64,000 nucleotides of DNA from Nitrospirota bacterium. GTDB taxonomy: Bacteria; Nitrospirota; UBA9217. The position numbers were made by a program, and so were the translations under genes. Below the pieces are notes generated by a model. That model ran no database searches and had not been told where the DNA came from. It saw nothing but the letters and a program-made list of their open reading frames with translations. This document shows, one piece after another, positions 1 through 64,000 of the stretch. Each line of letters begins with the position of its first letter. Within the stretch, counting starts at the first letter, position 1. The stretch is taken from positions 192,001 to 256,000 of the forward strand of contig CAWIYV010000011.1 of NCBI GenBank assembly GCA_963840455.1. Direction: 5' to 3'.

Positions 1-175
1 CGCCGATGGGCAGGAACGCGTCCACTGACGGCGGCCGCTGGACAAAAGGATGGCCGGGGGCCTCGAAGTGCAGCACGAACTGGGCGAACTGCCAGCCGAC
101 AAATAGCGTAACGAGCAGGAACCAGGCCTGGACAGCGTATCGGACAAAGCGGATGGAATTCCGGGGATAGGACAT
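1..175 (-). CDS. 4Fe-4S binding membrane protein (NapH/MauN-like polyferredoxin), N-terminal part only, runs off the window
   Basis: Manual translation from ATG 175: MSYPRNSIRFVRYAVQAWFLLVTLFVGWQFAQF...RPPSVDAFLPIG, a TM helix plus the RPPxVxAFLPI motif typical of this family. Confidence 0.65.
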   Translation of the reverse strand, partial: MSYPRNSIRFVRYAVQAWFLLVTLFVGWQFAQFVLHFEAPGHPFVQRPPSVDAFLPIG

Positions 176-232
176 GAAATGATTATAGCATCATGCCCGG
201 CCGGGGTTTTATGATTATTATCATATCAAGGC

Positions 233-484
233 TTATGCGGACTGCCGCTTCCTGATCGCGGCCTCAAGCTGCTCAGTGGTGATATCGCATCCCTCGAACA
301 CCACAGTACCGTCGATCTCGATGGCGGGGAACTTCGGCAGCGACACCCGCTGCAGCAGGCCGAAGGACGTCTTCTTGACGACCTCAATGTCAAAGGCATA
401 TTTCTTCTTCAGCTCCGTGACCACGGAGGTTATGTTGTTTCACCATTTCCCCTGCGGGTCGTTGAAATAGAGCTTGATCAGCAT
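233..484 (-). CDS. Small thioredoxin-like selenoprotein with NDPxGxxU motif (TsoC-like), 83 aa, UGA at 440-442 read as Sec
   Basis: RBS GGAAAGGAG before ATG 484; MLIKLYFNDPQGKW-UGA-NNITSVVTEL continues in frame into ORF 233..424; SECIS-like hairpin 413-428; UGA aligns with the paralog at 4136-4405. Confidence 0.85.
413..428 (-). promoter_or_regulatory. Bacterial SECIS-like hairpin
   Basis: CTCCGT-GGTC-ACGGAG, starting 11 nt after the UGA, loop begins with G. Confidence 0.75.
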
Positions 485-518
485 ACAGGTGCTCCTTTCC
501 TGTGACGATCGTCATATG

Positions 519-638
519 ATGAATTCAGGAGCGAGCGCATTCCCCGTGGCTTGCTGCGGGGTTAGCGGGCGCTTAGAATAAGTTATTGCCACCTTGAGGA
601 TCGAAGATTCCCTGCAGCTTGCTGCAGGGAGCTTCAAT
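519..638 (-). repeat. ~120-bp double-hairpin dispersed repeat, copy 1
   Basis: Matches consensus ATTGAAGCTCCCTGCAGCAAGCTGCAGGGAATCTTCGATCCTCAAGG...TATTCTAATCGCTCGCTAACCCCGCAGCAAGCTACGGGGAATGCGCTCGCTCCTGGATTCAAT. Confidence 0.95.
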
Positions 639-642
639 AGCC

Positions 643-1833
643 TCACGGTAAATTGCTCATCCCGTTCCTCATCTTCCAGAGGAAATACCGTTCGAACGAA
701 AGCTTCAGCCACTTCGCCCAAACTGCCTTCTTCGTGTATGAACTCTGCCGTGGAGGCAGGACCGGATAGGCCTTCATCAGAGCGGCGGTGTTCCCCATGT
801 CCATCAGGCAGACGACCCCGAGCTCGTCCGCAAGCGGCGGCGTCTTGCCCGTTATATCCGACGCAATGGTCGCAGCAGCCGTCTTCGCCATCTTCACGGT
901 CATGAAACCTGTTTTCGGCACACCCGTGGGCACCGGAGTCACTTCGGGCGGAGCGATCGCAATCGCAACACCTATGGCAAAGATGTTCCTGTGCTTGGTG
1001 TGGCGATAGTTCTTGTCCACCGGGATGAAGCCCCGCGGATTGCCCAGCGGCGCGACAGCGGGAACGCCCTTGAAGGGAGGCGCGATCATGGCGAGCTTGA
1101 AGGGGATCTTCGTACCGTCTTTTAATTTGATCTCGCCCGGCGTGACTTCCTCGATGGCCCGGCTGACGATCGGCTTGATATCACGCTCGGCAAATTCGTG
1201 TTCCATAAAAGTTTTTGAGGCCCCGAGTCCACCCACGCCCATATGGCCGAGATACGGTTCGGAAGTGAGATAGATGATCGGCACCTTGTGGCGCATCTTC
1301 CTGCGCCGAAGCTCCGCATCCATCTCGAATGCAAGCTCGTAGGACGGGCCGAAGCAGCTCACCATCTGCGATGATCCGAGGACGATCGGGCCGGGATTCT
1401 CAAGAACGCTCCGCCAGGTCGCGCCGGTCTTTACCGCATGATCGAGCGTGAAGGTGCAGGCCGTGTATCCTTTGTCCGGCCCGAGGCCGGGGATCTCATC
1501 AAAAGCAAGATGCGGCCCCGTCGATATGACGAGATGATCATAGGGAATCTCTTTGCCTTGAGCTGTGATGACCTTCGATTTATCAGCATCGATCTGCTTA
1601 GCGCCATCATGAACAAACTCGATCCCCTTCCGCCTCAGGATGTCACTCACTTTGATCGAAATGTCCTCCGGCTTTCGCCAGCCCATGATCAGCCACGGCA
1701 AGGACGGCAGGAACACGAACCGCTCATCGTCGCTCACCACGGTCACGTCCGCTTTCCCGCCAAGCAGTCGCTTCAGTTCCAGGGCCGCGGTCAGCCCTCC
1801 GAACGATCCGCCTAAAACAACGATCTTTGGCAT
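643..1833 (-). CDS. sqr: Sulfide:quinone oxidoreductase-like FAD-dependent oxidoreductase
   Basis: GGSFGG Rossmann motif; catalytic Cys pair in SCFGPSYE and VVCLMD; PKTG motif; amphipathic C-terminus. Confidence 0.8.
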   Translation of the reverse strand: MPKIVVLGGSFGGLTAALELKRLLGGKADVTVVSDDERFVFLPSLPWLIMGWRKPEDISIKVSDILRRKGIEFVHDGAKQIDADKSKVITAQGKEIPYDHLVISTGPHLAFDEIPGLGPDKGYTACTFTLDHAVKTGATWRSVLENPGPIVLGSSQMVSCFGPSYELAFEMDAELRRRKMRHKVPIIYLTSEPYLGHMGVGGLGASKTFMEHEFAERDIKPIVSRAIEEVTPGEIKLKDGTKIPFKLAMIAPPFKGVPAVAPLGNPRGFIPVDKNYRHTKHRNIFAIGVAIAIAPPEVTPVPTGVPKTGFMTVKMAKTAAATIASDITGKTPPLADELGVVCLMDMGNTAALMKAYPVLPPRQSSYTKKAVWAKWLKLSFERYFLWKMRNGMSNLP

Positions 1834-1886
1834 ACTATCCTCCCCAGGATTTTATTGCTTCGCGCACCCTATCTCCTGCCGGCAGT

Positions 1887-2168
1887 CTAAAACATGCCTG
1901 TTACTTTCTCGCCGCTCGTTATAATGTCAGTCAGTTTGTCGTAGTCGATGACTTTGACCCGTTCATCCAGCTCGGAATCCTTGAGCCCCCGGAGCTTCTT
2001 GTCGTCATCCAGCACATACACCGCGCCGGGAAAAGACCCGAGTCGCTCCTTTTGTGCGAACAAGACCCCGTTTTGCAGCAGGACCAGATCGGCCCGGCCT
2101 TCTTGCGCAAGGGTCAGGCCGAGCGCTCCATCGTTCGTATCCGGTGCGCTTTTTACGATCACCAGCAT
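1887..2168 (-). CDS. dsrH: DsrH/TusB family sulfur relay protein
   Basis: 93 aa, LLQNGV and VLDDDKKLRGL motifs, third gene of a dsrEFH-like triad. Confidence 0.8.
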   Translation of the reverse strand: MLVIVKSAPDTNDGALGLTLAQEGRADLVLLQNGVLFAQKERLGSFPGAVYVLDDDKKLRGLKDSELDERVKVIDYDKLTDIITSGEKVTGMF

Positions 2169-2178
2169 GGTCGTCTCC

Positions 2179-2532
2179 TTAAAATATCATGGTAGTATCT
2201 GTTTTACCGATAATATCGGCGATCTCCGCGCCATTGGCAATGGTGACCCCCTCGATTATACGATCATTATCGAGCTGCTCCCTCTTTAATGACGCTTCAT
2301 CGGCATAGACCGCGACACCCATGTCAATGCAATCCTGAATGCCGTCTCCTGCATTCAAATATTCCGTCTGGGATGCGTCCTGTCCCTTTCTTGCCGCATG
2401 CACCCCACCGCCGACAAGCAGCAGCTTTACCTCCATGTCGTCGGTCACCCCTCCGAGCGCATGGCGGAGCGCCTCCGAGGCATCGACCGTCCCGTAGGGA
2501 GGCCTTCTTAAAATTATGCTTATGCTTCCCAT
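2179..2532 (-). CDS. dsrF: DsrF/TusC family protein
   Basis: RRPPYGT...EALR and GGGV motifs of the DsrE/F fold; lies between dsrE and dsrH. Confidence 0.8.
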   Translation of the reverse strand: MGSISIILRRPPYGTVDASEALRHALGGVTDDMEVKLLLVGGGVHAARKGQDASQTEYLNAGDGIQDCIDMGVAVYADEASLKREQLDNDRIIEGVTIANGAEIADIIGKTDTTMIF

Positions 2533-2542
2533 GGTAGCCCCC

Positions 2543-2887
2543 TTATATGCCGAAATTTAGAAACACGGGTTTTGACTTCACAACATTGAAGAGCCCCTTC
2601 AACGAGCTCATCTCGCCGCCCTCAATGGAATCGTCAGCCGCAAGACCGCGGCTTTTCATGCACCCTGTTCAGATATCCACCTTGAGGCCTTTACCCACAA
2701 GGTCTACCAGCGTGGAGAGCGCCTGCGGGACCTGTCCCTTCACAATAGAAAAAACGCCGTCGCCCGAAGCAATAAGTCTTGCCCGGTGCCCCTTCTTCAG
2801 AGCAGCTTCCGCCAGCTTGAAAATCGTGTGCGTGTTCTCAAAGCTGTAGGGAGTCGTGGAAAGGAACATCACAATCTCTTTTTGCAT
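2543..2887 (-). CDS. dsrE: DsrE/TusD family selenoprotein, 114 aa, UGA at 2669-2671 at the catalytic Cys position (UxxC)
   Basis: ...GLKVDI-UGA-TGCMKSRGL...FLNFGI-TAA completes a normal-length DsrE; SECIS-like hairpin 2636-2653. Confidence 0.88.
2636..2653 (-). promoter_or_regulatory. Bacterial SECIS-like hairpin
   Basis: AGCCGC-GGTCTT-GCGGCT, 15 nt after the UGA. Confidence 0.75.
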
Positions 2888-2942
2888 GTCTGCCTCCTTT
2901 TTTTGATTGGGAAAGTGCCGTTTCAGGAACGTTCACAAAATA

Positions 2943-4095
2943 TCAGTTCCGGACACCAAGCAGTATCTGCTCGTGATAAATCGGATAAGCGATCGGATCG
3001 ACATTGTTGTAGCCGATCTTTTTCCGCCGTGCTTCATCCAGAAGATGATATTGCACGGTCACATCCACAACTGCGGGAGTGTCGCTGCCACGCTCGCTCA
3101 CGGAAAACCTGAAATCTCTCGGCTGCCCGTACGGCAGCCGCGTGTCCCGGAGGTCGACAATGAACGGCCTCCACAGGATGTACCGCTTCATGGTGTACAC
3201 TTTCTCAGCCAGTACCTGCCCGCTCGATCCGAGGAGCCGAAGCTCCAGGGTAAGATGCCGGTCCGGTGTGCCGGTCGGCAGATAGTGAGCCGCTCCCACG
3301 TTCGTAAGGGTGACGACCAGCCTGTCGCCCTCCAACCGATGGTCTACCCGGAGCGACTCCTTCACGCGCTCCGGTTCATGTCCGCCGTGGAACAGATGCC
3401 GTCGCCCTTTCCGGGATGGCATCCCCTCGGCGGCCGGACGCACGACGGCGGGCATGTGGCAGGAAACGCAGTCTATCGTCTGACTGCCCTCTTCTATTTC
3501 CGCTACGGTGCCGCAGGGCGGAATAGTATAGAACGTATCCCACCGTTTTCCCGCTACCACATGGCACCTCTGGCACGGTTTGATCCCCTGCGACATCCCG
3601 GGATCGTACTCTACAGGATGAGGCGCCCTGACCGTTGGGAACGGACCGACGATCCTGCCATTCCGGATGTGGCACACCGCGCACGTTACGCCCTCGTCCC
3701 GCAGCGCTGCTGTCGTAGTCCGGATTCGGTGCGAGGATGGGGTCGAATTTATCCCGGTCCCTGAAGCCAAGGACGAGATTCTGTTGCTGGTTCACCAGCG
3801 GCGTGTGGCAGTTGAGGCAGATCTGCTGGGAACCATCATAGAGGAAATCAACCTGGAAGTAGGGCTCGGTCCACGCCAGGGCGTGCATGCTGCCGGCCCA
3901 CTCGCGATAGATCGCCTCATGACATTTCCCGCATTCCTTCGCCTTTACTGAGGCGATGCCGGGAACCGTCCCGATGTGCATCGGCCGCTCGAACCGTTCA
4001 TCGACCACGAAGATGTTCATCGGCCGCAGGAACCGCCAGAGCAGGAACAGGACAACCAACACCACAAGGCTTATCCACAACGCTTTCCTTGTCAT
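2943..4095 (-). CDS. Membrane-anchored pentaheme c-type cytochrome (c554-like) with an apparent 1-base frameshift near 3711
   Basis: N-terminal TM helix (MTRKALWISLVVLVVLFLLW); CGKCH and CLNCH in one frame, CAVCH, CQRCH and CVSCH in the next; removing one base joins ...NPDYD to AALRDEGVTCAVCH. Confidence 0.8.
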
Positions 4096-4135
4096 CGACC
4101 GCTTAGACCTTCGCTCCGCCGGATCAGCGCATCTG

Positions 4136-4405
4136 TCACGCGCCTCCCGTTGATGTGCCGGCCAGGGCCGCCCGCAGCAGCTCAACGTCGGCCACGCCGT
4201 CCCGTACAATGAACTTCCCGTCCACCATCACCGACGGGCAGGGGGGTGGATCCTTCTCCGCGGCGTATTCCGATGAAGTCTTCTTGATGGTCCTGATCTC
4301 GGCGCCGAACTCCTGCGCCGCCCGCCGGGCGGCGTCCTGGTTCGCCAATCATCGTTTCCCCATGGGATCGTTCGCGAACAAGGTGATCGTATGCTTCTGC
4401 ATCAT
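4136..4405 (-). CDS. Small thioredoxin-like selenoprotein with NDPxGxxU motif (TsoC-like), 89 aa, UGA at 4349-4351
   Basis: ATG overlaps the arsR stop (ATGA); MMQKHTITLFANDPMGKR-UGA-LANQDAA...PPPCPSVMVDG; SECIS-like hairpin 4316-4334. Confidence 0.88.
4316..4334 (-). promoter_or_regulatory. Bacterial SECIS-like hairpin
   Basis: CGCCGCCC-GGC-GGGCGGCG, 14 nt after the UGA. Confidence 0.78.
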
Positions 4406-4743
4406 CGTCTCCTCTCTCCGGGATAGGTTCCTTTTTTCGTCACCGGACAGCACGCCGGCGCGGGGATATCCTCTTCATATTCCTTTTTCATCAGTTGCAG
4501 CAGGTCAGGGATGAGGGGTTCCTTGAGGAAATAACACTTGAGCCGGCCGTCAACGAAGAAATCAACGATTTGATGCGAACGCAGCAGCTTGAGGTGCTGC
4601 GACACGTTCGGCTGGCTGATGTCGAGGGAATCCTCGAAGTCGCTCACGCACTTGACTCCCTGCACGAGCTCTTCAAGTATCTTGATCCTGACCGGGTGGG
4701 CAAGTATCTTTAAAAGCTCTATCCTTTTGTCCGTCGAAAGCAT
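4402..4743 (-). CDS. ArsR/SmtB family transcriptional regulator
   Basis: LKILAHPVRIKIL...SQPNVSQHLKLLR HTH signature; several Cys (KCV, KCY, ACCP). Confidence 0.92.
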   Translation of the reverse strand: MLSTDKRIELLKILAHPVRIKILEELVQGVKCVSDFEDSLDISQPNVSQHLKLLRSHQIVDFFVDGRLKCYFLKEPLIPDLLQLMKKEYEEDIPAPACCPVTKKGTYPGERRR

Positions 4744-4771
4744 AAGCGCAAACCTCCGATAAGATATATGC

Positions 4772-4802
4772 AAACATTATTATGTTTTTATGAAATTGTC
4801 AA
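4772..4802 (-). promoter_or_regulatory. Sigma70-type promoter of the arsR operon with an overlapping palindrome (putative ArsR operator)
   Basis: TTGACA-N17-TAATGT on the minus strand; AAACAT-N4-ATGTTT at 4772-4787. Confidence 0.6.
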
Positions 4803-4819
4803 TAAATATTCCGCGTGGA

Positions 4820-4855
4820 TTGAAGCCCCCTGCAGCAAGCAGCAGGGAGCTTCAA
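4820..4855. repeat. Single-hairpin short form of the dispersed repeat, copy 2
   Basis: TTGAAGCCCCCTGCAGCAAGCAGCAGGGAGCTTCAA. Confidence 0.85.
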
Positions 4856-5082
4856 CTCTGTGTTCTCTATGGTAAATGATGTCAAGGATACTGTGCTCTC
4901 CTTGGTAAAACGTCCCCGCCAAAGATGTATCCGGGTGGATCCGTGTCTCAATGCTCTTTTCGGGCTTAATGGATGCAGCGGCGCATCGCTGCCATCCAGC
5001 CCGGTCATGCGGCTTCTCGATCTCACGGGCGGAGCAGCGGGATTGTTGAAACAGGAAGCGGTGCGGGAAAATGGCGGTGGGC

Positions 5083-5856
5083 TTAGCGGGGCGGGCCTTC
5101 GGGAGTGCCGGCGGAAAAGCTCTCCTGGATGTATGTCTTAATGAGGGCGAGGTCTACCGGTTCGATGCTCATGAACTTCATGCCCATGCCGGGGTCCTTG
5201 GCGGAATCTTCGCCAAAGCCATACGCGTACAGGACCATCGCCTCGACCCAGATGATCTTCTTCTTAAGGCTGAAGCTGACCGTTTGCTTCGACCCCAGGG
5301 GCCCGGGATGCAGTGTCTTGACGAACATGCCCTGCTCCGAGATAACGGTCACGAACTCTGCGCCGGTCCCGGTGCCGTTGACCGAAGCTTTCAGGTACGT
5401 GGAGACACGCACGTTCTTCCGCGGTGTCCGCTCGAGGATCGACTGGACAGCGCGGTACAGGTCCTCGCCTGTCACCGGTTTTCTGAGATAGAGGAAGCAG
5501 CCGGCTTGCAGGCACCGGTCCCTGCCCGACGGATCAGCATGGGAGGTCTGGACCACTACGGGGACCTTGGAGACCACGGGGTCCCGGCGCATGCGGTCCA
5601 TCAGGACTATGCCGTTCATTCCCGGCAGGATGAATTCCGTGATGACCAGTGAGGGCACGGCGATCGACAGGAACTCGAGCGCTTCCTCTGCGGACTTCAC
5701 GGTCGTTACGCTGTACCCGAAGTTCTGGAGGATCATCGAGGTCGTGAGCGCATCCTTGGGATTGCCGTCCACGACCATGACGAACTTCTTCTTTTTCTGC
5801 CCTGTTTCCGTCACGTCCGCAGGCTCTCCCATCGATGATGCCGTTCCTTTCCGCAT
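5083..5856 (-). CDS. Pseudo-receiver + PilZ domain protein
   Basis: REC-like N-terminus with E at the phospho-Asp position (LVITE); RKNVR and VISEQG; GMGMKF. Confidence 0.8.
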   Translation of the reverse strand: MRKGTASSMGEPADVTETGQKKKKFVMVVDGNPKDALTTSMILQNFGYSVTTVKSAEEALEFLSIAVPSLVITEFILPGMNGIVLMDRMRRDPVVSKVPVVVQTSHADPSGRDRCLQAGCFLYLRKPVTGEDLYRAVQSILERTPRKNVRVSTYLKASVNGTGTGAEFVTVISEQGMFVKTLHPGPLGSKQTVSFSLKKKIIWVEAMVLYAYGFGEDSAKDPGMGMKFMSIEPVDLALIKTYIQESFSAGTPEGPPR

Positions 5857-5944
5857 CGGTCATTATTATAGTATAGAAAACCCGAAACCGAAACTCCGAA
5901 CCGTCTCCTCGCAGACGTTTATTCCGCGCTACGCGATCGATTTG

Positions 5945-7588
5945 TTATTCGATCCTCACCCGGTCCCCTTCCCGGACGCCCGATCCCGCGGCCGTCTCGA
6001 TCACCCAGCGCACCGGTCCCTGGGAAGGGTAGAGGTCGCGCTGGTTGGGGCGGCAGTCGCGGTAGACCCGCGAAACAATCATCGCCGGATCGACAAAGAT
6101 GATGTCGATGGGAAAGGCGACGCTCCCCATCCAGAAGGTCACCTCCACGGGCGCTGGATAGGGAAAGAGCGCTGCCTCGTCCTTCGCAAGCTGCCGGAAT
6201 CCCTGCAGCCCCCGGCGCTGGCTCTCCCCGGTATCGCACAGCAGCACCACCCGGAACGAGCGCGCCCTGCCGGACGGCCCCGCGGGGGTGACGGTCACGG
6301 TCATTTCCTTCGTCTTCTGCGCGGTCTGCAACGCATCAGCGCCCTTCGCGATCTTCACCTCGACTGCCAGCACCAGGATGCCGGCGGCGATCGTGATGAC
6401 GGTGATCAGGGCTCCGACGCGGAAATATTCCATGAACCCGATCTCGATCCGCTTCCTCGCCTGCTGGGCGACAATAAGGTTCGCCACGGACCCGATGAGG
6501 GTGAAGTTGCCGGCCAGCGTGCTGCTCATGGCGAGCGCCAGCCACGCGACCCGGTCGCCGCCCAGGGACTCGATGAACGGCTTCAGCAGCATCACTGCCG
6601 GGACGTTGCTTACAATGTTTGAAAGGAGGGCCGACAGGAGGGACAGGCCCGCGATCCTGCCCGCCGGAGGATAGGACGACAGGTCGCCCGCCTGCCCGAT
6701 CATTAAGCCGGCGAGACCGGAGACCTCGACGCCGTGCATCACGACGAACAGGCCCGAAAAGAACAGCAGGAGCGTCCAGTCGACCCCCTCGAGGACCCGC
6801 TCCGTGCGGATCCCGCCGATGAGCATCAGGAGCACCGCCCCCGCCGCAGCGGTCAGCGAATAGGGATAGCCGAGGGAGAACGCCGCCAGCACACCGGCGC
6901 AGACGGCGAGCGACTTTGCCAGCAGCGGGCCGTTCACCTCTACGGCGGGCATGATCGGGTTACGCGTGAACGGACGCCCATTCAGGTCCTTCCGGTACAC
7001 GACCCGTATCACGGCGATGCTCACCAGGAACCCGATTATCGTGACCGGGACAAGCGCGCCGAAAAAGGACAGGTAGGGGATCCCGGAGTGGATGCCGATC
7101 AGCATGTTCTGCGGATTGCCGGTGATGGTCATGACGCTGCCGATGTTCGATGCCGTGGCGAGCGCCAGGAGGTAGGGCATGGGGCGGACGCCGAGCTGCG
7201 CTGTCACTTCCAGGATGACCGGCGTGTACAGCAGGCAGATGGTATCGTTCACGAACAGGGCGGAGAGGATGCCCGACGACAGGGTCACGAGCGTCACGAG
7301 CTGGAGCGGGGTCCTGGAGAGCGAAAGGATCCGGCCTGCCATGAGTTCGAAGAAACCGGCCACCCGGAGGTAGACCGTGATGATCATCATCCCGAGCAGC
7401 AGCAGGAGCGTGTGCAGGTCGACGGCCGCAAAGGCCTCGTCGAGCGTGAGCACGCCCGTTACGACCATGAGCACGGCGCCCACCAGCGCTCCGGCGGGCC
7501 GGTCGATGTGCACGCGCGGGATCTGGCGCAAGCCGATGAAAAGATAGGTGATGAGGAAGATGACGAGCGCGGTGATCACGGGGGGCAC
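5945..7588 (-). CDS. ArsB/NhaD/CitMHS-type anion transporter fused to a C-terminal DUF192 domain
   Basis: SALFVNDT, SNIGSVMTITGNPQN and SNVPA motifs; C-terminal RRGLQG...FWMGSVAFPIDIIF...WVIETAAG. Confidence 0.85.
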   Translation of the reverse strand: MPPVITALVIFLITYLFIGLRQIPRVHIDRPAGALVGAVLMVVTGVLTLDEAFAAVDLHTLLLLLGMMIITVYLRVAGFFELMAGRILSLSRTPLQLVTLVTLSSGILSALFVNDTICLLYTPVILEVTAQLGVRPMPYLLALATASNIGSVMTITGNPQNMLIGIHSGIPYLSFFGALVPVTIIGFLVSIAVIRVVYRKDLNGRPFTRNPIMPAVEVNGPLLAKSLAVCAGVLAAFSLGYPYSLTAAAGAVLLMLIGGIRTERVLEGVDWTLLLFFSGLFVVMHGVEVSGLAGLMIGQAGDLSSYPPAGRIAGLSLLSALLSNIVSNVPAVMLLKPFIESLGGDRVAWLALAMSSTLAGNFTLIGSVANLIVAQQARKRIEIGFMEYFRVGALITVITIAAGILVLAVEVKIAKGADALQTAQKTKEMTVTVTPAGPSGRARSFRVVLLCDTGESQRRGLQGFRQLAKDEAALFPYPAPVEVTFWMGSVAFPIDIIFVDPAMIVSRVYRDCRPNQRDLYPSQGPVRWVIETAAGSGVREGDRVRIE

Positions 7589-7777
7589 TCTAACATATAC
7601 GGATGGAGAAATTCAAGCATCCAATGAGAGCGAGCTCATACGGACACACTGCCGATTGTGTCTTTGCGAGGAGCATAGCGGCGGAGCTATCCCACATTTG
7701 CCAAGAGGGATAATTTTCATAAGGATCGGCCGAAAAGTCCTCAAACAGGGGAAATGGGGTGTTGAGCGAATTGCGCC

Positions 7778-7893
7778 AAGCTCCCTGCAGCAAGCTGCAG
7801 GGAATCTTCGATCCTCAAGGCAGTACTATTGATTCTAATCGCCCGCGAACCCCGCAGCAAGCTGCGGGGAATGCGCTCGCTCCTGGATTAAAT
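7778..7893 (+). repeat. Double-hairpin dispersed repeat, copy 3
   Basis: Match to consensus. Confidence 0.95.
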
Positions 7894-7924
7894 AAGCCTT
7901 CGTGCCGTGAACGCGACAAATCAT

Positions 7925-7954
7925 GTGACAGCCGAACCTGGATTTTGATATAAT
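7925..7954 (+). promoter_or_regulatory. Sigma70 promoter upstream of the DHFR-family gene
   Basis: GTGACA-N18-TATAAT with extended TGn. Confidence 0.55.
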
Positions 7955-7999
7955 GCCGAAAACACCTCAACCCTTTGTTAAGCGTAACAGGAGCTGAGC

Positions 8000-8521
8000 A
8001 TGCGCCGTCTCAGATATAACGTGGCCGCGAGCCTCGACGGCTTCATCGCCGGTGTCACAGGCGACTACGACTGGATCGTTCAAGACAGTAGCATCGACTT
8101 CGACGCTTTGTTCGCCGAATTTGATCTGCTCGTCATGGGCAGAAAGACCTACGAGGTGCTTAAGACCCAAGGTGATCAAGACCCTACGATTGGGCGGAAA
8201 GTGATCGTGGCTTCCCGTACACTGGCATCTGCCGATCGCGAGGACGTTCAAATCATTGGTCACGACATTGTTGAAAAGGTTGCTGCGCTGAAGGAACAGC
8301 CGGGGAAGGATATTTGGCTCTTCGGCGGCGGGACCTTGGCGCGGACACTCTTTGACGCGAGGCTCGTCGACACAGTCGAAGTGGCGGTCATGCCCGTTGT
8401 TCTTAGCGAAGGGATCCCCCTATTGCCGCCAGGCAGGCGGATACATCTTTCGCTGCTTTCGGCCGCTTCGCTTGCTACGGGAATTCAGCTGCTGAAGTAC
8501 CGTGCAGAATATGACGCCTAA
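8000..8521 (+). CDS. Dihydrofolate reductase family (RibD C-terminal-like) protein
   Basis: ASLDGFIA, MGRKTYE, GKDIWLFGGG and EGIPLL motifs; RBS AGGAG. Confidence 0.9.
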   Translation: MRRLRYNVAASLDGFIAGVTGDYDWIVQDSSIDFDALFAEFDLLVMGRKTYEVLKTQGDQDPTIGRKVIVASRTLASADREDVQIIGHDIVEKVAALKEQPGKDIWLFGGGTLARTLFDARLVDTVEVAVMPVVLSEGIPLLPPGRRIHLSLLSAASLATGIQLLKYRAEYDA

Positions 8522-8592
8522 CCCCTCGATGGAGCGTGCGTCTTTCAGTGGCTGTGCCAGCTTCCAGCCGTCGCTCATGTCGAATGGTGCCC
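8516..8592 (+). mobile_element. Degenerate attC-like site (integron cassette recombination site)
   Basis: GCCTAAC (RYYYAAC) contains the stop codon; TCGATGGAGCG/CGCTCATGTCGA inverted boxes; GTTAAGC (GTTRRRY) at 7977-7983 upstream of the gene; right core decayed. Confidence 0.6.
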
Positions 8593-8661
8593 GGCAGAAC
8601 AAGATCACGACCACGGTCCTCCCGTGACCATGGTCCGGCATCGCGAGGCCACCGATACATT

Positions 8662-9411
8662 ATGAGTTCCTCCCTCCCCATTCTCGACCGCATCCTTGCC
8701 GCCCACGGCGGCATCGATACCTGGAACAGCCTCGAGACCATCGACGCGGTCATCTCGGCCTCGGGCTTCCTGTTCACGGCCAAGCAACGGCCTGCGCTGG
8801 ACCATGTCCGTATGCGCGCCTGGACCCGCGAGCCGCGCTTCGCCTTCTATGATTTCCCCCGCACCGGCCAGACCGCCGAACTCATCGGAGCGAACGAGGT
8901 CCGCATCAGCGACAGGGATGGCATCGTGCTCAGCCGCCGGGAAGATCCGCGTTCAGCGTTCCGTTCGTTCAGGCGTCTGTTCTCATGGGACGACCTCGAC
9001 TTCATCTACTTCGCCGGATACGCGACATGGAACTATCTGACCTCGCCCTTTCTCCTCGCCTTTCCCGGCGTCATGGTCACGGAGCTGGGGCCGGCGAAGG
9101 GCAGCCTGGCATCGTTCACCCGCCTGCAGATCACGTTCCCCGACTCCATCCCGACCCACTGCAGACAGCAGACCTTCTATTTCGACGGGCAGCATCTCCT
9201 CCGGCGGCTGGACTACACCGCCGAGGTCGTCGGCGGCTGGGCCCATGCCGCCCATCTGTGCGACGGGTACCGTTCCTTCGACGGCATCAATGCCCCGACA
9301 GAGCGGCGCGTTCTGCCGCTCTTCTTCGGACGCGGCCCGCTTCCCGGTCCGACGCTCGTCGCCATCAGTGTCCATGAACTCCGGCCGAAGGCAGGGGTGA
9401 CAGCGGCATGA
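8662..9411 (+). CDS. Conserved hypothetical protein
   Basis: Long GC-biased ORF (AAHGG.D.W, YFAGYATWNY, HC.QQTFYFD) translationally coupled to the next gene. Confidence 0.75.
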   Translation: MSSSLPILDRILAAHGGIDTWNSLETIDAVISASGFLFTAKQRPALDHVRMRAWTREPRFAFYDFPRTGQTAELIGANEVRISDRDGIVLSRREDPRSAFRSFRRLFSWDDLDFIYFAGYATWNYLTSPFLLAFPGVMVTELGPAKGSLASFTRLQITFPDSIPTHCRQQTFYFDGQHLLRRLDYTAEVVGGWAHAAHLCDGYRSFDGINAPTERRVLPLFFGRGPLPGPTLVAISVHELRPKAGVTAA

Positions 9412-9938
9412 CCATGACGTTTCCGCGACGATCGGGACGGACGGTCCGCGAACTTCCCCTCCTGATCGCTGCGCTCGTTCTTGTCTGCCTCTCCGCCGGC
9501 GCGCCGGCGGACGCTGCGGACCTGGCGGACTTTGCGAGCGACGGCTGCAGCCTCTTCCTCGACGGCACGATAACGGACCGGGCGAAGTGGTGCGGTTGCT
9601 GCCTGATGCATGACATCGCCTACTGGCGAGGCGGGACCGAGGAGGAGCGAAAACGAGCGGATGCGGCACTCCGCGACTGCGTGCTCGAACACACCGGCGA
9701 CAAGGCGCTTTCCGAGACCATGTACCTCGGCGTCCGTGCCGGCGGCCATCCCGTCTTCCCCGCTTGGTATCGCTGGGCCTACGGCTGGCCCTACGGCCGG
9801 GGCTACAAGCGTCTGCACGATGAGGAGCGGGAGCAGGTCCGGAAAAAGCTGGATGAGTATTGGATGAGCCATCCCGGGGGATACTGCGCTGAGAAACACG
9901 GAACTATGCCGAAGAAAGAACGAGGTGACGACAATTGA
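9408..9938 (+). CDS. Secreted Cys-rich protein with a phospholipase A2-like CxxHDxxY motif
   Basis: Signal peptide; SDGCS...CGCCLMHDIAY...ADAALRDC. Confidence 0.65.
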   Translation: MTMTFPRRSGRTVRELPLLIAALVLVCLSAGAPADAADLADFASDGCSLFLDGTITDRAKWCGCCLMHDIAYWRGGTEEERKRADAALRDCVLEHTGDKALSETMYLGVRAGGHPVFPAWYRWAYGWPYGRGYKRLHDEEREQVRKKLDEYWMSHPGGYCAEKHGTMPKKERGDDN

Positions 9939-10507
9939 TCAGATGGCTGATGCGAACCACGCTCCTGGTGTGCGTCGTGACCATGGCGGCATTTCCCGCC
10001 GCGGCAGAACAGCCCGTCCGGCCGATCGAATGGGCAACGCCGGTCCAATCACAGCATCTCAAGAACTTCTATCGCCTCGACGAAAAGGTCTACCGTTCGG
10101 CTCAGCCGGACCGCAAGGGATTCGAGGAACTGAAACGGCTCGGCATCAGGAACGTGCTGAGCTTCCGCGACCATCATGCAGATGACCGTGACGCGAAAGG
10201 CCTGGGATTGACGCTCCATCGCATCAAGATGGAGGCAGGCGAGATCAAAGACGAACAGGTGGCCGAGGCGCTGCGGTTCATCAAGAGGGCGAAGGGGCCG
10301 GTCCTGATCCACTGCTGGCATGGCTCAGACCGTACGGGTCTCATAAGCGCCCTGTACCGCATCCTGTACCAGAACTGGTCAAAGGACGAAGCGATCGAGG
10401 AACTGATGAAGGGCGGCTATGGGTATCACTCGCTCTACCGGAACATCCCGGAGTATATACGGAAGGTGAACATCGAGGAGCTCAGGAAACACGTGGTCGC
10501 GCCGTGA
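9935..10507 (+). CDS. Exported protein-tyrosine/dual-specificity phosphatase family protein
   Basis: HCWHGSDRTG (HCX5R) motif, YRSAQP, signal peptide. Confidence 0.9.
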   Translation: MIRWLMRTTLLVCVVTMAAFPAAAEQPVRPIEWATPVQSQHLKNFYRLDEKVYRSAQPDRKGFEELKRLGIRNVLSFRDHHADDRDAKGLGLTLHRIKMEAGEIKDEQVAEALRFIKRAKGPVLIHCWHGSDRTGLISALYRILYQNWSKDEAIEELMKGGYGYHSLYRNIPEYIRKVNIEELRKHVVAP

Positions 10508-10581
10508 TGAGACAGCAACGGGCCAGCGCCTGCCCAATTGGTCAATGACAGCCGAAACCGGGACTTCCGTGAAAAACCGCC

Positions 10582-10610
10582 TTGACACGGTGGGATACAT
10601 GGATTATAAA
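10582..10610 (+). promoter_or_regulatory. Sigma70 promoter of the toxin-antitoxin operon (near-leaderless transcript)
   Basis: TTGACA-N17-TATAAA, 6 nt before ATG 10617. Confidence 0.7.
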
Positions 10611-10616
10611 TAATGC

Positions 10617-10868
10617 ATGCAACTTACACAGGAAACAAAAAACTCACTTGTTCGCGAATACGCGCTGTGTTCAAGCGCTATAGCCTACTATAAAAAGGCG
10701 ACGAAGGAGTTTGAGCGAAAATATCGCATCACCACCAACACCTTCTTGAAGCGCTTTGAGACCGGAGAGATCGGCGATGATGCCGATTACTTCGACTGGT
10801 ATGCCTTTTCCCGGCTCCTTGCGCAATGGCAGAAGACCCAGACGGCGCTCCGCACCGCGATCAGATGA
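10617..10868 (+). CDS. Putative antitoxin (TumA-like)
   Basis: 83 aa, FERKY...F..RF..GE.GD..DYFDW motif; overlaps the downstream DUF6516 gene (ATGA). Confidence 0.7.
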   Translation: MQLTQETKNSLVREYALCSSAIAYYKKATKEFERKYRITTNTFLKRFETGEIGDDADYFDWYAFSRLLAQWQKTQTALRTAIR

Positions 10869-11245
10869 TCCAGCGATATCTTGACGATATTGAAAAGGTC
10901 ATCGGGTCACATCCCACGATCCTCTCTTCCACTCTGCAAAAACGACTCGGCCCGGACGGCAAGACGATCTACGTAACAGGAAACATTATGTTCTCGGACC
11001 TGTCGGTCCTGGAGATCGCGATCTTCGCCGCGGAAATACGCAACAAGATAGCTGTGGACAAATACCGGTTTCAGTACATGGACAAGAAAGGCCGGATGGT
11101 CTTCCGCTACGACAACGCACCACATCATCGCGAAGCACCAACGTTCCCGCATCATAAACATTTACCCAATAGAGTAAGTCCATCGACGCAACCTTCCCTC
11201 ACAGATATCCTCAACGAGATCAGCGCAGCTATTCTCAACAAATAG
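10865..11245 (+). CDS. DUF6516 family putative toxin (TumE-like)
   Basis: KYRFQY...FRYDNAPHH...TFPHHKH signature. Confidence 0.8.
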   Translation: MIQRYLDDIEKVIGSHPTILSSTLQKRLGPDGKTIYVTGNIMFSDLSVLEIAIFAAEIRNKIAVDKYRFQYMDKKGRMVFRYDNAPHHREAPTFPHHKHLPNRVSPSTQPSLTDILNEISAAILNK

Positions 11246-11295
11246 GCCAACCCGGCATAACATTCCATCAGGTCATGACGAACCCTCTATAGCCT

Positions 11296-11946
11296 TCAAT
11301 GGCCTCTGTGGATCCTTATAGTATTTCGAGAATACATGAAATCATCCAGTGAATATGCCACGATCGGCCGAAGACCCCTGCCAGCATATTCAAGCGTCTT
11401 GAACAAATAACCGATGAACGTTCCCGAATAACGATAGCAACGGATACAACCCTCAATGCGTTCCTGGATCATATCGTACCGACCGTCCCAGCACGATAGC
11501 TCTGGGCACTGTTCGATCCACGCATCTATCGTAAACCTGAGCAGCTTGGTAATTTCCTGTTTGGCAGCCGCGTTTCCCCGTTGAGCAATTCTTACCAGTG
11601 CAATGCTGATGATATCCCTTGCTTGCTCATCATATGCATCCACCGGAGAGAGAAACGTATAAAGTTTATCGTGGTACTTCCCCAGAATGATCCCGACTGC
11701 CTTACTGTCCCTGACACATTTTGTCGGTCTGCCCCTGCGCGATGCCTGCCATCTTCGCTGTAATTTTCGGTCCAATGCACGGGTGACCGTGTCCCAGTCT
11801 ATGCCGCCGATCTCCGTTCTGACGTTGTGCTGGATAAAGCAATAGGCCTGCGGGGCATGTTTTCGTATCCAGGAGCTGCAAAAGGTAGGAGGTTGGATAG
11901 TTCTGAGGAGATGGTTGATTGCCTTGACAGCGGAGGGAAAGTCCAT
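11296..11946 (-). CDS. Hypothetical protein
   Basis: 216-aa ORF, AT-richer than the flanks, downstream of the RM gene. Confidence 0.65.
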   Translation of the reverse strand: MDFPSAVKAINHLLRTIQPPTFCSSWIRKHAPQAYCFIQHNVRTEIGGIDWDTVTRALDRKLQRRWQASRRGRPTKCVRDSKAVGIILGKYHDKLYTFLSPVDAYDEQARDIISIALVRIAQRGNAAAKQEITKLLRFTIDAWIEQCPELSCWDGRYDMIQERIEGCIRCYRYSGTFIGYLFKTLEYAGRGLRPIVAYSLDDFMYSRNTIRIHRGH

Positions 11947-12041
11947 GGATTCAGCATAGAATCTGAAATAAGCTATCTACTTCCGTACTGCCGCGCCAAG
12001 CCCTGTGGCCTGCGGTTTCTTAAACCGCGCGCCTGTGAGCA

Positions 12042-14915
12042 CTACTGCCCCTCCACGATCTTGATTTCCTCTCCCGTCAAACCGTATAGTTCATACACCA
12101 ACTGATCGATTTGCCGGTCGGTGGCGTCGATCTGGCGCTGGAGGGCAGTCTTTTCATGGTCGGTCTTGGCTCCAGGTAGTTGCTTGTTAAGCGAAAGCAT
12201 CTGGTCGACGAGAGAAACCAGCTTTTCTTTTGCTTGGTTACCCGATGTCATGATGGATATTTGAGACAATTGATTTGACGCTATATGGTTGTTTCCCGAG
12301 AAATGATTCCGAAAGAAAAAATTTACCAGGGTACTGTTCAATATACCCAACAAGTATTTTAAAGGCCAGGCACTCTTTGCTTCCGGTTTTAGATTAACGA
12401 CGTTGGTCGATTGTAAACAGAAATATTGTCTGTTGTCATAGGTGGCGATAATTCTCCGCGACAATGTTATGTTTCTTATCTCCTGAACTACCAGTTTCTC
12501 GTCTGATTCGAATATTTCTCGCTTACGAGGTGCGTCCAATACTGAAGGCTCATAATATACATACGTTCCTTCTTTAACGGGTTCATACCTTCCAATCTCG
12601 CTACCGCCTGCTGCTCGCATCCACAGACCCGATTGTTTCTTTGCAGAGATATATTTATCATTATCCCCTGTACGAAGACCTTGGTTGATCGTACAAAGGT
12701 CGCCCAGATGTGTTTTAGCTTTCGCCAGTTTGCTAAAAATACCCAATTCGCTCGGAGATATCTTGACTTGCCATGCCGCACGGTGATTATTTGCCCAGAC
12801 ATTTTGGTCGACCTTATATTCACGAGTAGGAGAGGGAAAAGTTTGTGCCGTCGTCAGAATCACGTCACACGATCTACACTTGGAATGTGTCGATTTCCTT
12901 TTCTCAACTACAAAAACCATAGTCTCATTTTTTGCATTTACAAAGACTCCCGGTCCAATATCAATGACTTTGATCAGACATGACGTGTCAAGAAGATATC
13001 GCCTTAGCTTTTCAAATGAGTCATTGCTCAGCAATGTATGAGGAATAATAAAGGAATGCAAACCAAGAGGCCGCAAGAGTTTTTTCAATGACAGCTCCAT
13101 GAAGAGTCCATAAACATCAAATCGATATTCGCATGTGTGGTATGTTTTACTGAAATACTGTTTTTCAACTTCATCAAGTTCGGTAATGAATAAGTATGGA
13201 GGATTTCCTATTATGGCATCAAAACCACCAGACTTAATTATTTCAGGAAAGCCATCCTCCCAGTCGAACATATTGATCAGAAATTTATCTGCGCCATCGA
13301 GCATCTTTTGTTGTGTTTGAAAGTCATACCCGATAAGTGAATTCCCGCACTTGATGTTGTCACCAAGGTCGGGAAGAGCACGCTCGTGAATGAAGGTGCT
13401 TTGAAGTGTCTGGCTGTTCTCGCCTTCGAGAACTTTCAACAGCAAAGAGAGCTTGGTCACTTCCACGGCCTGGGAGTCGATGTCCACGCCGTAGATGTTG
13501 TTCAACAGGATTCTCTTTCTCTCCGTTGTGGTCAGGCGATAATCCCCGCCCCGTACCTGGTAGAGTGTAGGGTTCTTGCCAATCGCCCACTTGCTCGGAT
13601 CATCTTTCACATACCATTCGTGGTGCCAGTCGAGAAGGTACTGATACGCACCGAGCAGGAACGAGCCGGAACCGCATGCGGGGTCGAGGATGCGGAACTT
13701 CTCGACTTCCTTCGGCTTATTATTCTCGACCAGTTTTCCCACAGTGTTCTTGACGATGTAATCGACAATGTACTTCGGTGTGTAGTAAACACCGCCGGCC
13801 TTCCTGACTTCGGGTTTCTCCTCAACCTTTGCCTGATGTCCTGCAGTGAGGCGAATGACTTTGCCGAGGAACTGTTCGTACACCTGGCCGAGGATATCGG
13901 CTGAGAGGACGGAAAATTCATAGGGGCTTTCAGGATAGTAGAGCCGCTTGATGATGTCCTTGAGCGGCTTGTCGTCGATCTCGATCTTCGGCGTGAGGCT
14001 GTCCGGCTCTTCATGGCGGTCTTTTTCTTTCTGAAAGTGGAACAGGCCGGAGTTGTACCGGTCATCGGCCTGGGAGAAGAGCTGGACGAGCCGCTTATAG
14101 GCATTGGTACCGTTCTGGAGTGCCTGCAGCCGGCCGTAGTTCTCAATGCCCCGGTCCTCGCAGATGCGCAGGAACACGATACGATCTATTGTGCGCTGAA
14201 CGCAGAAGTTAAGCTCCCGCTGGGACAGCTTCGGATTCCGGAGAGCGATGTTCCGGGCCAGCAGGTCGCGCCAATCCTCTATTTCCATCAGAAATGCATC
14301 GTCAACGGTCGCCGTACCCTTCTTGAGCCTGCTTGTTTCGGCATACTTGTCGAAGGACCCTTTGAGGACGGCGTCACGGGAGAAAATTGAGGATATCTCT
14401 CCCCATTTTTCCGGATAGTCCTTGAAGGTGAAATAGAGCGTTCGGGCGACCGAGGCTTTGTCGTTCTTGTCCGGCCTGATGCGGGTGTCGTAGACCGCGA
14501 ATTCCTCGAAGTCGCACAAGATACTTAGGGGGAGCTTTGCCGACCAGGCGTATCTGCGGAGTTGGAAGGCGGGCGGGATCTCCTCCTTTATATATACTGA
14601 AGGCTTTTTGGCTTCGAGGAAGAACTTGCGGGTGCCGCCGATGCGGAAGCAATAGTCCGGGGCCTTGGTCTCCTGGCCGATCTTGATTGCGTCCTCGTGA
14701 ATGACTTCCTTGTACGCCTCGGCATAGCCCGCGCGATTCGTCATGTCCCAGCCGAGCGCTTCGAACAGCGGGTTCAGAAACTCCTGCCGGAGCTGCGTTT
14801 CATTGTATTTTCCTGATCGATAGGATTCGAGGTTCTGGTCAAAGCGTTCGACGAGGGTGAGGACTTCTGGAGGGCAGGAAATGACGCGAGCTTCTTTGTT
14901 CTGCTCTTTCTTCAT
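12042..14915 (-). CDS. Type IIG restriction-modification enzyme (Eco57I/TaqI-like REase-MTase-TRD fusion)
   Basis: PD..EAK nuclease motif, GVYYTP, DPACGSG, NPPY; C-terminal IDQLVYELYGLT. Confidence 0.92.
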   Translation of the reverse strand: MKKEQNKEARVISCPPEVLTLVERFDQNLESYRSGKYNETQLRQEFLNPLFEALGWDMTNRAGYAEAYKEVIHEDAIKIGQETKAPDYCFRIGGTRKFFLEAKKPSVYIKEEIPPAFQLRRYAWSAKLPLSILCDFEEFAVYDTRIRPDKNDKASVARTLYFTFKDYPEKWGEISSIFSRDAVLKGSFDKYAETSRLKKGTATVDDAFLMEIEDWRDLLARNIALRNPKLSQRELNFCVQRTIDRIVFLRICEDRGIENYGRLQALQNGTNAYKRLVQLFSQADDRYNSGLFHFQKEKDRHEEPDSLTPKIEIDDKPLKDIIKRLYYPESPYEFSVLSADILGQVYEQFLGKVIRLTAGHQAKVEEKPEVRKAGGVYYTPKYIVDYIVKNTVGKLVENNKPKEVEKFRILDPACGSGSFLLGAYQYLLDWHHEWYVKDDPSKWAIGKNPTLYQVRGGDYRLTTTERKRILLNNIYGVDIDSQAVEVTKLSLLLKVLEGENSQTLQSTFIHERALPDLGDNIKCGNSLIGYDFQTQQKMLDGADKFLINMFDWEDGFPEIIKSGGFDAIIGNPPYLFITELDEVEKQYFSKTYHTCEYRFDVYGLFMELSLKKLLRPLGLHSFIIPHTLLSNDSFEKLRRYLLDTSCLIKVIDIGPGVFVNAKNETMVFVVEKRKSTHSKCRSCDVILTTAQTFPSPTREYKVDQNVWANNHRAAWQVKISPSELGIFSKLAKAKTHLGDLCTINQGLRTGDNDKYISAKKQSGLWMRAAGGSEIGRYEPVKEGTYVYYEPSVLDAPRKREIFESDEKLVVQEIRNITLSRRIIATYDNRQYFCLQSTNVVNLKPEAKSAWPLKYLLGILNSTLVNFFFRNHFSGNNHIASNQLSQISIMTSGNQAKEKLVSLVDQMLSLNKQLPGAKTDHEKTALQRQIDATDRQIDQLVYELYGLTGEEIKIVEGQ

Positions 14916-14979
14916 TGTAGAGCAAGATTAGTATAAATCATGGAAAATGGCAAGGGACGTTTTCCGCGGGAAAAACGCG

Positions 14980-15015
14980 AAAAAAAAGGCCGCTGTCATT
15001 GTTGACAGCGGCCTT
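14980..15015 (-). terminator. Rho-independent terminator after rpsA
   Basis: AAGGCCGCTGTCA/TGACAGCGGCCTT stem with a T-tract on the minus strand. Confidence 0.85.
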
Positions 15016-15035
15016 CGTTCGTACCTGTACTCATG

Positions 15036-16244
15036 TTAACTCTTCTTCTGCTCCATCTTGGCCTTCAGCAGTTCGCCGAAGGACCCGAGGTTCTGCGGGG
15101 CCGCGACCGACTGCTGCTTGTATTCCTTGATCGTCGCTGCCTCCTCTTCCTCGGCGCGCCGGACCTCGGCGAGCGCGAGGGAGATCTTCCTCTTCTCCCG
15201 GTCAACTGCCTCGATCTGCACCTCGACCGCCTGGCCTTCCTTCAGCACCTCGCGGGGATGGCTGAGCCTCCTGCCGCCTCCGAGCTTTGAGATGTGGATG
15301 AGGCCGTCAACACCCTGTGCCAGCGTCACGAAGGCACCGAAGGGCGCGAGGCGCGATACGGTCCCGCTGTGATAGGAACCCACGAGATAGTTATCCACCG
15401 CCTGGTCCCACGGGTCGGGCAGCGCGTCCTTCAGGCTGAAGGAGAACCGCTCCTGGTCCCAGTCGAGCTTCTTGAGGATGACCTCGACCTCCTGGCCGAC
15501 GGAGAGGACGTCGCCGACCTTCTCCGTCCTGCTCCAGGCGATCTCGGAGACCGGCAGCAGGCCTTCAACGCCGCCGATGTCCACGAATGCACCGAACTTC
15601 TGGATCGAGGTCACTTTGCCCCGCACCTTCATGCCTTCCTGCAGGCTCGCCTGCAGGGCCCGTTTTTTATCCTGCCGCTCGCCTTCAAGAATGGCCCTGC
15701 GGGACAGGACGATGTTCCGCCCGTTCTCGCCAAACTCGGCGATGTTGAAGGACAGGGACCTGCCGATGATGTCGGACTGCGGTTCGTCCCGCCGGAGACC
15801 CATCTGGGAGAAGGGGCAGAACGCGCGGACGGTCCCGCCGACCTTGATCTCGAACCCGCCCTTCACTTCCTTCGCCACCGTACCTTCGACGGGGATGCCG
15901 TTCCTCCATGCATCTTCGAGCTGGGTCTGTTTCCCCGGGCCCGATCCGATCTTCGTGGTGAAATGCATCTCGCTGTTCGCCGACGACTGGAAGTAGGCGC
16001 GCACCATGTCGCCTTCCCTGACCGCCAGGTTCCCGGCCTCGTCGGTGAGTTCCTTCCGGTCCAGGTAGCCTTCTCCCTTGCCGCCCAGGTCGAGGAAGAT
16101 CCACTCGCCCGTGATCTTGACGATCCTGGCCTCGACCATCTGGCCCGGCTCAAGCCGGCCCTGTTTCTTGAAGCTCTTCTCGAACATCTCGGCGAAGTTC
16201 TCTTCGCCGGACCCTGCGTTTGTTGGCTGGTTGTTGGTATCCAT
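15036..16244 (-). CDS. rpsA: 30S ribosomal protein S1 (short, four S1 domains)
   Basis: Repeated S1 domains (FGAFVDIGGVEGLL, FGAFV.LAQGVDGLIHIS). Confidence 0.9.
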   Translation of the reverse strand: MDTNNQPTNAGSGEENFAEMFEKSFKKQGRLEPGQMVEARIVKITGEWIFLDLGGKGEGYLDRKELTDEAGNLAVREGDMVRAYFQSSANSEMHFTTKIGSGPGKQTQLEDAWRNGIPVEGTVAKEVKGGFEIKVGGTVRAFCPFSQMGLRRDEPQSDIIGRSLSFNIAEFGENGRNIVLSRRAILEGERQDKKRALQASLQEGMKVRGKVTSIQKFGAFVDIGGVEGLLPVSEIAWSRTEKVGDVLSVGQEVEVILKKLDWDQERFSFSLKDALPDPWDQAVDNYLVGSYHSGTVSRLAPFGAFVTLAQGVDGLIHISKLGGGRRLSHPREVLKEGQAVEVQIEAVDREKRKISLALAEVRRAEEEEAATIKEYKQQSVAAPQNLGSFGELLKAKMEQKKS

Positions 16245-16344
16245 AAGGTCCCTTTCAAGATAATTTCAAATGACAGATCTCAAATAATATCCAAATTGAA
16301 AAATCCAATAGTTACGAACGGTCTCACACCGCGGCGATCCTGAG

Positions 16345-16403
16345 CGGGAATCCCGTCTTAGCCGTGAACTGCTGGATCCCCGATAGGAACGCTCGGGGAT
16401 GAC
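16345..16403. repeat. REP-like palindromic element
   Basis: CGGGAATCC...CTGGATCCCCGA...TCGGGGATGAC. Confidence 0.55.
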
Positions 16404-16419
16404 GGTCGGTGCTTGGAAT

Positions 16420-17811
16420 TTATTTATTATTTAATGCTTGTGATATGGTGCTTCTTTTCCCCGTGTCTTCGCGTCTCCGCGTCTCCGTGTCGAGATTATG
16501 TGCCGTTCCCACGAGATCGTATTCCGCCGCGTCGGTGATCGTGACCTCCACGAACTCGCCGGGCAGGGCCTCGGTCTCGGAGAGATAGACCGCGCCGTCG
16601 ATCTCCGGCGCCTGGCTGGACAATCTTCCGAACAGGGCATCGTCCTCCAGGCCGTCCACGAGAACGACCGCACGCGTGCCGATGAGGGCCCGGTTCTTCC
16701 TGAGCGATATCTTCGCCTGGGCCTTCATGATCCGGTCGAGCCGTTCCTGCGCGACCTCGGGAGCGACCTGCGGCTCCAGCCGAACGGCCGGGGTCCCCTC
16801 TTCGGGAGAATAGGTGAACACACCGAGATGGTCGAACGCCGTCTCCTGCACGAAGGAGAGCAGCCGCTTGAACGCGGCCTCGGTCTCGCCGGGGAAGCCC
16901 GTAATGATCGATGTCCGGAGCGCGATCCCCGGGACCCGCTTCCGGAGCTTCTCGATGGTGCGCTTGATGTCGTCCGAGGTCCCCCGCCGGTTCATGGCGG
17001 CAAGGACCTTGTCGTCGATGTGCTGGACCGGGATGTCGAGATATTTACAAATCTTCTCCTCTTCCGCCAGGACCGCCATGAGCTCGTCGGTGATCCTGCC
17101 GGGATAGGCGTACATGAGGCGGACCCATCCGATGCCGCGGACCCGCGTCAATCTCCTCAGGAGCGCAGGAAGGTCCGTCGTCCCGTCCCGGTACCCCGTC
17201 GAGTCCTGCGCCAGGAGGATCAGCTCCTTCGCGCCGTTATCGGCCAGCTTCCGGGCCTCGTCGATGATCGACGCGGCGGGCCTGCTGACAAAGCTTCCCC
17301 GGATGATCGGAATGGCGCAGTAGGAGCAGCGGTTGCTGCACCCCTCGGCGATCTTAAGATAGCGGTAGTGGCGCGGCGTCGTGCTGAGCCGGGGCAGTCC
17401 GTAGACCATCGCGGGCGCCGAGACCCGGACAAGGGGCCCGCTCCCGGCCAGCGCCTGTTCGCAGATCTCGCCGATGCGGGCGACCTCCGCCGTGCCGATG
17501 ATGGCGTCCGCTTCGGGCAGCTCCTTCCGCAGTTCATCCTTATAGCGCTGCGCGAGGCAGCCGGCAACCACGAGGGCGCGGCACTTTCCCCGCTTCTTCA
17601 TGTTCGCGGCTTCCAGGATCGCCCCGATGGACTCCTCCTTGGCGGACTCGATGAAACCGCACGTGTTCACCACAATGATCTCGGCTTCCTGCTGGTCCGC
17701 GGTCAGCTCGAACCCCGAACCGGCAAGCACGCCCATCATCTGCTCGGCATCCACCTGGTTCTTGGGGCAGCCGAGGCTCACCATGCCTATCTTGTAGATT
17801 TTTTTCGTCAC
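16420..17811 (-). CDS. rimO: Ribosomal protein S12 methylthiotransferase RimO
   Basis: SLGCPKN, NTCGFIESAKEES, EGCSNRCSYC, QAPEIDG; GTG start at 17811. Confidence 0.95.
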   Translation of the reverse strand: MTKKIYKIGMVSLGCPKNQVDAEQMMGVLAGSGFELTADQQEAEIIVVNTCGFIESAKEESIGAILEAANMKKRGKCRALVVAGCLAQRYKDELRKELPEADAIIGTAEVARIGEICEQALAGSGPLVRVSAPAMVYGLPRLSTTPRHYRYLKIAEGCSNRCSYCAIPIIRGSFVSRPAASIIDEARKLADNGAKELILLAQDSTGYRDGTTDLPALLRRLTRVRGIGWVRLMYAYPGRITDELMAVLAEEEKICKYLDIPVQHIDDKVLAAMNRRGTSDDIKRTIEKLRKRVPGIALRTSIITGFPGETEAAFKRLLSFVQETAFDHLGVFTYSPEEGTPAVRLEPQVAPEVAQERLDRIMKAQAKISLRKNRALIGTRAVVLVDGLEDDALFGRLSSQAPEIDGAVYLSETEALPGEFVEVTITDAAEYDLVGTAHNLDTETRRREDTGKRSTISQALNNK

Positions 17812-17880
17812 GCGCTTGTTCCTGCAGCTGTGGAGAACCGGGAAGAAGATCGGGAAGAAGGACCACCGCGACCACAACCG

Positions 17881-17994
17881 TTGAAGCTTCCTGCAGCAAG
17901 CTGCAGGGAATCTTCGATCCTCAAGGAACTATTGTTATTCTAATCGCCCGCTAATCCCGCAGCAAGCTCCGGTACGGCGCTCGCTCCTGGATTC
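17881..17994 (+). repeat. Double-hairpin dispersed repeat, copy 4
   Basis: Match to consensus, second hairpin degenerate. Confidence 0.9.
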
Positions 17995-18046
17995 CGACCG
18001 ACGTGTATGATACCATTGTCGGGGTCGACGGACAACGTCTTTCTTG

Positions 18047-18505
18047 CTAGAACCCTCCGGACATGGCGAGGAAGCCTGCCAGTTTTTCGTTGGTCTCCCG
18101 CAGGCGCTTCGACAGGGTCTTCGTGAATGCCCAGAGAAGCTTGTAGCCCAGCTCGCGGTCCAGGATCAGGATCTTGTCGAGCTCGGTCTTGTTGATGGAG
18201 TACAGTTCAGAATCGCTGTTGGCGATTGCATGGGCCGAACGCGGGAAATTGTCGATAAGCGCCATCTCGCCGAAATAGTCCCCCGGCTTCAGCACCGCGA
18301 GGGCCTCCTCGCCGATGTTGGGGATGAACTTGCTGATGCGGACCTCGCCCTTCAGGATGATATAGCACCGGTCACCGGTGTCACCCTCCTTGAAGATGAC
18401 CGCGTCCTTGGCCGCGTTCTCGGGGCGGCCGATCCTCTCGATCTTGGCCAGTTCGGGCTCCAGAAGCGTTTCGAACAGATTGATCTTCTTGAGCAGAGGG
18501 ATCAC
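18047..18505 (-). CDS. Cyclic nucleotide-binding domain protein
   Basis: FGEMAL...PRSA motif; RBS AAGGAGG before GTG 18505. Confidence 0.9.
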   Translation of the reverse strand: MIPLLKKINLFETLLEPELAKIERIGRPENAAKDAVIFKEGDTGDRCYIILKGEVRISKFIPNIGEEALAVLKPGDYFGEMALIDNFPRSAHAIANSDSELYSINKTELDKILILDRELGYKLLWAFTKTLSKRLRETNEKLAGFLAMSGGF

Positions 18506-18552
18506 GGAACCTCCTTGTCGTAACCGGGACAAACCAGAGCCAAAAACCGGGA

Positions 18553-18678
18553 ACCGCGAAGGCGCAAAGGTCGCGAAGAAAATCCTGTGCCGCTTGAAAA
18601 AAAACAAGTTCCGATCTATTTTTGACGTCCTTCGAGTTCTTCGCGTCTCGCTGAGAAGCGCCTACTTTTGGTCGCGGT
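18553..18678. repeat. Inverted pair of periodic micro-repeats
   Basis: ACCGCGAAGGCGCAAAGGTCGCGAAG ... CTTCGAGTTCTTCGCGTC...CGCGGT. Confidence 0.6.
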
Positions 18679-18693
18679 AATATTTTTTTTTGA

Positions 18694-19068
18694 TTAAAAC
18701 GTTCTCCGGTCCATCTCGAACGCGTTCCGGATGAGCTCCACCTTGTCTCCGTCCGCACCGCTGATCGCGACCACGTCGAAGCGGCAGGGCATCTGGTGGA
18801 GCTTCTTGTACTTCAGGTAGCCAAGCGCGGCCTTGATCATGCGTTCCTGCTTCCGCCGGTCCACTGCCAGCTCGGGCGCGCCATAGGCGTTGCTCGTCCT
18901 CGTCTTCACTTCCACGAACACCAGCGTGTCCCCATCGAGGGCGATCAGGTCGAGCTCCCCCTGGGGCGCCCTATAGTTGCGCTCCAGGATGGTGTATCCC
19001 CGGCCGGCAAGATGTTTCGCGGCACGATCTTCGCCAGACCGTCCCAGCAGTTTCCCGAGCAGGCTCAC
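18694..19068 (-). CDS. yraN: YraN family protein
   Basis: GE..AA..L, GELDLIA, FVEVKTR, CRFDVVAI. Confidence 0.93.
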   Translation of the reverse strand: MSLLGKLLGRSGEDRAAKHLAGRGYTILERNYRAPQGELDLIALDGDTLVFVEVKTRTSNAYGAPELAVDRRKQERMIKAALGYLKYKKLHQMPCRFDVVAISGADGDKVELIRNAFEMDRRTF

Positions 19069-19709
19069 CGGGACCCCGCCCGAAGCATTTCCGCGACAGG
19101 CTGGAAGCTTTTGCGGTGCGCATCGCAGGGACCGTGGAGCCGGATCATCTCCATGTGCTCCTTCGTTCCATAGCCTTTATGCTTCAGAAAATTATACTGG
19201 GGATATCGCTCGTGCAGATCCCGCATGAGGCGGTCGCGGGTCACTTTGGCAATGATCGATGCTGCTGAGATGGAATGGCTCCTGCAGTCGCCTTTGACAA
19301 CGGCCTGCTGGGAACAGCGTACGCGGGAAAGGCCGCAGTTGCCATCGATGAGAAGATGGTCCGGTGGCGGGGTGATGGCAGCGAGCGCCCGCTCCATGGC
19401 AAGGAGCGAGGCCTCGCGGATGTTGACCATATCGATGGTCCGCTCGTCCACGATGCCGATGCCGTAAGCGACTGCCGCACCAACAATAACGCCGAAGAGG
19501 CGTTCCCGCTCCTCTTCGGCGATCTGCTTTGAGTCGGTGACCCCGGGGATGATAAGGCCCTCAGGCAGGACAACGGCTGCAGCCACGACCGGACCGGCAA
19601 GCGGTCCGCGCCCGACCTCGTCCACTCCCGCGATGCGAACGGCTCCCCCTGCCCGTGCGCTTCGCTCATAGACCAACGGGTCGATGGGAATATCGAACAG
19701 ACCGTCCAT
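19065..19709 (-). CDS. rnhB: Ribonuclease HII (start uncertain)
   Basis: GVDEVGRGPLAGPV, DSK, SISAASIIAKVTRD, HKGYGT. Confidence 0.95.
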   Translation of the reverse strand: MDGLFDIPIDPLVYERSARAGGAVRIAGVDEVGRGPLAGPVVAAAVVLPEGLIIPGVTDSKQIAEEERERLFGVIVGAAVAYGIGIVDERTIDMVNIREASLLAMERALAAITPPPDHLLIDGNCGLSRVRCSQQAVVKGDCRSHSISAASIIAKVTRDRLMRDLHERYPQYNFLKHKGYGTKEHMEMIRLHGPCDAHRKSFQPVAEMLRAGSR

Positions 19710-19813
19710 TCCCGCCGGACGCGTCACCCGCGGACGGGATCCACCACGGGGCATAAGCACCTCGGACAATGAAAATGACGAACTCAAAATTCAATACAAC
19801 CTGCGTTTGAATC

Positions 19814-19932
19814 TTGAATCCATGAGCGAGCGCCAACCCCGTAGCTTGCTACAGGGTTAGCGAGCGATTAGAATATCGATAGCTTCCTTGAGGATCGAAG
19901 ATTCCCTGCAGCTTGCTGCGGAGAGCTTCAAT
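19814..19932 (-). repeat. Double-hairpin dispersed repeat, copy 5
   Basis: Match to consensus; embedded in a 7-bp TTGAAT(C/A) periodic tract. Confidence 0.92.
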
Positions 19933-19954
19933 GTTGAATATTGAATCTGTAGTA

Positions 19955-20353
19955 CTACTTCGCCTGCTCGGCGGATTGGTCGGCGCCGGCCACCACGGCA
20001 TAGGTGCGTTCCTTCTCCTTGATCCGGGCGGCCTTGCCGCGCAGTTCGCGGAGGAAGTACAGCTTGGCCCGGCGGACCTTGCCTTCCTTGGCCAGCTCGA
20101 TCTTGTCGATCATGGGCGAGTGGACCGGGAAGAGCCGCTCAACGCCGACACCGTACGAGAGCTTCCGCACCCGGACGGACTCGCGCGAGCCGGAGCCCTG
20201 GCGGCCGATCACCACGCCCTCGAAGATCTGGATCCTTTCCTTGTCGCCTTCCACTACCTTCGCATGGACCTTGACGGTGTCCCCCACGCGGAAGCTCGGG
20301 ATCCCCTGCTTCAGCTGGGGCTTCTCGATGGCATTAAGAATGGTGATGTTCAT
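19955..20353 (-). CDS. rplS: 50S ribosomal protein L19
   Basis: [29 protein letters not shown]. Confidence 0.98.
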
Positions 20354-20376
20354 GGTAAACCTCCTATAGCTTCGCT

Positions 20377-20461
20377 AATGGTAAAATGGGAAATTGTAAA
20401 GTTCAAATTGAAAATTTCACTGCTTTCCATTTACAATTTCCAATCTGCAATTTACAATTTT
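20377..20461. repeat. Inverted pair of 7-bp-period micro-repeats
   Basis: AATGGTAAAATGGGAAATTGTAAA ... TTTACAATTTCCAATCTGCAATTTACAATTT. Confidence 0.6.
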
Positions 20462-21207
20462 AAATTCTGTTTCAGCTCCTGCAGGATCTTCCGGTCCTCA
20501 TCGCTCAGGTCCGCGGTCTCCAGCAGGTCCGGCCGCTTGAGGAGCGTGGCCCGGAGGGATTCGCGCCGCCGCCACTTCATGATCGCGTCATGGTTCCCGG
20601 AGAGCAGGACCTCGGGCACCTGCATGCCCCGGAACTCTGCCGGCCGCGTATAATGCGGATGATCGAGGAGACCGTCGCCGAAGGAGTCCCGGTAGGCTGA
20701 CTCCTCGTCGCCCAGCACCCCGGGTACCAGCCGCGCTGCCGCGTCGATCACCACCAGCGCTGCAAGCTCGCCGCCGGTCAGCACGTAGTCCCCGACGGAA
20801 AGTTCTTCGTCCACCAGGGCGTCCTTCACCCGCTCGTCGATTGCCTCGTAGTGACCGCAGAGCAAAATGACCCTGCGCCGTTCCCGGGAGAGCCGCTCCG
20901 CGTACCGCTGGTCGAACAGCGTTCCCTGCGGCGAGAGCAGGACCGTGAAGAAGCTTTCGCCGGGGGACGCGGCCTTCACCGCATCAACAGCCCTGAAGAT
21001 AGGTTCCGGCTTCAGCACCATGCCCGCTTCGCCGCCATACGGGCTGTCATCCGCTTTCCGGTGTTTATCTTCCGTATAGTCCCGGACGTTCCAGGTCCGG
21101 ACGAAGAGAAGCCCCTTCTCCCGCCCGCGCTTCAAAATGCTTTCATTGAGCGGCCCGGCAAGGATCCCCGGAAACAGGGTGAGCACTTCGAAGTTCAGTG
21201 TTCCCAT
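20452..21207 (-). CDS. trmD: tRNA (guanine37-N1)-methyltransferase
   Basis: TLFP, DDSPYGG, CGHYE.IDERV, SVGDYVLTGGE, YTRP. Confidence 0.98.
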   Translation of the reverse strand: MGTLNFEVLTLFPGILAGPLNESILKRGREKGLLFVRTWNVRDYTEDKHRKADDSPYGGEAGMVLKPEPIFRAVDAVKAASPGESFFTVLLSPQGTLFDQRYAERLSRERRRVILLCGHYEAIDERVKDALVDEELSVGDYVLTGGELAALVVIDAAARLVPGVLGDEESAYRDSFGDGLLDHPHYTRPAEFRGMQVPEVLLSGNHDAIMKWRRRESLRATLLKRPDLLETADLSDEDRKILQELKQNLKL

Positions 21208-21238
21208 AGCTCAAGCCGGAAAACGGCAGCCGCATTTC

Positions 21239-21366
21239 GCCACGGAGTCACGGAGAGCACAGAGAAAACCACGAACATGAGATGATCACGGTTTAGTTGC
21301 TAATCTTCGCGTCATCAGCCGTTCTGCCCTTCACGTATTCCTCAGTGACCTCTGAGCCTCTGTGGC
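21239..21366. repeat. Inverted pair of 8-9-bp-period micro-repeats
   Basis: GCCACGGAGTCACGGAGAGCACAGAG ... CTCAGTGACCTCTGAGCCTCTGTGGC. Confidence 0.75.
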
Positions 21367-21380
21367 AGATGTTCCTGTTC

Positions 21381-21893
21381 TTAATCCAGCAGGCCTTCCA
21401 TCACGTGGATGACCATGCGCTTCGCCGCGCGGTCGATCTGCCGGATGACTTCCTTGGTCGCAGGCAGATAGACTTCCTTCCCGCCCGCCTTCATTACATA
21501 GACGTCGTTGCTGCCGGTCTCGAAGATGTCAACGATCGTGCCGAGCTTCTCACCGGTCTCGGAGAGGACCTCCATGCCGATGAGCTCGAACCAGTAATAC
21601 TGCCCCTCAGGCAAAGGGACCGTCTCTTCCTGGGGGACCTGCACCAGCCAGCCGTTCAGTTCCCGCGCTTTCTCCGGGCTGTCATACCCCTTGAGGAGGA
21701 GGACCGGGGTCCCGTCCATATACCTCACCGATCTGACCGCGCATGCCCTGCTCTCCCCGCGGGAAGAGGTCAGGTACACCCGGCGCAGTTCCGTGAACCG
21801 TTCCGGGTGGTCCGTCAGGGCCTCGATCTTGATCTCGCCCTTGACGCCATGGGTCTTCTGCACCCTGCCGATGGTGATGAGCATGACGTCCAC
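21381..21893 (-). CDS. rimM: Ribosome maturation factor RimM
   Basis: IGRVQKTHGVKGE, YYWFELIG, TGSNDVY. Confidence 0.96.
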   Translation of the reverse strand: MDVMLITIGRVQKTHGVKGEIKIEALTDHPERFTELRRVYLTSSRGESRACAVRSVRYMDGTPVLLLKGYDSPEKARELNGWLVQVPQEETVPLPEGQYYWFELIGMEVLSETGEKLGTIVDIFETGSNDVYVMKAGGKEVYLPATKEVIRQIDRAAKRMVIHVMEGLLD

Positions 21894-21952
21894 AGCTTGC
21901 AAACTTGTCAGCGGCTCGACTGAGCTCGCCGAAGTCCTGCAGGCTTGACAGC

Positions 21953-22213
21953 TTACTTCGCGGCGAACTGCTTCATGATCCCGACCTTGGAAAGCAGGGA
22001 CCTGACCGTATCGGTGGGTACAGCACCCTTCTTGAGCCAGTCGAGGGCCTTTCCCTCGTCAACCTTCACCGGGGCGTCCTTCTTGACCGGATCGTAGGTC
22101 CCGATCTCCTCGATGAAGCGTCCGTCGCGCGGCGAACGGGAATCAGCGACGATCACCCGGTAGAACGGTTTCTTGTGGGTGCCTATCCTCTTGAGCCTTA
22201 TCTTTACTGCCAT
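21953..22213 (-). CDS. rpsP: 30S ribosomal protein S16
   Basis: MAVKIRL.R.G...[16 protein letters not shown]. Confidence 0.98.
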
Positions 22214-22233
22214 GTCTTCACCTCTTTCTGTTG

Positions 22234-22353
22234 ATTGAAGCCCCCTGCAGCAAGCTGCAGGGGACCTTTGATCCTCAAGGTAGTACTATTTATTCTAATC
22301 GCTCGCTAGCCCCGCAGCAAGCTACGGGGAATGCGCTCGCTCCTGGATTCAAT
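22234..22353 (+). repeat. Double-hairpin dispersed repeat, copy 6 (complete, ATTGAA...TTCAAT ends)
   Basis: Match to consensus. Confidence 0.95.
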
Positions 22354-22455
22354 TCCACTCTATCTGAGAAACTTGACCGCCTATGCCACGATTCAGATAT
22401 CTCAATTCTTATTCGTGAAACTCATCCATTCGTGTTATTCGCGTTCTGCTTTGCC

Positions 22456-23790
<1,335 letters not shown>

Positions 23791-23946
23791 GGGATTCCCG
23801 GGAACGGCAAAGAATAAGAATAATAAGAGATAAGTCCATTATTGTCAAGGATTTTCTCGCCTGAATAGACCATTTTCCAGCCCATGGATCCGACCCGGCA
23901 GTCTCGCTGCTACCGTCGCGGCGCACACAGTTAGTTTCGAAATTCA

Positions 23947-23975
23947 TTGACTATATCTCAATCGACAATTATAAT
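23947..23975 (+). promoter_or_regulatory. Sigma70 promoter
   Basis: TTGACT-N17-TATAAT. Confidence 0.75.
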
Positions 23976-24096
23976 AAAAGCTCACAATTGTAATTTGCCA
24001 TATGGCAGCTCTCTGGAACCTGCTGATTTTTCTTCATTCAGAGTTAATGTCTAAATCTGCCTTTTCCAAGGCACAGACTAAAAAGGAGGAGATACC

Positions 24097-25509
24097 ATGT
24101 TGCGAAAATGCATCAGCCTTTCCCTTGCAACGGTCCTGACATCCGGCATCCTTATCGCCGGCCAGGCCGGAGCGCAGGAAAAGGCCGCAGCACCGGCAGC
24201 TCCGCAGGCGAAGCCCACCGTGGCCAAGGTCTGCGCGAACTGTCACCAGCCGCAGCCCGGGAACCTTCGGGCAAATTTCGACAGCGTAGCCTACAAGACC
24301 AGGTCGATCCAGGTCAAGATCGACGAGGCGACCGAGATCCTGCGGTTCGATGATAAGCTCCAGCTCGTGAACATCCAGGCCCCCGCCGACGCACCGGACC
24401 AGCCGCTCCGGGCGCTCAAGAAGGGCAAGGAGGTCCGGATCGAGTATACCGAGAAGGACGGCAAGAAGTTCATGACCCTTATCTCGGCCAAGCCGCCCAT
24501 CAAGATCGCGCCCGAGAAGATGGTCAAGACCGAGGACGTTGAGAAGCTCGTTGCGCTGGGTCCGGAAAAGGGCAAGTATATGCTTATCGATGCCCGGCCG
24601 CTTCCGCGGTTCCAGGAAGGCTTCATTCCCACGGCGGTGAACATCCCCTTCCCGGCCTTCGAGAAGATGAAGGACAAGCTCCCGGCGGACAAGGCGACGC
24701 TCATCGTCTATTACTGCGCCGGGGTCACCTGAGCGATGAGCCCTGACTCTGCCCGGCGGGCAGAGAACCTTGGTTACACCAATGTGAAGGTCTACCACGA
24801 CGGCGTGCCGGAGTGGGTGAAGCGGAACTATCTCGTACTGTCAACGCAGTTCCTGAAGGATGCATGGATCGAGAAGGACATCCCGCATGTGCTCGTGGAC
24901 GTGCGGCCCGCAGCGGAAGCTGAAAAGGGATTCATCAAGGGCGCGGTCACGGTCCCCGTCGTAGAGATCGAGAAGGCCATCGCCAAGTTCCCGCCCAAGG
25001 ACAAGAAGGCGCCCATCATGATCTACGATCAGAAGGGCGGCGATGACGCGGTCAAGGCGGCGAAGGCGCTCATCACGGCGGGCTATGCGCCGGTGGACAT
25101 CGTATCAGGCGGGTTCGACGGCTGGAAGGCTGCGGGCTTCCCGGTCCAGACGGGCAAGCTCGCGACGAACATCGTGTACGTGCCCAAGCCGCGGCCCGGC
25201 GAGATCTCCATCGAGGACTTCACGAAGATCGCCATGAATACGCCTGCGGACACCCTGATCCTCGATGTACGCAACCGCGACGAGGGCAATGCCGGCATGA
25301 TCAAGGGCGCGAAGCTCGTGCCCGACGAGGAGATCCTCGACCGGTTTGCCGAGGTCCCGAAGGACAAGAAGATCGTGACCCATTGCTCCACAGGCGTGCG
25401 TGCCGAGATGGCCTACCACAAGCTGAAGGAGAAGGGCTACAACGTCCAGTTCCTGAACGCCAAGGTGGAGATCAACGACAAGGGCGAGTTCAAGCTCGAG
25501 AAGCCCTGA
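24097..25509 (+). CDS. Exported monoheme cytochrome c / triple-rhodanese selenoprotein, 470 aa, UGA at 24730-24732
   Basis: Signal peptide, CANCH, YYCAGVT-UGA-AMSPDSA joins two in-frame ORFs; SECIS-like hairpin 24747-24765; third domain has HCSTGVRA. Confidence 0.88.
24747..24765 (+). promoter_or_regulatory. Bacterial SECIS-like hairpin
   Basis: CTCTGCCC-GGC-GGGCAGAG, 14 nt after the UGA. Confidence 0.8.
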
Positions 25510-25516
25510 TGTGCCG

Positions 25517-25569
25517 TTGAAGCTCCCTGCAGCAAACTGCGGGGAAATGCGCTCGCTCCTGAATTCAAT
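25517..25569 (+). repeat. Internally deleted dispersed repeat, copy 7
   Basis: Left end plus a hybrid hairpin plus the right end; middle ~65 bp missing. Confidence 0.88.
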
Positions 25570-25577
25570 ACCATTGC

Positions 25578-25613
25578 AAAAGCCCCGGGGAAGAACCTCC
25601 GGGGCTTTTTTTT
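25578..25613 (+). terminator. Rho-independent terminator, probably bidirectional
   Basis: AAAAGCCCCGG...CCGGGGCTTTTTTTT between convergent genes. Confidence 0.85.
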
Positions 25614-25640
25614 CAGCGCGCTGAACGTCGCCAGACCCGG

Positions 25641-26495
25641 TCAGGGCGCGCCGGGGAAACGCCGTTTTTCCAGAAGCAATACCATGCGGTCCAGGTGGAC
25701 CTTCTCCTCAGCTGCAAGGACCTGGAATACCCGCTTCGCGCTTTCCCCTGCCAGCTCCCGCTCCATTCTGATGTAGAGATCAAATGCGTGCGACTCCAGC
25801 GCTATGGACAGGTCCAGGACGTCGTTCACATCCTTGCCCTTCACCCATTCGAGGGCCTTCGTCACCGACATGCCTCCCTCCATCACCTCTCCCGGGACAG
25901 TACCCAAAAAGAACGCCTCCGGGATCGCCGTAGCAGCCGTGTCGCCGGTCGCCTCGCGATATACTCCGACCAGGGCCGCCTTGTGATGGTCCTCGGCACG
26001 CACTAGTCCGTCGAAGAGGCCGACGGCTTCGCGGTCCTCAAGTGCTGACGCCATGCTGTGGTAGAACCGTCGCGATCCTTCCTCCAGCGACCACGCGAGG
26101 GCGATCAGCTCTTCGGGCTTTTCCCTGCCGGAGAACAGGACCATGCCTGCCTCGGGCGGACCGTCGACAACGAGGCCGCGCCAGGCCTGGATCCCGCCCT
26201 CCATGCTGAACACGTTCGTGAAACCGGCGTCGAGCAGGATGCTCGCTGCAGCCCGGCTTCGGTTCCCGGAACGGCAATAGAGCACGGTCGGCCGGGAACG
26301 GTCGAGCTCCCGCTCGCGCTCATACAGATCTCCCAGCGGGACGAGCGCCGCGCCGGGGATATGTCCCTGGCCGTATTCGCCCGGCTGACGTACATCGATG
26401 AGATTATACGCGCCCGGGTCTCTCTCCCTGAGCAGGTCCTTCACCTGCCGGGCGGTCATGGCAGGTATGGGTTTGAACGGGCCGGTGGGGATCAT
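25641..26495 (-). CDS. Rhodanese domain + rubrerythrin/ferritin-like domain protein
   Basis: DVRQPGEY..GHIPGA, YCRSGNRS; EE...FY, E..H motifs twice. Confidence 0.85.
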   Translation of the reverse strand: MIPTGPFKPIPAMTARQVKDLLRERDPGAYNLIDVRQPGEYGQGHIPGAALVPLGDLYERERELDRSRPTVLYCRSGNRSRAAASILLDAGFTNVFSMEGGIQAWRGLVVDGPPEAGMVLFSGREKPEELIALAWSLEEGSRRFYHSMASALEDREAVGLFDGLVRAEDHHKAALVGVYREATGDTAATAIPEAFFLGTVPGEVMEGGMSVTKALEWVKGKDVNDVLDLSIALESHAFDLYIRMERELAGESAKRVFQVLAAEEKVHLDRMVLLLEKRRFPGAP

Positions 26496-26822
26496 GATCG
26501 CATCGTAGGACGCCAGACATCGGCAAGCCGGGTCTGCGTTCCTCCTCCCTTTGACTCCAGCACATACCGAAAAAGCTCCCGGCACATCTGGAGGCGTTCA
26601 GAAGATCTTCCGCTCCGATTCGTTGAGCTTCTCGGTCCGTGGCTTGAGTGCCTCGCACGGGGGCACACCACGGTCAGAGACTGCGTATCCGCTGTCCTGC
26701 CGGAGATGTCGTTGAACTCGTTCAGCCAGTCAGGGGCCAATGTCCGAATGAGGAGAAAAGCAGTTTGTCGCTGCGATCTGTGCGCCGTCAGCGTCTGCGG
26801 TCAGCTCGCGGAAGCGGCCCGG

Positions 26823-27830
26823 CTACAGAGGGAAATGGCATGCGACCTGGTGTCCGCCTGCGATCTCGTGAAGCCGGGGTTCCGTGGCGGGGCTGGTGCA
26901 GACTTCGGGCCTGCCCTGGGACTCATAGACCGGGCAGCGCGGCGCGAACCGGCAGCCCTCGAGCGGCCGCTCGAAGTCGAACACTCCCCACCGACCTACT
27001 CGGACGCTTCTGGCTTTGCTGCCTGCCTCCCTGCTCTGCTTCTCGACCAGTGATGACCACAGGATATGCGTGTACGGGTGGCTTGCCTTGTGCGCGATGC
27101 GACCGGACAGCCCCATCTCCACGATCTTGCCCAGGTACATGACCGCCACCTTGTGGCTCATGAGCTCAACGACCCGAAGATCGTGGGAAATGAAAAGGTA
27201 GGATAGCCCAAGCTGCTTCTGGAGGTCCCGGAGCAGATTCACGACCTGCGCCTGGATCGAGACATCCAGCGCGCTGGTCGGCTCGTCCGCAACAAGGAAC
27301 TGCGCGCCCACGGACAGCACACGCGCTACACCTACCCGCCGCTTCTCGCCTCCCGACAGTTCATGGGGGAAGTTCGAGAGCTTGCTCTTCTTGAGATTGA
27401 CCTGGTCCAGGAGCTCACCAATGCGCTTCTCCACCTCCGCGTCGGTCATCTCGTGGTGGACCGTGATCGCCTCGTTCAGGATCTCGCGGATGCGCATTTT
27501 CGGGTTCAGCGCCGCGTCGAGGTCCTGGAAGATCATCTGCATCTTTCCCCGGAGCTGCCGAAGCTCGTTGGTCGAGGCCGCGGTGATGTCCTTCCTGTCG
27601 AAGATGATCCTGCCCGACGTCGGCTTCTCGAGCCGCAGGATGGTCCGGCCGATGGTCGTCTTGCCGCAGCCCGACTCTCCCACGAACCCGACGGTCTCGT
27701 TCTCCTTGAGGTAGAAGCTCACCCCGTCCACCGCAGGGATGGACCGGTGCTGCTCCCCGAAGGAGAACAGCCCCTTCGGTTGGGCGAAGTGCTTCTTCAG
27801 GTCGATGACTTCGAGGATGGTCTTGGACAT
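26823..27830 (-). CDS. Oligopeptide-type ABC transporter ATP-binding protein (OppF/DppF-like)
   Basis: GESGCGKT, LSGGE, DEPTSALD, HPYT, C-terminal Cys cluster. Confidence 0.93.
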   Translation of the reverse strand: MSKTILEVIDLKKHFAQPKGLFSFGEQHRSIPAVDGVSFYLKENETVGFVGESGCGKTTIGRTILRLEKPTSGRIIFDRKDITAASTNELRQLRGKMQMIFQDLDAALNPKMRIREILNEAITVHHEMTDAEVEKRIGELLDQVNLKKSKLSNFPHELSGGEKRRVGVARVLSVGAQFLVADEPTSALDVSIQAQVVNLLRDLQKQLGLSYLFISHDLRVVELMSHKVAVMYLGKIVEMGLSGRIAHKASHPYTHILWSSLVEKQSREAGSKARSVRVGRWGVFDFERPLEGCRFAPRCPVYESQGRPEVCTSPATEPRLHEIAGGHQVACHFPL

Positions 27831-27845
27831 AATTTCCTTATTTCT

Positions 27846-28011
27846 GCCACAGAGGCGCAGAGACACAGGGAAGAACACGCCACTTGAACCGCCAAGGCCG
27901 CAAAGGTCATTATTGATTCTTATGTCGGACCTGCAAACCTTGCTTCGCGTCCTTCGCGTCTTAGCGGTAAAATAAATTTGCCTTTCCCTGTGTTCTTTGT
28001 GTCTCTGTGGC
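27846..28011. repeat. Nested inverted periodic micro-repeat pairs
   Basis: Outer GCCACAGAGGCGCAGAGACACAGGG/CCCTGTGTTCTTTGTGTCTCTGTGGC encloses inner ACCGCCAAGGCCGCAAAGG/CTTCGCGTCCTTCGCGTCTTAGCGGT. Confidence 0.75.
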
Positions 28012-28019
28012 GAATATCC

Positions 28020-29120
28020 TTAATCAAAATACAACCAGCACCGCGCCTTGTGCCCCGGCCCGATCTCGCGAAGGTCCGGCTCCTGACGCTCACATCTCTC
28101 CCGTATCTTGTCCGTCACTCTGTTGCACCGGCCGTAGAACCGGCACCCCGCCGGGATGTTGATGGTATCGAGCACATCTCCTTCGATGGCCTGGAGATGA
28201 CCCTTCCCCTTGATGTTCTCGGCGCTCGGGATGGACATGAGCAGCGCCGACGTGTAGGGATGTTTCCTGTCCTCACCCTTCGCGAGGATGTCCCTGGCCG
28301 GGCCGGTCTCGACCACGGTGCCGCCGTACATCACGGCGACCATGTCCGACAGCCGGGAGATGATGCTGATATCGTGGCTGATCAGCATGGTCGCGATGCC
28401 GAGCTCGGCCTTCAGCTCCGCCAGCAGGTCCGCGATCTTGGACTGAATGGTCGCGTCGAGGCCCGTTGTCGGCTCGTCGGCGATCAGGAGCGACGGCTCG
28501 CAGGACAGCGCCATGGCGATCATGGCCCGTTGGCACATGCCGCCCGACAGGCCGTATGGATAGTTATCGAACCGGAGCCGAGGGCTGTCGATCTTCACCC
28601 GGTCGAGCCATGATAGGGCGCGCTCCTTTGCCGCCGGTTCCTCTTTGATGGACGTATGGAGCTGGATGGCCTCGGTGATCTGCCTGCCCACGGTCATGAA
28701 AGGGTTCAGGGACTGCTTGGGGTTCTGGAAGATCATCGAGATCTCCTTGCCCCGGACCTTGGCCATGCGCCGCTCGGAAAGCTCCTGCCAGCCCTCCTCG
28801 TCCTTCTGCACGCCCATGATCCTGCCGTCCTCCCTCGTGAGCGTCACATAATCATCGAGGTCCTGCAGGATGTTCTTCTGAACGCGGTCGGACTTGAACC
28901 CGATCTTGCCGGTAATGATGCCCGGGCCCGCAGCGACCAAACCCATGATCGAGAGCGCCGTGATGCTCTTACCGCTGCCGCTCTCTCCCACCACGCCGAG
29001 CGTCTCGCCCTTTGTTATCTTGAGGCTCACACCGTCAACAGAGCGAATGAAGGCCTGCTTGCTCTTCGAGTAGAAGTAGGTCCGAAGGTCCTCTATTTTG
29101 AGGATCGGCGCCTTCATCAC
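28020..29120 (-). CDS. Oligopeptide-type ABC transporter ATP-binding protein (OppD/DppD-like)
   Basis: [25 protein letters not shown]. Confidence 0.93.
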
Positions 29121-30010
29121 TTGCTCCTCTTGCCTTCGAGAATGTTATTCAACCCGTCGCCAAGGAGGTGGAACCCGAGGATCGTGAAAAGGATGGCGAG
29201 GGACGGAGCAGTGGACGGCCAGAACTGCCCTTTCATGAAGTAGTTCGCCCCTGCCTGGACCATGTTGCCCCATGACGGGATCGGCTCCTGTACGCCGAAG
29301 CCGAGGTAGGAGAGCGATGTTTCCATCAGAATGGCCTCGCCCATGCCGAGCGTCGCCTGGATGATCAGGATGGAGCGGCAGTTGTGCCAGAGAATGTGCT
29401 TCAGGATGATGGTTCTCGTAGGAAGGCCGAGCGCGATGTCCGCCTCGATGAAATTCTTCTGCTTCAGGAACAGGACCTTCCCCTTGATGTGCGATGCGAC
29501 CGCAGGCACGTTCGTGATGCCCACGACCAGCATGATGTAGTAGATGTCCGGCTTGAACGCAGCGATCACGAGCAGGATAAGCACGAGCCGCGGGAAGGAA
29601 TCGACGAGATTGGTGAAATAGGTGATACCCATGTCCCATTTGCCGCCGCGATACCCGGCCAGCACGCCGAGCACTGTGCCGAAGAAGAGCGCGATGAAGA
29701 TCGCGAGCAATCCCGGCAGGAAGTAGGCCTGGATGCTCACGATAAGGCGCGAGAACATGTCCCGGCCCATGAAGTCCGTGCCGAGGAGATGCCCTGTCGT
29801 CAGCGGCGGCGCCATCATGAGCTCCAGGTCAATGTCCTGGGGGTCGCGCGGCAGGAGGTTGAAGGCGCCAAGGAGATAGGACACCACCACGAGCGTCACG
29901 ATCAGCAGGCCGTAGCCCACGTACGCGATGTCGATGGCGTTCGGCTTCTTCCAGAACGGCAGGTCCGAGAACTCGCCGATCTCACCGGATTGTTGGGTGT
30001 AGGATTTCAT
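29117..30010 (-). CDS. ABC transporter permease (OppC/DppC-like)
   Basis: HLLGTDFMGRD, LSYLGFG, PSWG, LGDGL. Confidence 0.93.
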   Translation of the reverse strand: MKSYTQQSGEIGEFSDLPFWKKPNAIDIAYVGYGLLIVTLVVVSYLLGAFNLLPRDPQDIDLELMMAPPLTTGHLLGTDFMGRDMFSRLIVSIQAYFLPGLLAIFIALFFGTVLGVLAGYRGGKWDMGITYFTNLVDSFPRLVLILLVIAAFKPDIYYIMLVVGITNVPAVASHIKGKVLFLKQKNFIEADIALGLPTRTIILKHILWHNCRSILIIQATLGMGEAILMETSLSYLGFGVQEPIPSWGNMVQAGANYFMKGQFWPSTAPSLAILFTILGFHLLGDGLNNILEGKRSK

Positions 30011-30295
30011 TCGAAATAACGTTCAACGCTTATTGTCGTTTTGTCTGTTTACGAAGCAACCGGAAATATATGGATTTTCAGGAGCCCTTTCGCTTTCAGG
30101 CTGAAACCGACGGGGGCTCGAACAAAGCATCATGGAGCAGCGGTCCCCGGATAGGTACAAATGGGACAGGCGTCCAGAGCATGCGACGAAGACGCGAACA
30201 GCGCTGTTTCCAAAGAATACAATCCCGCTATCCATGATATCGCTGTTTATTGGATCAAGAACGTATTCATAGTGTATCCTTTATATTTCCGGCCC

Positions 30296-31255
30296 CTATT
30301 CCTTCGACGCCCGCGGGTTCACCGCGACATACACCACGCTCTGGAACAGGCTGCCGAGGCGCACGAAGACCGCGGCGAGAATGGCAATGCCCATGATGAC
30401 CGGGAAGTCGCGGTCCTGCGCCGCCTGCCACGCCATCCTGCCCATGCCCGGCCAGTTGAACACCTGCTCAACGATGACCGCGCCGCCGAGGATGAACGGG
30501 ATCTTGGCCGCGATGATCTCGGTGACCGGGATGAGCAGCCCTTCCTTGAAGGCGTGGCCCATGACCGACGCGCCCTTGGCGCGGGCGGTGCGTATATAGT
30601 CCTCGTCCAGCACCCTCGCCATCTCATCGCGGAGCGACCGGATGACCTCGCTGATGGTCCCGTTCCCGATGCCCAGCACGAAGATGGGCAGCAGCGCATA
30701 CAGCCATTTCTGGCCGCCTGTCGCGAACCCGAAGGCCATGGGGAAGAGCCCGAGCTTGTGGGTGAAGAAGTAGATGACGATGTATCCCAGCCAGAAGACC
30801 GGCAGGGCCGAGATGATATAAGCGCCGATGGTAAGCGGCCAGGTGAGCCGCGTCATGCCGCGCCTGGCGGAGGAGAGCGCGATGGGAACGGCGAGCGCCA
30901 GGGTGATGATCAGAGAGCCGATGGTCAGAAGCAGGGTGTTCAGGCCTGTGCGCAGGACCTCCTTCAACACCGGCTGGCCCGTCCGGATTGAGGTGCCGAA
31001 GTCCCCGCGCAGCATGTTCCCGAGCCACGCGAGATACTGCCCGTACCACGACTTCTGCATGCCCATTGCCTCACGGATCCCTGCCCGCGCCGAATCCGTG
31101 GGCATCTGACCCTCCAGCAGGACGCTGAACGGGTCGCCAGGCGAGAAAAAGAGGATGATGAACACGACAAAGCTCACACCCAGGAGGAGCAGACTGGTGA
31201 TCAGCAGTTCGCGAGAAAGAACAAGGGCTATGGGCCGTATGGCGGTGAGCTTCAT
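30296..31255 (-). CDS. ABC transporter permease (OppB/DppB-like)
   Basis: PGDP, GDFGTS, DYIRTARAKG, VEQVFNWPGMG. Confidence 0.93.
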   Translation of the reverse strand: MKLTAIRPIALVLSRELLITSLLLLGVSFVVFIILFFSPGDPFSVLLEGQMPTDSARAGIREAMGMQKSWYGQYLAWLGNMLRGDFGTSIRTGQPVLKEVLRTGLNTLLLTIGSLIITLALAVPIALSSARRGMTRLTWPLTIGAYIISALPVFWLGYIVIYFFTHKLGLFPMAFGFATGGQKWLYALLPIFVLGIGNGTISEVIRSLRDEMARVLDEDYIRTARAKGASVMGHAFKEGLLIPVTEIIAAKIPFILGGAVIVEQVFNWPGMGRMAWQAAQDRDFPVIMGIAILAAVFVRLGSLFQSVVYVAVNPRASKE

Positions 31256-31273
31256 AAGTATAACAAAATAATC

Positions 31274-31411
31274 GCCACAGAGGCACAGAGGTCACAGAGG
31301 AAAAATTTCCTATGTTCTCTCCGGTCTCTGTGGCTTAAATGACTTTTATCGGGTCCTGCCATCTGCTAGAATTTACTTCCCCGTGTCACCCTGTCTCCGC
31401 GTCCCCGTGTC
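31274..31411. repeat. Inverted periodic micro-repeat pair plus a half element
   Basis: GCCACAGAGGCACAGAGGTCACAGAGG ... TCTCTGTGGC; CCGTGTCACCCTGTCTCCGCGTCCCCGTGTC. Confidence 0.7.
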
Positions 31412-31415
31412 GGGT

Positions 31416-33035
31416 TTATTTCTGGTCCTTCGTCTCAATGAACCACTCGTCGGCAAAGGAGAAGAACTTGTAGGGATGGATGGCCATGCGCCGGACCTTG
31501 TCCCGGTACGCCGCATAGTTCGTCAACGTCCAGAGGAAGGTGTAGGGGTTCTCCTCGGCGAGCAGCGCATGGAGCTTCCGGTTGATGGTGCGCCGCTTCT
31601 CGTGGTCCAGCGTGAGCTTGCTCTCGTTGATCAGGCCGTCAACCTCGGGATTGGCATACCCGCCGAAGTTGTTCTTCCAGGGCCCGATCTCGCCGGAATG
31701 GAAGAGCGACGAGATGTCCGCAGAGTCGTCGAACACCCACGACGCGAAGATGATGTCGAAGTCATGCTCCAGGAACACGTCCTCCTTCCAGGCCTGCCAT
31801 TCCTTGAACTCCACCTTGATGTCGGCGCCGATGTTCTTGAGGTAGTTCTTGAATGCCAGCACCACGCGCTTCACGGCCTCGCTCTCCTTCTCGATGGGCA
31901 CCTTGAGCGATAGGGCAAGCTTCTTGCCGTCCTTCTGCATGAACCCGTCGGCGCCCCGGGTGAACCCTGCCTCCTGCAGCAGGGCAATGGATTTCTGGGC
32001 GTCGAAGGCCGCGGGCTGTACGTCCAGATTATAGGCCCAGCTGCCCGGCGCGAAAGGCCCGGAGATGATGGTCCCCTGGCCGTTGAAGAACGAATCGAGC
32101 ATCTCCTGCCGGTTCACCGCATGGGTGAAGGCCTGGCGCACGCGCTTGTCGGCAAGGAAGGGGTTCCGAACGTTGTAGCCGAAGAACGAATAGGACAGTG
32201 CGTTGTAGGGCTTCAGCACGAACCGCTTGTCGCCCTGGATCTCGGGGATGTCCCGCGGGTTCACCAGCACGATCATGTCGATGGCGTTGAACATGAGCGC
32301 CTGGGTCATGATGTTCTGGTCGGCGAAGGGCTTCTCCGCGAACTGGTTGATGTGGGGCCGTCCCTTGAAGTAGTTGTCATTGGCGACAAGAACGATCTCC
32401 CGCTCGGGCGTGACGGTCTTGAACAGATAAGGACCGGTCCCGATGGGGTGCTGCACGAAGGGATCGTCCCGCGTCAGGAACTGCTGGTTCGCCGGACCGT
32501 GCTTCGGGATGATCTTGAAGCTGAACTTGGCCAGGGCGTTCAGGATGGGCCGCTTGAGCGTGAACTTCACGGTGGCGTCGTCCACCTTCTCGATCGCGTC
32601 GATGAACTCGTACCGCACCTTGAGGGGCGTGATGGTCTTGGGGTGCATCATGATCTTGTAGGTGAACACCACGTCGTCGGCCGTGAACGGCTTTGGCGCG
32701 GTCTCACCCTCCTTCGGGTGCCAGGTCACGTCCTTCCGGAGGAAGAAGGTGTAGGTCCGGCCGTCCTTGGAGGACTCCCACCGCTCCGCCAGCTCGGGCA
32801 CGATCTCCTGCTTCTCGTTAATGCCCACAAGGCCGTTGAAAATCAGCTCGGTGATGCGGAGCGAGATCATCTCATTGCTCGTGATGGGATCGAGCGTGGC
32901 CGGCCGGCCGTATTCCCCGTAGCTCAGGGAGCCTCCGTCGGGCCTGCCGTCATTCTTGGGGGCCGCCCCGGCAGGGGCCGTCACCAGCACGGTAAGGGTC
33001 ATGACCAGTATCAGAACCATCAGCGTCCGTTTCAT
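31416..33035 (-). CDS. ABC transporter substrate-binding protein, family 5
   Basis: Signal peptide; LDP, PELAE.W, TADDV.FT, PIGTGPY. Confidence 0.93.
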   Translation of the reverse strand: MKRTLMVLILVMTLTVLVTAPAGAAPKNDGRPDGGSLSYGEYGRPATLDPITSNEMISLRITELIFNGLVGINEKQEIVPELAERWESSKDGRTYTFFLRKDVTWHPKEGETAPKPFTADDVVFTYKIMMHPKTITPLKVRYEFIDAIEKVDDATVKFTLKRPILNALAKFSFKIIPKHGPANQQFLTRDDPFVQHPIGTGPYLFKTVTPEREIVLVANDNYFKGRPHINQFAEKPFADQNIMTQALMFNAIDMIVLVNPRDIPEIQGDKRFVLKPYNALSYSFFGYNVRNPFLADKRVRQAFTHAVNRQEMLDSFFNGQGTIISGPFAPGSWAYNLDVQPAAFDAQKSIALLQEAGFTRGADGFMQKDGKKLALSLKVPIEKESEAVKRVVLAFKNYLKNIGADIKVEFKEWQAWKEDVFLEHDFDIIFASWVFDDSADISSLFHSGEIGPWKNNFGGYANPEVDGLINESKLTLDHEKRRTINRKLHALLAEENPYTFLWTLTNYAAYRDKVRRMAIHPYKFFSFADEWFIETKDQK

Positions 33036-33078
33036 AGTTCCCTCCTCAAAATGGTACTCATATCAAATCAAGGCGTTC

Positions 33079-33220
33079 ACCGCAGAGCACGCGGAGGACG
33101 CGGTGAAAAATCGAGCAAAAATCTATCCTGTTTAGAGCAATTAAATCCTTTCCCGCCCATGTCGATACGTGTCTTCAGCCGTTCTTTGGCCTTCTCTGCG
33201 GGCTCTGCGATCTCTGCGGT
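33079..33220. repeat. Inverted 9-bp-period micro-repeat pair
   Basis: ACCGCAGAGCACGCGGAGGACGCGG ... CTCTGCGGGCTCTGCGATCTCTGCGGT. Confidence 0.75.
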
Positions 33221-33226
33221 AAAAAA

Positions 33227-34708
33227 CTAATTGATCTTCACGTCCCCGGCGCTCTTGTGCTCCATGGAGTAGATGCCCTGCAGTGCCTCCTGGATCTGGC
33301 GCACCTCGGGGAACTGCTTGCTCATCTCAAAGTAGATCTCCAGGGCCTCGGAGAACTTCTTCGTTCGGTAATAGGCATCGGACAGGTCCACGAGCATCAC
33401 CGGGTCGTTGGACTCGATCTTGTTCTTGTTCCCCTTGTCCCTCCCTGCCTCGAGATAGGAGACGGCCTTCGCCGTATCCTTCTTCGAGAGATAGTACCTG
33501 CCCAGTCCGACGTTCAGGATGGCGAAGCGCTTGCCGTCGCCTGCCTCGACCACGCCCGCAGAGGTCTGCGCGGTGCGGGGGCAGTCGATCCTGAGCCTGC
33601 CGCAGGTCGCCAGGATGTCGGACAGGAGCTCAGGATCGCCCGGTTGTTTCTGCGTCAGTTCGTCCCATACGCCGATGGCCTCGGCATGCTTCCCCTTCTG
33701 CTGCTGCAGCGCCCCCTGGCGGACCATGGCCTTGTTCTTGAACTGCAACGGCATCTGGGGAGCAGCGAGGAACGCCGCCGTTGCCTTCGCCGCCTGGTCC
33801 GTGTTCCCGGCGAGCGCCTGGGCCTCGCCGAGGTAGTAGCTTGCGATGCCCTTGAGCTGCGGGTCCGAGGCCGCCTTCTCAAGCGATGCCAGGCTGGCCT
33901 GGAGGTAGAAAGCCGCAAGGTTCGGCAGGACCTGAAGGTCGTAGAACGTGATCACCTTGCTCTTGCTGATGGTCTCGCGGTACGAATAGGATTTCATATC
34001 CGCGCGCTGAAGAAGGTCGAGACCCTTGTCGAGGGACCCCGCCCGTGCGTACACGCCCAGGCAGTTCTTCGCAGCAATGAGGGACAGCGGTTTGCCGCCC
34101 TTCTTGACGTCCGCCAGCGCCTCGTCGCACAGGGCGACGGGATCTTTTTCAACGAGGCCCGCCCTGCTGTACGCAGCGGCAAGCTCGGTCTTTACATCGG
34201 GATCGGAACTGTTGATGCCGCCCCAGAGCTCTTGCGCCTTCTGCTTGTCCCCTCTCACGTTGGCCGCCGTTCCCAGCGCGATTTTTGCTATGGCCTTGTA
34301 CCTGGCACCGCCGCCTCCGGCGAGGAACTTCTCGAGCGGTGCCTGCGCAGGCGCCGCCTTCCCGCCCTCCAACAGCGCGAGCCCGAGGTACAGGTCGCTG
34401 TACATGCTGCGGCCCGCGCCACGGTCCGACGAGAGCCGCTTCAGATAATCGGCGTTCACCTCCGCGGACATCTGCGCCAGCCCCTGGTGCAGCTCGCCGT
34501 TCTTAAGGTAGATCATGCCGAGGGTGAGCCGGGCCGGAGACTGCTTGCTCTGCTCCAGAGACGGGAGCGCTGCGCGGAGGTCGCGCGCAGCGTCCTCGTA
34601 CCGGTGCTTCTCATAGGCCTTCATGGCCTTCTGGACCGGATCGTCGGCGGCATGGGCCGGACATGCGGCCAGACCTATGCTTAAAATCAGAAAGAAAACC
34701 ACGTACAT
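33227..34708 (-). CDS. Exported tetratricopeptide repeat protein
   Basis: Signal peptide; repeated LG..Y...G...A helical motifs. Confidence 0.85.
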   Translation of the reverse strand: MYVVFFLILSIGLAACPAHAADDPVQKAMKAYEKHRYEDAARDLRAALPSLEQSKQSPARLTLGMIYLKNGELHQGLAQMSAEVNADYLKRLSSDRGAGRSMYSDLYLGLALLEGGKAAPAQAPLEKFLAGGGGARYKAIAKIALGTAANVRGDKQKAQELWGGINSSDPDVKTELAAAYSRAGLVEKDPVALCDEALADVKKGGKPLSLIAAKNCLGVYARAGSLDKGLDLLQRADMKSYSYRETISKSKVITFYDLQVLPNLAAFYLQASLASLEKAASDPQLKGIASYYLGEAQALAGNTDQAAKATAAFLAAPQMPLQFKNKAMVRQGALQQQKGKHAEAIGVWDELTQKQPGDPELLSDILATCGRLRIDCPRTAQTSAGVVEAGDGKRFAILNVGLGRYYLSKKDTAKAVSYLEAGRDKGNKNKIESNDPVMLVDLSDAYYRTKKFSEALEIYFEMSKQFPEVRQIQEALQGIYSMEHKSAGDVKIN

Positions 34709-34746
34709 GCAAGCTCCTTAAGCCAAAACAGAAGAAAACCTTTCTC

Positions 34747-34847
34747 CCGCGGAGTACGCGGAGCACGCAGAGAGCTTCTCATGCAGAAGATAACCCGCTC
34801 TTTCTATTCTTTCCGCCTTCCTCTGCGACCTCTGCGATCTCTGCGGT
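34747..34847. repeat. Inverted 9-bp-period micro-repeat pair
   Basis: CCGCGGAGTACGCGGAGCACGCAGAG ... CTCTGCGACCTCTGCGATCTCTGCGGT. Confidence 0.75.
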
Positions 34848-34884
34848 AAATGAAGACTTTCATCTATTTTTTTCCGCTCTCGTA

Positions 34885-36098
34885 TCACTCTTTCATTCTT
34901 GCCACGAAGATCTGGTCCCACTGGTCCACTTGTGCCCGGAACGCTATGGTCCCGTCGGGCGAGCACGCCACGTCGTGGTTCATCTTGGTGTCGGTCTTGA
35001 GGAGCCAGGGCGTTCTCTCCGCTATGTTCACCACATAGAGGGGGTGGTATTCCTGCCGGTCGTTCTTTACGTACACGAGCCTCTTGCTGTCGTGCATCCA
35101 CGCGGGCCCGCGCTCCACGTCGGGGACCACATCGACGGCCACGGCCTTCGCAGCGAGCCCGTCACCCGTTGCCGGGTCCGAGCCGTCCGCGGCGACCACC
35201 ATGATGGACCAGATCCGCGGGTCGCCCTGCGGATTGTAGTTCGAATAGAAAGCGATCTTCTTCCCGTCAGGCGACCAGACCGGACGGATGTCGTCGTGTT
35301 CCCATGCCGTGAGCGCCTTGACCGATTCCGCAGGCCTGCTCACGTCGTTGATGACCGCTATGTCGTGGTTCTCGTTGTTCCCGTGCATATAGACGATCCG
35401 CTTACCGTCCGGCGACCACTGGGGATAGAGATTTTCTTTCCCGCTGTGGGTGAGCCGCGTCAGCGCGCGGGTGCCTGCGTCCATGAGGTAGATATCTCCC
35501 TTGTCCGTCCGGCCCGACACGAACACGATCGTGTTCGATGACGGCGACCAGTCGGACTGGCCGTCCTTCTCCTTGTGCTCCGTGATGCGGGTGACCGGCT
35601 TGCCGCCCATGTCGCCGACATAGAGGTCATAATTCCCTTCACCGCCGTTGCTCATGAACACAAAGCGCTCCTCACGCGGCGACCAGGAGATGCCGGCGTT
35701 GTAGCTGATGTCCTCCACCACGCCGGGGAAGAAGAACTTCATGTCCCCGCCTGCTGCGCGCAGATAATAGACGGTCTGGAACACCAGGCCGTCCGCCAGG
35801 GCGATGTGGATCTCCTTCTTGTCTCCGATGCTGCGCTCGAATGAGAGGAACATCCCCGAACGGGACCAGACGGGATTGCCGTCATTCCTGCCGGACTCGA
35901 CCGCGGTGAAAGGCCGGACAAAGACCGGTTCGATCGTCCCGACCTTCCTGACCGGCTCCTCGGGAACCGTCTGGGCAGGCAACACTGCCGGCGCTGCGTC
36001 CTCCGCGCCGACGCACCGTGCCGCCGCGATCAGCGCCAGGAGGCACCACGCCGCGATTCCGGACCCCCGTCCCCCTCTTTTCGATCAGCAGGCGTCAT
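34885..36098 (-). CDS. TolB-like (PD40) beta-propeller protein; N-terminal signal peptide is out of frame with ATG 36098 by one base near G5 runs
   Basis: Multiple P.WSPDG repeats; in-frame upstream GIAAWCLLALIAAA segment; one added base at 36064-36075 restores the start. Confidence 0.8.
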
Positions 36099-36107
36099 AC
36101 CCTACCG

Positions 36108-38675
36108 TTACAAGCTCCTGATCTGGTCCCAGTATTTCTGGGCGGCCTGGCGGCTCTGCTCATAGGTGCTGTTCCCTTCAAGCTTTTTCGGGAAGAAGTC
36201 GAAGTACTCGCGCCACGCCGTATTTGCGTCGTTCAGCACCGTGGCCTTTTTCGTGATCAGATACAGCTTATGGTACGAGAGCGCCAGATAATAATAGGTG
36301 TCGTGCAGGGCCTCGTCATACCGCATCGTCGGGAAGAACCGCGTGTTCTGCTTGGCGATCTGGAGCTTCTGGATTGCCAGGGCAAAGTTCTGGGCCGCCG
36401 CCTGCTTGTCCGTTGCCACCAGCGCGTTGCCCTTCTCGTAATAGGCATGGCCCAGGTTGGCGAAGGCCACGGAGAACTGCTTGTAGATCAGCTGCTGGTT
36501 CTCGGGAAGGGACAGCACGTTCTCGAACTCCCGAATGGCCGCGTCGTAGTCGTTCTTGTCGTCGAGGTAGATCGTGGCCAGCCGGTGGTGCGACTCGGAA
36601 TAGTCGGGATGGCCCTTTTCCGTGCTGCGGTATGCGGCGATGGCCCCGTCAATATCGCCTTTCTGCTCCGCGTTCTCTCCGATCTTCAGGAAGTCCCTGT
36701 AGAGCACAATGGCCTTGCCGCCCGTGCGGTCCTCGGTCTTCGAGGCGAACTCGACCACCTCTTCCCAGTCGCGGTAGTCGCCGCCCAGGGAGATCCTCAC
36801 GGTATGGAATCCGAGGGTCACGGGCCTGCCATCAATGACGGGCGTCCTGCCGATCTTGTCCCCATCAACGTAGACATCGGCGCCTGAGGGCTGCGAATCC
36901 ACCTTGAACAGGGCATTGTTCACCGTGAGGGTATATTCCTTCACATCCCGGCTCTTCTCGACCTGCAACTTGCCGCTCACCTGCTGGTAGCCGTGGCGGT
37001 AGAGCACCAGGTCGTACTTCTTGCCGAGCCGGACCGGCACTTCGGCCTTGCCGTCCGCGCCGGTCGTGCTGATCCACTCGTCGTTCATGTAGATGTTCAC
37101 TCCGGCGAGCGGTGTCACGTCTGGCGGCACGCCGCCTTTCGTGGACAGGACGACCGTGTTCTTTTCCTGCTCCTCGTCCTCGCGGATGGCCACGCGGACG
37201 ACCCGGTCGCCAAGCGATATCTTCTCGCCTTTTTTCAGGTTCTCCACCTCGGTGACCGAGAACGTATCATCGACCTTCTTCACCTTCAGCCGGCCGATCT
37301 CCCGGTAGCCGGAGATCTTGCCCGACTCGTCCAGCCCCGGCGTCATGACGCTGAATTCCATGCCCTTGCCGATCTTGTACGCCGTCTTGCCGAGGTTGAT
37401 CGTGGGGCGTTCCTCCTGGGGTTCGATCACGGTCCCCTCGAAGGGAAACTTGGCCAGCACCGCGGCGGCGATGTCCTTGGCCGCGCTCCCGATGCTCCCC
37501 TCGTTCCTGGCCCGTGCCAGCTGGCTGTGAAGGAGCTTGCCGCCGGACGTATAGAACTTGGTCTCGATCAGGATCCCGCTGTCGTCCTTGGCAACGCTGC
37601 CCAGCACGATCATGTCCACGGTCCTTTTGAGCGGCGTTTCGCGCCAGCCCTTGACCGTGATCTTCTCGATGTTCAGCTTCGCCTGCTTCATCTCTGCCTG
37701 GAGCGTCTTGGACGGCACTTCCTTGAAACAGCCGAACTTGAAGAGCTGGCTGCCCACGGCTTCCTCGGTCTGGGCGACGATGTCCTTCATGTCCACGTTC
37801 GGCGTGTTGCCCACAAAGCGGTAGATCCCGGTCCGGATGGGCCTGGCCGTGGTGGGATAGAAATAGTGCTGAACCGCGATCTCGCCTTCGAGCGTCAGCG
37901 ACTTCTTCCAGCTCGGGGGGATGTAGCCCGGCGCCGTGATGACGACCGTGACCTTCTTGCCTGGCTCGCCGTCGTAGGTCCAGTTCACTGCTCCCTTGGC
38001 GTCGGTCTTGAGCGCCTTCTTGTCGATCGTGACCGAAAGACCCTGAAGTCCGGTGGACTGGCCGTATTCCTCCGTAAGCGCCGTCACGGTCACGACCACC
38101 CGCTTCGAGAGCGCTGCCTCGATCCGCTGTCCTGGTTCGATACTGCCGGTCCGCTTCCAGACAGCATAGCCCGCCTTCGACACGGTGAGCTCCACCCCTT
38201 CCTTGGGAAGCGATTGATAATCATACACGAACTCTCCATTCGCACCGGTCTTCCCGGCCTCCTTGCCCGCAGCCTTGACCACGGCATCGGCAATGGGCGC
38301 TCCCTTTTCCGTCGCCACGATCGTGACGAAACGCGTGGCAGCGAGCTCGGCATCGAAGACATACCGGTCCATTCCCTCTTTCTGCGGGAGCTTCATCACG
38401 AAGGCGGTCTTCCATGGGGATATCCGGTAGCCCGGCATCTCCTTGGTCACGACCACCGTCACCTCGGCCCCCGGCTTCTTGGTGAGGACCTTGACGAAGG
38501 AGCCGTCGCTGCCGGTCAAACCCTCCTCCACGCCGTCGACCGCGACCCGCGCCTGGGCCACGGGCTGGCCGTCGATCTTTGCCTTGACCTCAAGGCCCAT
38601 CTTCTCGCCGGCGCATCCGGAGAACAGGAACGATGCTGCCGCAATCACGACCGCAATGAACACTCGCTTGACCAT
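36108..38675 (-). CDS. Large lipoprotein with repeated beta-sandwich/PEGA domains and C-terminal TPRs
   Basis: Lipobox FSGC; repeated G.T..DG motifs; PEGA VDSQPSGADVYVDG..IGRTP; TPR helices. Confidence 0.85.
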   Translation of the reverse strand: MVKRVFIAVVIAAASFLFSGCAGEKMGLEVKAKIDGQPVAQARVAVDGVEEGLTGSDGSFVKVLTKKPGAEVTVVVTKEMPGYRISPWKTAFVMKLPQKEGMDRYVFDAELAATRFVTIVATEKGAPIADAVVKAAGKEAGKTGANGEFVYDYQSLPKEGVELTVSKAGYAVWKRTGSIEPGQRIEAALSKRVVVTVTALTEEYGQSTGLQGLSVTIDKKALKTDAKGAVNWTYDGEPGKKVTVVITAPGYIPPSWKKSLTLEGEIAVQHYFYPTTARPIRTGIYRFVGNTPNVDMKDIVAQTEEAVGSQLFKFGCFKEVPSKTLQAEMKQAKLNIEKITVKGWRETPLKRTVDMIVLGSVAKDDSGILIETKFYTSGGKLLHSQLARARNEGSIGSAAKDIAAAVLAKFPFEGTVIEPQEERPTINLGKTAYKIGKGMEFSVMTPGLDESGKISGYREIGRLKVKKVDDTFSVTEVENLKKGEKISLGDRVVRVAIREDEEQEKNTVVLSTKGGVPPDVTPLAGVNIYMNDEWISTTGADGKAEVPVRLGKKYDLVLYRHGYQQVSGKLQVEKSRDVKEYTLTVNNALFKVDSQPSGADVYVDGDKIGRTPVIDGRPVTLGFHTVRISLGGDYRDWEEVVEFASKTEDRTGGKAIVLYRDFLKIGENAEQKGDIDGAIAAYRSTEKGHPDYSESHHRLATIYLDDKNDYDAAIREFENVLSLPENQQLIYKQFSVAFANLGHAYYEKGNALVATDKQAAAQNFALAIQKLQIAKQNTRFFPTMRYDEALHDTYYYLALSYHKLYLITKKATVLNDANTAWREYFDFFPKKLEGNSTYEQSRQAAQKYWDQIRSL

Positions 38676-38771
38676 GGAAAGCCTCCTCGGGAACTGTTAC
38701 CTAGTGAACAGCAGAGCTCGGAAACACAATATTCAATTTCCATACGACCTGCAATCGGACGGTTTGACGCA

Positions 38772-39221
38772 CTACATCGTCGGCGGCTGGATGTTCACCT
38801 CGCCGGGGTTCACGATCTTGTCCTCGTCGGACCGGGACCCCTCAATGGACTTCCGCTTGCCTTCGGCGATCTTCTTGAGCTTGAACTCCACCTTCTTGCC
38901 GCCGAACTTCGTGATCTCCACGGTCTGGGTGTCGGTCTGGTACCCGATCCTGCTCGCCTCAACCTTGTACATGCCCGGCGTGAGCTTCCCCTTCTCCGAC
39001 TCGAACTTGCCTTCTTTGTTCACCGTCACGGCATGGGAAGCCTGTTCGAGGGTGGAGGTGGTGTTGATCATGTTCACCACCGTGCCCTCCGGGCTCTCCT
39101 TCGCGGGCGGGATAGGCTGCATAGTGGGGTCCATGAGCTGGAGCGTGCCGTAGATCTTCGGCGAGCATGCGGACAACAGGAGCAGACAGGCGATCAGGGC
39201 GAACTTCTGAGTGTGGCGCAT
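38772..39221 (-). CDS. Lipoprotein with a carboxypeptidase-regulatory-like (prealbumin-fold) domain
   Basis: Lipobox LSAC; PGMYKVEASRIGY; RBS AGGAGG. Confidence 0.8.
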   Translation of the reverse strand: MRHTQKFALIACLLLLSACSPKIYGTLQLMDPTMQPIPPAKESPEGTVVNMINTTSTLEQASHAVTVNKEGKFESEKGKLTPGMYKVEASRIGYQTDTQTVEITKFGGKKVEFKLKKIAEGKRKSIEGSRSDEDKIVNPGEVNIQPPTM

Positions 39222-39276
39222 GATATTCTTCCTCCTGGGCGTAATGGGCGTTGTCGGTCCCGGCGAATGCAGACAC

Positions 39277-39332
39277 AAAAAAACCGCCAAAGTCTATATC
39301 CAACGGATGTTAGAATACTTGGACTTTGGCGG
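39277..39332 (-). terminator. Intrinsic terminator (riboswitch expression platform)
   Basis: CCGCCAAAGTC...GACTTTGGCGG followed by T7; 5' arm overlaps aptamer P1. Confidence 0.8.
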
Positions 39333-39433
39333 CCCGACTGGCGTATAAACCGGAACCTCGATGATCTGAAGCGGTTTTCTGTAGCCTCGGTGCTCTGCGT
39401 CCCCGGGTTTCCCCGGGTTTGCTCTGAGCAAAG
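39324..39433 (-). ncRNA. GEMM-I (c-di-GMP-I class) riboswitch, A20 variant
   Basis: CTTTGCTCAGAGCAAACCCGGGGAAACCCGGGGACGCAGAGCACCGAGGCTAC...TACGCCAGTCGGGCCGCCAAAG: P1 CTTTG/CAAAG, GAAA-capped P2, P3. Confidence 0.85.
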
Positions 39434-39551
39434 TTCTTATTATGTACGCTTTACCTGCAATTAATTCGTCATACTGTAGCATTTGCGCTGATCGATGTCA
39501 AGACTGCTTGTACGTGAAAGGAGCTCCGCGAAAAAAAAAGCCCTCGGGCGG

Positions 39552-40424
39552 TCAGGCCGGTCCCCGGGCGGACTTTTTCGCCTGCTTCTGTTCATACATT
39601 TGGGCATCGGCCTGCCGGATCAGCTCATCCACGGTAATGGGCCTGGCCGGATCGAATATGGCGAGACCCAGGCTCACCGAGAGGCGAAACGTGCCTTCCC
39701 GGCGGGCATTGTACTCGACAAAACGCTTCTCGAGACGGTCCCGTACCGTAGCGATGCCCGAGTCAGGCGCATTGCCGAGGATCACCGCGAACTCATCGCC
39801 GCCCATGCGGGCGATGATATCGGAATCACGAAAGGTCTCGCGGAAGATCTGGGCAGTGTCCGCCAGGGCCCGGTCGCCGGATACGTGACCGAAGGTGTCA
39901 TTGATGGACTTGAGATCGTCCAGGTCGGCGAAGAACAGCACCATGCGCTCGCTGTTCCGCACCGCATGCCTCATCTGCTGCTGCGTGAAGGCAAAGAACC
40001 CGCGCCGGTTCGCAAGGCCCGTCAGCTCATCGGTGATCGCGAGCGCCCGCAGGTGGTCCTGCAGTTTCCCGTGCTTGATCCGCACCAGGAGCTCATGGAC
40101 CGTGAACGGCTTCCTGATGAAGTCCGCTGCCCCGGCCCGGATGGACTCTTCGTAGGAAAATTCCTCGACGAACCCAGTCATGACGATGGCCGTCATATCG
40201 GGATGGATGCGCTTGGCCCTGTCCACCAGATCGAGCCCCCGTATCCCCGGCATAACGATGTCCGTGAGCAGGATATCGGGATGAGTCCGCTCCAGTGCCG
40301 CCAGGGCGTCCTCGGACCGCGTGAAGGCCTCACAGGTGTAGCCCTCCATACAGAGGGACTGCCGGAGGATGTCCAGGATGGCCACGTCGTCGTCGACGAT
40401 CATGATAGAGGGGTTCTTATTCAT
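39552..40424 (-). CDS. Response regulator receiver + GGDEF diguanylate cyclase
   Basis: DD, LLTD.VMP, KP; INDTFGHVSGD; RDSD I-site; GGDEF. Confidence 0.95.
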   Translation of the reverse strand: MNKNPSIMIVDDDVAILDILRQSLCMEGYTCEAFTRSEDALAALERTHPDILLTDIVMPGIRGLDLVDRAKRIHPDMTAIVMTGFVEEFSYEESIRAGAADFIRKPFTVHELLVRIKHGKLQDHLRALAITDELTGLANRRGFFAFTQQQMRHAVRNSERMVLFFADLDDLKSINDTFGHVSGDRALADTAQIFRETFRDSDIIARMGGDEFAVILGNAPDSGIATVRDRLEKRFVEYNARREGTFRLSVSLGLAIFDPARPITVDELIRQADAQMYEQKQAKKSARGPA

Positions 40425-40505
40425 GGGGTGTGCTCCGGGATACGCGAAACGCACTCGGGATACGGCCGCATTGTAGCATAGAACCCGTCTCCGAGGGCAT
40501 AAACG

Positions 40506-40763
40506 TCACGCTCCTGCCTTCCGCCCCTGCGTGTCCGGGGAGCTGCCCGAAGAAGACCTCTTGTTCCGAAAAGAGAGGAAGGCGCCGAGGAACGCCATGG
40601 CCGAGACGAACAGGAAGAACCAGCCCGCGACCTTGAACAACAGCCCCGCAAGGCCTTGCCCCGCTGCCGTAGGATCGATCCCGAGCAGGAGCAGGCCAAG
40701 CGCGCCGATGATGGATCCTGCCGCCACTCCTACCACCGGTCGTCGTGATACGATCCCAGCCAT
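40506..40763 (-). CDS. Small two-TM membrane protein
   Basis: RBS AAGGAG; two hydrophobic segments. Confidence 0.55.
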   Translation of the reverse strand: MAGIVSRRPVVGVAAGSIIGALGLLLLGIDPTAAGQGLAGLLFKVAGWFFLFVSAMAFLGAFLSFRNKRSSSGSSPDTQGRKAGA

Positions 40764-40802
40764 CGTTGTCCGCTCCTTTCGAAATCTCTTTACAGAGGGT
40801 GT

Positions 40803-40875
40803 TGTCATTCTGATGGCAGCGAAGAATCTCACATTTCCGGACCGTTGCAAACCCTTCACTTCGTTTAGAGTGACA
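40803..40875. repeat. REP-like palindromic element
   Basis: TGTCATTCTGA...GAAGAATCT ... CCCTTCACTTCGTTTAGAGTGACA. Confidence 0.55.
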
Positions 40876-40984
40876 GTTTAAAGAAAGAGGTATTGGACTC
40901 ACTCCATCAGTATATTGAGTATATAAGGAAGCAATTCCGGGTGCAAATAAAAAGACACCCTCCCCGGGGACAGGGAGGATGTCG

Positions 40985-41435
40985 ATCGAAGCTCCCTGCA
41001 GCAAGCTGCAGGGAGCTTCGATCCTCACGGTAGTACTATTTATTTTGGGCCTTCTCCCTCGTGAGTGGGTATATTATTTCATTTTTTGCATATCCCCTTC
41101 GCGTCCTGAATGAAATTCCTGACCCGTCTAAGGCCACGTCCGCTCGCCCGCGCAAACTCGGCCTTCGGCCTCAGACATGCGCGTTCGCCCTGCGGGACGC
41201 TGCCTTAGGCCAAGACGGGGGCCCAGGTATTTCATAGGGCCACGCCGGGGACATGCGGGGCTTGGGTAAAGACCAATGCCTCTGACTTTCCAGAGGCCCC
41301 TACATCCCGTAAACAGGTCTGTGAATTCGTTCGAGATCCTAATGATTGTACCCACTTGTTCCGGAGACGACCCTTTATTCTAATCGCTCGCTAACCCCGC
41401 AGCAAGCTACGGGGAATGCGCTCGCTCCTGGATCC
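40985..41435 (+). repeat. Double-hairpin dispersed repeat, copy 8, split by a 327-bp insertion
   Basis: Left half 40985-41046 and right half 41374-41435 rejoin to the consensus. Confidence 0.9.
41047..41373. mobile_element. Non-autonomous MITE (ISL3-like ends) with an 8-bp target site duplication
   Basis: Imperfect TIRs GGGCCTTCTCCCTCGTGAGTGGGTATATTATT vs GGGTCGTCTCCGGAACAAGTGGGTACAATCATT (reverse complement); flanks TTTATTTT / TTTATTCT. Confidence 0.8.
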
Positions 41436-41474
41436 ATTACGAGCAGGATCGGTCAGTCTGTGCAGGTCCCGCGG

Positions 41475-42986
41475 TCAGACAGCGCCACGGCCGGCCCGGA
41501 GGGCCTTTTCGTGCATCCGGAAGACCTTGCGGAAATGGAACCCGTAGATGGAGAGGGTGATGGCGAGCGGGAAGAGCCGCGGCCGCCTGAAGAGCGACCA
41601 GAAGAAGAGCTTCCAGTACTGATAGCGCTCCCTGCCGATGATGCCGAGGCGCACCGCGGACTTGAAACCTGCAATGATGTAATTGAACCGGATCGGGCCT
41701 CGCCGCACCTGCGGCGGATGGTACTCCCGAAGGAACGTCCTGATGCGCGCATAATATTTCTTCGGCGAATAGATCGTGCCCAGGATCTTCCGGTAGCCGG
41801 CGATCAGCGCATCGGTGTTCATCTTGGGGATGAAATTGATGGAGAAGTCGGTGTTGTCCCCCGTCACGGAATTAAGGAGCCTGCCCTCCTCTTTCAGACG
41901 ATGATAGAGTTTGGTCCCCTTCGGCGCGTTCAGGAGCCCGACCATGGCCGTGGCGATCCCACTTTCCTGGATGAAGGCGATCAGGCGCTCAAAGATCGCG
42001 GCAGGGTCCTTGTCGAAACCCACGATGAATCCCGCCTGGACCTCCAGACCGGCGCGCTGGATCTTTTTCACGCTCTCAATCAGGTCGCGGTTCCGGTTCT
42101 GGAGCTTGCTGCATTCGGCGAGGCTCTCTTCGTTCGGCGACTCGATGCCCACAAAGACCTGGTCGAATCCCGCCTTGACCATGAGCTGCATCAGTTCCTC
42201 ATCATCGGCAAGATTGATGGACACCTCGGTGTAGAGCGCAAATGGGTGTTTCCGCTTCTCCATCCAGGCGATGATGGCCGGAAGCACTTCCTTCTTGAGC
42301 TTTCCCTTGTGGCCAATGAAGTTGTCATCAACGATGAAAACGCTGTTCCGCCAGCCCCGTGCGTAGAGAGCCTCGAGCTCGGCGATGACCTGGACCGCGG
42401 CCTTGGTCCGCGGCACGCGGCCGAAGAGCACGGTGATGTTGCAGAAGTCGCAGTCGAACGGACAGCCCCGCGAATACTGGATGTTCATGGAAGCGTACTT
42501 CTTCATGTTCAGCAGATCGAAGCGCGGAACCAACGTCGCGGAGAGGTCCGCCCAGCCGGACGCGGTATAGAGGCGCTTCGGCTGTCCCTTCGCAAGGTCC
42601 TGGAGGAACAGCGGCATCGTGAGCTCCGCTTCGTTCAGCACAAGATGGTCCACATGGCCGTAGTCCTCCGGATGCGCGGTGAACAGCGGGCCCCCGGCGA
42701 TCACCTTTACGCCGAGCGTTGTGCACTGGCTGATGATGGCATCCGCGGATGCGCGCTGGATGGACATGGCACTGATGAGAACATAGTCGGCCCATAGCAG
42801 GTCGGCATCCCTGAGCGGCTTGACGTTCAGGTCAACGAGGCGCTGTTCCCACTCAAGGGGAAGCATGGCGGCCACGGTAATGAGCCCCAGCGGTGGAAGG
42901 CTTGCCTTCTTGGAGATGAACTTGAGGGCGTACTTGAAACTCCAGAACGTTGTGGGGTATTGAGGATAGACGAGCAGGACCTTCAT
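41475..42986 (-). CDS. B12-binding radical SAM protein (DUF4070 type)
   Basis: PPLGLITVAAMLP, SRGCPFDCDFC, VDDNFIG, GFIVGFD. Confidence 0.92.
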   Translation of the reverse strand: MKVLLVYPQYPTTFWSFKYALKFISKKASLPPLGLITVAAMLPLEWEQRLVDLNVKPLRDADLLWADYVLISAMSIQRASADAIISQCTTLGVKVIAGGPLFTAHPEDYGHVDHLVLNEAELTMPLFLQDLAKGQPKRLYTASGWADLSATLVPRFDLLNMKKYASMNIQYSRGCPFDCDFCNITVLFGRVPRTKAAVQVIAELEALYARGWRNSVFIVDDNFIGHKGKLKKEVLPAIIAWMEKRKHPFALYTEVSINLADDEELMQLMVKAGFDQVFVGIESPNEESLAECSKLQNRNRDLIESVKKIQRAGLEVQAGFIVGFDKDPAAIFERLIAFIQESGIATAMVGLLNAPKGTKLYHRLKEEGRLLNSVTGDNTDFSINFIPKMNTDALIAGYRKILGTIYSPKKYYARIRTFLREYHPPQVRRGPIRFNYIIAGFKSAVRLGIIGRERYQYWKLFFWSLFRRPRLFPLAITLSIYGFHFRKVFRMHEKALRAGRGAV

Positions 42987-43055
42987 GAGAGCTCCTTTGT
43001 TGTGCACGTACAGCGTGCGGTGGATGCCAGGGTATCCGGAGTACCGCCGGAGCCG

Positions 43056-43170
43056 TTAAAGCTCCCTGCAGCGAGCCGCAGGGAGCTTCGATCCTCAAGG
43101 AACTATCGTTATTCTAATCGCTCGCTAACCCCGCAGCACGCTACGGGGAATGCGTTCGCTCCTGGATTCA
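43056..43170 (+). repeat. Double-hairpin dispersed repeat, copy 9
   Basis: Match to consensus. Confidence 0.92.
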
Positions 43171-43394
43171 GCGGCCGGATACAACGAAAACTATTATCTC
43201 TCTTTCAGCATGGCGAATGCTATAGAGAATTTTCTCTTGAATAACAACAGACTGAGGGTCCCGCACCGACCCGTTGCCAATGGCCAGCACTGTATCCGGG
43301 AACTTTTTCAGCGTTGCCGATGTCTCATCGATCAAGAGCCGGGAGAGGCGGGATCCTCACGCGGTTGACTCCAATTCAAGAAAGGAGAATCACC

Positions 43395-44204
43395 ATGCGG
43401 TATGCACTATCGGCAGTTCTGGCAGTGATCATGATGGCGGCAGGAGCGGCGTACCCCCACGGGGGCGATGGATTGAAGGGAGAGGTGAGCGTTGAGGTCG
43501 TCTCGGACCGGGGGATGACCCTGGTCACGGTCCCGCACAAGGACTTCTGGGAGAGAGGGACCCGTGTCATCAAGAAGTATCTGGAGGCGAAAAAAGGAGA
43601 GAAGTACGGCATCGTCATCCGGAACATGACGTCCGAGCGGATCGGCGTGGTCGTGGCCGTGGACGGCAGGAACATCATTTCCGGCAGGCGGTCAGACCTG
43701 AGAAGCACCGAGGACATGTACCTCGTGAACAGCAACGAGCAGGGCCGCTATGACGGGTGGAGGACCGACCAGGACACGGTGCACCGGTTCTACTTTACCG
43801 ATCCCGGTGACGCCTACAGCACGAGGACCTTCAACGACGCTTCTGCGCTGGGCGTGATCGCCGTGGCGGTCTACCGGGAGAGGGACCGGCCCCGGCCGCG
43901 GCAGGAGCTGAAGAAGCGGGACAGCGCGCCCGCGGCGCCGTCGATGGGGAGCGCAGAGCAGAGCAAGTCACTGGCAGCGAAGGACGAGGCCGCCGGCACG
44001 GGCTTCGGCGAGGGGCAGTACTCACCTGCTGTCAGGGTCGCCTTCGAACCCGAGCGCACGCCGGTCCAGAAGACCCTGGTCAAGTACGAATGGCGGGAGG
44101 TCCTGTGCAGGAAGGGCATCCTGAGCTGCGGACCGGAGATCGGGAACCGTCTGTGGGATGAAGGCGAGTACGCATCGTACCCGCCGGGATACCGGGAAAA
44201 CTGA
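43395..44204 (+). CDS. Exported conserved hypothetical protein
   Basis: RBS AAGGAG; signal peptide; VDGRNIISG, GWR, GVIAVAVY, GTGFGE motifs. Confidence 0.8.
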   Translation: MRYALSAVLAVIMMAAGAAYPHGGDGLKGEVSVEVVSDRGMTLVTVPHKDFWERGTRVIKKYLEAKKGEKYGIVIRNMTSERIGVVVAVDGRNIISGRRSDLRSTEDMYLVNSNEQGRYDGWRTDQDTVHRFYFTDPGDAYSTRTFNDASALGVIAVAVYRERDRPRPRQELKKRDSAPAAPSMGSAEQSKSLAAKDEAAGTGFGEGQYSPAVRVAFEPERTPVQKTLVKYEWREVLCRKGILSCGPEIGNRLWDEGEYASYPPGYREN

Positions 44205-44330
44205 AGGGGGATACAAGAGCCGGGCGCTGAGCGATGCAGCGGCCCGGCCTTATTGTTATGAACAGCTTCCGGACGCAGGGAGGTTGTCGGGTCCGCTCGG
44301 GGAAGGATCGTGGTTATTCCCGGGATAGGG

Positions 44331-45047
44331 TCACCGGGCATCGCCCGGCACGATGTCGGAGGTCAGCTGTTCCTCGATGAAGTTCCGCAGGAACTTCCGG
44401 TCCTCGTCCGTGATCTCGAGGAACTTCAGGCCCATCCCGGCTTCCCTCCTCACCCCGCCTTCCTGCGTGTGGCTGTAGAGCACGACGGCCGTCGCCTTGA
44501 TCTCACGGTCCTTGACGAATATCCTGACCGGTGTTATGGCGTCCTTCGGCCGGAGAACCGTGGTATTGAGGTAAAGCCCGCCTTCCGAGATCATCGTGGC
44601 CTGCGCGGCCCGATCGACATCGTCCACAACCGCTTTCAGGGACGTCCCCAGCCGGATATTCGAGCGCGGCATGCTCTCCGTAGCGGCCTGGATCTCCCGG
44701 TAGAGGCGGGCGGGCTCCACGGGCTTTGTCAGGAAGCTCGTACAGCCGAGATCAAGGCAGATCTTCCTGGCAGCCGCGTCCTTCTCGCCCGTCAGGACGA
44801 TAACGGGCACGTTCCTTGTGCGTTCCAAGCTTTTCAGCTTCTTGATAAAGTCGCTGCCGCTCATCATGGGGAACCGGAATCCGCTCAGAACACAGGAGGG
44901 GATGGTGTGTTCCAGGATCATCAGCGCTTCCTCAGGCGACGCTGCTGTCAGGATCGCGTACGTGAGCCGCGTCAGGAGCATCCCATGGTAGTAGCGAAGG
45001 GTCGTGCTCTTGTCCACGAGCATTATCGATCTGGTTGCTCTCTCCAT
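44331..45047 (-). CDS. Pseudo-receiver + PilZ domain protein
   Basis: REC-like domain without phospho-Asp (CVLSG); RSNIR; MISEGG; GMGLKF. Confidence 0.8.
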   Translation of the reverse strand: MERATRSIMLVDKSTTLRYYHGMLLTRLTYAILTAASPEEALMILEHTIPSCVLSGFRFPMMSGSDFIKKLKSLERTRNVPVIVLTGEKDAAARKICLDLGCTSFLTKPVEPARLYREIQAATESMPRSNIRLGTSLKAVVDDVDRAAQATMISEGGLYLNTTVLRPKDAITPVRIFVKDREIKATAVVLYSHTQEGGVRREAGMGLKFLEITDEDRKFLRNFIEEQLTSDIVPGDAR

Positions 45048-45126
45048 AGGTTCTACTCCTTTTCGCGCTGAGCTCCCAGGAGCGCACAGGTACCCCGTTC
45101 CCTTTATCATAAGGAATGCCGCTGTG

Positions 45127-46875
45127 CTACCGCAGCTTGATCTTTCCGCCGGCCGAGGACCCCGCTTCCTTGATCAGGCTGTTCAGCCGGTCCTGCAGTC
45201 CGTCGAGCTTGCCTCCCTGGCTGCCGAGCCCGCCCAGCCCCTCTTTCAGGCCGGCGAGCTTTACCTCCGTCTTCTCCTGCACGGCCTGCCTCAGTTCCTT
45301 CTCGAGCCGGTCGCGGTGTTCACGCACCACGCCGCCCGCGGCGTCCCGCATGACCCGATCGAGGTCCGAGGAGATGCGCACCCCGTAGTTCTCCGGCGTG
45401 CCCGTGACGTCGACCGTAAGCGAGAACGACGAGACCTTCGCCAGCGACGAGCGGATGGCGTTCGCGAACGCCCCGCCGGACCCGTCGCCGCCCGCGTTCA
45501 GCCGCACGCCCTTCACCAGGGCAACACACCGGGCCGATACCGTTTTCGCATCGCGCCTGCCCTTCACCTCCAGGTCCATCACGCCCTCCTGCAGACTGAC
45601 CGGAAGGGACGCGGCAGACGAAAGCACGAGGTTGCTCGCCCGGTAGCCGCGGACTGCGACCTCCATGGTGTCGTCGGGAAGGTCCGCCTTCCGGTGGTCC
45701 AGGGTGCCGGTGATGTCCGCGGCCTGGGCCTCCTTCAGCCCGCTGCCGGTGAAGGCGAAGGTGAGCGGCTTTCCGAGCACGTCCTGGTCGGGCGTGATGT
45801 TCCGGATGGTGCCCGTGAACGTGCCCGCCTCGGGCTGCAGCGAGGCCTTGATGGTGCTGATCAGGAAGTCGGGCAGCGGCCGCTCCTCCTTGAACCGCAC
45901 ATCGACTCCCTTCCCGCGCAGGGGCTTCGCTGTCTGCACGTTCCCCTTCTTCTCGCCCGAACGCTCGAACAGCGGCTTGAGCCTGCCGTACCAGAGCACG
46001 CCCTTGTCGATCCATCCGCGGACGGACCCGCCGAAGAGCGTCTGGCTCAGATTCGCGAGCCCTTCCGAGGAGATGCTGTACTTGTCCGCGATGCGCCGGA
46101 TGTCCTCCACCGGGGACCGCTCCGCCTTCTCGACGAGCGCCTTCGCGGCAGCGAGGTCCGTGCCGAACGCGGCTTTCGCCTTTTTCACAGTGTCCAGATC
46201 GCGGTTCAGGTCCTTGGTGAGCGCCAGCGCGTTGGCACCAGCGCTCGTCAGCCCCTTGATGCCGCCCTTCTGCGCCTCTTTCAATTTCTTGATACGCTCC
46301 TGATAAGCGTCAAGCGCGGTCTTGTCCGGAAGGGACGCCATCTGCTTCTGCCAGGCGTCGCTCTTCTTCTTGAGGTCCGCCTGCGCCTGCTCGATAAGCG
46401 CAGGAGACTCGAGCTTCTCCTCCTGCAGGACCTTCTTCACGTCCGGCATAGTGAAGGACGGCAGGGCGGATTCCTTCTTCTTTTCCTCCTGCGGCTTCGG
46501 CGGCGGCACCACGACCTTGCCCGGCCGCTTGCGTGCCGTGCCGAAACGCACGCCCTCGGCCGCCATCTCGTCAATGATCACCTTACGCCGAAACAGGTTC
46601 AGGCTGTCGAGCCGGAAGGCGATGCGCAAGACCTCGATGCTGTTGGTCGACGGCGCCGAAGGGTCCGTCACCTGCAGCCCCGACAGTGTGACGCCGAGCG
46701 GGACGAGCGTCACCTGTGCACGGGCGAGGTCCACCTCCGCTCCCATGAGCGCGGTGCCCGCCTTCTCGACGGCACGCCGGACGAGCGTGTCCATGAGCAG
46801 GAACCACAGCGCGACGGTAACGACAACGAAGATAGTGAAGCCGATCAGCCCCGGCCAGCGTATCCAGCGCTTCAT
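45127..46875 (-). CDS. TIGR03545 family protein
   Basis: MKRWIRWPGL N-terminal anchor; R.KG.DVRFKE..PLPDFLI; coupled to the TIGR03546 gene. Confidence 0.85.
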   Translation of the reverse strand: MKRWIRWPGLIGFTIFVVVTVALWFLLMDTLVRRAVEKAGTALMGAEVDLARAQVTLVPLGVTLSGLQVTDPSAPSTNSIEVLRIAFRLDSLNLFRRKVIIDEMAAEGVRFGTARKRPGKVVVPPPKPQEEKKKESALPSFTMPDVKKVLQEEKLESPALIEQAQADLKKKSDAWQKQMASLPDKTALDAYQERIKKLKEAQKGGIKGLTSAGANALALTKDLNRDLDTVKKAKAAFGTDLAAAKALVEKAERSPVEDIRRIADKYSISSEGLANLSQTLFGGSVRGWIDKGVLWYGRLKPLFERSGEKKGNVQTAKPLRGKGVDVRFKEERPLPDFLISTIKASLQPEAGTFTGTIRNITPDQDVLGKPLTFAFTGSGLKEAQAADITGTLDHRKADLPDDTMEVAVRGYRASNLVLSSAASLPVSLQEGVMDLEVKGRRDAKTVSARCVALVKGVRLNAGGDGSGGAFANAIRSSLAKVSSFSLTVDVTGTPENYGVRISSDLDRVMRDAAGGVVREHRDRLEKELRQAVQEKTEVKLAGLKEGLGGLGSQGGKLDGLQDRLNSLIKEAGSSAGGKIKLR

Positions 46876-47399
46876 GCCTGGCCTCCCCACCCCCATCCGG
46901 AGACCTTGGAATAGATGTCGTAGAACTTGCTCAACCTGATGGCCTGCATCAGGCGCGTCTTCCTGACCCACGCCACCACATGCTCCCGGTAGCGCCGGAT
47001 CAGCGCGTTCGACAGGAACACGAGGGGAACAAAGCACAGGACACCGAAGACCAGACCACCCATCACCACGGAGTTGTTGAACCGCTGGATCCGCCAGATC
47101 GTCGAGTTGTACAGCGCCGTCCAGAGGCCTTCGAGCGGCGCCGCGGTCAAAAGTGCGAGCCCGATGCGGTGGAGCAGCGGGTCGAGCAGATAGGCGATGC
47201 CGGTGAAGAAGGCCGTTCCCAGAAAGTAGGCGGAGAGGTTGACTCTCAGAATGAATACGATGAACAGGACCAGCAGGCTCAAGGGGGAAATGAAAGGCAG
47301 GAGGCCCGAGACCAGGGCGAACCCGAGCGCCAGGCTGATCTGTGAGGGATCGGCATCGGAATTCAGGATCTTCAGCAGGTTCGCGATCATCTTGATCAT
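46872..47399 (-). CDS. TIGR03546 family membrane protein
   Basis: LNS...P.QI, LRVN, RFNNSVVMG. Confidence 0.85.
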   Translation of the reverse strand: MIKMIANLLKILNSDADPSQISLALGFALVSGLLPFISPLSLLVLFIVFILRVNLSAYFLGTAFFTGIAYLLDPLLHRIGLALLTAAPLEGLWTALYNSTIWRIQRFNNSVVMGGLVFGVLCFVPLVFLSNALIRRYREHVVAWVRKTRLMQAIRLSKFYDIYSKVSGWGWGGQA

Positions 47400-47595
47400 G
47401 GCCGTCCTCCTCGCAGGGACCTCGGTGCGGTCCCGGCATAGATAGTAGTCTATCAGACCATCCCCATTGTGTCAAAGCCCGGGGTTACGCACGGAATGAA
47501 CGCGTTCATTCCCGGGAGTGCACGCTATTGGCTTTGCCGGCCGAAACCTCTATAATGCGCCATTCGCGATGCGATCCGGCAAGCAGGAGGATGAT

Positions 47596-48702
47596 ATGAA
47601 CGAAGGGGCCAAGGTTATCGGGAAAAGCGCTGATGCCGTTCGGGAGATACGGATCAATCCCATCGTACCGAGCCAGTCCGTGCTTGTGGCCACGGCACGG
47701 AGCATGCGGCCCAAGAAGGAAGAGCCGCCCGCGCCCCACGACGCACGGCCGCACGTGGATGCCTGCCCCTTCTGCCGCGGGAACGAGATGAGGACGCCGC
47801 CGCCGATCGCCCAGGTCCCCGCGAACGACGACTGGCAGCTCCGCATCGTTGAAAACCTCTACCCCGTGCTTGGGGATGACCGGGAGAACCCGCATTTCGC
47901 CTTCGGCCTGCAGCAGACCATCGACGGCTACGGGCGGCACGAAGTGATCATCGACCACTCCTCCCACGGTATCAGGGTCCATGAGATGAGCGAGGAGCAT
48001 CTTGTCCTTCTGCTGTCAACGTACCGCGGGAGGATGGAGACGCTCTATCATTCCAACGACCGGTTGAAATACGTGCTCGTGTTCAAGAATTTCGGCCCCG
48101 CAGCGGGCGCGAGCATCGGCCACACCCACAGCCAGATCATCGCCATGCCCGTGGTACCGGACAACGTTCAGGCAGAGGTCAGGAACAGCTCCGCCTACTA
48201 TCAGGCCTCGCACCGCTGCATCTTCTGCAGCCTGATCGATGAGGCACTCACCTTCGAAGCGACGCTCTATGACCGGGGATCGGGCGAGGTGCGGCGAACG
48301 ATCAGCGTCGGTCAGTTCGTGATCGAGCGAAGCGAACGGTTCGTCGCCATCAAGCCCTTTGCCAGCCGCTATGAGTGGGAGGTCCATATCCTGCCGCTCG
48401 CACATGGCGCTGACTTCCTCGATGCGAACCCCGAGGACCTCGTTGACCTGGCCCGGATATTCCGGAGGACCATGGCGCGGCTGAATGACGTGCTTGGCGG
48501 CGTCCAGTACAATTTCTTCCTTCACTCCCTGCCCCACGGCAGAGAGTACGCGGGGTGCGCGCCATCCTATCACTGGCACATCGAGATCTGCCCGCGGACC
48601 AGCATCCCGACGGGCTTCGAGCTTGGGTCCGGCCTGTTCGTGAACACCATTTGCCCCGAGGACGCTGCCGAGCGGCTCCGGCACGTGGTACTGCGCGGAT
48701 GA
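47596..48702 (+). CDS. galT: Galactose-1-phosphate uridylyltransferase family protein
   Basis: CPFC.GNE, NLYP, G.HEVII, AGASIGHTHSQ. Confidence 0.88.
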   Translation: MNEGAKVIGKSADAVREIRINPIVPSQSVLVATARSMRPKKEEPPAPHDARPHVDACPFCRGNEMRTPPPIAQVPANDDWQLRIVENLYPVLGDDRENPHFAFGLQQTIDGYGRHEVIIDHSSHGIRVHEMSEEHLVLLLSTYRGRMETLYHSNDRLKYVLVFKNFGPAAGASIGHTHSQIIAMPVVPDNVQAEVRNSSAYYQASHRCIFCSLIDEALTFEATLYDRGSGEVRRTISVGQFVIERSERFVAIKPFASRYEWEVHILPLAHGADFLDANPEDLVDLARIFRRTMARLNDVLGGVQYNFFLHSLPHGREYAGCAPSYHWHIEICPRTSIPTGFELGSGLFVNTICPEDAAERLRHVVLRG

Positions 48703-48763
48703 ATTAACGGATGTATCACACGTTCTCAACGCGGACAGGGAACGGGTAAAGCAGGAGGGAGGC

Positions 48764-48798
48764 AAAAAAAAAGCAGGCCCCGGAAAACCGGGACCTGC
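48764..48798 (-). terminator. Rho-independent terminator
   Basis: GCAGG...CCGG/CCGG...CCTGC stem with a T-tract on the minus strand. Confidence 0.7.
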
Positions 48799-48913
48799 TG
48801 AATTCAGGAGCGAGCGCAATCCCCGCTGCTTGCCGAGGGATTAGCGAGCGATTAGAATACGATAGTTCCCTGAGAATCGAAGCTCCCTGCAGCTTGCTGC
48901 AGGGAGCTTCAAT
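48799..48913 (-). repeat. Double-hairpin dispersed repeat, copy 10
   Basis: Match to consensus. Confidence 0.92.
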
Positions 48914-48928
48914 GGACTGGTCGAAAGA

Positions 48929-49129
48929 TCAGATCTTTACGACATTGGCTGCCTTGGGGCCCTTGGGCGATTCGACGATGTCGAACTGCACCTGCTGGCC
49001 CTCGGCGAGCGACTTGAAGCCGCTGTCCTGAATGTCGCCGAAATGAACGAACACGTCAGCGCCACCTTCACGGGAAATGAAGCCAAAACCCTTGGCATCA
49101 TTGAACCACTTCACGGTTCCGGTTATCAT
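48929..49129 (-). CDS. Cold-shock protein
   Basis: GTVKWFN.AKGFGFI, DVFVHF. Confidence 0.97.
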
Positions 49130-49359
49130 GGTGAGCTACCTCCTTCTGTGAAATTGAAGATGACGGAGCGTTGTACAACAAAAAACCGCAAGGACGAAAA
49201 GTCATTGCGGTTTTCCCAACAAATAACTTCCGAAACTTCTGTACTAAATAATGCCACTCTTAGGCAAGGAAGTCAAGCCTTATTTCCCTCATGCATATCT
49301 CCGCCTGCGCTATCCAAGCCCCTGTTGCTCCCCCTCACATTGATCCGCTTCTTACCCTA

Positions 49360-50359
49360 TTACGCCTGCCCCGCCGAGCCCAGCACTTCCTTGTTCTTGT
49401 GAACGATCATCTTGATGAGCTCGTCGCGGGCCGGGCCGAGGTACTTCCGCGGATCGAACTCGGCAGGCTTCTCGGCCAGGGTCTTGCGGATCATGGCAGT
49501 CATGGCCAGCCGGCCGTCGCTGTCGATGTTCACCTTGCAAACAGCGCTCGTGGCGGCCCTGCGGAGCTGCTCTTCGGGGATGCCCACGGCGTCCTTCAGC
49601 TTGCCGCCGTTCGTGTTGATGATCTGCACGTAGTCGGGGATCACCGACGACGCTCCGTGGAGCACGATGGGAAATCCCGGGATGCGCTTCTCGATCTCCT
49701 CGAGAATGTCGAACCGGAGCGGCGGCGGGACGAGCACGCCGCGGCTGTCGCGGGTGCACTGCTCCGGCTTGAACTTCATTGCCCCGTGGGAGGTGCCGAT
49801 CGATATGGCCAGGGAGTCCACCCCGGTCTTCTTCACGAAGTCCTCGACCTGCTCGGGCTTGGTGTACGTGGACTTGTCCGCGACCACCGCGTCCTCAATG
49901 CCGGCCAGCACGCCGAGCTCGCCTTCAACGGTCACGTCGAACTTACGGGCGTATTGCACCACCTTTTTGGTAAGCTTGACGTTGTCCTCGATAGGAGTGG
50001 TGCGAGCCGTCGATCATGACCGACGAGAAGCCGGAATCAATGCAGGACTTGCAGAGCTCGAAGGTGTCGCCGTGATCCAGGTGCAGGGCGAACTTCACCG
50101 GCGATTTCGCGTCCTTGATCATGGCCACCGCGCCCATTGCCAGGAAGCGGAGAAGCGTCTGGTTGGCATATTTTCGCGCACCGCTCGAGACCTGCAGGAT
50201 AAAGGGCGACTTCGATTCAACGCACCCCATCACGATGGCCTGCAACTGCTCCATGTTGTTGAAGTTGTAAGCGGGGATGGCATACTTCCCCTCCATGGCC
50301 TTCTTGAACATCCTGCGGGTGTTCACCAGACCGATGTCCTTCCACGAGACCTTCTTCAT
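49360..50359 (-). CDS. fba: Class II fructose-1,6-bisphosphate aldolase, frameshifted near 49990
   Basis: HLDHG, SSVMIDGSH, VEGELG, GTSHG, VLHGAS, KVNIDSD; one extra base in TAT-C-GAG. Confidence 0.9.
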
Positions 50360-50465
50360 GATGCGCTCCTTCTGCTGACAAAGATGGATGTGACCATGTA
50401 AAACGCCACAATCATACCACGGCGCCGTGATGGACTGCAAGGGCCGTTCATGTCCCCCGAAAGCT

Positions 50466-50810
50466 TCATTTCTTAGGTGCGCACATCGGCAGCTTCGGGC
50501 ATTGCACCGGGCTTCCCGATCCCTTCGGGCAGGCGCCATTCACAGGTTCCCCGCAATTGGAAGGACCAAAATCCTTCGCGTCCTGCGACAGGAAGCAGCA
50601 TCTGACCGGCGCCTCAACGTGGACTACACAACACTCCTGCTTCTCCCCGCAGTCCTCGAAATCACCCGCCTCAGCCCGCTCATTCCCAACGCAGGTGTCC
50701 CGGCATTTCCCGCTCATCATGGAGCAGGACTCCGAAGCAAGAACGGCAGATGGAACGGCCAGCGCCAGAACGACGAGGCACGGCATAGCGAACTTTCGGA
50801 TGCGCTGCAT
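50466..50810 (-). CDS. Small secreted 12-Cys protein
   Basis: RBS GGAGGAG; signal peptide; two six-Cys modules. Confidence 0.75.
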   Translation of the reverse strand: MQRIRKFAMPCLVVLALAVPSAVLASESCSMMSGKCRDTCVGNERAEAGDFEDCGEKQECCVVHVEAPVRCCFLSQDAKDFGPSNCGEPVNGACPKGSGSPVQCPKLPMCAPKK

Positions 50811-50847
50811 AAGGCTCCTCCCTCCCCCTGCGGTCGGCCGTACCGCG

Positions 50848-51033
50848 TTACTCGATATGGAAGGTCGCCACTTCCTTGATCCCGGGGGTATACTGCCCCA
50901 CGGGAACCAGTTTCTTGTTGTCCTTCACGCAATCGATGATGATATTCCAGAGCTGGTTCAGTTCCTTTTTCTCCCGGTCGTTCTCCGGGATCATTTTCAA
51001 CAGCTTGCCTTCGAGCTCGATCTTCATCGCCAC
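50848..51033 (-). CDS. Small hypothetical protein
   Basis: RBS GGAGG; coding-like codon usage. Confidence 0.65.
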   Translation of the reverse strand: MAMKIELEGKLLKMIPENDREKKELNQLWNIIIDCVKDNKKLVPVGQYTPGIKEVATFHIE

Positions 51034-51198
51034 CTCCGGTTCAGGTTTATTGGACTCTGAAGAACAGTGTACCAGATTTACCGGGATTTTTCAAAACGTT
51101 CATGCCTCCGTGTCATACTTCCGCAAAGCCTCCCGGGGGAATAAAAAAGGCGGAACAGTTTGACCTGTCCCGCCGTTTCATGTTTTCCAGGTACTTCG

Positions 51199-51567
51199 CT
51201 ACTGCTTGCCCGCACCCTTGTCAGCCTTCTTCTCCCGCGTCTCGTTCTTCCGCTTCCGGCCGGCCAGGTAGGCTTCGATGGGCCGCCATCCGAAGGAAAC
51301 GCTGCCTGCTGCCGCCGATACCACGCCCTCGGCGAGCTTCCTGCCGACCAGCCCCAGGGTCATCGCAATCCCGATGAAGGGGAGGAACACCGCGAAGATC
51401 AGCCCGATCACCGGGCCGGCCGCAAGGGCCGCTGCCGCAGGAGCCTTGATGTACATCTCGTTCCCCTTTCCCGGAAGAACGCCTTCCTGGTCCATGTCCA
51501 CCCGGTTGCCGTCCGCCAGATTCCAGTAGGTCCCTGCTGCCACTGTATGTCCGCCCTTGTTCAACAT
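51199..51567 (-). CDS. Hypothetical membrane protein
   Basis: RBS GGAGG; TM segment GPVIGLIFAVFLPFIGI; followed by a terminator-like hairpin near 51142-51180. Confidence 0.75.
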   Translation of the reverse strand: MLNKGGHTVAAGTYWNLADGNRVDMDQEGVLPGKGNEMYIKAPAAAALAAGPVIGLIFAVFLPFIGIAMTLGLVGRKLAEGVVSAAAGSVSFGWRPIEAYLAGRKRKNETREKKADKGAGKQ

Positions 51568-51815
51568 GTTCGTTCCCTCCTTTGGGGTGATCTCTTTTTC
51601 TTTCTGACTTAAGCATACCCCCGGATCGAGAAAAAGGAAATTGGGATTAGTTCCTATGCGCTGGGGTAATTGTTCCTAGGAAGAAGTTCGTAGGCCAGAG
51701 GATCATCACGGGCACGAACAGCGCGGGGCCTGCACCCTGACATTGAGCTTCTCTCCTGATTCTGCTAGAGTAAGTACATCAGGCGACCGCATGGGTCCGC
51801 AGGGAAGGACAATCA

Positions 51816-52349
51816 ATGATCGAGGTGCGGGAAGAACAGCAGGAAGATATCGGGGCGGTCCGGAAGGTCAACACGCGCGCCTTTGGCCAGACGGCCGAAG
51901 CGTCCATTGTTGATGCGCTGAGAGAGCACTGCCCCGGCCTTCTTTCGCTGGTGGCGGTGGACAGCGGCCGGATCGTCGGCCACATCCTGTTCAGCCCCGT
52001 TGTGATCGAATGCGAAGGCCGGAACGTTTCCGGCATGGGGCTCGCGCCGATGTCGGTCCTGCCTGAATGCCAACGCCGGGGTATCGGCTCCGCGCTGGTC
52101 AACACAGGCATCGACATGCTCAGGGAACGCCGATGCCCCTTTGTGATCGTGCTCGGCCATTCCGGCTACTACCCCCGCTTCGGGTTTGAACGCGCTTCGC
52201 ACTATGCCATCCGCAGCCAGTGGGAAGGGATCCCCGATGAGGCCTTCATGGTCCTGATGCTCGACAGAACGGCGATGCAGAACATTTCCGGCGTCGCCCG
52301 CTACCGGGCCGAGTTCAATATCCCTGAAGCAAGCTGCAGGGAATCCTAG
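51816..52349 (+). CDS. GNAT family N-acetyltransferase (YhbS-like)
   Basis: GHILFS, LAPMSV.P..QRRGIG, VLGH..YYPRFGF. Confidence 0.92.
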   Translation: MIEVREEQQEDIGAVRKVNTRAFGQTAEASIVDALREHCPGLLSLVAVDSGRIVGHILFSPVVIECEGRNVSGMGLAPMSVLPECQRRGIGSALVNTGIDMLRERRCPFVIVLGHSGYYPRFGFERASHYAIRSQWEGIPDEAFMVLMLDRTAMQNISGVARYRAEFNIPEASCRES

Positions 52350-52433
52350 ATCCTCAAGGTGGAACTAATGTATTCTAATCGCTCGCTAACCCCGCAGCAA
52401 GCTACGGGGAATGCGCGCGCTCCTGGATTCAAT
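52321..52433 (+). repeat. Double-hairpin dispersed repeat, copy 11, overlapping the GNAT gene 3' end
   Basis: Match to consensus; supplies PEASCRES and the stop codon. Confidence 0.9.
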
Positions 52434-52464
52434 GAAGCGGTCTGACGGCAGGGGGGCGCAATCC

Positions 52465-53580
52465 ATGCAGTACCGAAGATCGATCATTGTTGCCTTCATT
52501 ATCAGTGCGGGCATAGTGGCGGTGATCCTGGGCTGCAATCATTATTTTTCCAACGCGGCAGAACCGACGGAGACCATGCGCGCCTCAAAACAGTATTCTG
52601 ACGGGAAATTCCAGAATACCCTACCCACGACCGTGATGAGGGATGGAAAGACCTGGGAGACCTTCATCAAGTTCCTGACCGGCGGCTCAAAGGACCGGGT
52701 TCCTGCGAAGCCCCTACCGGTCGTTTCAATGGAGGGATACGGAAGAAATCCGCCCGCAACAGCCCTCCGCTTTGCCTGGCTGGGCCATTCGAGCGTGCTC
52801 GTGGAACTGGACGGCAAGAGGTTCCTTTTTGACCCAGTCTTCTCGGAGCGCGCCTCCTTCCTTTCCTGGATGGGACCAAAGAGGTTCCAGCCGGCCCCCT
52901 TGACCGCGAAAGACATGCCGCCCCTCGACGCCGTCCTCCTGTCCCATGATCATTACGACCATCTGGACAAGGCCACGATCCTTTCCTTATTAGGCAAGAC
53001 CGGGCAGTTTTGCGTGCCGCTGGGTGTGGCAGCGATCCTGGAAGGCTGGGGCGTCCCGAAGGCAAAGATCGTCGAGCTCGATTGGTGGGACGAGCGCAGC
53101 GTCAACGGCATGATGCTCGTTGCGACACCGGCGCGTCACTTTTCCGGGAGAGGGCTGTTCGACCGGTTCAGTACCCTCTGGTGTTCCTGGACCTTGATCG
53201 GAAAGACCGGCAGGATCTTCTTCAGCGGCGACACCGGTATGACGCCGGAGTTCAAGGACATCGGTAATAGATACGGCCCCTTCGACGTCACGTTCATCAA
53301 GATCGGCGCCTTCAACGACAACTGGCCGGACGTCCACCTGGATCCAGAGCAGGCGCTCAAGGCGCATAGGGACCTCGGCGGCCGCGCCTTTGTCCCGATC
53401 CACTGGGGGACATTTGATCTCGGGCTCCACAGCTGGTACGAACCGATCGAGCGGCTGGTGAAGACAGCGGGAGCGGAGAACGTGAAGATCATCACTCCGA
53501 AGATCGGAGAGGTCGTCGATGGGGAGAACTACGAGAATACCTTCTGGTGGAGACCGTCGATGCCGGAAGGGACGATATGA
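52465..53580 (+). CDS. MBL-fold metallo-hydrolase (NAPE-PLD/RomA-like)
   Basis: WLGHS, SHDHYDHLD, PARHFSGR, PIHWGTF. Confidence 0.92.
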   Translation: MQYRRSIIVAFIISAGIVAVILGCNHYFSNAAEPTETMRASKQYSDGKFQNTLPTTVMRDGKTWETFIKFLTGGSKDRVPAKPLPVVSMEGYGRNPPATALRFAWLGHSSVLVELDGKRFLFDPVFSERASFLSWMGPKRFQPAPLTAKDMPPLDAVLLSHDHYDHLDKATILSLLGKTGQFCVPLGVAAILEGWGVPKAKIVELDWWDERSVNGMMLVATPARHFSGRGLFDRFSTLWCSWTLIGKTGRIFFSGDTGMTPEFKDIGNRYGPFDVTFIKIGAFNDNWPDVHLDPEQALKAHRDLGGRAFVPIHWGTFDLGLHSWYEPIERLVKTAGAENVKIITPKIGEVVDGENYENTFWWRPSMPEGTI

Positions 53581-53652
53581 CCCAAAGTGGTGCCGTTAAT
53601 ACGTCCGATCAGACCCGGTCTGAGAAGGACATCGCTCCTCTATACGGACAGG

Positions 53653-53889
53653 TCACGTACCCGGCCGCGCCGGGATGCGGCCCTGCTCCCTCAGGCATCC
53701 AAGGATACGGGGCGTACAGCGCTCCCCCTTGCAGGGACCGCTCCCTGCGCCGGTCGCTTTCTTCAGTTCGTCGACCGTTGCCAAGCCGGCCTTGATCTTC
53801 TCCAGGATCGTCTTCTTCTTGATCCCCTTGCAGATGCATACCGGCTTGAGACCTTCGATGATCTCCTGCTCTTTCCTTGATCTATCCAT
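53653..53889 (-). CDS. BFD-like [2Fe-2S]-binding protein
   Basis: VCIC...TGAG.GPC.G.RC. Confidence 0.85.
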   Translation of the reverse strand: MDRSRKEQEIIEGLKPVCICKGIKKKTILEKIKAGLATVDELKKATGAGSGPCKGERCTPRILGCLREQGRIPARPGT

Positions 53890-53976
53890 CTTCGCGTTAC
53901 GCGTCCGTGGGGCCGGAACAGGGCCGCCTGCTGGACATTGATTTTCGTTGAGCTGGTCCCCAGCTCACTTCGAGCC

Positions 53977-54162
53977 TCATGCCGGCCCGCAGTTGAGGTC
54001 ACAGGACTTTGCCGCGGCCTTCTTCTCGTCCTCCGGGAGGTGGCATTTCTTGTACTTCCTCCCGCTCCCGCACCAGCAGTCATCGTTCCGGCCCGGCTTT
54101 GCCACGCGGGCTTCCGGGTCCTTCCCGGCGAACGCGCCCATCATCCGATCAAGCAGTTTCAT
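53977..54162 (-). CDS. SEC-C motif protein
   Basis: GRNDDCWCGSGRKYKKCH. Confidence 0.85.
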   Translation of the reverse strand: MKLLDRMMGAFAGKDPEARVAKPGRNDDCWCGSGRKYKKCHLPEDEKKAAAKSCDLNCGPA

Positions 54163-54264
54163 TGCGTCTCCTGAAGATGAAGTTCCCTCGTTCAAAATAA
54201 TACCATGGAAGGCTGAAAAAACCGAGCGAAAGGATCCTGGAGCGACCACATTCCCCGCAGGGCG

Positions 54265-54672
54265 CTACCTGCTTCCCGGTGCGCCGGCCGACCTTCGATA
54301 CTGGTCGATCACCGGGAGGTCGGCCTCGGCCCAATCAAGGGTATGCAGTTCAGCAGGCAGCAGCCACGCAAGGGCCGCGTGTTCGTGGAGCGTGATATCA
54401 CCGGCAACGACCCTGCACCGGAAGGGGTACAGGGTGACCGTGAACGCCCGATAGCGATGGGTCGTCGGTGCAAGCGGCGGTCCCACGCTGATCTCGATCC
54501 CCAGTTCTTCGCGCAATTCCCGTTTGAGACATGCAGAAGCGCTCTCCCCGTCCTTGATCTTGCCGCCGGGGAATTCCCATTTGAGCGGCAGGCTCATGGA
54601 CCCGCTCCGCTGGGTGGCGAGCACCTTTCCGCCCTGTTCGATGATGGCGCAGGCGACGTGGTAGTGGTTCAT
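54265..54672 (-). CDS. NUDIX hydrolase (MutT/NudG-like)
   Basis: WEFPGGK...GE.....L.RELREELG Nudix box. Confidence 0.92.
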   Translation of the reverse strand: MNHYHVACAIIEQGGKVLATQRSGSMSLPLKWEFPGGKIKDGESASACLKRELREELGIEISVGPPLAPTTHRYRAFTVTLYPFRCRVVAGDITLHEHAALAWLLPAELHTLDWAEADLPVIDQYRRSAGAPGSR

Positions 54673-54953
54673 GGCAGGATACGTGGACAGAAGACCGACG
54701 GCATGACCGAACGCGGCATAGGGGAAGCATCCTCCCGGGAGCAATGCTCCAAGCCCCGGGAGGGATATCGTCTAGTTCACCGGCTTTGAATGGCACCGGT
54801 TACCGTCTTCCGGCGGAACGCTACGGTGGCGTGGTAGACGCCCAGAAATTTTTCGTCTTGGTTCGGAGATGGCTGTTCTAAACGTTCCATGGTTAAACCA
54901 ATGCTTCGCCGGCGGTCAAGTCTCTAGTACACCGGTCACGGAGCCTTCTTCGC

Positions 54954-55301
54954 CTAAAGCGTGAGCGGCACCCCTTTCCGCACGGAATCGAAATACCGGT
55001 CCAGGAGCTCCTTGATGTCGCCGCGGTAGTTCTTTGCGAGGAAATAATAGACCTTGTTCTCCAGTTCATCGGACGCGCTGATCTTCAGACTGAAGGACTT
55101 CGACGCAATGTAGTATTCCAGATTGGCGTTCAGGAGCGGGAACAGGGCGCTCTTGCCCCGGATATACCGCGCCCGGTACCCGAAGTCCCGGGAGGCTTCG
55201 GGGTCAGCATATGCCAGCAGGAACCCTGCGTCAGCAAGCGCAGTATCAAGTTCTGCGGTCTTGAACGCCAGTTCTTCGGTGCTCGTCTTCTTCGCTTCCA
55301 T
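54954..55301 (-). CDS. Hypothetical protein
   Basis: 115-aa ORF adjacent to the methyltransferase gene, GC3-biased. Confidence 0.7.
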   Translation of the reverse strand: MEAKKTSTEELAFKTAELDTALADAGFLLAYADPEASRDFGYRARYIRGKSALFPLLNANLEYYIASKSFSLKISASDELENKVYYFLAKNYRGDIKELLDRYFDSVRKGVPLTL

Positions 55302-55303
55302 GG

Positions 55304-55882
55304 TCAGTTCCTTTCCATAAGAGCGGCCCTGCTGAGCCGGACGGCCGGAGCGCCGCTATACCGGAACCCGGCATCGCATGCCGCCTGCACGATCTCGTGG
55401 AACCTTCGCCGGCCCACATGCATTTTCGGCTCGGCAATGAGCATTGTTCCCTGCTCCTTCAGGATCGAGAAGACCTGGTTGAAGAACCTCCGGGTGTCCT
55501 CCGTCTCATGCGCCATCCAGAACGCCAGGACGAAATCCACGGGCTCTCTGAATCCAAGGTCGTCGTGCGCCGCGAGCACGGGTCTGATGCACCGGGCCAC
55601 GCCGGCCCTCTCCGCCCGTTTCCGTGTCCTATCGGGCACCTCCTGCTGGACGTCCACAGCGATGACCGTTCCGGCATCGCCCACGAGCGCGGCCAGCGCG
55701 ATCGAAAAATATCCCATGCCGCAACCGATGTCCGCCACGATCATCCCTTCGCGGACATGGGGGGAAAGCAGTGTCGCGGGATCGTGCAGGAATCGGCGCA
55801 GGGGGTTGTCAAAGGTGTAGGCAAGCCACCACGGGCAGATGCGGTCGTCCCGGAGGAGCAGGCTTTTGAGCGATCTCACCAC
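55304..55882 (-). CDS. Class I SAM-dependent methyltransferase
   Basis: ICPWW, DIGCGMGYF, VIAVDVQ. Confidence 0.88.
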   Translation of the reverse strand: MVRSLKSLLLRDDRICPWWLAYTFDNPLRRFLHDPATLLSPHVREGMIVADIGCGMGYFSIALAALVGDAGTVIAVDVQQEVPDRTRKRAERAGVARCIRPVLAAHDDLGFREPVDFVLAFWMAHETEDTRRFFNQVFSILKEQGTMLIAEPKMHVGRRRFHEIVQAACDAGFRYSGAPAVRLSRAALMERN

Positions 55883-55995
55883 GGCCCTCCCTCGTGCATA
55901 GGCGGAGAATAGCATAGAAGAGGAGGAAAATAAAGAGAGATGAATTTTCTTCACTCCCGTGCCATTTTTGGTATAAAATATTAGTATTAAAGAGT

Positions 55996-56457
55996 ATGGC
56001 CATCATGGCAGTATCCGGCATGGTGCAGGAGAGTGGAATATTGACCGAGAAAGACAAAAAAAACCGGGGGATCGCCCGGCACCGCAGCAGGACGCAGCGT
56101 TCCTGCTCCCTGGGCAGTGTGTCAGGCAGCAGCCATGAGAGGACCGACCACGTCGTCCGCGTCGTGGATCTCAGTGTCATCGGAGTGGGGATCGAGTCGT
56201 CCGAGCGGATCGAGCCCGGATTCGTCTGGTTCAAGGAGCGCGTGGGAGGCCACAAGTACGGCGTTCTCACCTGGAGCAGGAAAAGCGGCGATCATTACCG
56301 GGCAGGAATAACGTTCGTAACGCTGTCCCGCACCAATGAACTGTATGTACAGGACCAGGCAAGACATTCACCGCCGCTCGAACCGTTCCGCGACCCTCTG
56401 CAGGTCATCGAAACCATTATCGCGTCCGTCAGGAAGGATCCCGGAAGCAACAACTGA
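55996..56457 (+). CDS. PilZ-like protein, tandem paralog 1
   Basis: DLSVIGVG; GFVWFKERVGG; YRAGITF. Confidence 0.7.
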   Translation: MAIMAVSGMVQESGILTEKDKKNRGIARHRSRTQRSCSLGSVSGSSHERTDHVVRVVDLSVIGVGIESSERIEPGFVWFKERVGGHKYGVLTWSRKSGDHYRAGITFVTLSRTNELYVQDQARHSPPLEPFRDPLQVIETIIASVRKDPGSNN

Positions 56458-56504
56458 AACACCGGCAGCCGGTCTCCCAGGATCGCACAGACGATCGCAA
56501 TAGT

Positions 56505-56622
56505 ATTGAAGCTCCCTGCAGCAAGCTGCAGGGAATCTTCGATCCTTAAGGAAGTATCGTTATTCTAATCGCTCGCTAACCCAGCAGCAAGCTGCGGGGA
56601 ATGCGCTCGCGCGTGGATTCAT
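56505..56622 (+). repeat. Double-hairpin dispersed repeat, copy 12
   Basis: Match to consensus. Confidence 0.93.
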
Positions 56623-56714
56623 GAATGGACCCGCTCCAGAGGGTCGAATGATTGTATATTTGAAGTATTCTTGGTTGATGATAATTCCTCTTTTCTCAGT
56701 CGGGCAGGCGCACC

Positions 56715-57149
56715 ATGAGAACCAGTGATAAGATTACCGGCATCGATAAGCGGAACGAACTGCGTCAGGCAGACAGGTATCCGCTGGCTGTACAGCGGGA
56801 CTGTGCGATGTGCATCATCACCTTCAAGGACCTTGCGTGGAAGGACCACGTCGCCTCCCTGAAGGACATCAGCATGAACGGCGTCGGGGTCGAAGCGGAG
56901 ACGCGGATCGATACCGGTTTCGTATGGTTCCGTGACCGCGTTGGCGGACACCGCGGCGGCGTACTGATGTGGAGCAGGCAGGTCGGCTATAATTACCGCG
57001 CGGGGATCCAGTTCGTCCCGCTCTCCCGAGACGCAGAGGAGTTCGTTAACAGCCAGGTAAGTCTCCTGCGCGACCACAAGCCTCTTAGCGATCCCACAGC
57101 GATCATATCGACGATCATGGGGTCCATGGGCAGGACCCGAAAGAACTAG
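56715..57149 (+). CDS. PilZ domain protein, tandem paralog 2
   Basis: RQADR (RxxxR) and DISMNG (DxSxxG); GFVWFRDRVGG; YRAGIQF. Confidence 0.8.
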   Translation: MRTSDKITGIDKRNELRQADRYPLAVQRDCAMCIITFKDLAWKDHVASLKDISMNGVGVEAETRIDTGFVWFRDRVGGHRGGVLMWSRQVGYNYRAGIQFVPLSRDAEEFVNSQVSLLRDHKPLSDPTAIISTIMGSMGRTRKN

Positions 57150-57394
57150 ACGTCCGTCCGCGGGCAGCCTTGGGCTGAGCCCATCCGAGAGCTCCCCGCA
57201 CCTCGATCCTTCTGCCCCCCACAGGACCCCTCGAAGACCGGAAACGGAGAACGCTGAAGCCCGCCAACATTGCCGTGCTGTTGCCACGGCGCAAAACCAA
57301 GCATATCGGAAGAACAGAACATAACCGTTTACCTGGTCCCGCTTTTATGCTATAAGGTTTCAAGTGCGACATCCGCTCTCCGAGGAGCAGGGCC

Positions 57395-57910
57395 ATGGAT
57401 GTGACCAGACAATCCCACCGGTACCACGTTGACAAGCGGCGTGAATTCTCCCTCTGCATCATTCCGTTCAAGAGTCTTGTGTGCGCGGTCGCTGTCGCAC
57501 ATGTCGTGGACCTCAGCAGGTACGGTTTGGGAATAGAATCCGATCAGCAGCTGGAACCCGGTTTCGTCTGGTTCAAGGACCGGATCGGAGGGTTCAAGGG
57601 TGGCCTGCTCGTCTGGGCCAAGAAGGTCGGCACAAAATACCGCGCCGGCATCAAATTCGTGCCCCTGTCCCGCGACAAGGAACTGCTCGTACAGGGTCGG
57701 ATCGATGCGATACGGCCGCTCCAGCCGCTCCACAATCCCGAGGTAATCATCTCCACGATCCTCGAATCGATGACGCGGGACCAGACAGGAGGGCAGACAA
57801 CGCCGGACCAGGCCGCGCCCGAAGACCTGAAAGCGCTGCGCTCCGGCGAAAAAACGCCGACCGAAGAGGACCTCATCGCCCAGCTCCGCGCCATGCTCAC
57901 CTCGCTCTAG
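57395..57910 (+). CDS. PilZ domain protein, tandem paralog 3
   Basis: RQSHR and DLSRYG; GFVWFKDRIGG; YRAGIKF. Confidence 0.78.
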   Translation: MDVTRQSHRYHVDKRREFSLCIIPFKSLVCAVAVAHVVDLSRYGLGIESDQQLEPGFVWFKDRIGGFKGGLLVWAKKVGTKYRAGIKFVPLSRDKELLVQGRIDAIRPLQPLHNPEVIISTILESMTRDQTGGQTTPDQAAPEDLKALRSGEKTPTEEDLIAQLRAMLTSL

Positions 57911-58153
57911 GACCCTCGACCCCCTTCACGAAGCTTTCCGCAACGTTGTACGATGCCATGCACTGATTGTCCGCCCCGCTGCCCTGCCTATCAGGGACCG
58001 TTTAGAGAGAGGCTTCGCTGAAGCATGGCTGCCGGAAGGCGCTATTTTTGTGAGCGATGGAGGTCTGACCCGAAGGGCGAGGAATGCACGTCGTGGCAAA
58101 GCGTAAGAGACCAGCGACCCGGCCTTAGAGCGGAAGGTGAGGTTGCCGAGGAA

Positions 58154-58915
58154 TCACTGCTGAGCGATCTCGTCGTGGATGTACAGCCTGAGGAATTCCT
58201 GGTCCCGCGGGGCGATGCGCGCGAACTTGACCCCCATGCCGGGCTCACCGATGTTCCCTTCGTTGAGCCGGTGACGGTAAAGGACCACGGCATCGGCCGC
58301 AATGGTCCTGCCCTTCACGGAGATCTGAACGGCGAGGCGGGCGTTCGGGGGATGCGGTTTCAGCGTGCGGATATACATACCGTGCTCGGAAATGACCAAC
58401 GCGCACTCGCCTTTGACACCATCGAGGGGCGCATTGTCCACGATGACAGGCATCTGTGTGCGGACGCGCAGGCTCGCCCGCGTCACCGGCTCGATCGCTG
58501 TCTGTATGGTCCGGTACAGCTCCTCAAGCCCTACCGGCGTCCCGAGAAAGGCAGAGAAGCCCGCACGCAGGCACCGGATCTCGGCCCTTTGGTCCCTGTT
58601 CGCCGCAAGGGCGATGACAGGGATATCGGCGGTGCGCGGCTCCTGCTGGATGCGGGACAGCAGGTCGAGGCCGCTCATTCCCGGAAGGTCCAGCTCAGCG
58701 ATGATGAGAGCCGGGGGTTCGGAAGCGATCATATCGAGGGCATCCTCGGCATTGGAAGCCGTACAGACGCGGTATTCGAACCTCTGGAGGAGCTTGGCGT
58801 GGAACGCGCGCCGATGGGCGTCATCATCGACCACCATCAGAAGGCGTCTTTTGCTTTTTGGTGCATTTCCGGTGTTTGCGTTCATGCCCGTTGCCATAGT
58901 CCTAAGCACGTTCAT
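58154..58915 (-). CDS. Pseudo-receiver + PilZ domain protein
   Basis: VVDDD...LIIAE (E for D); RASLR; VISEHG; GMGVKF. Confidence 0.8.
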   Translation of the reverse strand: MNVLRTMATGMNANTGNAPKSKRRLLMVVDDDAHRRAFHAKLLQRFEYRVCTASNAEDALDMIASEPPALIIAELDLPGMSGLDLLSRIQQEPRTADIPVIALAANRDQRAEIRCLRAGFSAFLGTPVGLEELYRTIQTAIEPVTRASLRVRTQMPVIVDNAPLDGVKGECALVISEHGMYIRTLKPHPPNARLAVQISVKGRTIAADAVVLYRHRLNEGNIGEPGMGVKFARIAPRDQEFLRLYIHDEIAQQ

Positions 58916-58917
58916 GT

Positions 58918-58990
58918 ATTGAAGCTCTCTGCAGCAAACTGCAGGGGACCTTCGATCCTCAAGGCAGTAGAGGAATTCTCATCGCTCGCT
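58918..58990 (+). repeat. Partial dispersed repeat, copy 13 (a further fragment at 59127-59157)
   Basis: ATTGAAGCTCTCTGCAGCAAACTGCAGGGGACCTTCGATCCTCAAGG...ATCGCTCGCT. Confidence 0.85.
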
Positions 58991-59325
58991 GCTTGATCCA
59001 TGAGGACACCATACCATAGAAGGGAACGGAAAGGAAGTCCGCCGAAAGGGTGTTTTTAGGGGATGACGAGGCCTCGGCACAGGTGATCCCGTTGAAGGTA
59101 TGCAAGGCTATCTAACGATACCGAATTCGCTCACGAACGCCGCAGCAAGCTGCAGGGTCCCTGGGAGGAGTGTGGAACAGACAGCAGAGAACAAAAGCGT
59201 GGGCATCAGTGGCAACATCGTCCGCGAACCCCTTATGCCCTTCGAAAAAAATGCCTGATGATTTCATTTGCCTCCCCGGCAGGTTTACGGTAATATACGC
59301 GTTCGCCGCAATGCGGCACCGCGCC

Positions 59326-61191
59326 ATGCTCCAGGTCACGAACATAGAAAAATCCTACGGCAAGCAGCTGCTCTTCGACGGAGTCGGCTTTACGATCAAT
59401 CCGCGCGAGCGCGTCGGCCTTGTCGGCAGGAACGGCCACGGCAAGTCTACGCTCTTCCGCATGATCCTCGGCGAAGAGCACCAGGACGCCGGTACGATCA
59501 CCGTACCCTCGGGCTACACCATCGGCCATCTGTCCCAGCACATCCATTTCACCGAGGATACGGTCCTCGGGGAGGCATGCCTGGCCCTGCCCGCGAACGA
59601 GGACCATATCGACGAGTCCTACAAGGCAGAGGCCATCCTGCACGGTCTCGGCTTCACGAACGAGGATTTCGACAACCACCCCTCATCGCTGTCCGGCGGC
59701 TACCAGGTGCGGCTGAACCTGGCCAAGGTGCTCGCGTCCGAACCAAACCTCCTGCTGCTCGACGAACCCACCAACTACCTCGACATCGTCTCGGTCCGCT
59801 GGCTCACCCAGTTCCTGCGGGCGTGGCGGAACGAGCTCATTATCATCACCCACGACCGCGACTTCATGGACAGCGTGACGACCCATACCATGATCATCCA
59901 CCGCTACAAGATGCGGAAGGTCGCCGGCGGCACGCAGAAGCTGTACGACCAGATCCTGATGGAAGAGGAGATCTACGAAAAGACCCGCCAGAACGACGAG
60001 AAGAAGCGAAAAGAGGTCGAGCAGTTCATCAACCGGTTCCGCGCCCAGGCAACCAAGGCGAGCGCCGTGCAGTCGCGCATCAAGGCCCTTGCCCGGCACG
60101 AAAAGCTCGACAAGCTCGACGAGATAAGGTCGCTCGATTTCAAGTTTCGCTCCGCGCCCTTTGAAGCGAAATGGCTGATGACCGTGGAGAACCTGTCCTT
60201 CTCCTTCTCCCCGGACTCTCCGAAGCTGATCGAGGGCTTGAGCTTCGGCGTCGGGAAGAAGGACCGCATCGCGGTCATCGGAAAGAACGGCAAGGGGAAG
60301 ACCACGCTCCTGAACCTGCTGGCGCGGGAGATGTCCCCCACGGCTGGCGATGTCAAGCTCCACCCCAACACCAAGATCGCCTATTTCGGCCAGACGAACA
60401 TCAACCGCTTGCGGCCCGACAAGACCGCGCTGCAGGAGATCATGGACGCGCATCCGGACTACGCCCAGGGCGAATCCCGGGCCATCTGCGGCCTCATGAT
60501 GTTCGAGGGAGACAATGCCCTCAAGAAGGTGAGCGTGCTCTCGGGCGGGGAGAGGAGCCGGGTGCTGCTCGGCAAGCTGCTGGTCTCACCGGCGAACCTG
60601 CTCATGCTCGACGAGCCGACGAACCACCTCGACATGGAATCCATCGACTCGCTGATCGAGGCGATCGAAGCCTTCGACGGCGCGGTCATCATCGTGACCC
60701 ACAGCGAGCTGATCCTCGAGGCTGTGGCGACCAAGCTCATCGTTTATGACAATGATGTGGTTTCGGTCTTCGAAGGCACGTACCTCGACTTCCTCGAACG
60801 CGTCGGATGGAGCGATGAGGGCGGCGTACGCGTGAAGAAGGGAAAGAAGCAGGAAGCGGAAAAGAATGTGAACCGGAAGGATGTGAAGAAGCAGCGCGCC
60901 TCCATCGTATCGGAAAAATCAAAGGCCCTCGGCGCGCTGAAAAAAAAGATCGCCGCTCTCGAAGAGGAGATCACGAAACTGGAGTTCGATGTCGAGCAGG
61001 ACACCCAGCGGCTGACGGAGGTCACGATCAAGGGCGAGGCGCTGGCCATCAAGCGCTTGTCGCAGGCCATCCGCGAGAACAAGGCCCGCATCGATGCGAG
61101 GTTCGCCGAGCTCGAAACCGCGACGAACGAGCACGACGCGAAGGCACAGGAGTTCGATCAGCAGATTGCGGAACTGGCGGAGACGACGTAG
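59326..61191 (+). CDS. ABC-F family ATP-binding protein
   Basis: Two NBDs (GRNGHGKS and GKNGKGKT; LSGG; DEPTN), no TM segments, coiled-coil C-terminus. Confidence 0.95.
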   Translation: MLQVTNIEKSYGKQLLFDGVGFTINPRERVGLVGRNGHGKSTLFRMILGEEHQDAGTITVPSGYTIGHLSQHIHFTEDTVLGEACLALPANEDHIDESYKAEAILHGLGFTNEDFDNHPSSLSGGYQVRLNLAKVLASEPNLLLLDEPTNYLDIVSVRWLTQFLRAWRNELIIITHDRDFMDSVTTHTMIIHRYKMRKVAGGTQKLYDQILMEEEIYEKTRQNDEKKRKEVEQFINRFRAQATKASAVQSRIKALARHEKLDKLDEIRSLDFKFRSAPFEAKWLMTVENLSFSFSPDSPKLIEGLSFGVGKKDRIAVIGKNGKGKTTLLNLLAREMSPTAGDVKLHPNTKIAYFGQTNINRLRPDKTALQEIMDAHPDYAQGESRAICGLMMFEGDNALKKVSVLSGGERSRVLLGKLLVSPANLLMLDEPTNHLDMESIDSLIEAIEAFDGAVIIVTHSELILEAVATKLIVYDNDVVSVFEGTYLDFLERVGWSDEGGVRVKKGKKQEAEKNVNRKDVKKQRASIVSEKSKALGALKKKIAALEEEITKLEFDVEQDTQRLTEVTIKGEALAIKRLSQAIRENKARIDARFAELETATNEHDAKAQEFDQQIAELAETT

Positions 61192-61275
61192 TCAAGAAGA
61201 CTGTCTCCCCTGGCGGCAACCCTAAGGACCGGTTTGATCCTGGCTATCCTTTATTTTCTCCTCGAACAAAGAATA

Positions 61276-61758
61276 CTACTCCACAAGATAGGCTGTAATG
61301 AACACCCCGACCATCGCCAGGGTCAGCGCGATCTTCATGGCCGCGCCGAGGACGAGGCCGAACAGTGTGCCGTACCCCACTTTCCCCGCCCTGACAAGAT
61401 CGCGTTTCGCAAGGAACTCTCCTGCCGCAGCGCCCACAAAGGGGCCGACGAAGATTCCGATGATGCCGAAGAAGATCCCCACGATGGTGCCGATCGTCGC
61501 GCCGATGACGGCCTGTTTGCTCGCTCCCGCTTTTTTCGCTCCCGCCCCCGTTGCCACGATGTCAGCAACAAAGGACAGTGCTGTCAGGACACCGAGCACG
61601 GTGAGCGGCGCCCAGCCCACTTTCTCGAATCCGTCGATCCACGCCGCCAGGAGCATCCCTCCAAAGATCAGCACCGGGCCCGGTAGGACAGGAGCCACCG
61701 TACCGATGATACCGGCAACCACCAAGACAACAGCGACAGCCCAGAGAAGCACGATCAT
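61276..61758 (-). CDS. DUF456 family membrane protein
   Basis: G...PVLPG, GAKKAGAS, GPFVGA...E. Confidence 0.88.
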   Translation of the reverse strand: MIVLLWAVAVVLVVAGIIGTVAPVLPGPVLIFGGMLLAAWIDGFEKVGWAPLTVLGVLTALSFVADIVATGAGAKKAGASKQAVIGATIGTIVGIFFGIIGIFVGPFVGAAAGEFLAKRDLVRAGKVGYGTLFGLVLGAAMKIALTLAMVGVFITAYLVE

Positions 61759-61887
61759 GTGCGCATCCCTCCCTCTCTGTTCATGAGACATGACGAAAGG
61801 GCGATCATGTCCGTATGGCGATAGCGCCTCAATTCTGCCGATGACAAGCAGGTCAACGCAAAGGCGAATTCGAGAGGCCCCCGTCCC

Positions 61888-62982
61888 TTACTCCTTGAAG
61901 GTCCAGTAGGAGTTGAGAAAGTAGTTGATGAGCGTGGCGGGCACGATGCCGATGGCCTGATGGACCTGAGGGATGCCTTGACGATCGAGGGCACTTACTA
62001 TAAGGAATGTGGAATAGCTGACCGCGAGGGCAACGAAGGAGACGACATTGAACTTCAGGCCCCGGATGTGGATCTTGTCGTTCATGTCCCGTTTCGAGAA
62101 GGTCCAGAAGTTGTTCAGGAAGAAGTTCGTGATGATCGAAACCTCGATCGCCAGCGGCGACGCGAGGAACTTGTTCATTCCCAGCTTCAGGAGCATCGTG
62201 AACGAGACAAGGTTCACGAAGACGCCGATCGCGCCGACTGCGCCGAACTTCAGGAATGTCTTGCTCCGCTCGAACCGGATCCACCAGGCATTCAGCATGA
62301 ATTCCACGATGTCGGACAAGCCTAGCTTCGTCTCCCCTCTTTTTCTATCGACGAACTCGACCGGTATCTCCCGCACCTTCGCATGGTTCAAGATCGCTTC
62401 ATGGAGAAGCGATATCTGGAACGCATAGCCTTTGACCTTAAGCGTATCGGGGTCAATTTTCGTGATGATCGAAGCGCGTATCGCCCGGAACCCTGCCGTG
62501 CAGTCCCTGACCTGGTACATCCCGGCCACATAGCGCGCAAACATGTTCCCCCACTTGGAGTTCATCCTGCGGAGATAGCTCCAGTCGTCCGGGATCTTCC
62601 CGCCCGGCACGTACCTGCTGCCGATCACAAAATCGGCCCCGTTGTCCAGCCCCTCGATGAGCCTGGGCACGTCTTCCGGCTTATGGGAGAAGTCCGCGTC
62701 CATCTCCATGACCGCATCGGCCTTCAGCTGCTCGATGGCATGCTTCATGCCGCGGATGTACGCTGCACCTAATCCTTGCTTTGTGCCGGTGATCAGATGG
62801 AGGTTCTTCCAGGAGGGAGCTTCCGCCCTGACCGCATCCGCTGTCCCGTCGGGAGAATTGTCGTCCACGACCAGGATGTGCATATCATGCGGGATGGCGC
62901 GGAATTGCTCCTGCAGCGCCTGGACCATCAGGACGATGTTTTCCCGCTCATTATAGGTTGGAAGGATAACGACAATCTTCAT
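61888..62982 (-). CDS. GT2 polyprenol-phosphate glycosyltransferase (DPM1-like) fused to a GtrA domain
   Basis: PTYNE.EN, VDDNSPDGT, MDADFSH; C-terminal KFGAVG...NF.LN..WTF. Confidence 0.93.
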   Translation of the reverse strand: MKIVVILPTYNERENIVLMVQALQEQFRAIPHDMHILVVDDNSPDGTADAVRAEAPSWKNLHLITGTKQGLGAAYIRGMKHAIEQLKADAVMEMDADFSHKPEDVPRLIEGLDNGADFVIGSRYVPGGKIPDDWSYLRRMNSKWGNMFARYVAGMYQVRDCTAGFRAIRASIITKIDPDTLKVKGYAFQISLLHEAILNHAKVREIPVEFVDRKRGETKLGLSDIVEFMLNAWWIRFERSKTFLKFGAVGAIGVFVNLVSFTMLLKLGMNKFLASPLAIEVSIITNFFLNNFWTFSKRDMNDKIHIRGLKFNVVSFVALAVSYSTFLIVSALDRQGIPQVHQAIGIVPATLINYFLNSYWTFKE

Positions 62983-63113
62983 GGATCACCTGCAGGCGTC
63001 AACGACCGGCACTGTCGAGGAACGGGGCGCACGGAAAAGTCTTTGACATGGATTGACGCGCACGATAGAAAAGAGCGCGTGATGGTTCCTTTTTTCTGTT
63101 TTCGGACCCCAGT

Positions 63114-64000
63114 CTACGCAGCGGCAGGCCGGTCCTCGCCGGCCCGGTCCTTCCTGTCCGCGAAGAACGTCACGAGCAGGTACACAGCAAAGCAGACCGC
63201 CATGAGCGGGGACAGCCAGCTGGTCCCGGCATGCGGCGTCAGCATGCGTTCGATCGTACGGCCGCCCAATATGGCAAGCGCTATGCAGCTGAGCAGAATG
63301 CCCTCCCGGAAGCGCTGTTCAACAAGGAACGCACCGGCGAGGAACGCGGCGATCGCGGGGCCGAGCATGGCGTAGGTGTTGTTCTCGGTCCGAGGGCTGA
63401 ACAGCATCAGGTACGTAACGGCGAGGGAAAACACGAACACCGCTGAGCGGACCGCGTCATGGCGGCGCCGGGAAAGATAACAGAGGATGAGCGTTCCCAG
63501 GGCCGCAGCGATCCTGATCAGCATCTGGAGCTTTTCCGGAACAATGATGCCTGCGAGACGGATCGCGTGGAACGGGGAGGTCCACCCCGTCTCCGCCGCT
63601 CCCACGTGGGCAGCCGTGGTAAAGTTCTTCCAGCACGCCGCATATTGCTCAAGGACGTACGTCGGATGCTGGGTCAGGAAAGGCACCAGCGCGGTTGCCA
63701 GCATCCCCAACGCCACGCGCCAGATCAGGGGACGGTCGATCGCCATAAGAAGCAGCACCAGCACGATCATCAGGGGCTTCACGGAAATGCCAAGCGACAG
63801 CCACAGCACGACCCTCCACCAGCTCTGCTCCGCCGCCGCGACGACCGCCAGCAGCATCAAGCCCGTCAGGGCAAGCGTCGCCTGTCCATTGCGTGCGCAA
63901 TCCCACGCCAGGGGGAGCGCCACAAGCGTCATCAGGGGGAACAGCTCTTTTCCTGACCGGCAGCGCGCCAGCCTCGCGAACTGAAAGATGCCGAGCGCGA
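63114..64000 (-). CDS. GT87/DUF2029-like membrane glycosyltransferase, 5' part outside the window
   Basis: NGQ...KP motif in a polytopic membrane ORF upstream of the GT2-GtrA gene. Confidence 0.7.
   Translation of the reverse strand, partial: ALGIFQFARLARCRSGKELFPLMTLVALPLAWDCARNGQATLALTGLMLLAVVAAAEQSWWRVVLWLSLGISVKPLMIVLVLLLMAIDRPLIWRVALGMLATALVPFLTQHPTYVLEQYAACWKNFTTAAHVGAAETGWTSPFHAIRLAGIIVPEKLQMLIRIAAALGTLILCYLSRRRHDAVRSAVFVFSLAVTYLMLFSPRTENNTYAMLGPAIAAFLAGAFLVEQRFREGILLSCIALAILGGRTIERMLTPHAGTSWLSPLMAVCFAVYLLVTFFADRKDRAGEDRPAAA

Follow-up and report, generated by a model that had tools for sequence, protein, structure and literature searches.

Sulfide-stress operons, such as cst of S. 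aureus and those under BigR or SqrR, are said to combine a sulfide:quinone oxidoreductase (SQR) with sulfurtransferases under the control of a thiol-based repressor. The Synechocystis SuoR-SuoS system places a type I SQR and an arsenite transporter under one ArsR-like repressor (PMC4307280, in the portion consulted). Two selenoprotein assemblages are also pertinent, i.e., the Tso 'three selenoprotein operon', defined by Haft & Tolstoy 2025 and cited here through an excerpt of PMC13188914, and the 'DsrE-like protein' selenoprotein family (PF02635, motif UxxC) listed in the same excerpt. Finally, the DsrEFH complex is described as type I (Allochromatium), as TusBCD and as type II (PMC13293266, in part).

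The locus described here lies at the start of the window, i.e., the entire 64,000-nucleotide stretch that was analyzed, and is a repressor-headed operon which joins an SQR to small sulfur-carrier and thioredoxin-like proteins with selenocysteine (Sec) at their reactive sites. An earlier note on this DNA, whose observations are partly confirmed and whose interpretation is partly supported by the present analysis, did not recognize the combination as a described system. Its parts are in fact already known, namely TsoC (the proteins here falling at or near that family), a DsrE-like selenoprotein with UxxC and a type I SQR, while the literature searched yielded no description of the complete operon, although Haft & Tolstoy 2025, which lay outside that search, may bear on this. 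The nine co-oriented genes were borne out in the order previously given, all on the minus strand, with the following features:

4768-4802, minus strand: promoter and probable operator, TTGACA -35 box plus imperfect, A/T-rich inverted repeat
4402-4743, minus strand: arsR, ArsR/SmtB-family repressor, 113 aa
4136-4405, minus strand: tsoC-like 1, thioredoxin-fold selenoprotein, 89 aa, motif NDPMGKR-U
4318-4332, minus strand: tsoC-like 1 SECIS-like hairpin, stem GCCGCC / GGCGGC, loop beginning GG
2943-4095, minus strand: cytochrome gene, membrane-anchored pentahaem cytochrome c, five CxxCH, frameshifted
2543-2887, minus strand: dsrE, DsrE-like subunit, 114 aa, motif VDI-U-TGC
2636-2653, minus strand: dsrE SECIS-like hairpin, AGCCGC-GGUCUU-GCGGCU
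2179-2532, minus strand: dsrF, DsrF/TusC-like subunit, 117 aa
1887-2168, minus strand: dsrH, DsrH/TusB-like subunit, 93 aa
643-1833, minus strand: sqr, sulfide:quinone oxidoreductase, 396 aa
519-643, minus strand: dispersed repeat copy, roughly 120 nt, between sqr and tsoC 2
233-484, minus strand: tsoC 2, TsoC selenoprotein, 83 aa, motif NDPQGKW-U
413-428, minus strand: tsoC 2 SECIS-like hairpin, CUCCGU-GGUC-ACGGAG
1-175 in the window, minus strand: napH-like gene, NapH/MauN-like 4Fe-4S polyferredoxin membrane protein, first 58 codons

Gene-to-gene gaps of 10-57 nt (the exception being a 158-nt gap which carries the repeat), the overlap of the arsR stop with the tsoC-like 1 start (ATGA) and the lack of a terminator-like site on the minus strand of positions 1-5200 indicate that the operon constitutes one unit. 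The napH-like gene encodes 334 aa in full, its remainder being located before the window (L003:7171-8175), and the interval originally delimited (1..4802) therefore cuts a gene that runs off the window. The tauE gene of genus relatives is not part of the operon in this genome.

The three in-frame TGAs previously noted are real and are located at 4349-4351 (tsoC-like 1), 2669-2671 (dsrE) and 440-442 (tsoC 2), and 14-18 nt downstream of each lies a hairpin with GG at the start of its loop. The DsrE TGA column and the reading frame downstream of it are kept in the window and in 35/35 fetched loci, and the equivalent column and frame are kept in 20 TsoC1-type and 21 TsoC2-type rows, two lists which overlap. 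Pairing of the dsrE hairpin is maintained in 94.6% of 186 cells versus 77% in shuffles (0/500 as high), with changes on both sides in three of six pairs; that of tsoC-like 1 in 100% of 100 cells versus 95.6% (1/500 as high), with compensatory changes in one pair; and that of tsoC 2 in 91.7% of 60 cells versus 83.2% (0/500 as high), with compensatory changes in three of six pairs. In slid registers, pairing of the three hairpins reaches only 26-60%. Since column, frame and hairpin pairing are all conserved, the three TGAs exceed what would be expected by chance. The genome furthermore possesses selA (606.9 bits), selB (383.5), selD (359.8) and a tRNA-Sec (66.5 bits, anticodon tca), while a search for Cys/UGA homologue pairs returned seven Cys versus 22 TGA among 29 TsoC loci, as well as Cys in 6/6 stop-less DsrE homologues. 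The presence of this machinery, the Cys/Sec pairs and the conserved SECIS-like hairpins fit Sec, and on such comparative grounds the three TGAs behave as true Sec codons, with the consequence that standard gene calling shortens three genes. The earlier note had named three findings that would speak against it, i.e., a genome without Sec machinery, homologues ending at the UGAs and a neighbourhood not conserved elsewhere, and none of these was encountered.

The names given to DsrE, DsrF, DsrH and SQR proved correct. The SQR matches those of Aquifex and Acidithiobacillus (3hyv, E 3.9e-99; 3sy4, E 5.6e-95), both of which we take to be type I enzymes, and its VSCFGPSYE and VVCLMDMG segments align with the two essential Cys; judged by these alignments, the operon encodes a bona fide SQR. 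Each of the TsoC-type proteins presents a thioredoxin fold with a single Sec. TsoC 2 scores 78 bits on NF045708, above the cut-off of 45, and has Cys forms in L021, L022 and L026-L028, while TsoC-like 1 scores 39.9 bits, below that cut-off, has Cys forms in L037 and L041, and displays an invariant CPSV, presumably situated in the thioredoxin-fold cis-Pro loop. The 4Fe-4S membrane protein that had been placed after the second of these is indeed NapH-like, with Fer4_5 and Fer4 domains in an orthologue, scoring 80.1 bits on TIGR02163 (cut-off 213, not reached), and its gene is paired with tsoC in L046, L068, L078, L079, L167, L090 and L099. Compared to Tso as excerpted in PMC13188914, the operon shares a TsoC2 above the NF045708 cut-off, a single Sec within a GxxU motif on a fold of thioredoxin-like type, an adjoining ArsR-type regulator and several selenoprotein genes per operon. 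It differs in its motif (NDPxGKxU versus NEPxGxxU), in a TsoC-like 1 and a regulator that both fall below their cut-offs (39.9 bits, and 35.4 versus 115 for TsoR, respectively), and in its partners, i.e., DsrEFH, SQR and the NapH-like protein; in this genome TsoA was not found and no TsoB scored above cut-off.

DsrE belongs to PF02635 (E 1.6e-12), and its Sec stands where the family has its active-site Cys, a position taken by Cys in the genome's own dsr-cluster paralogue; the match to the DsrE of 2hy5 reaches an E of 0.48 only. DsrF (PF02635, E 3.7e-14; TIGR03010, 34.9 bits, below cut-off) and DsrH (PF04077, E 2.2e-10; TIGR03011, 41.1 bits, below the cut-off of 49.2) complete the trio. All 120 of the 120 best database matches to DsrE stop at the TGA, and public databases carry the protein as 72-aa fragments, which fits a published remark, in the part of PMC11033732 consulted, that Thermodesulfovibrionia possess dsrFH without dsrE. 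The 'DsrE-like protein' family of PMC13188914 shares both the Pfam domain and UxxC (here U-T-G-C), according to the excerpt, whereas the protein described here belongs to an E-F-H trio that is a fixed part of an ArsR-SQR operon and represents a large Nitrospirota branch hidden as 72-aa fragments. With DsrEFH types I and II and TusBCD, as partly presented in PMC13293266, the trio shares three small subunits in one cluster, the subunit folds (DsrE, DsrE, DsrH) and the DsrE reactive-residue column. In contrast to these, Sec replaces Cys and the TusD/C/B equivalog cut-offs are missed; the neighbours are a repressor and SQR instead of the dsrAB/dsrC or tusA/yeeE of types I/II, and the dsr cluster of the host genome retains a Cys-type set of its own.

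Conservation of the neighbourhood in other genomes was assessed in 52 loci chosen by the regulator alone, each with at least 4.5 kb downstream. DsrE is present in 40 of these (all with the TGA), DsrF in 40, DsrH in 41, Sqr in 37 and TsoC1 in 18, so ArsR-DsrE(Sec)FH-SQR represents a core widely shared among Nitrospirota. Relatives also carry sulfur-related accessory genes for TauE (PF01925, E 1.6e-42), a Sec-rhodanese (E 5.4e-21) and a DsrE2-like DrsE_2 protein. Since this genome has a separate dsrAB-dsrC-dsrH/E/F-like-dsrM cluster, since the closest relative (L167) retains sqr-tsoC2-napH without arsR to dsrH, and since DsrE and DsrF fall in a clade other than those of the same genus, the operon is, on gene content and phylogeny, an accessory mosaic module apart from the organism's core dsr pathway.

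These observations bear on a dissimilatory role, which is considered unlikely, whereby the Sec-type DsrEFH would hand SQR-derived sulfur to DsrC/DsrAB, with energy gained from sulfur oxidation or disproportionation. A role of this kind was put forward for the type II DsrEFH of cable bacteria and sulfate reducers, and this second type was shown to function as a sulfur transferase where DsrAB is reductive (PMC13293266, in part). The genome does contain dsrA (562.6 bits), dsrB, dsrC (165.6 bits) and dsrM, and a Sec form of DsrE fits the Thermodesulfovibrionia report as far as consulted (PMC11033732). However, Cys-type DsrH/E/F-like genes already adjoin dsrC, while the Sec operon is repressor-controlled, varies in its presence among close relatives and never adjoins dsr, tusA or yeeE genes in the loci mapped with the query set, which had no explicit tusA/yeeE.

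The regulator (PF01022, E 2.2e-11; NF033788, 71.8 bits) possesses four invariant Cys, i.e., C32 in GVKCVSDF, C70 in RLKCYFL and C98-C99 in PAPACCPVTKKGTYPG, all kept in 39/39 orthologues. Three strict Cys motifs are matched by 77/82 regulator matches, the displayed tails of the other five containing the CC pair. The earlier suggestion of an SqrR/BigR-type persulfide sensor did not hold, as Glu occupies the BigR Cys42/SqrR Cys41 column. Assignment as a BigR or TsoR equivalog was likewise rejected, with scores far below cut-off. The inverted repeat of the arsR promoter ends in TTTGCAT, and TTGAC...TTTG[CA]AT is found upstream of 53/82 orthologous regulators (0 in shuffles), while its 16-nt core occurs once in the 4.03-Mb genome, at this promoter. 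The repeat is thus the probable operator of the ArsR-type repressor, the genome holding one regulator of this family and one such operator.

The same regulator family in relatives heads operons which end in, or solely consist of, SelD-TauE, and this association with Sec-SelD-TauE modules points toward selenium. Under such a reading, which we regard as somewhat improbable, the regulator would sense selenium, DsrE(Sec)FH and TsoC would carry Se-Se/S-Se adducts toward selenophosphate synthetase, and SQR and the NapH-like protein would provide redox chemistry, the operon being a module of a selenium-use regulon. Among 79 regulator-anchored loci, which share some genomes with 40 earlier loci and include kin that are not independent, SelD is present in 25 (some without SQR or DsrE) and TauE in 27. 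The SelD paralogue scores 328 bits on TIGR00476, and its N-terminal loop contains an in-frame TGA in 19/19 cases, although SelD beside several selenoprotein genes may simply serve their synthesis. All reactive carriers in these operons are selenoproteins, a DsrE-like protein encoded nearby shows a weak match to YedF, a selenium protein, and a regulator 61% identical adjoins canonical TsoC genes in L014. The SQR scores 72 bits on a model of the oxidoreductase domain N-terminal to SelD, but the cut-off there is 310, and it scores 335 bits to true SQRs with both catalytic Cys. Moreover, this genome has no SelD-TauE module of this kind and only a single regulator and operator, its only selD lies elsewhere with no ArsR/TauE match in the two flanks of about 1.5 kb, and DsrE(U)FH-Sqr alone is the commonest architecture (11/52 loci).

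The vicinal CC of the regulator and a further Cys located at the alpha-3 position of ArsR proteins are reminiscent of As(III) sites. A metalloid response, in which the regulator would bind As(III)/Sb(III) (or Te/Hg) and the operon would use sulfane sulfur to transform or sequester the metalloid, e.g., as thioarsenic species, is nonetheless very unlikely. The CC pair is invariant and the Cys in C-V-S-D stands at the classical ArsR CVCDL position; furthermore, TsoC2 shows a remote relationship (PF13192, 23.6 bits; TIGR00412, 24.2 bits) to the thioredoxin-like MTH895/ArsE family, and ArsE has been termed an organoarsenical resistance protein (bioRxiv 10.1101/2022.10.17.512643, in part). The Synechocystis precedent likewise pairs an ArsR-like repressor with a type I SQR, yet no arsenite transporter is encoded here, and selenoproteins and DsrEFH are missing there, as far as the consulted portion of PMC4307280 extends. 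Acr3 (465 bits) adjoins the regulator in 5/79 loci, divergently in four, but is not nearby in the other 74; the operon lacks any ars gene, the Acr3 of this genome lies some 415 kb from it, and a recurrent methyltransferase neighbour is not ArsM by NCBIfam score.

We favour, with about even confidence, an inducible Sec-dependent operon for sulfide-derived sulfane sulfur in which the relay would be fed by SQR. A thiol-reactive signal would modify the four invariant Cys of the repressor and release it from the operator, while SQR would oxidize sulfide at the membrane and pass electrons to menaquinone. The DsrE selenolate would then take up the SQR-made sulfane sulfur as an Se-S adduct within the DsrEFH complex, and the TsoC proteins would resolve it or hand the sulfur on, probably being held in the right redox state by the NapH-like protein, a quinol-linked iron-sulfur membrane protein. 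TauE-type permeases, a periplasmic Sec-rhodanese and the pentahaem cytochrome would be optional additions in relatives, and Sec would permit faster, lower-pKa chalcogen exchange than Cys. Speaking against this sulfane-sulfur relay, none of DsrE, DsrF and DsrH reaches its equivalog cut-off (TusD, TusC and TusB, respectively), the regulator is devoid of the Cys pair found in the persulfide sensors BigR and SqrR, and quinol production by SQR coupled to quinol use by the NapH-like protein for TsoC would be futile unless sulfur exits the cycle. The operon resembles the cst, BigR and SqrR operons in its repressor, SQR and rhodanese/DsrE-kind carriers, with a TauE-type permease in relatives, whereas its regulator Cys pattern differs, its carriers use Sec, and a persulfide dioxygenase is lacking, as would be anticipated in an anaerobe.

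The pentahaem cytochrome gene does possess the five CxxCH motifs previously noted, but it is split by a +1 frameshift near 3708-3712, such that the frame of haems 1-2 stops at 3376 and haems 3-5 are encoded in the +1 frame. One base is missing at 3708-3712 in one contig from each of 4/4 metagenome runs, while four relatives (L068/069, L070, L071, L077) have a single frame; by this comparison the frameshift is private to this assembly, and the cytochrome is probably inactive as assembled. The proposed link to periplasmic electron transfer is accordingly weak, since the gene is frameshifted here and present in only 3/52 regulator-anchored loci. An intact homologue matches pentahaem cytochrome c552 (5ze8, E 7.5e-11), presumably from Thermochromatium tepidum, with which it shares five CxxCH motifs, although the match is limited to residues 162-297 and the gene in the window is frameshifted. 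The dispersed repeat, which is not present at the sqr/tsoC2 junction of L167, is matched 46 times across the genome, with identities of 79-93%.

The nine genes of the operon at the beginning of the window all lie on the minus strand in the order claimed by the earlier note. The component features of the operon are as follows.

Features of the operon (window coordinates, in order of transcription)
4402-4743, minus strand: arsR (PF01022 and NF033788)
4136-4405, minus strand: tsoC-like 1, thioredoxin-like, in-frame TGA (NF045708, 39.9 bits, cut-off 45)
2943-4095, minus strand: multihaem cytochrome gene
2543-2887, minus strand: dsrE with an in-frame TGA (PF02635)
2179-2532, minus strand: dsrF (PF02635)
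1887-2168, minus strand: dsrH (PF04077)
643-1833, minus strand: sqr (Pyr_redox_2)
519-643, between sqr and tsoC2: a copy of a dispersed repeat of ~120 nt
233-484, minus strand: tsoC2, also thioredoxin-like, in-frame TGA (NF045708, 78 bits)
from 175, leaving the window, minus strand: 4Fe-4S membrane protein gene (NapH/MauN-like)

The gene families are as previously named, except that the cytochrome is split over two frames and the last gene leaves the window; DNA fetched from before the window completes the NapH-like protein (334 aa), beyond whose gene lies an unrelated 6-phosphogluconolactonase-like gene. Because the intergenic gaps measure 10-57 nt (except for 158 nt where the repeat lies), arsR and tsoC-like 1 overlap in an ATGA, and no minus-strand terminator-like site was found in window 1-5200, a single transcription unit is the simplest reading. 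Rfam searches at gathering thresholds returned no match inside the operon.

On comparative sequence evidence, the operon is real and conserved and its three in-frame TGAs are predicted selenocysteine (Sec) codons. The genome encodes all of the Sec machinery sought, i.e., selA (606.9 bits), selB (383.5 bits), selD (359.8 bits, itself carrying one TGA) and a tRNA-Sec (66.5 bits; anticodon tca according to ARAGORN), each exceeding its curated cut-off. In a phylum sample of 401 genomes, the TsoC model (NF045708) matched 71 at E <= 0.001, with 21 of those above the cut-off, while a read-through DsrE query matched 193 at E <= 1e-5, and nearly all full-length matches listed carry exactly one TGA. The DsrE TGA (2669-2671 in the window) occupies one column, with the protein conserved past it, in the window and in all 35 fetched loci; the same holds for TsoC in the window, in 20 TsoC1-type rows and in 21 TsoC2-type rows, these two lists being overlapping. 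The Cys/UGA homologue pairs sought on the suggestion of the earlier note do exist: the Sec column holds Cys in seven of 29 TsoC loci (TGA in the remaining 22) and in six of six stop-less DsrE homologues, as well as in the genome's own Cys-type DsrE paralogue, located in its dsr cluster. This DsrE column probably corresponds to the reactive Cys78 of the solved proteins.

The hairpins claimed after each UGA begin 14-18 nt past it, and their loops start with GG.

Pairing of the hairpins across homologues, compared with shuffled sequences
dsrE hairpin: 94.6% of cells paired, 77.0% when shuffled; 0/500 shuffles as high; both-side changes in 3/6 pairs
tsoC-like 1 hairpin: 100% paired, 95.6% when shuffled; 1/500 as high; both-side changes in 1/5 pairs
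tsoC2 hairpin: 91.7% paired, 83.2% when shuffled; 0/500 as high; both-side changes in 3/6 pairs

Since the sequences are related and lie within coding DNA, the shuffles overstate the case, and the slid-register controls (26-60% paired) together with the compensatory pairs are better evidence; the single-sequence fold z-scores of the three window hairpins are weak (-2.18, -0.44 and -1.05). Conservation of frame past the TGA, Cys at the same column and compensatory hairpin pairs together uphold the claim of three in-frame UGAs, each followed by a hairpin. Standard pipelines consequently miscall three genes of this operon: all of the 120 best DsrE relatives in the protein collection end at the UGA, covering only the first 63% of the query, mostly as a 72-aa 'DsrE family protein'. 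Such truncated calls fit a statement in PMC11033732, one drawn on when Thermodesulfovibrionia sulfur metabolism is inferred, that most members of this group 'possess dsrFH, but no dsrE'.

To place the operon among its relatives, one genome per species was searched with a regulator-only alignment. Of the 323 stretches matched, 322 encode a relative, and 79 loci were kept among the matches listed (80 of 322). These are labelled as Nitrospirota or its sub-groups (Nitrospirae, Nitrospiraceae, Nitrospiria, Nitrospira, Thermodesulfovibrio with its order and class, and Candidatus Sulfobium), with one labelled Betaproteobacteria. Co-oriented genes were counted for the 52 loci whose sequence downstream of the regulator reaches 4.5 kb or more; these loci partly share genomes with 40 loci fetched earlier, and the relatives are not independent. 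DsrE was present in 40 of these (all with TGA), DsrF in 40, DsrH in 41 and Sqr in 37, followed by TsoC1-type proteins (18), DrsE_2 (17), TauE (14), a periplasmic Sec-rhodanese (four), the cytochrome (three) and TsoC2-type proteins (three). The gene neighbourhood is therefore conserved elsewhere: its core is ArsR-DsrE(Sec)FH-SQR, of which the window holds a rare, rich variant. The Sec-rhodanese, found in seven of the 79 loci by a looser whole-locus count, carries a signal peptide and has a TGA in place of the active-site Cys codon (VVI-U-MFDKRS), and in some families is encoded inside the operon (e.g., at L073:9074-9523 and L074:8275-8727, two of the fetched loci). In 26 of the 79 loci, an MMPL-type RND transporter and a LolA-like protein follow SQR or DrsE_2 (e.g., L105:12868-16059), and a 473-aa protein without a family match is often found in the same downstream position; these proteins might export hydrophobic sulfur species.

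The three adjacent genes of the core exhibit DsrE, DsrE(F) and DsrH folds (PF02635, PF02635 and PF04077), yet fall below the cut-offs of the TusD, TusC and TusB equivalogs (16 versus 89.25, 34.9 versus 94.15 and 41.1 versus 49.2 bits, respectively). In the PDB, DsrE also hit designed PPR proteins; these matches were rejected as repeat artefacts. As the dsr cluster on another contig of this genome (locus L168, G000:C9:409500-420500), in the order dsrA, dsrB, dsrN-like, dsrC, Cys-type dsrH-, dsrE- and dsrF-like genes and dsrM, already includes a Cys-based set, the Sec-type trio is an extra one. It also appears to differ from DsrEFH type II, which is described in PMC13293266 as a Cys protein (marker residue Cys67) beside tusA and yeeE/yedE, whereas Pfam finds no TusA or YeeE among the nine genes of the operon; the available text of that paper contains no word starting with 'selen' and no 'ArsR'.

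The SQR is matched over its full length to the Aquifex SQR (3hyv, E 3.9e-99), with the two essential Cys residues aligned in VSCFGP and VCLMDMG; a third Cys, presumably the FAD-linking one, is displaced by two residues relative to solved SQRs. Assignment to the NCBIfam 'type III SQR selenoprotein subtype' was rejected (101 bits versus a cut-off of 525), the match to Aquifex and Acidithiobacillus SQR being much stronger. TsoC2 passes the cut-off of the TsoC model and TsoC-like 1 falls short of it. The operon differs from the 'three selenoprotein operon' (Tso), in which TsoA and TsoB occur alongside TsoC: the best TsoB match in the genome scores 80.2 bits (cut-off 805), and TsoA gave no match in the genome, which is weak evidence of absence since the same search was silent in control genomes too. 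The NapH-like protein scores 80.1 bits with TIGR02163 (cut-off 213), possesses two CxxxCP and two 4Fe-4S motifs by sequence, and has an orthologue with Fer4_5 and Fer4 domains; TsoC and NapH-like genes recur as a pair in L046, L068, L078, L079, L167, L090 and L099.

The best-supported mechanism predicted for this operon is an inducible, Sec-based relay of sulfane sulfur fed by SQR, which is about as likely as not. Were it to hold, the operon would represent an anaerobe's counterpart of the SQR-plus-sulfurtransferase sulfide response, in which the carrier would rely on selenolate chemistry and a thiol-rich ArsR protein of a new type would act as sensor. In a first set of orthologues, all 39 keep the four Cys residues of the regulator; in another, the strict Cys motifs are matched by 77 of 82, and the other five retain the CC pair in the tails listed. 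The SqrR/BigR type of persulfide sensor brought up by the earlier note found no support here: upon alignment to BigR (3pqj; LMLVCTL) and SqrR (6o8k; MIMCYL), the first sensing-Cys column holds Glu, for which reason the regulator is not of the BigR/SqrR type, and its NF040642 score (51.9 bits) lies below the cut-off of 155. As for a possible three-Cys site of the As(III)-sensing ArsR kind, the vicinal CC and C32 are invariant among the orthologues, and the operon itself contains no ars genes.

Upstream of arsR, the promoter with its probable operator (4768-4802) has a TTGACA box and, after it, an imperfect inverted repeat that is rich in A/T and ends in TTTGCAT. A simple promoter scan missed this promoter, the conserved motif being obtained from comparison of orthologous upstream regions, where it occurs in 53 of 82 and in none of the shuffles. 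The operator core is present in one copy in the 4.03 Mb genome, which also encodes a single regulator of this family; in the query searches of the genome, neither a regulator paralogue nor a SelD-TauE, Sec-rhodanese or DrsE_2 module resembling those of relatives turned up.

Clustering and scanning of the unexplained neighbours of the 79 loci revealed a link to SelD. A true SelD (TIGR00476, 328 bits; e.g., L132:4608-5591) is encoded in 25 of them, with TauE usually following it, and some regulator-anchored loci consist of a bare ArsR-SelD-TauE operon. This SelD paralogue carries a TGA in an N-terminal loop (SSCAG-U-AAKF) in 19 of the 19 cases with upstream sequence. The arsenite efflux gene acr3 (465 bits) flanks the regulator in five of the 79 loci, divergently in four (e.g., L132:448-1542). 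A selenium-trafficking role is a serious, if unlikely, rival to the sulfur relay. In this genome, no SelD, Acr3 or MMPL/LolA-like neighbours accompany the regulator; the only selD of the genome has no ArsR or TauE match within the 1.5 kb fetched on either side, and its Acr3 (G000:C11:610250-611314) is encoded ~415 kb away. A broader proposal, unlikely when taken whole, is that the four-Cys ArsR family would be a selenium (chalcogen) switch of Nitrospirota, inducing mosaic Sec-dependent modules when selenium is available. One such module would pair Sec-SelD with a TauE-type permease and serve to take up and activate selenium; the other would be the DsrE(Sec)FH/TsoC relay together with SQR, the cargo of the relay being not plain sulfur but selenium or mixed S-Se species. 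If true, the proposal would imply both a pathway dedicated to delivering selenium and a switch between Sec and Cys isoforms of sulfur-relay proteins. Since relatives link this regulator family to Sec-SelD and a permease, the way in which bacteria supply SelD with selenium becomes open to testing in a single gene set.

The sulfane-sulfur relay had also been linked to periplasmic electron transfer, for which the case in this genome is weak, the cytochrome being frameshifted here and present in only three of the 52 loci counted. Haems 1-2 are encoded in one frame that ends at a stop at 3376 and haems 3-5 in the +1 frame, while four relatives (L068/069, L070, L071 and L077) encode an intact cytochrome of ~380 aa in one frame. 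The extra base of the window lies at ...DYDSS-A-LRDEGVTCAVCH, within GCAGC/GCTGC-like sequence (3708-3712, minus strand). In each of four metagenome runs, one contig of a relative spans this site with one base fewer; these runs represent relatives at ~85-99% identity, and no sequencing run contains more than 0.19 of the sampled words. As none contains the source strain, the extra base may be either a mutation or an assembly error. A programmed frameshift was rejected, there being no slippery motif at AGC AGC GCT GCG and the relatives simply being one base shorter.

The composition of the operon is mosaic. In relatives of the same genus, a gene for a 262-aa TauE/SafE permease (PF01925, E 1.6e-42) separates tsoC-like 1 from the cytochrome gene; it is missing from the window, which seems to keep only the last tauE codons (4099-4135, compared with L069:827-1612 and L070:9596-10381), a junction also seen in one environmental contig (record 19). 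DsrH, SQR, the cytochrome and ArsR are 75-92% identical to same-genus copies, and TsoC-like 1 52-78%. For DsrE and DsrF, identity to the same-genus copies (L068, L070 and L071) is 44% and 47-50%, as against 94-98% and 80-88% to the copies of other genera, and the two genes (2179-2887) thus look like a cassette swapped inside the operon. In the closest relative, L167, sqr-tsoC2-napH stands right after the upstream response-regulator gene, with neither the arsR-dsrH block nor the repeat. The ~120-nt repeat has 46 genomic matches (79-93% identity) and may mark recombination joints of this mosaic; further window copies lie at ~7778-7889, 22234-22351 and 52321-52431, and a partial copy (~4815-4860) directly precedes the arsR promoter. 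Upstream of the operon in the window, also on the minus strand, are genes for a response regulator with a PilZ domain (5083-5856) and a CitMHS/ArsB-superfamily permease fused to DUF192 (5945-7588), the same two genes that directly precede sqr in L167.

The component parts of the operon belong to known families, whereas its assembly, its type of regulator and the SelD tie of its relatives did not appear in the papers searched. The earlier view that this is not a described system may hold for the combination, which a literature search did not find described as a whole (Haft & Tolstoy 2025, the source of Tso, lay outside that search), but not for its parts: TsoC (GxxU), TsoA, TsoB, a 'DsrE-like protein' selenoprotein (UxxC) and the Tso operon are catalogued in a 2026 review (PMC13188914).

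Elsewhere in the window, a c-di-GMP-I riboswitch (39325-39433, minus strand; 51.3 bits) exceeds its gathering score. Tandem rhodanese-like matches at ~24517-25164 on the plus strand (G000:C11:216517-217164) fall in one open frame of 475 aa with one in-frame TGA, which represents a candidate further selenoprotein.

Follow-up and report, generated by a model that had tools for sequence, protein, structure and literature searches.

In the portion of its text at hand, a 2026 catalogue of prokaryotic selenoproteins describes rhodanese-like selenoproteins of forms 1 to 5, with the motifs UxxS in form 1, UxxG in forms 2 and 4, CxU in form 3, and UxxxxU in form 5 (TsoB); haem has 0 occurrences in that text (PMC13188914). 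An exported rhodanese-like protein, the ∼49-kDa lipoprotein ExtH of the Geobacter sulfurreducens extHIJKL cluster, is described in excerpts of two papers as associated with a porin-like protein, a small protein, and the selenoprotein cytochrome ExtKL/MccSep (PMC6148476, PMC5877670). According to Otero et al., "a different rhodanese-like protein," <40% identical to ExtH, is found in many ext clusters (PMC6148476/PMC5877670). MccSep (ExtKL) itself, as set out in a 2026 paper, is a periplasmic pentahaem selenoprotein polysulfide reductase of Desulfobacterota and Nitrospirota, whose haem-ligating Cys and Sec cleave polysulfide and whose Cys forms fall within groups of Sec forms; it was the first enzyme for which an essential role in S0 respiration was demonstrated in Geobacter (PMC13510729).

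In anoxic sediments, wetlands, and aquifers, uncultured Nitrospirota and Desulfobacterota are the main agents of sulfur respiration and disproportionation, and the MccSep work leaves open how polysulfide sulfur reaches the enzyme. Here we analyze a gene in a 64,000-nucleotide stretch of DNA from a Nitrospirota genome (the window). An earlier note on this DNA had proposed a single gene for an exported protein, with a UGA recoded as selenocysteine in a C-x4-U rhodanese loop, and our results support that proposal. As to the best explanation as a whole, a Sec-haem-rhodanese protein serving sulfur respiration, we see about an even chance that it is correct. Our literature search found no description of a haem-rhodanese fusion or of such a selenoprotein; the supplementary tables of PMC13188914 and PMC13510729 may list the family.

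One gene with an internal UGA

The first ORF (24097-24732) encodes 211 aa and ends at TGA 24730-24732, from which the same frame runs on to TGA 25507-25509; ORF analysis gives one plus-strand gene once the internal UGA is read through (Table 1). The features listed in the earlier note (signal peptide, CANCH, three rhodaneses, CAGVTU loop, Asp311, and CSTGVR) are all present at the coordinates in Table 1, and the promoter and terminator that it proposed were found as well. A consensus scan placed 3 promoter-like sites in the region, against 0.5 expected; the same scan did not pick up the terminator, whose hairpin (25578-25609; −23.6 kcal/mol, z −3.4) was revealed only by RNA folding, with 0/200 shuffles as good. 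The gene is monocistronic. The signal peptide begins with MLRK followed by a hydrophobic run (mean Kyte-Doolittle 1.88 over residues 6-22), no lipobox was seen by eye in residues 1-30, and residues 1-27 are disordered (pLDDT < 50) in the AlphaFold2 model of the read-through protein, which has a mean pLDDT of 90.7 and a pTM of 0.81.

Table 1. Positions of the gene and its features within the window
Feature	Position	Strand	Evidence
Promoter-like site, σ70 type, TTGACT-17 nt-TATAAT	23947..23975	+	11/12 consensus matches; consensus match only
Ribosome-binding site AGGAGG, 7 nt 5′ of ATG	24084..24089	+	Read from sequence
Coding sequence, 470 codons + stop	24097..25509	+	ORFs; ∼460-aa full-length homologues; AlphaFold2 model
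Sec-type signal peptide, residues 1-26, cleavage at about AGA/QE, without lipobox	24097..24174	+	Sequence reading, by eye
Predicted haem c attachment motif, C46-A-N-C-H50	24232..24246	+	Conservation in 121 sequences
All-beta N-terminal domain, residues 56-131, no known family	24262..24489	+	Five strands in AlphaFold2 model
Rhodanese domain 1, loop C207-A-G-V-T-U212-A-M-S	24517..24837	+	Best Pfam stretch 157-242, spans UGA
C207 codon	24715..24717	+	Aligns with catalytic Cys of solved rhodaneses
In-frame UGA, predicted selenocysteine 212 (possibly Cys via tRNA-ReC-like gene)	24730..24732	+	TGA conservation; Cys homologues
SECIS-like hairpin, 8 bp (CUCUGCCC / GGGCAGAG), loop GGC	24747..24765	+	Folding and comparison with relatives
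Rhodanese domain 2, inactive type, Asp311 at catalytic position	24859..25161	+	Pfam; D311 in ≥90% of 121 sequences
D311 codon	25027..25029	+	
Rhodanese domain 3, canonical loop H-C430-S-T-G-V-R-A-E-M	25204..25461	+	Pfam; conservation
C430 codon	25384..25386	+	
Intrinsic terminator, 13-bp hairpin + U run	25578..25613	+	Folding

Recoding of the UGA codon

UGA codon 212 is almost certainly a selenocysteine codon, read with the help of SelB and a SECIS hairpin, because TGA is conserved at this codon, homologues have Cys there, a hairpin covaries downstream, and selA, selB, selD, and tRNA-Sec are present. A search of 61 Nitrospirota genomes gave 23 motif-bearing loci with TGA in 23/23, namely 22/22 orthologues (49 to 94% identical) and 1 paralogue. 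The identical codon is TGA in 11 Geobacteraceae loci. Among 80 loci in the genome_contigs set, 16 have TGA, and the remaining 64 have TGC or TGT. An alignment with CxGxxC homologues, which the earlier note had suggested as a check, comprises 121 rows including the query, and Cys occupies the UGA column in 120/120 of the full-length database homologues listed; these are single proteins of ∼460 aa, rather than two separate proteins lacking a Cys at that position.

In relatives, the hairpin has a conserved 6-bp core and a 5-nt G-rich loop and lies 15 nt downstream of the UGA. Its core is paired in 23/23 Nitrospirota sequences, with changes on both sides at three pairs; 0/500 shuffles reached its covariation score, and 93% of cells are paired at the hairpin compared with 37 to 55% in slid controls. 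The hairpin tracks the codon: all six pairs are present in 14/16 TGA loci of the genome_contigs set (the other two have five pairs) versus 0/64 Cys loci, and the full hairpin occurs in 11/11 TGA loci of Geobacteraceae versus 0/4 Cys loci. No Rfam SECIS family matched the hairpin at its gathering score; the FdhA-type Sec genes of the same genome have a similar hairpin with a GGUCU loop. The genome encodes SelA, SelB, and SelD (selD itself has a TGA), as well as a canonical tRNA-Sec with discriminator G.

Could the UGA simply be a stop, leaving two separate genes or a pseudogene? Public annotation does have two proteins, as the earlier note had predicted for standard gene callers: the 211-aa and 257-aa pieces are both found letter for letter in public collections, in clusters of 28 and 27 members that are named rhodanese-like, sulfurtransferase, or hypothetical. 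A stop, though, would interrupt a rhodanese domain at the active-site loop; no ribosome-binding site precedes the downstream ORF, whose first in-frame ATG is 4 nt past the UGA; and the codon is kept as TGA, the hairpin covaries, and all full-length homologues have Cys. A true stop therefore seems vanishingly improbable to us. RNA-library contigs from two studies map to both halves, and two of them span the UGA, which is weak evidence.

A second selC-like tRNA (G000:C9:389439-389529) complicates matters, because its anticodon UCA, 8-bp acceptor stem, long variable arm, and discriminator U fit the tRNA-ReC criteria quoted in PMC13582414, so that insertion of Cys at the UGA is possible. If the UGA were read mainly in this way, the mature protein would be the Cys form. 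We think this highly unlikely given that the genome also has the canonical tRNA-Sec, selA, selB, and selD, and that the TGA and SECIS, kept across 49 to 94% identity, would be pointless if Cys were the sole product. Our preferred reading is thus selenocysteine at position 212, with the tRNA-ReC-like gene as a means by which Cys might occasionally be inserted there.

Because no NCBIfam model attains its cut-off for the read-through protein, annotation pipelines split the Sec forms of this family in two. The model for form 5, NF045694 (seleno_TsoB), scores 80 bits against a cut-off of 805 and covers only residues 141-247, without the DsbD part and with a C-x4-U loop rather than UxxxxU; NF041203 (rhodanese_LYCAU; form 3, CxU) scores 75.7 bits against 115, the motif here again being C-x4-U. 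Traces of the cut are visible in a 50%-identity library, where among the best 150 matches 7 start at residue 214 and 3 extend no further than residues 210-211. The ESM Atlas, queried with the table-11 ORF, returned only truncated-rhodanese clusters of 85 to 160 members each, at scores of 0.78 to 0.81, which we take as leads only. This predicted family is widespread and is left unannotated in databases.

Rhodanese domains and a predicted haem site

Pfam PF00581 matches the read-through protein in three stretches (158.5 bits versus a cut-off of 22.2; E 7e-47). In domain 3, C430, G433, R435, E437, M438, and H441 are invariant among the 121 sequences; the same alignment shows little or no variation in the CxxCH motif, the CxGxxC/U loop, and C430, which is more conservation than chance would give.

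Within the CxxCH, C49 and H50 are invariant and C46 is present in ≥90% of the 121 aligned sequences, and 100/105 family rows have the motif. CxxCH, export of the protein, and a host with a haem c maturation system (cytochrome c maturation genes are in the genome), by which a c-type site is judged, are found together here, and CANCH is a predicted c-type haem site. The motif is absent in L137, a Sec-type relative, and in 62/82 full-length-like representatives of the wider family; therefore, the putative haem is an accessory module. The N-terminal domain that follows the motif had no Pfam match above threshold (the best below threshold was Cytochrome_CBB3, E 0.041) and no PDB sequence match, and BLASTP gave no alignment between it and the haem-less N terminus of L137. 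As for a distal haem ligand, the 121-sequence alignment has no conserved Met or His in residues 27-140.

Such results could suit a protein that, like Sud or YnjE, only carries sulfur and catalyzes no redox reaction itself, its CxxCH binding a metal or forming a disulfide: Foldseek with the whole model matched rhodanese proteins only, all of them multi-rhodanese sulfurtransferases (1yt8, 6mxv, EanB, and YnjE), no cytochrome family was matched by the N terminus, and relatives can do without the haem motif. We nevertheless find a pure carrier distinctly doubtful, since the CxxCH, including its His, is conserved in an exported protein whose hosts have cytochrome c maturation. One relative has CxxxxCH in place of CxxCH, and CxxxxCH is another accepted haem c motif. 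In addition, the second chalcogen five residues past the catalytic Cys suggests bond resolution, not mere carriage.

Genomic context and co-occurrence with MccSep

The window gene is solitary, lying between ffh and an unrelated convergent gene. The earlier note had suggested that its product works with the operon at 1-4802, which encodes ArsR, a multihaem cytochrome, a DsrE/F/H-like protein, and a flavoprotein. We found no support for this functional link: the operon is 19 kb away on the opposite strand, behind ribosomal, tRNA-modification, and SRP genes, and the conserved neighbor in relatives is ffh, not that cluster.

Sulfur-reductase neighbors were found at 0/16 Sec-type loci of the genome_contigs set, and likewise at none of three Geobacteraceae Sec-type loci. 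The 64 Cys-type loci have a PhsA-like molybdopterin enzyme within 6 kb in 29 cases (a call resting on 528 bits to NCBIfam PhsA, below that model's 694 cut-off), the 4Fe-4S subunit of this enzyme in 24, NrfD in 21, DUF3373 in 22, and an Otr-like octahaem cytochrome in 16; at least one of PhsA-like, DUF3373, and Otr-like is present at 35/64. In the window gene's own genome there is no close PhsA-like enzyme, the best matches being formate-dehydrogenase-like at 27 to 28% identity, and a search of that genome for the DUF3373 and Otr families gave no match, but the controls were silent too, so this negative carries no weight.

In Geotalea toluenoxydans (L113), a Cys-type orthologue stands where ExtH would, at the head of a string that also comprises a porin-like gene and small ORFs together with an ExtKL/MccSep homologue; G076 has the same 3.7-kb spacing. 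It is only these two Cys-type orthologues, not the window gene, that occupy an ExtH-like position. We rejected an equation of DUF3373 with ExtI: the gene in the ExtI position of L113 is Porin_O_P-like, not DUF3373.

The window gene's genome has an MccSep-family gene of its own (563 bits versus a cut-off of 250; 1 TGA), at C4:2287-3561, where no rhodanese is among the ORFs listed within 14 kb, two of which were scanned. MccSep is present in 20/22 Nitrospirota genomes with the gene versus 9/39 without (61 genomes), in 19/21 versus 7/21 when only selB-positive Nitrospirota are counted, and in 15/19 versus 16/62 of 81 Geobacteraceae genomes; these are counts of related genomes, which are not independent, and both proteins need Sec machinery, a dependence partly controlled by the selB-positive subset.

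Half of the Cys-type loci come from Betaproteobacteria (e.g., Casimicrobiaceae, Usitatibacteraceae, Rubrivivax, and Sterolibacterium), and this favors the oxidative direction, that is, a periplasmic haem-thiol enzyme that would oxidize thiosulfate, sulfide, or polysulfide by a logic like that of SoxAX or TsdA (His/Cys haem) and pass electrons to cytochromes. The one predicted haem of the protein, alongside reactive Cys residues, is reminiscent of those enzymes. The MccSep paper also likens the mechanism of that enzyme to the reverse of TsdA/SoxAX (PMC13510729). Yet sox and tsd genes were not found among the recurrent neighbors, which are of reductase type (PhsA-like with NrfD, and Otr-like), no His/Cys haem ligation is evident, and we judge an oxidative role unlikely.

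The same neighbors bear on selenium handling, in which the protein would act in the periplasm to reduce selenite/selenium or to carry Se, its Cys-Sec loop taking up selenite-derived Se while the haem gives electrons. Selenite and tellurite reduction have been linked to the ext cluster, which includes the rhodanese ExtH (PMC5877670, PMC6148476), and MccSep is reported to reduce selenite too (PMC13510729). Rhodanese domains are known in selenium metabolism, and there are weak NCBIfam matches to MnmH. The conserved Cys-type neighbors are instead thiosulfate/polysulfide-type and tetrathionate-type reductases, no selenium-specific gene was found in the contexts, and most members use Cys, in lineages with no sign of selenium respiration; a selenium-handling role thus strikes us as rather improbable. 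The reductase-type contexts point to reduction of sulfur compounds, which the window protein probably helps the cell to respire.

Proposed function and mechanism

The window protein likely carries or reduces sulfane sulfur in the periplasm, by means of a redox-active Cys-Sec loop that receives electrons from the protein's own haem. We infer, as the earlier note had, a sulfur/selenium transferase wired to electron transfer, which agrees with the Cys-type contexts and with the joint occurrence of the gene and MccSep. Polysulfide, thiosulfate, or S0 would be the source of the zero-valent (sulfane) sulfur that the protein binds in the periplasm. The selenolate of Sec212, two turns of loop from the canonical catalytic Cys207, would attack the S-S bond, and Cys207 would resolve the adduct into a Cys-S-Se-Sec or Cys-S-S-Se-Sec bridge, with release of sulfide or a shortened chain; electrons to re-reduce the bridge would then come from the protein's own haem c or from partner cytochromes. 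Rhodanese 3 may carry a persulfide on Cys430 and pass it on; its pairing with an inactive domain, rhodanese 2, would follow the pattern of classical tandem rhodaneses. The protein would thereby serve a sulfur-respiring chain that in this genome includes the multihaem selenoprotein polysulfide reductase MccSep, in the role of sulfur carrier or auxiliary reductase that has been proposed for ExtH in extHIJKL. We advance this combination of sulfane-sulfur binding, Cys-Sec chemistry, haem re-reduction, and service to a sulfur-respiring chain tentatively, as a proposal drawn from sequence whose chances we put a little short of even.

The family is a concrete candidate for the missing periplasmic component that delivers polysulfide sulfur to MccSep, because its members are exported, have sulfur-carrying domains, a Cys-Sec pair, and a predicted haem site, co-occur with MccSep in two phyla, and occupy the ExtH position in one named Geobacteraceae genome.

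A bolder version, which we regard as improbable, would make the protein a self-contained single-haem chalcogen reductase on a rhodanese scaffold, a minimal counterpart of MccSep. In this version the Cys207/Sec212 loop would either supply a ligand to the haem iron or exchange electrons with it directly. A Cys-S-(S/Se)-Se-Sec bridge would be the site where polysulfide (or selenite) is split, with reduction via the protein's own haem; Cys forms would have evolved from a Sec ancestor on three or more occasions; and the tRNA-ReC-like gene would allow the cell to alternate between the Sec and the Cys protein. If this were true, selenium-sulfur-haem catalysis would have arisen twice, on unrelated folds, in the same sulfur-respiring lineages.

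Comparison with known systems

Like the window protein, the rhodanese selenoproteins of the catalogue, whose available text presents them as predicted by comparative genomics, have Sec in or beside the active-site loop. The motif of form 1 (UxxS) fits U212-A-M-S215, a likeness by motif alone, and the C-x4-U here has the same spacing as the UxxxxU of form 5 TsoB, which is a DsbD fusion with two Sec; the motifs of forms 2 and 4 (UxxG) and form 3 (CxU) differ from that of the window protein (PMC13188914). ExtH is matched exactly in position by the Cys-type orthologue of Geotalea toluenoxydans, a comparison by position, not sequence; the window protein differs from ExtH in having neither a lipobox nor an adjoining ext gene.

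With MccSep, the window protein shares a predicted periplasmic location, a c-type haem motif, a reactive Cys, and a Sec, and the two genes co-occur. There is no sequence relationship, however: MccSep has five haems, an Ig-like domain, and no rhodanese, whereas the window protein has one haem motif and places Cys and Sec in one rhodanese loop.

The best structural matches are YnjE of Escherichia coli and 1yt8, a Pseudomonas aeruginosa thiosulfate sulfurtransferase (Foldseek E 1e-14 to 1e-9), which likewise have several rhodanese domains per chain. YnjE is periplasmic and has three domains. Both lack the haem motif, the second loop Cys/Sec, and the beta N-terminal domain, and with TM-scores of ≤0.27, their domain arrangement differs from that of the window protein. 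Closer in its loop is BH2092 of Bacillus halodurans (3nhv, 3o3w), which has the same C-x-G-x-x-C pattern (YCWGPACNG versus YCAGVT(U)AMS), but it is a single-domain protein of unknown function with Cys, not Sec, and no export signal or haem motif was seen in it. The recurrence of the C-x4-U/C rhodanese loop in this solved structure suggests a redox-active rhodanese subclass.

As a working model, we look to Sud of Wolinella succinogenes, which supplies PsrABC with sulfur transferred from polysulfide in the periplasm. It is a small homodimer of single-domain subunits and has neither haem nor Sec. The likeness is that of a periplasmic rhodanese-fold protein that passes polysulfide sulfur to a Psr/Phs-type molybdoenzyme, and enzymes of the Psr/Phs type adjoin 29 of the 64 Cys-type orthologues of the window gene.

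A single gene across an in-frame UGA

The ORF at 24097-24732 (+) encodes 211 aa and ends in TGA (24730-24732), and its frame stays open beyond this codon up to 25509, with no further stop between. Translation through the TGA gives 470 residues with three rhodanese stretches (Pfam, E 7e-47). Because the top-scoring stretch (residues 157-242) straddles the UGA, the stop falls inside a rhodanese domain, at the active-site loop C207-A-G-V-T-U212-A-M-S. The protein features listed in the earlier note were all found in the sequence, as were the promoter and terminator that it placed around the gene, which is monocistronic. It had also predicted that callers would split the gene, and both halves are indeed stored as separate proteins in public collections.

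Features of the selenoprotein gene (24097-25509), its flanks and the sulfur-relay cluster (1-4802)
Feature	Position	Strand	Remark
Signal-like sequence	N-terminus of 470-residue protein	+	from sequence
C46-A-N-C-H50 (CxxCH)	residues 46-50	+	from sequence
Asp311	catalytic position, rhodanese domain 2	+	from sequence
H-C430-S-T-G-V-R	rhodanese domain 3	+	from sequence
Promoter	23947-23975		near-consensus TTGACT-17-TATAAT; 5' of gene
Hairpin	24747-24765	+	15 nt after UGA; 8 bp in window
Strong hairpin + U run	25578-25613		3' of gene
ffh	22456-23790	−	one flank
Rhodanese/rubrerythrin-like gene	25641-26585	−	convergent; other flank
ArsR-type regulator	4402-4773	−	cluster
Multihaem cytochrome	around 3376-3920	−	cluster; CxxCH motifs in two different frames
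DsrE-like gene	TGA at 2669-2671	−	cluster; in-frame TGA (loop DI-U-TGC), then GGUCU-loop hairpin
DsrE/F-like	2179-2532	−	cluster
DsrH-like	1887-2168	−	cluster
Pyr_redox_2 flavoprotein	643-1833	−	cluster
Two small thioredoxin-like ORFs	about 233-520 and 4103-4420		cluster; in-frame TGA

Sec and Cys forms among homologues

A search covering 5.8 billion proteins found full-length homologues of 453-486 aa (54-69% identity). When the query was aligned with all 120 listed matches, the UGA column was Cys in 120/120; C49, H50, G209 and C430 were invariant, and C46, C207 and D311 were conserved in at least 90%. The listed homologues, full length and with Cys in that column, contradict the counter-case raised in the earlier note, two separate proteins with no Cys at the UGA position.

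The window's own lineage shows the opposite pattern, TGA rather than Cys. Six-frame whole-genome searches of 61 Nitrospirota genomes gave a match in 23; 22 orthologues (49-94% identical) and one paralogue carry a single in-frame TGA at exactly the same codon as the window's UGA. Cys occurs in one second copy (locus L037), and two other matches are without the loop motif (L038, a C-terminal fragment, and L036, a 33%-identical protein). Among 80 loci from a species-representative collection, 16 have TGA, all titled Nitrospirota/Nitrospirae except one titled Deltaproteobacteria, and 64 have TGC or TGT. These Cys forms belong to Betaproteobacteria, Geobacterales/Desulfuromonadales, Myxococcota and Gammaproteobacteria. 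Off-target regex matches in L079, L103, L106, L115 and L119, five in all, were excluded. Of 81 Geobacteraceae genomes scanned, 19 have a full-length orthologue (E ≤ 1e-100), with an in-frame TGA in 12; all 11 of these 12 that were fetched carry the signal peptide, CxxCH and CAGVT-TGA-ALSP. Two Geobacteraceae matches contain surplus stops within the open frame, and these stops may precede the real start: G115:C12:497459-498781 (two TGA) and G124:C2:137550-138857 (one TGA, one TAG).

In a maximum-likelihood tree, for which 119 of the 124 scanned loci supplied 105 distinct rows (14 identical rows merged, Sec/Cys column masked), three Sec/Cys changes suffice. Sec forms occupy the basal positions and surround three nested Cys clades, of which one is a gammaproteobacterial pair, one unites Geobacterales and Myxococcota, and one, betaproteobacterial, adjoins Nitrospirota Sec forms. 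The tree is consistent with Sec being ancestral and Cys derived, a polarity that is not established because the midpoint root rests on two long branches (L039 and L137).

A conserved hairpin and the decoding machinery

In the hairpin after the UGA, 6 bp form a conserved core; the loop is 5 nt long and reads GGUCG in most relatives. All six core pairs are formed in 23/23 aligned TGA sequences; three of them show both-sided changes, mostly at synonymous third positions of Ser and Ala codons (UCU...GCA vs UCC...GCG), and none of 500 shuffles matched the covariation score of these 23 sequences. As a control, sliding the 3' arm lowered pairing from 93% to 37-55%. Since the residues encoded under the hairpin (S-A-x-x-A-E/K) are similar in Cys forms, these serve as a natural control: six pairs are complete in 14 of 16 TGA loci (five pairs in the remaining two) vs 0 of 64 Cys loci (five pairs in 22, four in 28, three in 13, two in 1). 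The Geobacteraceae counts are 11/11 TGA loci vs 0/4 Cys loci. A comparable hairpin, its loop GGUCU, lies 11 nt past the UGA in FdhA-type selenoprotein genes of the window's own genome; in E. coli, the fdhF SECIS has GGUC as its loop.

This genome, 100% complete by marker count, encodes tRNA-Sec, selB, selA and selD, the last itself with a TGA. Metatranscriptome contigs from three libraries of two studies fall on both gene halves; two bridge the UGA, and the contig rows shown do not differ at 24730-24732. They give weak support for read-through, since DNA may be present in libraries of this kind and the contigs stem mostly from relatives. We conclude that the selenoprotein family is genuine, widespread and mis-annotated.

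The same genome has another selC-like tRNA (G000:C9:389439-389529; L002:1500-1594), whose anticodon is UCA. Its acceptor stem measures 8 bp and its D stem 6 bp, the variable arm is long, and CCA follows discriminator U; canonical selC (C1:311722-311816) has discriminator G. The C9 tRNA displays the features used to recognize tRNA-ReC, by which SECIS-associated UGA is decoded as Cys, as described in the excerpted text of PMC13582414. Judged by these features, it remains a caveat to the Sec reading, in that it might insert Cys. LysR-like and DsrE-like ORFs adjoin it.

Haem motif and fold

Of 105 distinct family rows, 100 have CxxCH ahead of the loop. As for the other five, L035 has CxxxxCH, L092 and L115 are cut by locus ends, L069 is unclear, and L137, a Sec form, is truly without it. 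Cytochrome c assembly genes are present in the window's own genome, and CxxCH would attach haem; a main rival is a pure carrier without haem. In the wider family (249 cluster representatives at E ≤ 1e-30 in a 50%-identity library), loop and N-terminal CxxCH vary independently: when the 82 full-length-like representatives within the best 150 were scored by strict pattern, 9 had both, 24 the loop only, 11 CxxCH only and 38 neither.

Neither a Pfam family nor a PDB sequence matches the N-terminal 115 residues. In a confident AlphaFold2 model built on a 121-row alignment (mean pLDDT 90.7, pTM 0.81), the signal peptide is disordered, an all-beta domain of five strands (residues 56-131) directly follows the haem motif, and the three rhodanese domains are alpha/beta. 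All Foldseek matches were multi-rhodanese sulfurtransferases (1yt8, 6mxv, EanB, YnjE), and their TM-scores were low. Sequence alignment identifies C207 as the canonical catalytic Cys and places U212 at the sixth loop position.

L137 (G082:C1, ORF 2701-3975 through TGA) is a triple-rhodanese relative with the loop CGGVT-U-VLSP; BLASTP found no similarity between its N-terminus and the window's N-domain, and a rhodanese/YceI-like ORF is convergent to it. One Nitrospirota genome (G048) has two Sec-type copies: L035 (C1:44475-45773), with CSLPGCH, and L039 (C1:1931750-1933003), a divergent paralogue (34% identical) that retains hairpin pairing via three compensatory changes.

Gene neighbourhoods and MccSep

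The window neighbourhood gives no clue to partners. Conserved synteny in the Nitrospirota family consists of trmD-rimM-rpsP-ffh, divergent from the selenoprotein gene. The downstream gene encodes a cytoplasmic fusion of rhodanese and rubrerythrin/ferritin-like domains; because the closest relative alone shares it, it lies outside any conserved unit with the selenoprotein gene. We found no evidence for the link to the operon at 1-4802 (minus strand) that the earlier note had thought plausible. This operon is a sulfur-relay cluster, its TGA-bearing ORFs are candidate further selenoproteins, and the two frames of its cytochrome may reflect a frameshift or assembly error. Elsewhere, a c-di-GMP-I riboswitch (Rfam 51.3 bits; 39325-39433, minus) precedes a CarboxypepD_reg-domain gene (38772-39290) and a large string of PEGA/TPR genes.

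Sulfur-reductase neighbours were seen in 0/16 Sec-type loci and 0/3 Geobacteraceae Sec-type loci. The contexts of Cys-type orthologues do offer clues. Of 64 such loci, 29 encode, no more than 6 kb away, a molybdopterin enzyme that NCBIfam matches best to thiosulfate reductase PhsA (528 bits, short of the cut-off of 694). Over the same distance, 24 have its 4Fe-4S partner, 21 an NrfD-type membrane subunit, 22 a DUF3373 protein, and 16 an octahaem cytochrome of the tetrathionate-reductase family (Otr-like; PDB 1sp3, E 5e-22; score under the TIGR04315 cut-off). One or more of the PhsA-like, DUF3373 and Otr-like proteins occur in 35/64. In Geotalea toluenoxydans JCM 15764, the family's gene leads a same-strand series in which small ORFs come next, then a phosphate-porin-like gene, further small ORFs and finally an ExtKL/MccSep homologue with its TGA; another genome (G076) has the same spacing. 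The order is the one published for extHIJKL, where the rhodanese-like lipoprotein ExtH comes first (excerpts of PMC5877670, PMC6148476), with our family in ExtH's place.

Work published in 2026 showed that MccSep is the polysulfide reductase that G. sulfurreducens needs for S0 respiration; the enzyme employs a haem-ligating Cys and a Sec and occurs mainly in Desulfobacterota and Nitrospirota (excerpts of PMC13510729). The window's own genome encodes an MccSep/ExtKL-family pentahaem selenoprotein on another contig (G000:C4:2287-3561; L142:2266-3579; NF040886, 563 bits), with five CxxCH followed by one TGA and a 115-aa continuation; the ORFs listed in that contig's first 14 kb include no rhodanese gene. 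MccSep occurs in 20/22 Nitrospirota genomes with the motif-bearing gene vs 9/39 without (selB-positive genomes only, 19/21 vs 7/21; selB-positive genomes of the window's family, 19/20 vs 5/12) and in 15/19 vs 16/62 Geobacteraceae genomes (12/12 for TGA-type genomes), counts that overstate independence because the genomes are kin.

Proposed role and relation to known selenoproteins

The evidence establishes how the gene is built, its recoding signals, its domain composition and which residues are conserved. Beyond this, we propose that a redox-active Cys207/Sec212 pair would attack and resolve S-S bonds of polysulfide-type substrates and be re-reduced via the haem. Cys430 would act as persulfide carrier on a classical inactive/active tandem (domains 2 and 3), handing sulfur to partner reductases or taking it from them, namely MccSep in this genome and PhsA-like and Otr-like enzymes elsewhere. 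The other main rivals are a selenium-specific role and an oxidative, TsdA/SoxAX-like one. A place for the family in sulfur respiration is plausible and testable.

Our literature search, which covered article text, found no account of the haem-rhodanese architecture, its MccSep/ExtH link or its function, and "heme" does not occur in the review text of PMC13188914. The protein scores below the NCBIfam cut-offs of TsoB and LYCAU. The C-x-G-x-x-C loop of BH2092, an uncharacterised protein of solved structure, is the same as ours. Among the five forms of rhodanese selenoprotein catalogued in the excerpted text of PMC13188914, form 1 has a "UxxS" motif that fits our loop, and the spacing in TsoB fits it as well.

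What the first reader, a model, noticed from the sequence alone, without database searches (positions are those of the whole stretch)
39277..39433. GEMM-I riboswitch with the cGAMP-type A20, wired as an ON switch, next to a canonical GGDEF gene
Seen: CAGAGCAAA versus Vc2 CAGGGCAAA, i.e. A at position 20 (window 39423). The P1 3' strand (CAAAG) is also the 5' arm of the terminator, so ligand binding should block termination. Established: G20A marks GEMM-Ib riboswitches that prefer 3',3'-cGAMP, made by Hypr GGDEFs with Ser/Thr in place of the GHxxGD Asp. The adjacent REC-GGDEF keeps that Asp, so it is predicted to make c-di-GMP. Inference: cGAMP signalling from a Hypr enzyme elsewhere, or dual-ligand control.
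Basis: partly seen in the sequence, partly recalled or inferred. Interest (0 to 1): 0.78.

Follow-up and report, generated by a model that had tools for sequence, protein, structure and literature searches.

The report
Cyclic-dinucleotide ON riboswitch, A20 variant
A real, conserved GEMM-I cyclic-dinucleotide riboswitch from uncultured Nitrospirota switches on a cell-envelope gene cluster, but its one unusual base (A20) does not show whether it senses cGAMP or c-di-GMP.

Summary
Rfam finds one c-di-GMP-I (GEMM-I) aptamer at 39433..39324 on the minus strand (51.3 bits, cut-off 35). The base at the G20 position is A (39423). The last 10 aptamer bases form the 5' arm of a strong terminator, so ligand binding should prevent termination (ON). 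The upstream REC-GGDEF keeps the canonical Asp.

New here:
- The window's relatives are uncultured Nitrospirota, not Geobacter.
- The same riboswitch and terminator precede the same lipoprotein/PEGA-TPR/TolB-like/TPR/ABC-transporter cluster in 29 other genomes.
- A20 is present in 30 of 30, and stem covariation supports the fold.

The cGAMP reading is only partly supported:
- Published natural and engineered A20 aptamers often bind both ligands, and one prefers c-di-GMP.
- The P2 closing pair here is the c-di-GMP-I consensus G-C, unlike the two characterised cGAMP-selective Geobacter aptamers.
- All 15 readable GGDEF genes in about 1.2 Mb of related DNA, and 120 of 120 orthologues of the neighbouring gene, have Asp.

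My best reading is a c-di-GMP-responsive, probably dual-ligand, ON switch (0.5). cGAMP-selective gets 0.3. It is a new member of a known kind.

The parts
39473..39501 (-). Sigma-70-like promoter, TTGACA-17 nt-TACAGT with TG before the -10. It lies about 40 nt upstream of the aptamer, so the riboswitch unit has its own start downstream of the GGDEF gene.
   Evidence: 10 of 12 matches, the only promoter-like site in 38600-40600 (shuffles average 0.6). This is a consensus match only; the transcription start is not shown.
39324..39433 (-). GEMM-I (c-di-GMP-I class) aptamer, 110 nt: P1 (CUUUG/CAAAG), P2 hairpin with GAAA tetraloop, and P3 with a receptor-like CUA...UAU and a variable tip.
   Evidence: Rfam 51.3 bits, cut-off 35. 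(own model, 114.6 bits). (88.9% of 870 pair cells are standard pairs against 28-47% when partners are slid; compensatory changes in P2 and P3).
39423..39423 (-). A at the position of Vc2 G20, the base that reads the first ligand base.
   Evidence: alignment (model position 11, G in the consensus). A in 29 of 29 aligned copies and in L048.
39395..39396 (-). J2/3: A (39396, the intercalating-A47 position) followed by G (39395), where the Rfam consensus has a conserved A.
   Evidence: CGCAGAGC in 30 of 30. The opposite strand has C where the consensus has U. Either A.C is a mismatch in 29 of 29, or G39-C103 pairs with a bulged A (my inference).
39329..39329 (-). C at the position of Vc2 C92, the Watson-Crick partner of the ligand's G. 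It is also inside the terminator's 5' arm.
   Evidence: alignment. Invariant. Pairs with G in the terminator.
39283..39333 (-). Intrinsic terminator hairpin. Its 5' arm GCCGCCAAAGUC overlaps the 3' strands of P3 and P1. Its 3' arm begins with CUUUG, the same letters as the P1 5' strand.
   Evidence: -26.6 kcal/mol. The 9-bp core is paired in 97.7% of 261 cells across 29 copies but does not covary. The inner stem varies in sequence and length yet always folds.
39277..39283 (-). U7 tract of the terminator.
39231..39236 (-). AGGAGG ribosome-binding site, 9 nt before the ATG at 39221. It lies 41 nt downstream of the last U (39277) of the terminator's U-tract and takes no part in the switch.
38772..39221 (-). 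First controlled gene: a 149-aa lipoprotein (signal peptide ending LLSAC) with a CarboxypepD_reg-like domain.
   Evidence: 30.6 bits, just under Pfam's 32.3 cut-off. Present directly downstream in 29 of 29 riboswitch loci.
36108..38675 (-). 855-aa lipoprotein with CarboxypepD_reg and PEGA domains and C-terminal TPR. The middle part gives a weak CsgG/LpoB-like lead only.
   Evidence: (Atlas scores 0.84-0.88, below the 0.9 level, so a lead only). for relatives.
34885..35985 (-). TolB-like PD40 beta-propeller protein (start codon uncertain).
   Evidence: Syntenic in 29 of 29 riboswitch loci.
33227..34708 (-). 493-aa TPR protein (YbgF/CpoB-like repeats). It is followed by a conserved Opp/Dpp-type ABC transporter (26823-33035).
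   Evidence: TPR is syntenic in 28 of 29 and the solute-binding protein in 26 of 29 riboswitch loci. Co-transcription is inferred only; the gaps are 96-191 nt.
39552..40424 (-). Upstream neighbour: REC-GGDEF diguanylate cyclase with Asp at the Hypr-defining position, an RxxD I-site and GGDEF. The likely ATG is at 40424; the open frame runs from GTG at 40454.
   Evidence: 120 of 120 listed homologues have Asp. An A9/U9-flanked hairpin follows the stop codon, but it folds no better than shuffles (z -0.6).

Best explanation
This is a transcriptional ON riboswitch of the c-di-GMP-I (GEMM-I) class, in an uncultured Nitrospirota bacterium.

Mechanism. A promoter just downstream of the REC-GGDEF gene starts a leader whose first 110 nt fold into the three-helix aptamer. 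Without ligand, the last 10-12 aptamer bases (GCCGCCAAAG, including the ligand-pairing C) are captured by the downstream CUUUGGCGG. A -27 kcal/mol hairpin with U7 forms and transcription stops. With a 3',3' cyclic dinucleotide bound, P1 and the base of P3 hold those bases during the roughly 30-nt window before the 3' arm is made. The polymerase then reads into a lipoprotein / PEGA-TPR lipoprotein / TolB-like / TPR (and probably peptide ABC transporter) envelope cluster.

Ligand (inferred, not shown). I expect the A20 pocket to bind both c-di-GMP and 3',3'-cGAMP. I expect c-di-GMP, for example from the adjacent canonical REC-GGDEF, to be the signal that acts in this organism. A20 would then tune affinity rather than switch specificity.

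Status of the steps. The aptamer fold, A20, the terminator overlap and conservation are shown by sequence. Termination control, ligand identity and co-transcription of the cluster are inferred.
For: Aptamer: (51.3 bits against a cut-off of 35).

Conservation:
- A motif search and my own covariance model (973 bases, 81 sources) find 30 strong copies: the window plus 29 loci.
- 28 of those loci were used to build the model. L048 is independent and Rfam confirms it at 51.1 bits.

Fold:
- 88.9% of cells are paired, against at most 46.9% when partners are slid.
- 41 cells change on both sides (0 of 500 shuffles reach this).
- Pair 48/135 is A-U in 12 copies and G-C in 12.
- The GAAA loop, C35 and G96 are invariant.

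ON logic: the terminator shares 10-12 nt with the aptamer. It folds at -15.9 to -29.9 kcal/mol in 29 of 29 copies. In 28 of 29 full-length MFE structures CCGCCAAAG pairs downstream. The same design is published for the pilM ON switch, where the terminator sequesters the C75/C92-equivalent (PMC9262584).

For c-di-GMP or dual ligand:
- Vc2 G20A and the natural A20 aptamer Cbe 1-2 bind c-di-GMP at 53 and 30 nM (PMC6140456).
- The P2 closing pair is G-C in 29 of 29, as in the c-di-GMP-I consensus. It is C15-G40 in Gs1761 (PMC6274999) and U15.G38 in pilM (PMC9262584).
- A canonical REC-GGDEF lies directly upstream in 8 of 30 riboswitch copies, and a GGEEF gene lies upstream of the riboswitch-less cluster in 7 Burkholderiales-type loci.
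- 15 of 15 readable GGDEF ORFs in the window and 80 loci have Asp, as do 120 of 120 homologues.
Against: - A20 is kept in 30 of 30 copies, across cluster proteins that have diverged to about 53% identity. If only c-di-GMP mattered, the commoner and tighter-binding G might be expected in some. However, 56 of 110 aptamer positions are equally invariant.
- Two copies sit in MAGs labelled Geobacteraceae and Desulfuromonadales (L023, L048). cGAMP riboswitches and Hypr GGDEFs are established in that group.
- GGDEF adjacency holds in only 8 of 30 copies. Other copies have unrelated upstream genes.
- The G at position 48 and the C opposite it are unexamined changes next to the pocket.
- The GGDEF census covers only about 18 kb per genome, so a Hypr enzyme or a CD-NTase elsewhere is not excluded.
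- No binding or termination data exist.
- The terminator core shows no covariation because its 5' arm is fixed by the aptamer.
Confidence: 0.5

Rival explanations
1. It is a cGAMP-selective GEMM-Ib riboswitch, as in Geobacter. cGAMP made by a Hypr GGDEF (or a CD-NTase) elsewhere in the genome turns on the envelope cluster. The adjacent canonical cyclase is unrelated, or acts only through cross-inhibition.
For: - A20 in 30 of 30 copies.
- ON-switch terminator design identical in logic to pilM (PMC9262584).
- The same riboswitch and cluster occur in two Desulfuromonadales-labelled MAGs.
- GacA, the known cGAMP synthase, is itself a REC-GGDEF regulated by c-di-GMP at its I-site (PMC6456294), so a nearby c-di-GMP cyclase need not conflict.
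Against: - A20 alone does not give selectivity (PMC6140456).
- Lower P2 is G-C, not the C-G or U.G of the two characterised selective aptamers (PMC6274999; PMC9262584).
- The J1/2 base at the position where Gs1761 A11 contacts the ligand is C here (PMC5888326). This mapping is my own alignment by eye.
- No Ser/Thr GGDEF among 15 readable GGDEF ORFs or 120 homologues.
- Hypr GGDEFs are described as deltaproteobacterial (PMC6456294).
- Searches for Hypr GGDEF or GEMM together with Nitrospir* found no relevant paper.
Confidence: 0.3
2. It is a specificity variant for another ligand. The lineage-specific G at position 48 and the C opposite it, together with A20, would retune the pocket to a different dinucleotide (for example c-di-AMP-like, a linear dinucleotide or a modified CDN).
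For: - AGA instead of the conserved AAA in J2/3, and C instead of U opposite, in 30 of 30 and 29 of 29 copies.
- With lax thresholds the best-E-value family is the variant model c-di-GMP-I-GGC (47.5 bits). Known variants of this fold therefore exist.
Against: - The three direct ligand readers are A, A, C, the published cGAMP/bispecific set.
- The GGC model's own cut-off (59) is not reached, and its G20 and G47 are absent.
- The G/C change can be read as a compensatory A-U to G-C swap of the first P3 pair, using the Gs1761 register A42-U73 (PMC6274999). That would be neutral.
Confidence: 0.07
3. The aptamer is real but acts as an OFF switch or at translation, or it is a decaying relic.
For: One relative (L026) does carry a disrupted copy, so decay occurs in this family.
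Against: - Aptamer and terminator share 10-12 nt and cannot coexist, which rules out OFF.
- The RBS is 41 nt downstream of the last U (39277) of the terminator's U-tract and pairs with nothing in the MFE.
- All tertiary-contact bases are invariant and the stems covary.
Confidence: 0.03

Closest known systems
Geobacter GEMM-Ib cGAMP riboswitches (pilM/Gm0970 of G. metallireducens; Gs1761 upstream of pgcA in G. sulfurreducens)
   Same: - Same fold and same Rfam family.
- A at position 20, with A47- and C92-equivalents kept.
- Transcriptional ON switch in which the terminator sequesters the ligand-pairing C and the P1 3' strand (PMC9262584).
- Controls envelope or extracellular proteins.
   Different: - The host is Nitrospirota.
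- The P2 closing pair is G-C here, against C-G (Gs1761, PMC6274999) and U.G (pilM, PMC9262584).
- J2/3 has A-G, not a single A.
- P3 is long and variable (26-90 nt tip).
- The regulated cluster (PEGA/TPR, TolB-like) does not appear under that name in the G. sulfurreducens expression table ('PEGA' 0 hits).
- No Hypr GGDEF was found nearby.
- I could not obtain the Geobacter sequences themselves for a direct alignment.
[quoted passage not shown]
   Same: A20 in an otherwise c-di-GMP-I-consensus pocket (G-C at the base of P2). They bind both ligands at 30-460 nM through a protonated adenine (PMC6140456).
   Different: Different phyla. Their expression platforms were not compared. They have no G48/C90 change, as far as the consensus shows. 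That the Vc2 sequence matches the consensus at these positions is recalled, not checked by a call.
c-di-GMP-I-GGC variant (Rfam RF03167)
   Same: Same clan and fold. It is the best-E-value model in the lax scan.
   Different: The score of 47.5 is below its cut-off of 59. Its consensus has G at position 20 and G at position 47, where this RNA has A and A.

Membership tests
c-di-GMP-I / GEMM-I riboswitch (RF01051) | Covariance-model score at or above the curated gathering score over the full model | tested here: met
   51.3 bits against 35, model positions 1-87 of 87, E 4.1e-07.
c-di-GMP-I / GEMM-I riboswitch (RF01051) | Three-helix junction with GNRA tetraloop hairpin and receptor helix, supported by covariation | tested here: met
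   GAAA invariant. 8 pairs change on both sides (41 cells; 0 of 500 shuffles reach the cell count or the covariation score, though 139 of 500 reach the count of pairs). 88.9% paired against at most 46.9% when slid.
c-di-GMP-I / GEMM-I riboswitch (RF01051) | Ligand-contacting bases G20, A47, C92 | tested here: not met
   The A47 and C92 equivalents are present, but position 20 is A. So it belongs to the fold family but lacks the canonical c-di-GMP pocket.
c-di-GMP-I / GEMM-I riboswitch (RF01051) | Binds c-di-GMP | not testable with these tools
   No binding assay was possible. Published A20 aptamers do bind it (PMC6140456).
GEMM-Ib (cGAMP riboswitch subclass) | A at position 20 | tested here: met
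   30 of 30 copies.
GEMM-Ib (cGAMP riboswitch subclass) | Selective binding of 3',3'-cGAMP over c-di-GMP | not testable with these tools
   This feature defines the subclass functionally and needs in-line probing or ITC.
GEMM-Ib (cGAMP riboswitch subclass) | Lower-P2 context of the characterised selective members (pyrimidine 3' of A20: C15-G40 or U15.G38) | tested here: not met
   G12-C37 in 29 of 29. This is a feature of two characterised members (PMC6274999, PMC9262584), not a formal definition.
GEMM-Ib (cGAMP riboswitch subclass) | A cGAMP synthase (Ser/Thr-type Hypr GGDEF or CD-NTase) in the same genome | tested here: inconclusive
   None in the 64-kb window or among the GGDEF ORFs of 80 related loci (15 of 15 readable have Asp, 1 truncated). 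Whole genomes were not available.
c-di-GMP-I-GGC variant (RF03167) | Score at or above 59 bits; G at positions 20 and 47 | tested here: not met
   47.5 bits; A at both positions.
Hypr GGDEF (for the neighbouring gene) | Ser/Thr in place of the guanine-reading Asp (GacA Ser348), together with GGDEF | tested here: not met
   GHVSGD with GGDEF. 120 of 120 homologues have Asp. S348D makes GacA a diguanylate cyclase (PMC6456294).
Intrinsic (Rho-independent) terminator | G+C-rich hairpin directly followed by a U tract | tested here: met
   -26.6 kcal/mol with U7. Present in 29 of 29 aligned relatives (a few have interrupted U tracts such as CUUUCU).

The most novel reading that the evidence does not exclude
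A lineage of uncultured Nitrospirota uses 3',3'-cGAMP as a second messenger. Under this reading the conserved A20/G48 GEMM-I subtype is a cGAMP-selective ON switch, shared with some Desulfuromonadales. It governs an envelope lipoprotein/TolB-like/peptide-transporter cluster rather than cytochromes or pili. That would extend Hypr-type cGAMP signalling beyond the former Deltaproteobacteria and to a new kind of target.
Probability: 0.27. Interest if true: 0.65.

Novelty: new member of a known kind. Interest (0 to 1): 0.4.

Why it matters
cGAMP riboswitches are the only RNA readers known for bacterial 3',3'-cGAMP. They led to the discovery of Hypr GGDEF enzymes in Geobacter. An A20 aptamer conserved in at least 26 Nitrospirota species-level genomes, always in front of the same uncharacterised envelope cluster, is a clean test case. 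Three questions are open:
- Does A20 outside Geobacter mean cGAMP, dual sensing, or only weaker c-di-GMP sensing?
- Which residues besides A20 set selectivity (lower P2, position 48)?
- What does this widespread PEGA/TPR/TolB-like/ABC cluster do? In other phyla it sits next to diguanylate cyclase genes instead of a riboswitch.

If the ligand is simply c-di-GMP, this is an ordinary riboswitch annotation.

Tried and rejected
1. Primary papers were not held: Kellenberger 2015, Nelson 2015, Ren 2015 and Hallberg 2016. What I say about them comes from later papers that cite them. Any list of selectivity determinants or of A20 frequencies in them, and in their supplements, stayed unseen.

2. Geobacter aptamer sequences could not be obtained for a direct alignment. 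They are not in the main texts, and the supplement of PMC9262584 was unreadable.

3. I looked for the regulated cluster in the known G. sulfurreducens cGAMP regulon. 'PEGA' has 0 hits in the supplements of PMC8835794 and PMC6456294. GSU1761 is pgcA.

4. Rfam at gathering threshold on seven riboswitch-less orthologous loci plus L048 found only the L048 copy. So no G20 or class-II riboswitch replaces it there.

5. The upstream neighbours of 19 riboswitch loci are unrelated housekeeping genes. GGDEF adjacency is therefore specific to a subclade.

6. An Atlas look-alike search of the middle of the 855-aa protein scored 0.84-0.88 (CsgG/LpoB-like). That is a lead only.

7. The hairpin after the GGDEF stop codon folds no better than shuffles. 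Independent termination of the GGDEF transcript is therefore not shown.

8. The PilZ domains of the two REC-PilZ proteins have RxxxR but not the canonical D/NxSxxG. I do not use them as evidence.

9. I did not run the representative-protein search or a structure prediction. Neither would find a Hypr enzyme in this genome.

Full report
OBSERVATION. Rfam release 15 at gathering threshold finds a single family in the whole window: c-di-GMP-I (RF01051) at 39433..39325, 51.3 bits against a cut-off of 35, E 4.1e-07, full model. Model position 11 is the unpaired G immediately 5' of the two-pair base of the first hairpin. I map it to Vc2 G20 from recall, consistent with the numbering described in PMC6140456. 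It aligns with top posterior to A at 39423. The bases at the A47 and C92 positions are A (39396) and C (39329). A lax scan of 39200-39560 puts the variant family c-di-GMP-I-GGC first by E-value (47.5 bits). That is below its own cut-off of 59, and its consensus G at positions 20 and 47 is A here.

EXPRESSION PLATFORM. CUUUG (39433-39429) pairs with CAAAG (39328-39324) as P1. The 12 bases GCCGCCAAAGUC (39333-39322) cover the end of P3, the ligand-pairing C and the P1 3' strand. They form the 5' arm of a hairpin whose 3' arm begins CUUUGGCGG and runs into U7 (39283-39277). The hairpin alone is -26.6 kcal/mol. It dominates the MFE of the 181-nt leader (-69 kcal/mol, z -5.8), and the pattern scan also lists it. 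Aptamer and terminator cannot coexist, so a bound ligand must favour read-through. Because the terminator is far more stable than P1, the decision must be made during transcription. About 29 nt separate the end of P1 from the start of the 3' arm. This is the design described for the G. metallireducens pilM cGAMP riboswitch, whose terminator sequesters the C75 (C92-equivalent) residue (PMC9262584, passages read). A sigma-70-like promoter (TTGACA-17-TACAGT, 39501-39473) lies between the GGDEF stop codon and the aptamer. An AGGAGG site and the ATG at 39221 follow the terminator.

SURROUNDINGS.
- Upstream, same strand: a 290-aa REC-GGDEF with NDTFGHVSGDRAL, an RDSD I-site and GGDEF.
- Downstream: a 149-aa lipoprotein with a CarboxypepD_reg-like domain, then an 855-aa lipoprotein with CarboxypepD_reg, PEGA and TPR, then a TolB-like PD40 propeller, a YbgF-like TPR protein and an Opp/Dpp-type ABC transporter.
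- The window holds no other GGDEF, no EAL or HD-GYP, and two REC-PilZ genes.

WHOSE GENOME. Homologues of the 855-aa protein that carry a source name are called Nitrospirota MAG proteins. A scan of one genome per species returned 80 loci. The closest is 95% identical in protein (L038, a Nitrospirae MAG). So this is not Geobacter.

CONSERVATION. A motif search found the same leader in 28 loci. A covariance model built from these plus the window was run over all 81 sources, 1,206,973 bases in total. It recovered its 29 training sequences at 104-126 bits, which is expected by construction, and one new copy, L048 (95.4 bits). Rfam independently scores L048 at 51.1 bits. I did not run Rfam on the other 28.

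Of the 65 loci whose contig reaches about 1 kb or more upstream of the cluster, 29 carry the riboswitch. I dropped 15 loci as too short: L008, 011, 012, 016, 021, 027, 034, 042, 043, 047, 056, 057, 058, 063 and 080. The carriers are 26 of the 27 loci labelled Nitrospir*, plus one each labelled Betaproteobacteria, Geobacteraceae and Desulfuromonadales. On a quick maximum-likelihood tree of the 855-aa protein (66 rows), presence needs 3 changes against a shuffled mean of 22. The Proteobacteria/Rokubacteria clade and a Thermodesulfobacteriota-labelled group lack the riboswitch. Rfam finds no other riboswitch in seven of those loci.

FOLD SUPPORT.
- On the 29-sequence alignment, 88.9% of 870 pair cells are standard pairs, against 28-47% when partners are slid by 1-3 columns.
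- 41 cells change on both sides (0 of 500 shuffles reach this). The count of pairs with such a change, 8, is reached by 139 of 500 shuffles.
- Clear cases are P2 pairs 19/30, 20/29 and 22/27, and P3 pair 48/135 (A-U 12, G-C 12).
- P1 and the 9-bp terminator core never covary, because they are invariant.
- The inner terminator stem differs in sequence and length in every lineage. It still folds at -15.9 to -29.9 kcal/mol in 29 of 29 copies. In 28 of 29 the full-length MFE pairs CCGCCAAAG downstream; L005 is split 4 to 5. L048 was not processed in that script.
- The gene order (lipoprotein, PEGA/TPR, PD40, TPR, solute-binding protein) is kept in 29, 29 (by the anchor), 29, 28 and 26 of the 29 riboswitch loci.

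LIGAND. A20 is present in 30 of 30 copies. Two further departures from the Rfam consensus are equally fixed. One is G at position 48 (CGCAGAGC, 30 of 30). The other is C where the consensus has the U that pairs with A49 (A.C in 29 of 29). With the register reported for Gs1761 (J2/3 is a single A, P3 starts A42-U73; PMC6274999), these two changes can be read as one compensatory swap of the first P3 pair, A-U to G-C. That is my inference.

What the accessible literature says about A20:
- The engineered Vc2 G20A binds c-di-GMP at 53 nM and cGAMP at 120 nM.
- The natural Cbe 1-2 binds c-di-GMP at 30 nM and cGAMP at 463 nM.
- Even Gs1761 showed only about threefold selectivity in one buffer.
- The authors speak of widespread bispecific binding (PMC6140456, passages read).
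- Selectivity also depends on point mutations in lower P2 (PMC9262584, citing Ren 2015). That pair is C15-G40 in Gs1761 (PMC6274999) and U15.G38 in pilM (PMC9262584). Here it is the c-di-GMP-I consensus G-C in 29 of 29 copies.

Context points the same way, though weakly:
- The adjacent cyclase is canonical. S348D converts GacA to a diguanylate cyclase (PMC6456294).
- All 120 listed homologues of the adjacent cyclase have Asp.
- A local phmmer search over all ORFs of the window and the 80 loci found 16 GGDEF ORFs. Of these, 15 are readable at that position, all with Asp, and 1 is truncated.
- A REC-GGDEF sits directly upstream of the riboswitch in 8 of 30 copies. A GGEEF gene sits upstream of the riboswitch-less cluster in seven Burkholderiales-type loci. 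The cluster has thus become linked to diguanylate cyclases at least twice.

Against my reading:
- A20 never reverts to G.
- Two carriers are labelled Desulfuromonadales.
- Only about 18 kb per genome was examined.
- Upstream genes in the other copies are unrelated.

VERDICT. The feature is real and functional-looking, and its ON logic is well supported by sequence. It belongs to the GEMM-I fold family. Membership of the cGAMP-selective subclass cannot be decided from sequence. I put 0.5 on a c-di-GMP-responsive, probably dual-ligand switch, 0.3 on cGAMP selectivity, and the remainder on another ligand or another mode of action. Full-text searches found no paper that links GEMM-I, cGAMP riboswitches or Hypr GGDEFs with Nitrospirota. 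That library lacks most subscription papers and the four primary papers.

Noticed in passing
L026:6831-7360: The one Nitrospirota-labelled locus without a scored riboswitch carries a broken copy. Its 5' half has GGGG before GCAAAC (G at positions 18-20) and a GAGC loop instead of GAAA. About 430 nt of unrelated sequence follow, then the normal 3' half (GUCGAGCCGCCAAAG) and a weakened terminator. This looks like an insertion into P3 followed by decay. My model scores it only 16.2 bits.
   Followed up: partly
L068, L070, L071, L073, L074, L077, L079 (about 5500-7150 in the full-length loci): In Burkholderiales-type relatives the same envelope cluster has no riboswitch. Instead a roughly 490-aa GGEEF (Asp-type) gene lies directly upstream. 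This is a second, independent link between the cluster and diguanylate cyclases.
   Followed up: partly
window 26823-33035 (minus strand): The Opp/Dpp-type ABC transporter downstream of the TPR gene is syntenic in 26 of 29 riboswitch loci. Its solute-binding protein is 80-98% identical, far more conserved than the lipoproteins (53-95%). It may be the functional core of the cluster.
   Followed up: partly
window 5083-5856 and 44331-45110 (minus strand): Two paralogous REC-PilZ proteins. Both have RxxxR but a hydrophobic residue in place of D/N in the D/NxSxxG motif, so c-di-GMP binding is uncertain.
   Followed up: partly
window 12042-14915 (minus strand) and 10826-11245 (plus strand): A 957-aa Eco57I/MmeI-like type IIG restriction-modification fusion next to a TumE-family toxin ORF. 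GC3 is lower (0.55-0.61) than in the surrounding genes, which suggests a small defence or mobile island.
   Followed up: no
window 25641-26585 (minus strand), 24097-25509 (plus strand): A rhodanese-rubrerythrin fusion protein beside two further rhodanese-domain genes.
   Followed up: no
window 41475-43007 (minus strand): A B12-binding radical SAM protein with DUF4070, two genes upstream of the REC-GGDEF.
   Followed up: no
L014 (labelled Betaproteobacteria), L070 (labelled Enterobacteriaceae): The MAG labels disagree with the tree position of the 855-aa protein. L014 nests among Nitrospirota and L070 among Burkholderiales. The likely cause is binning or labelling error rather than gene transfer.
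   Followed up: no
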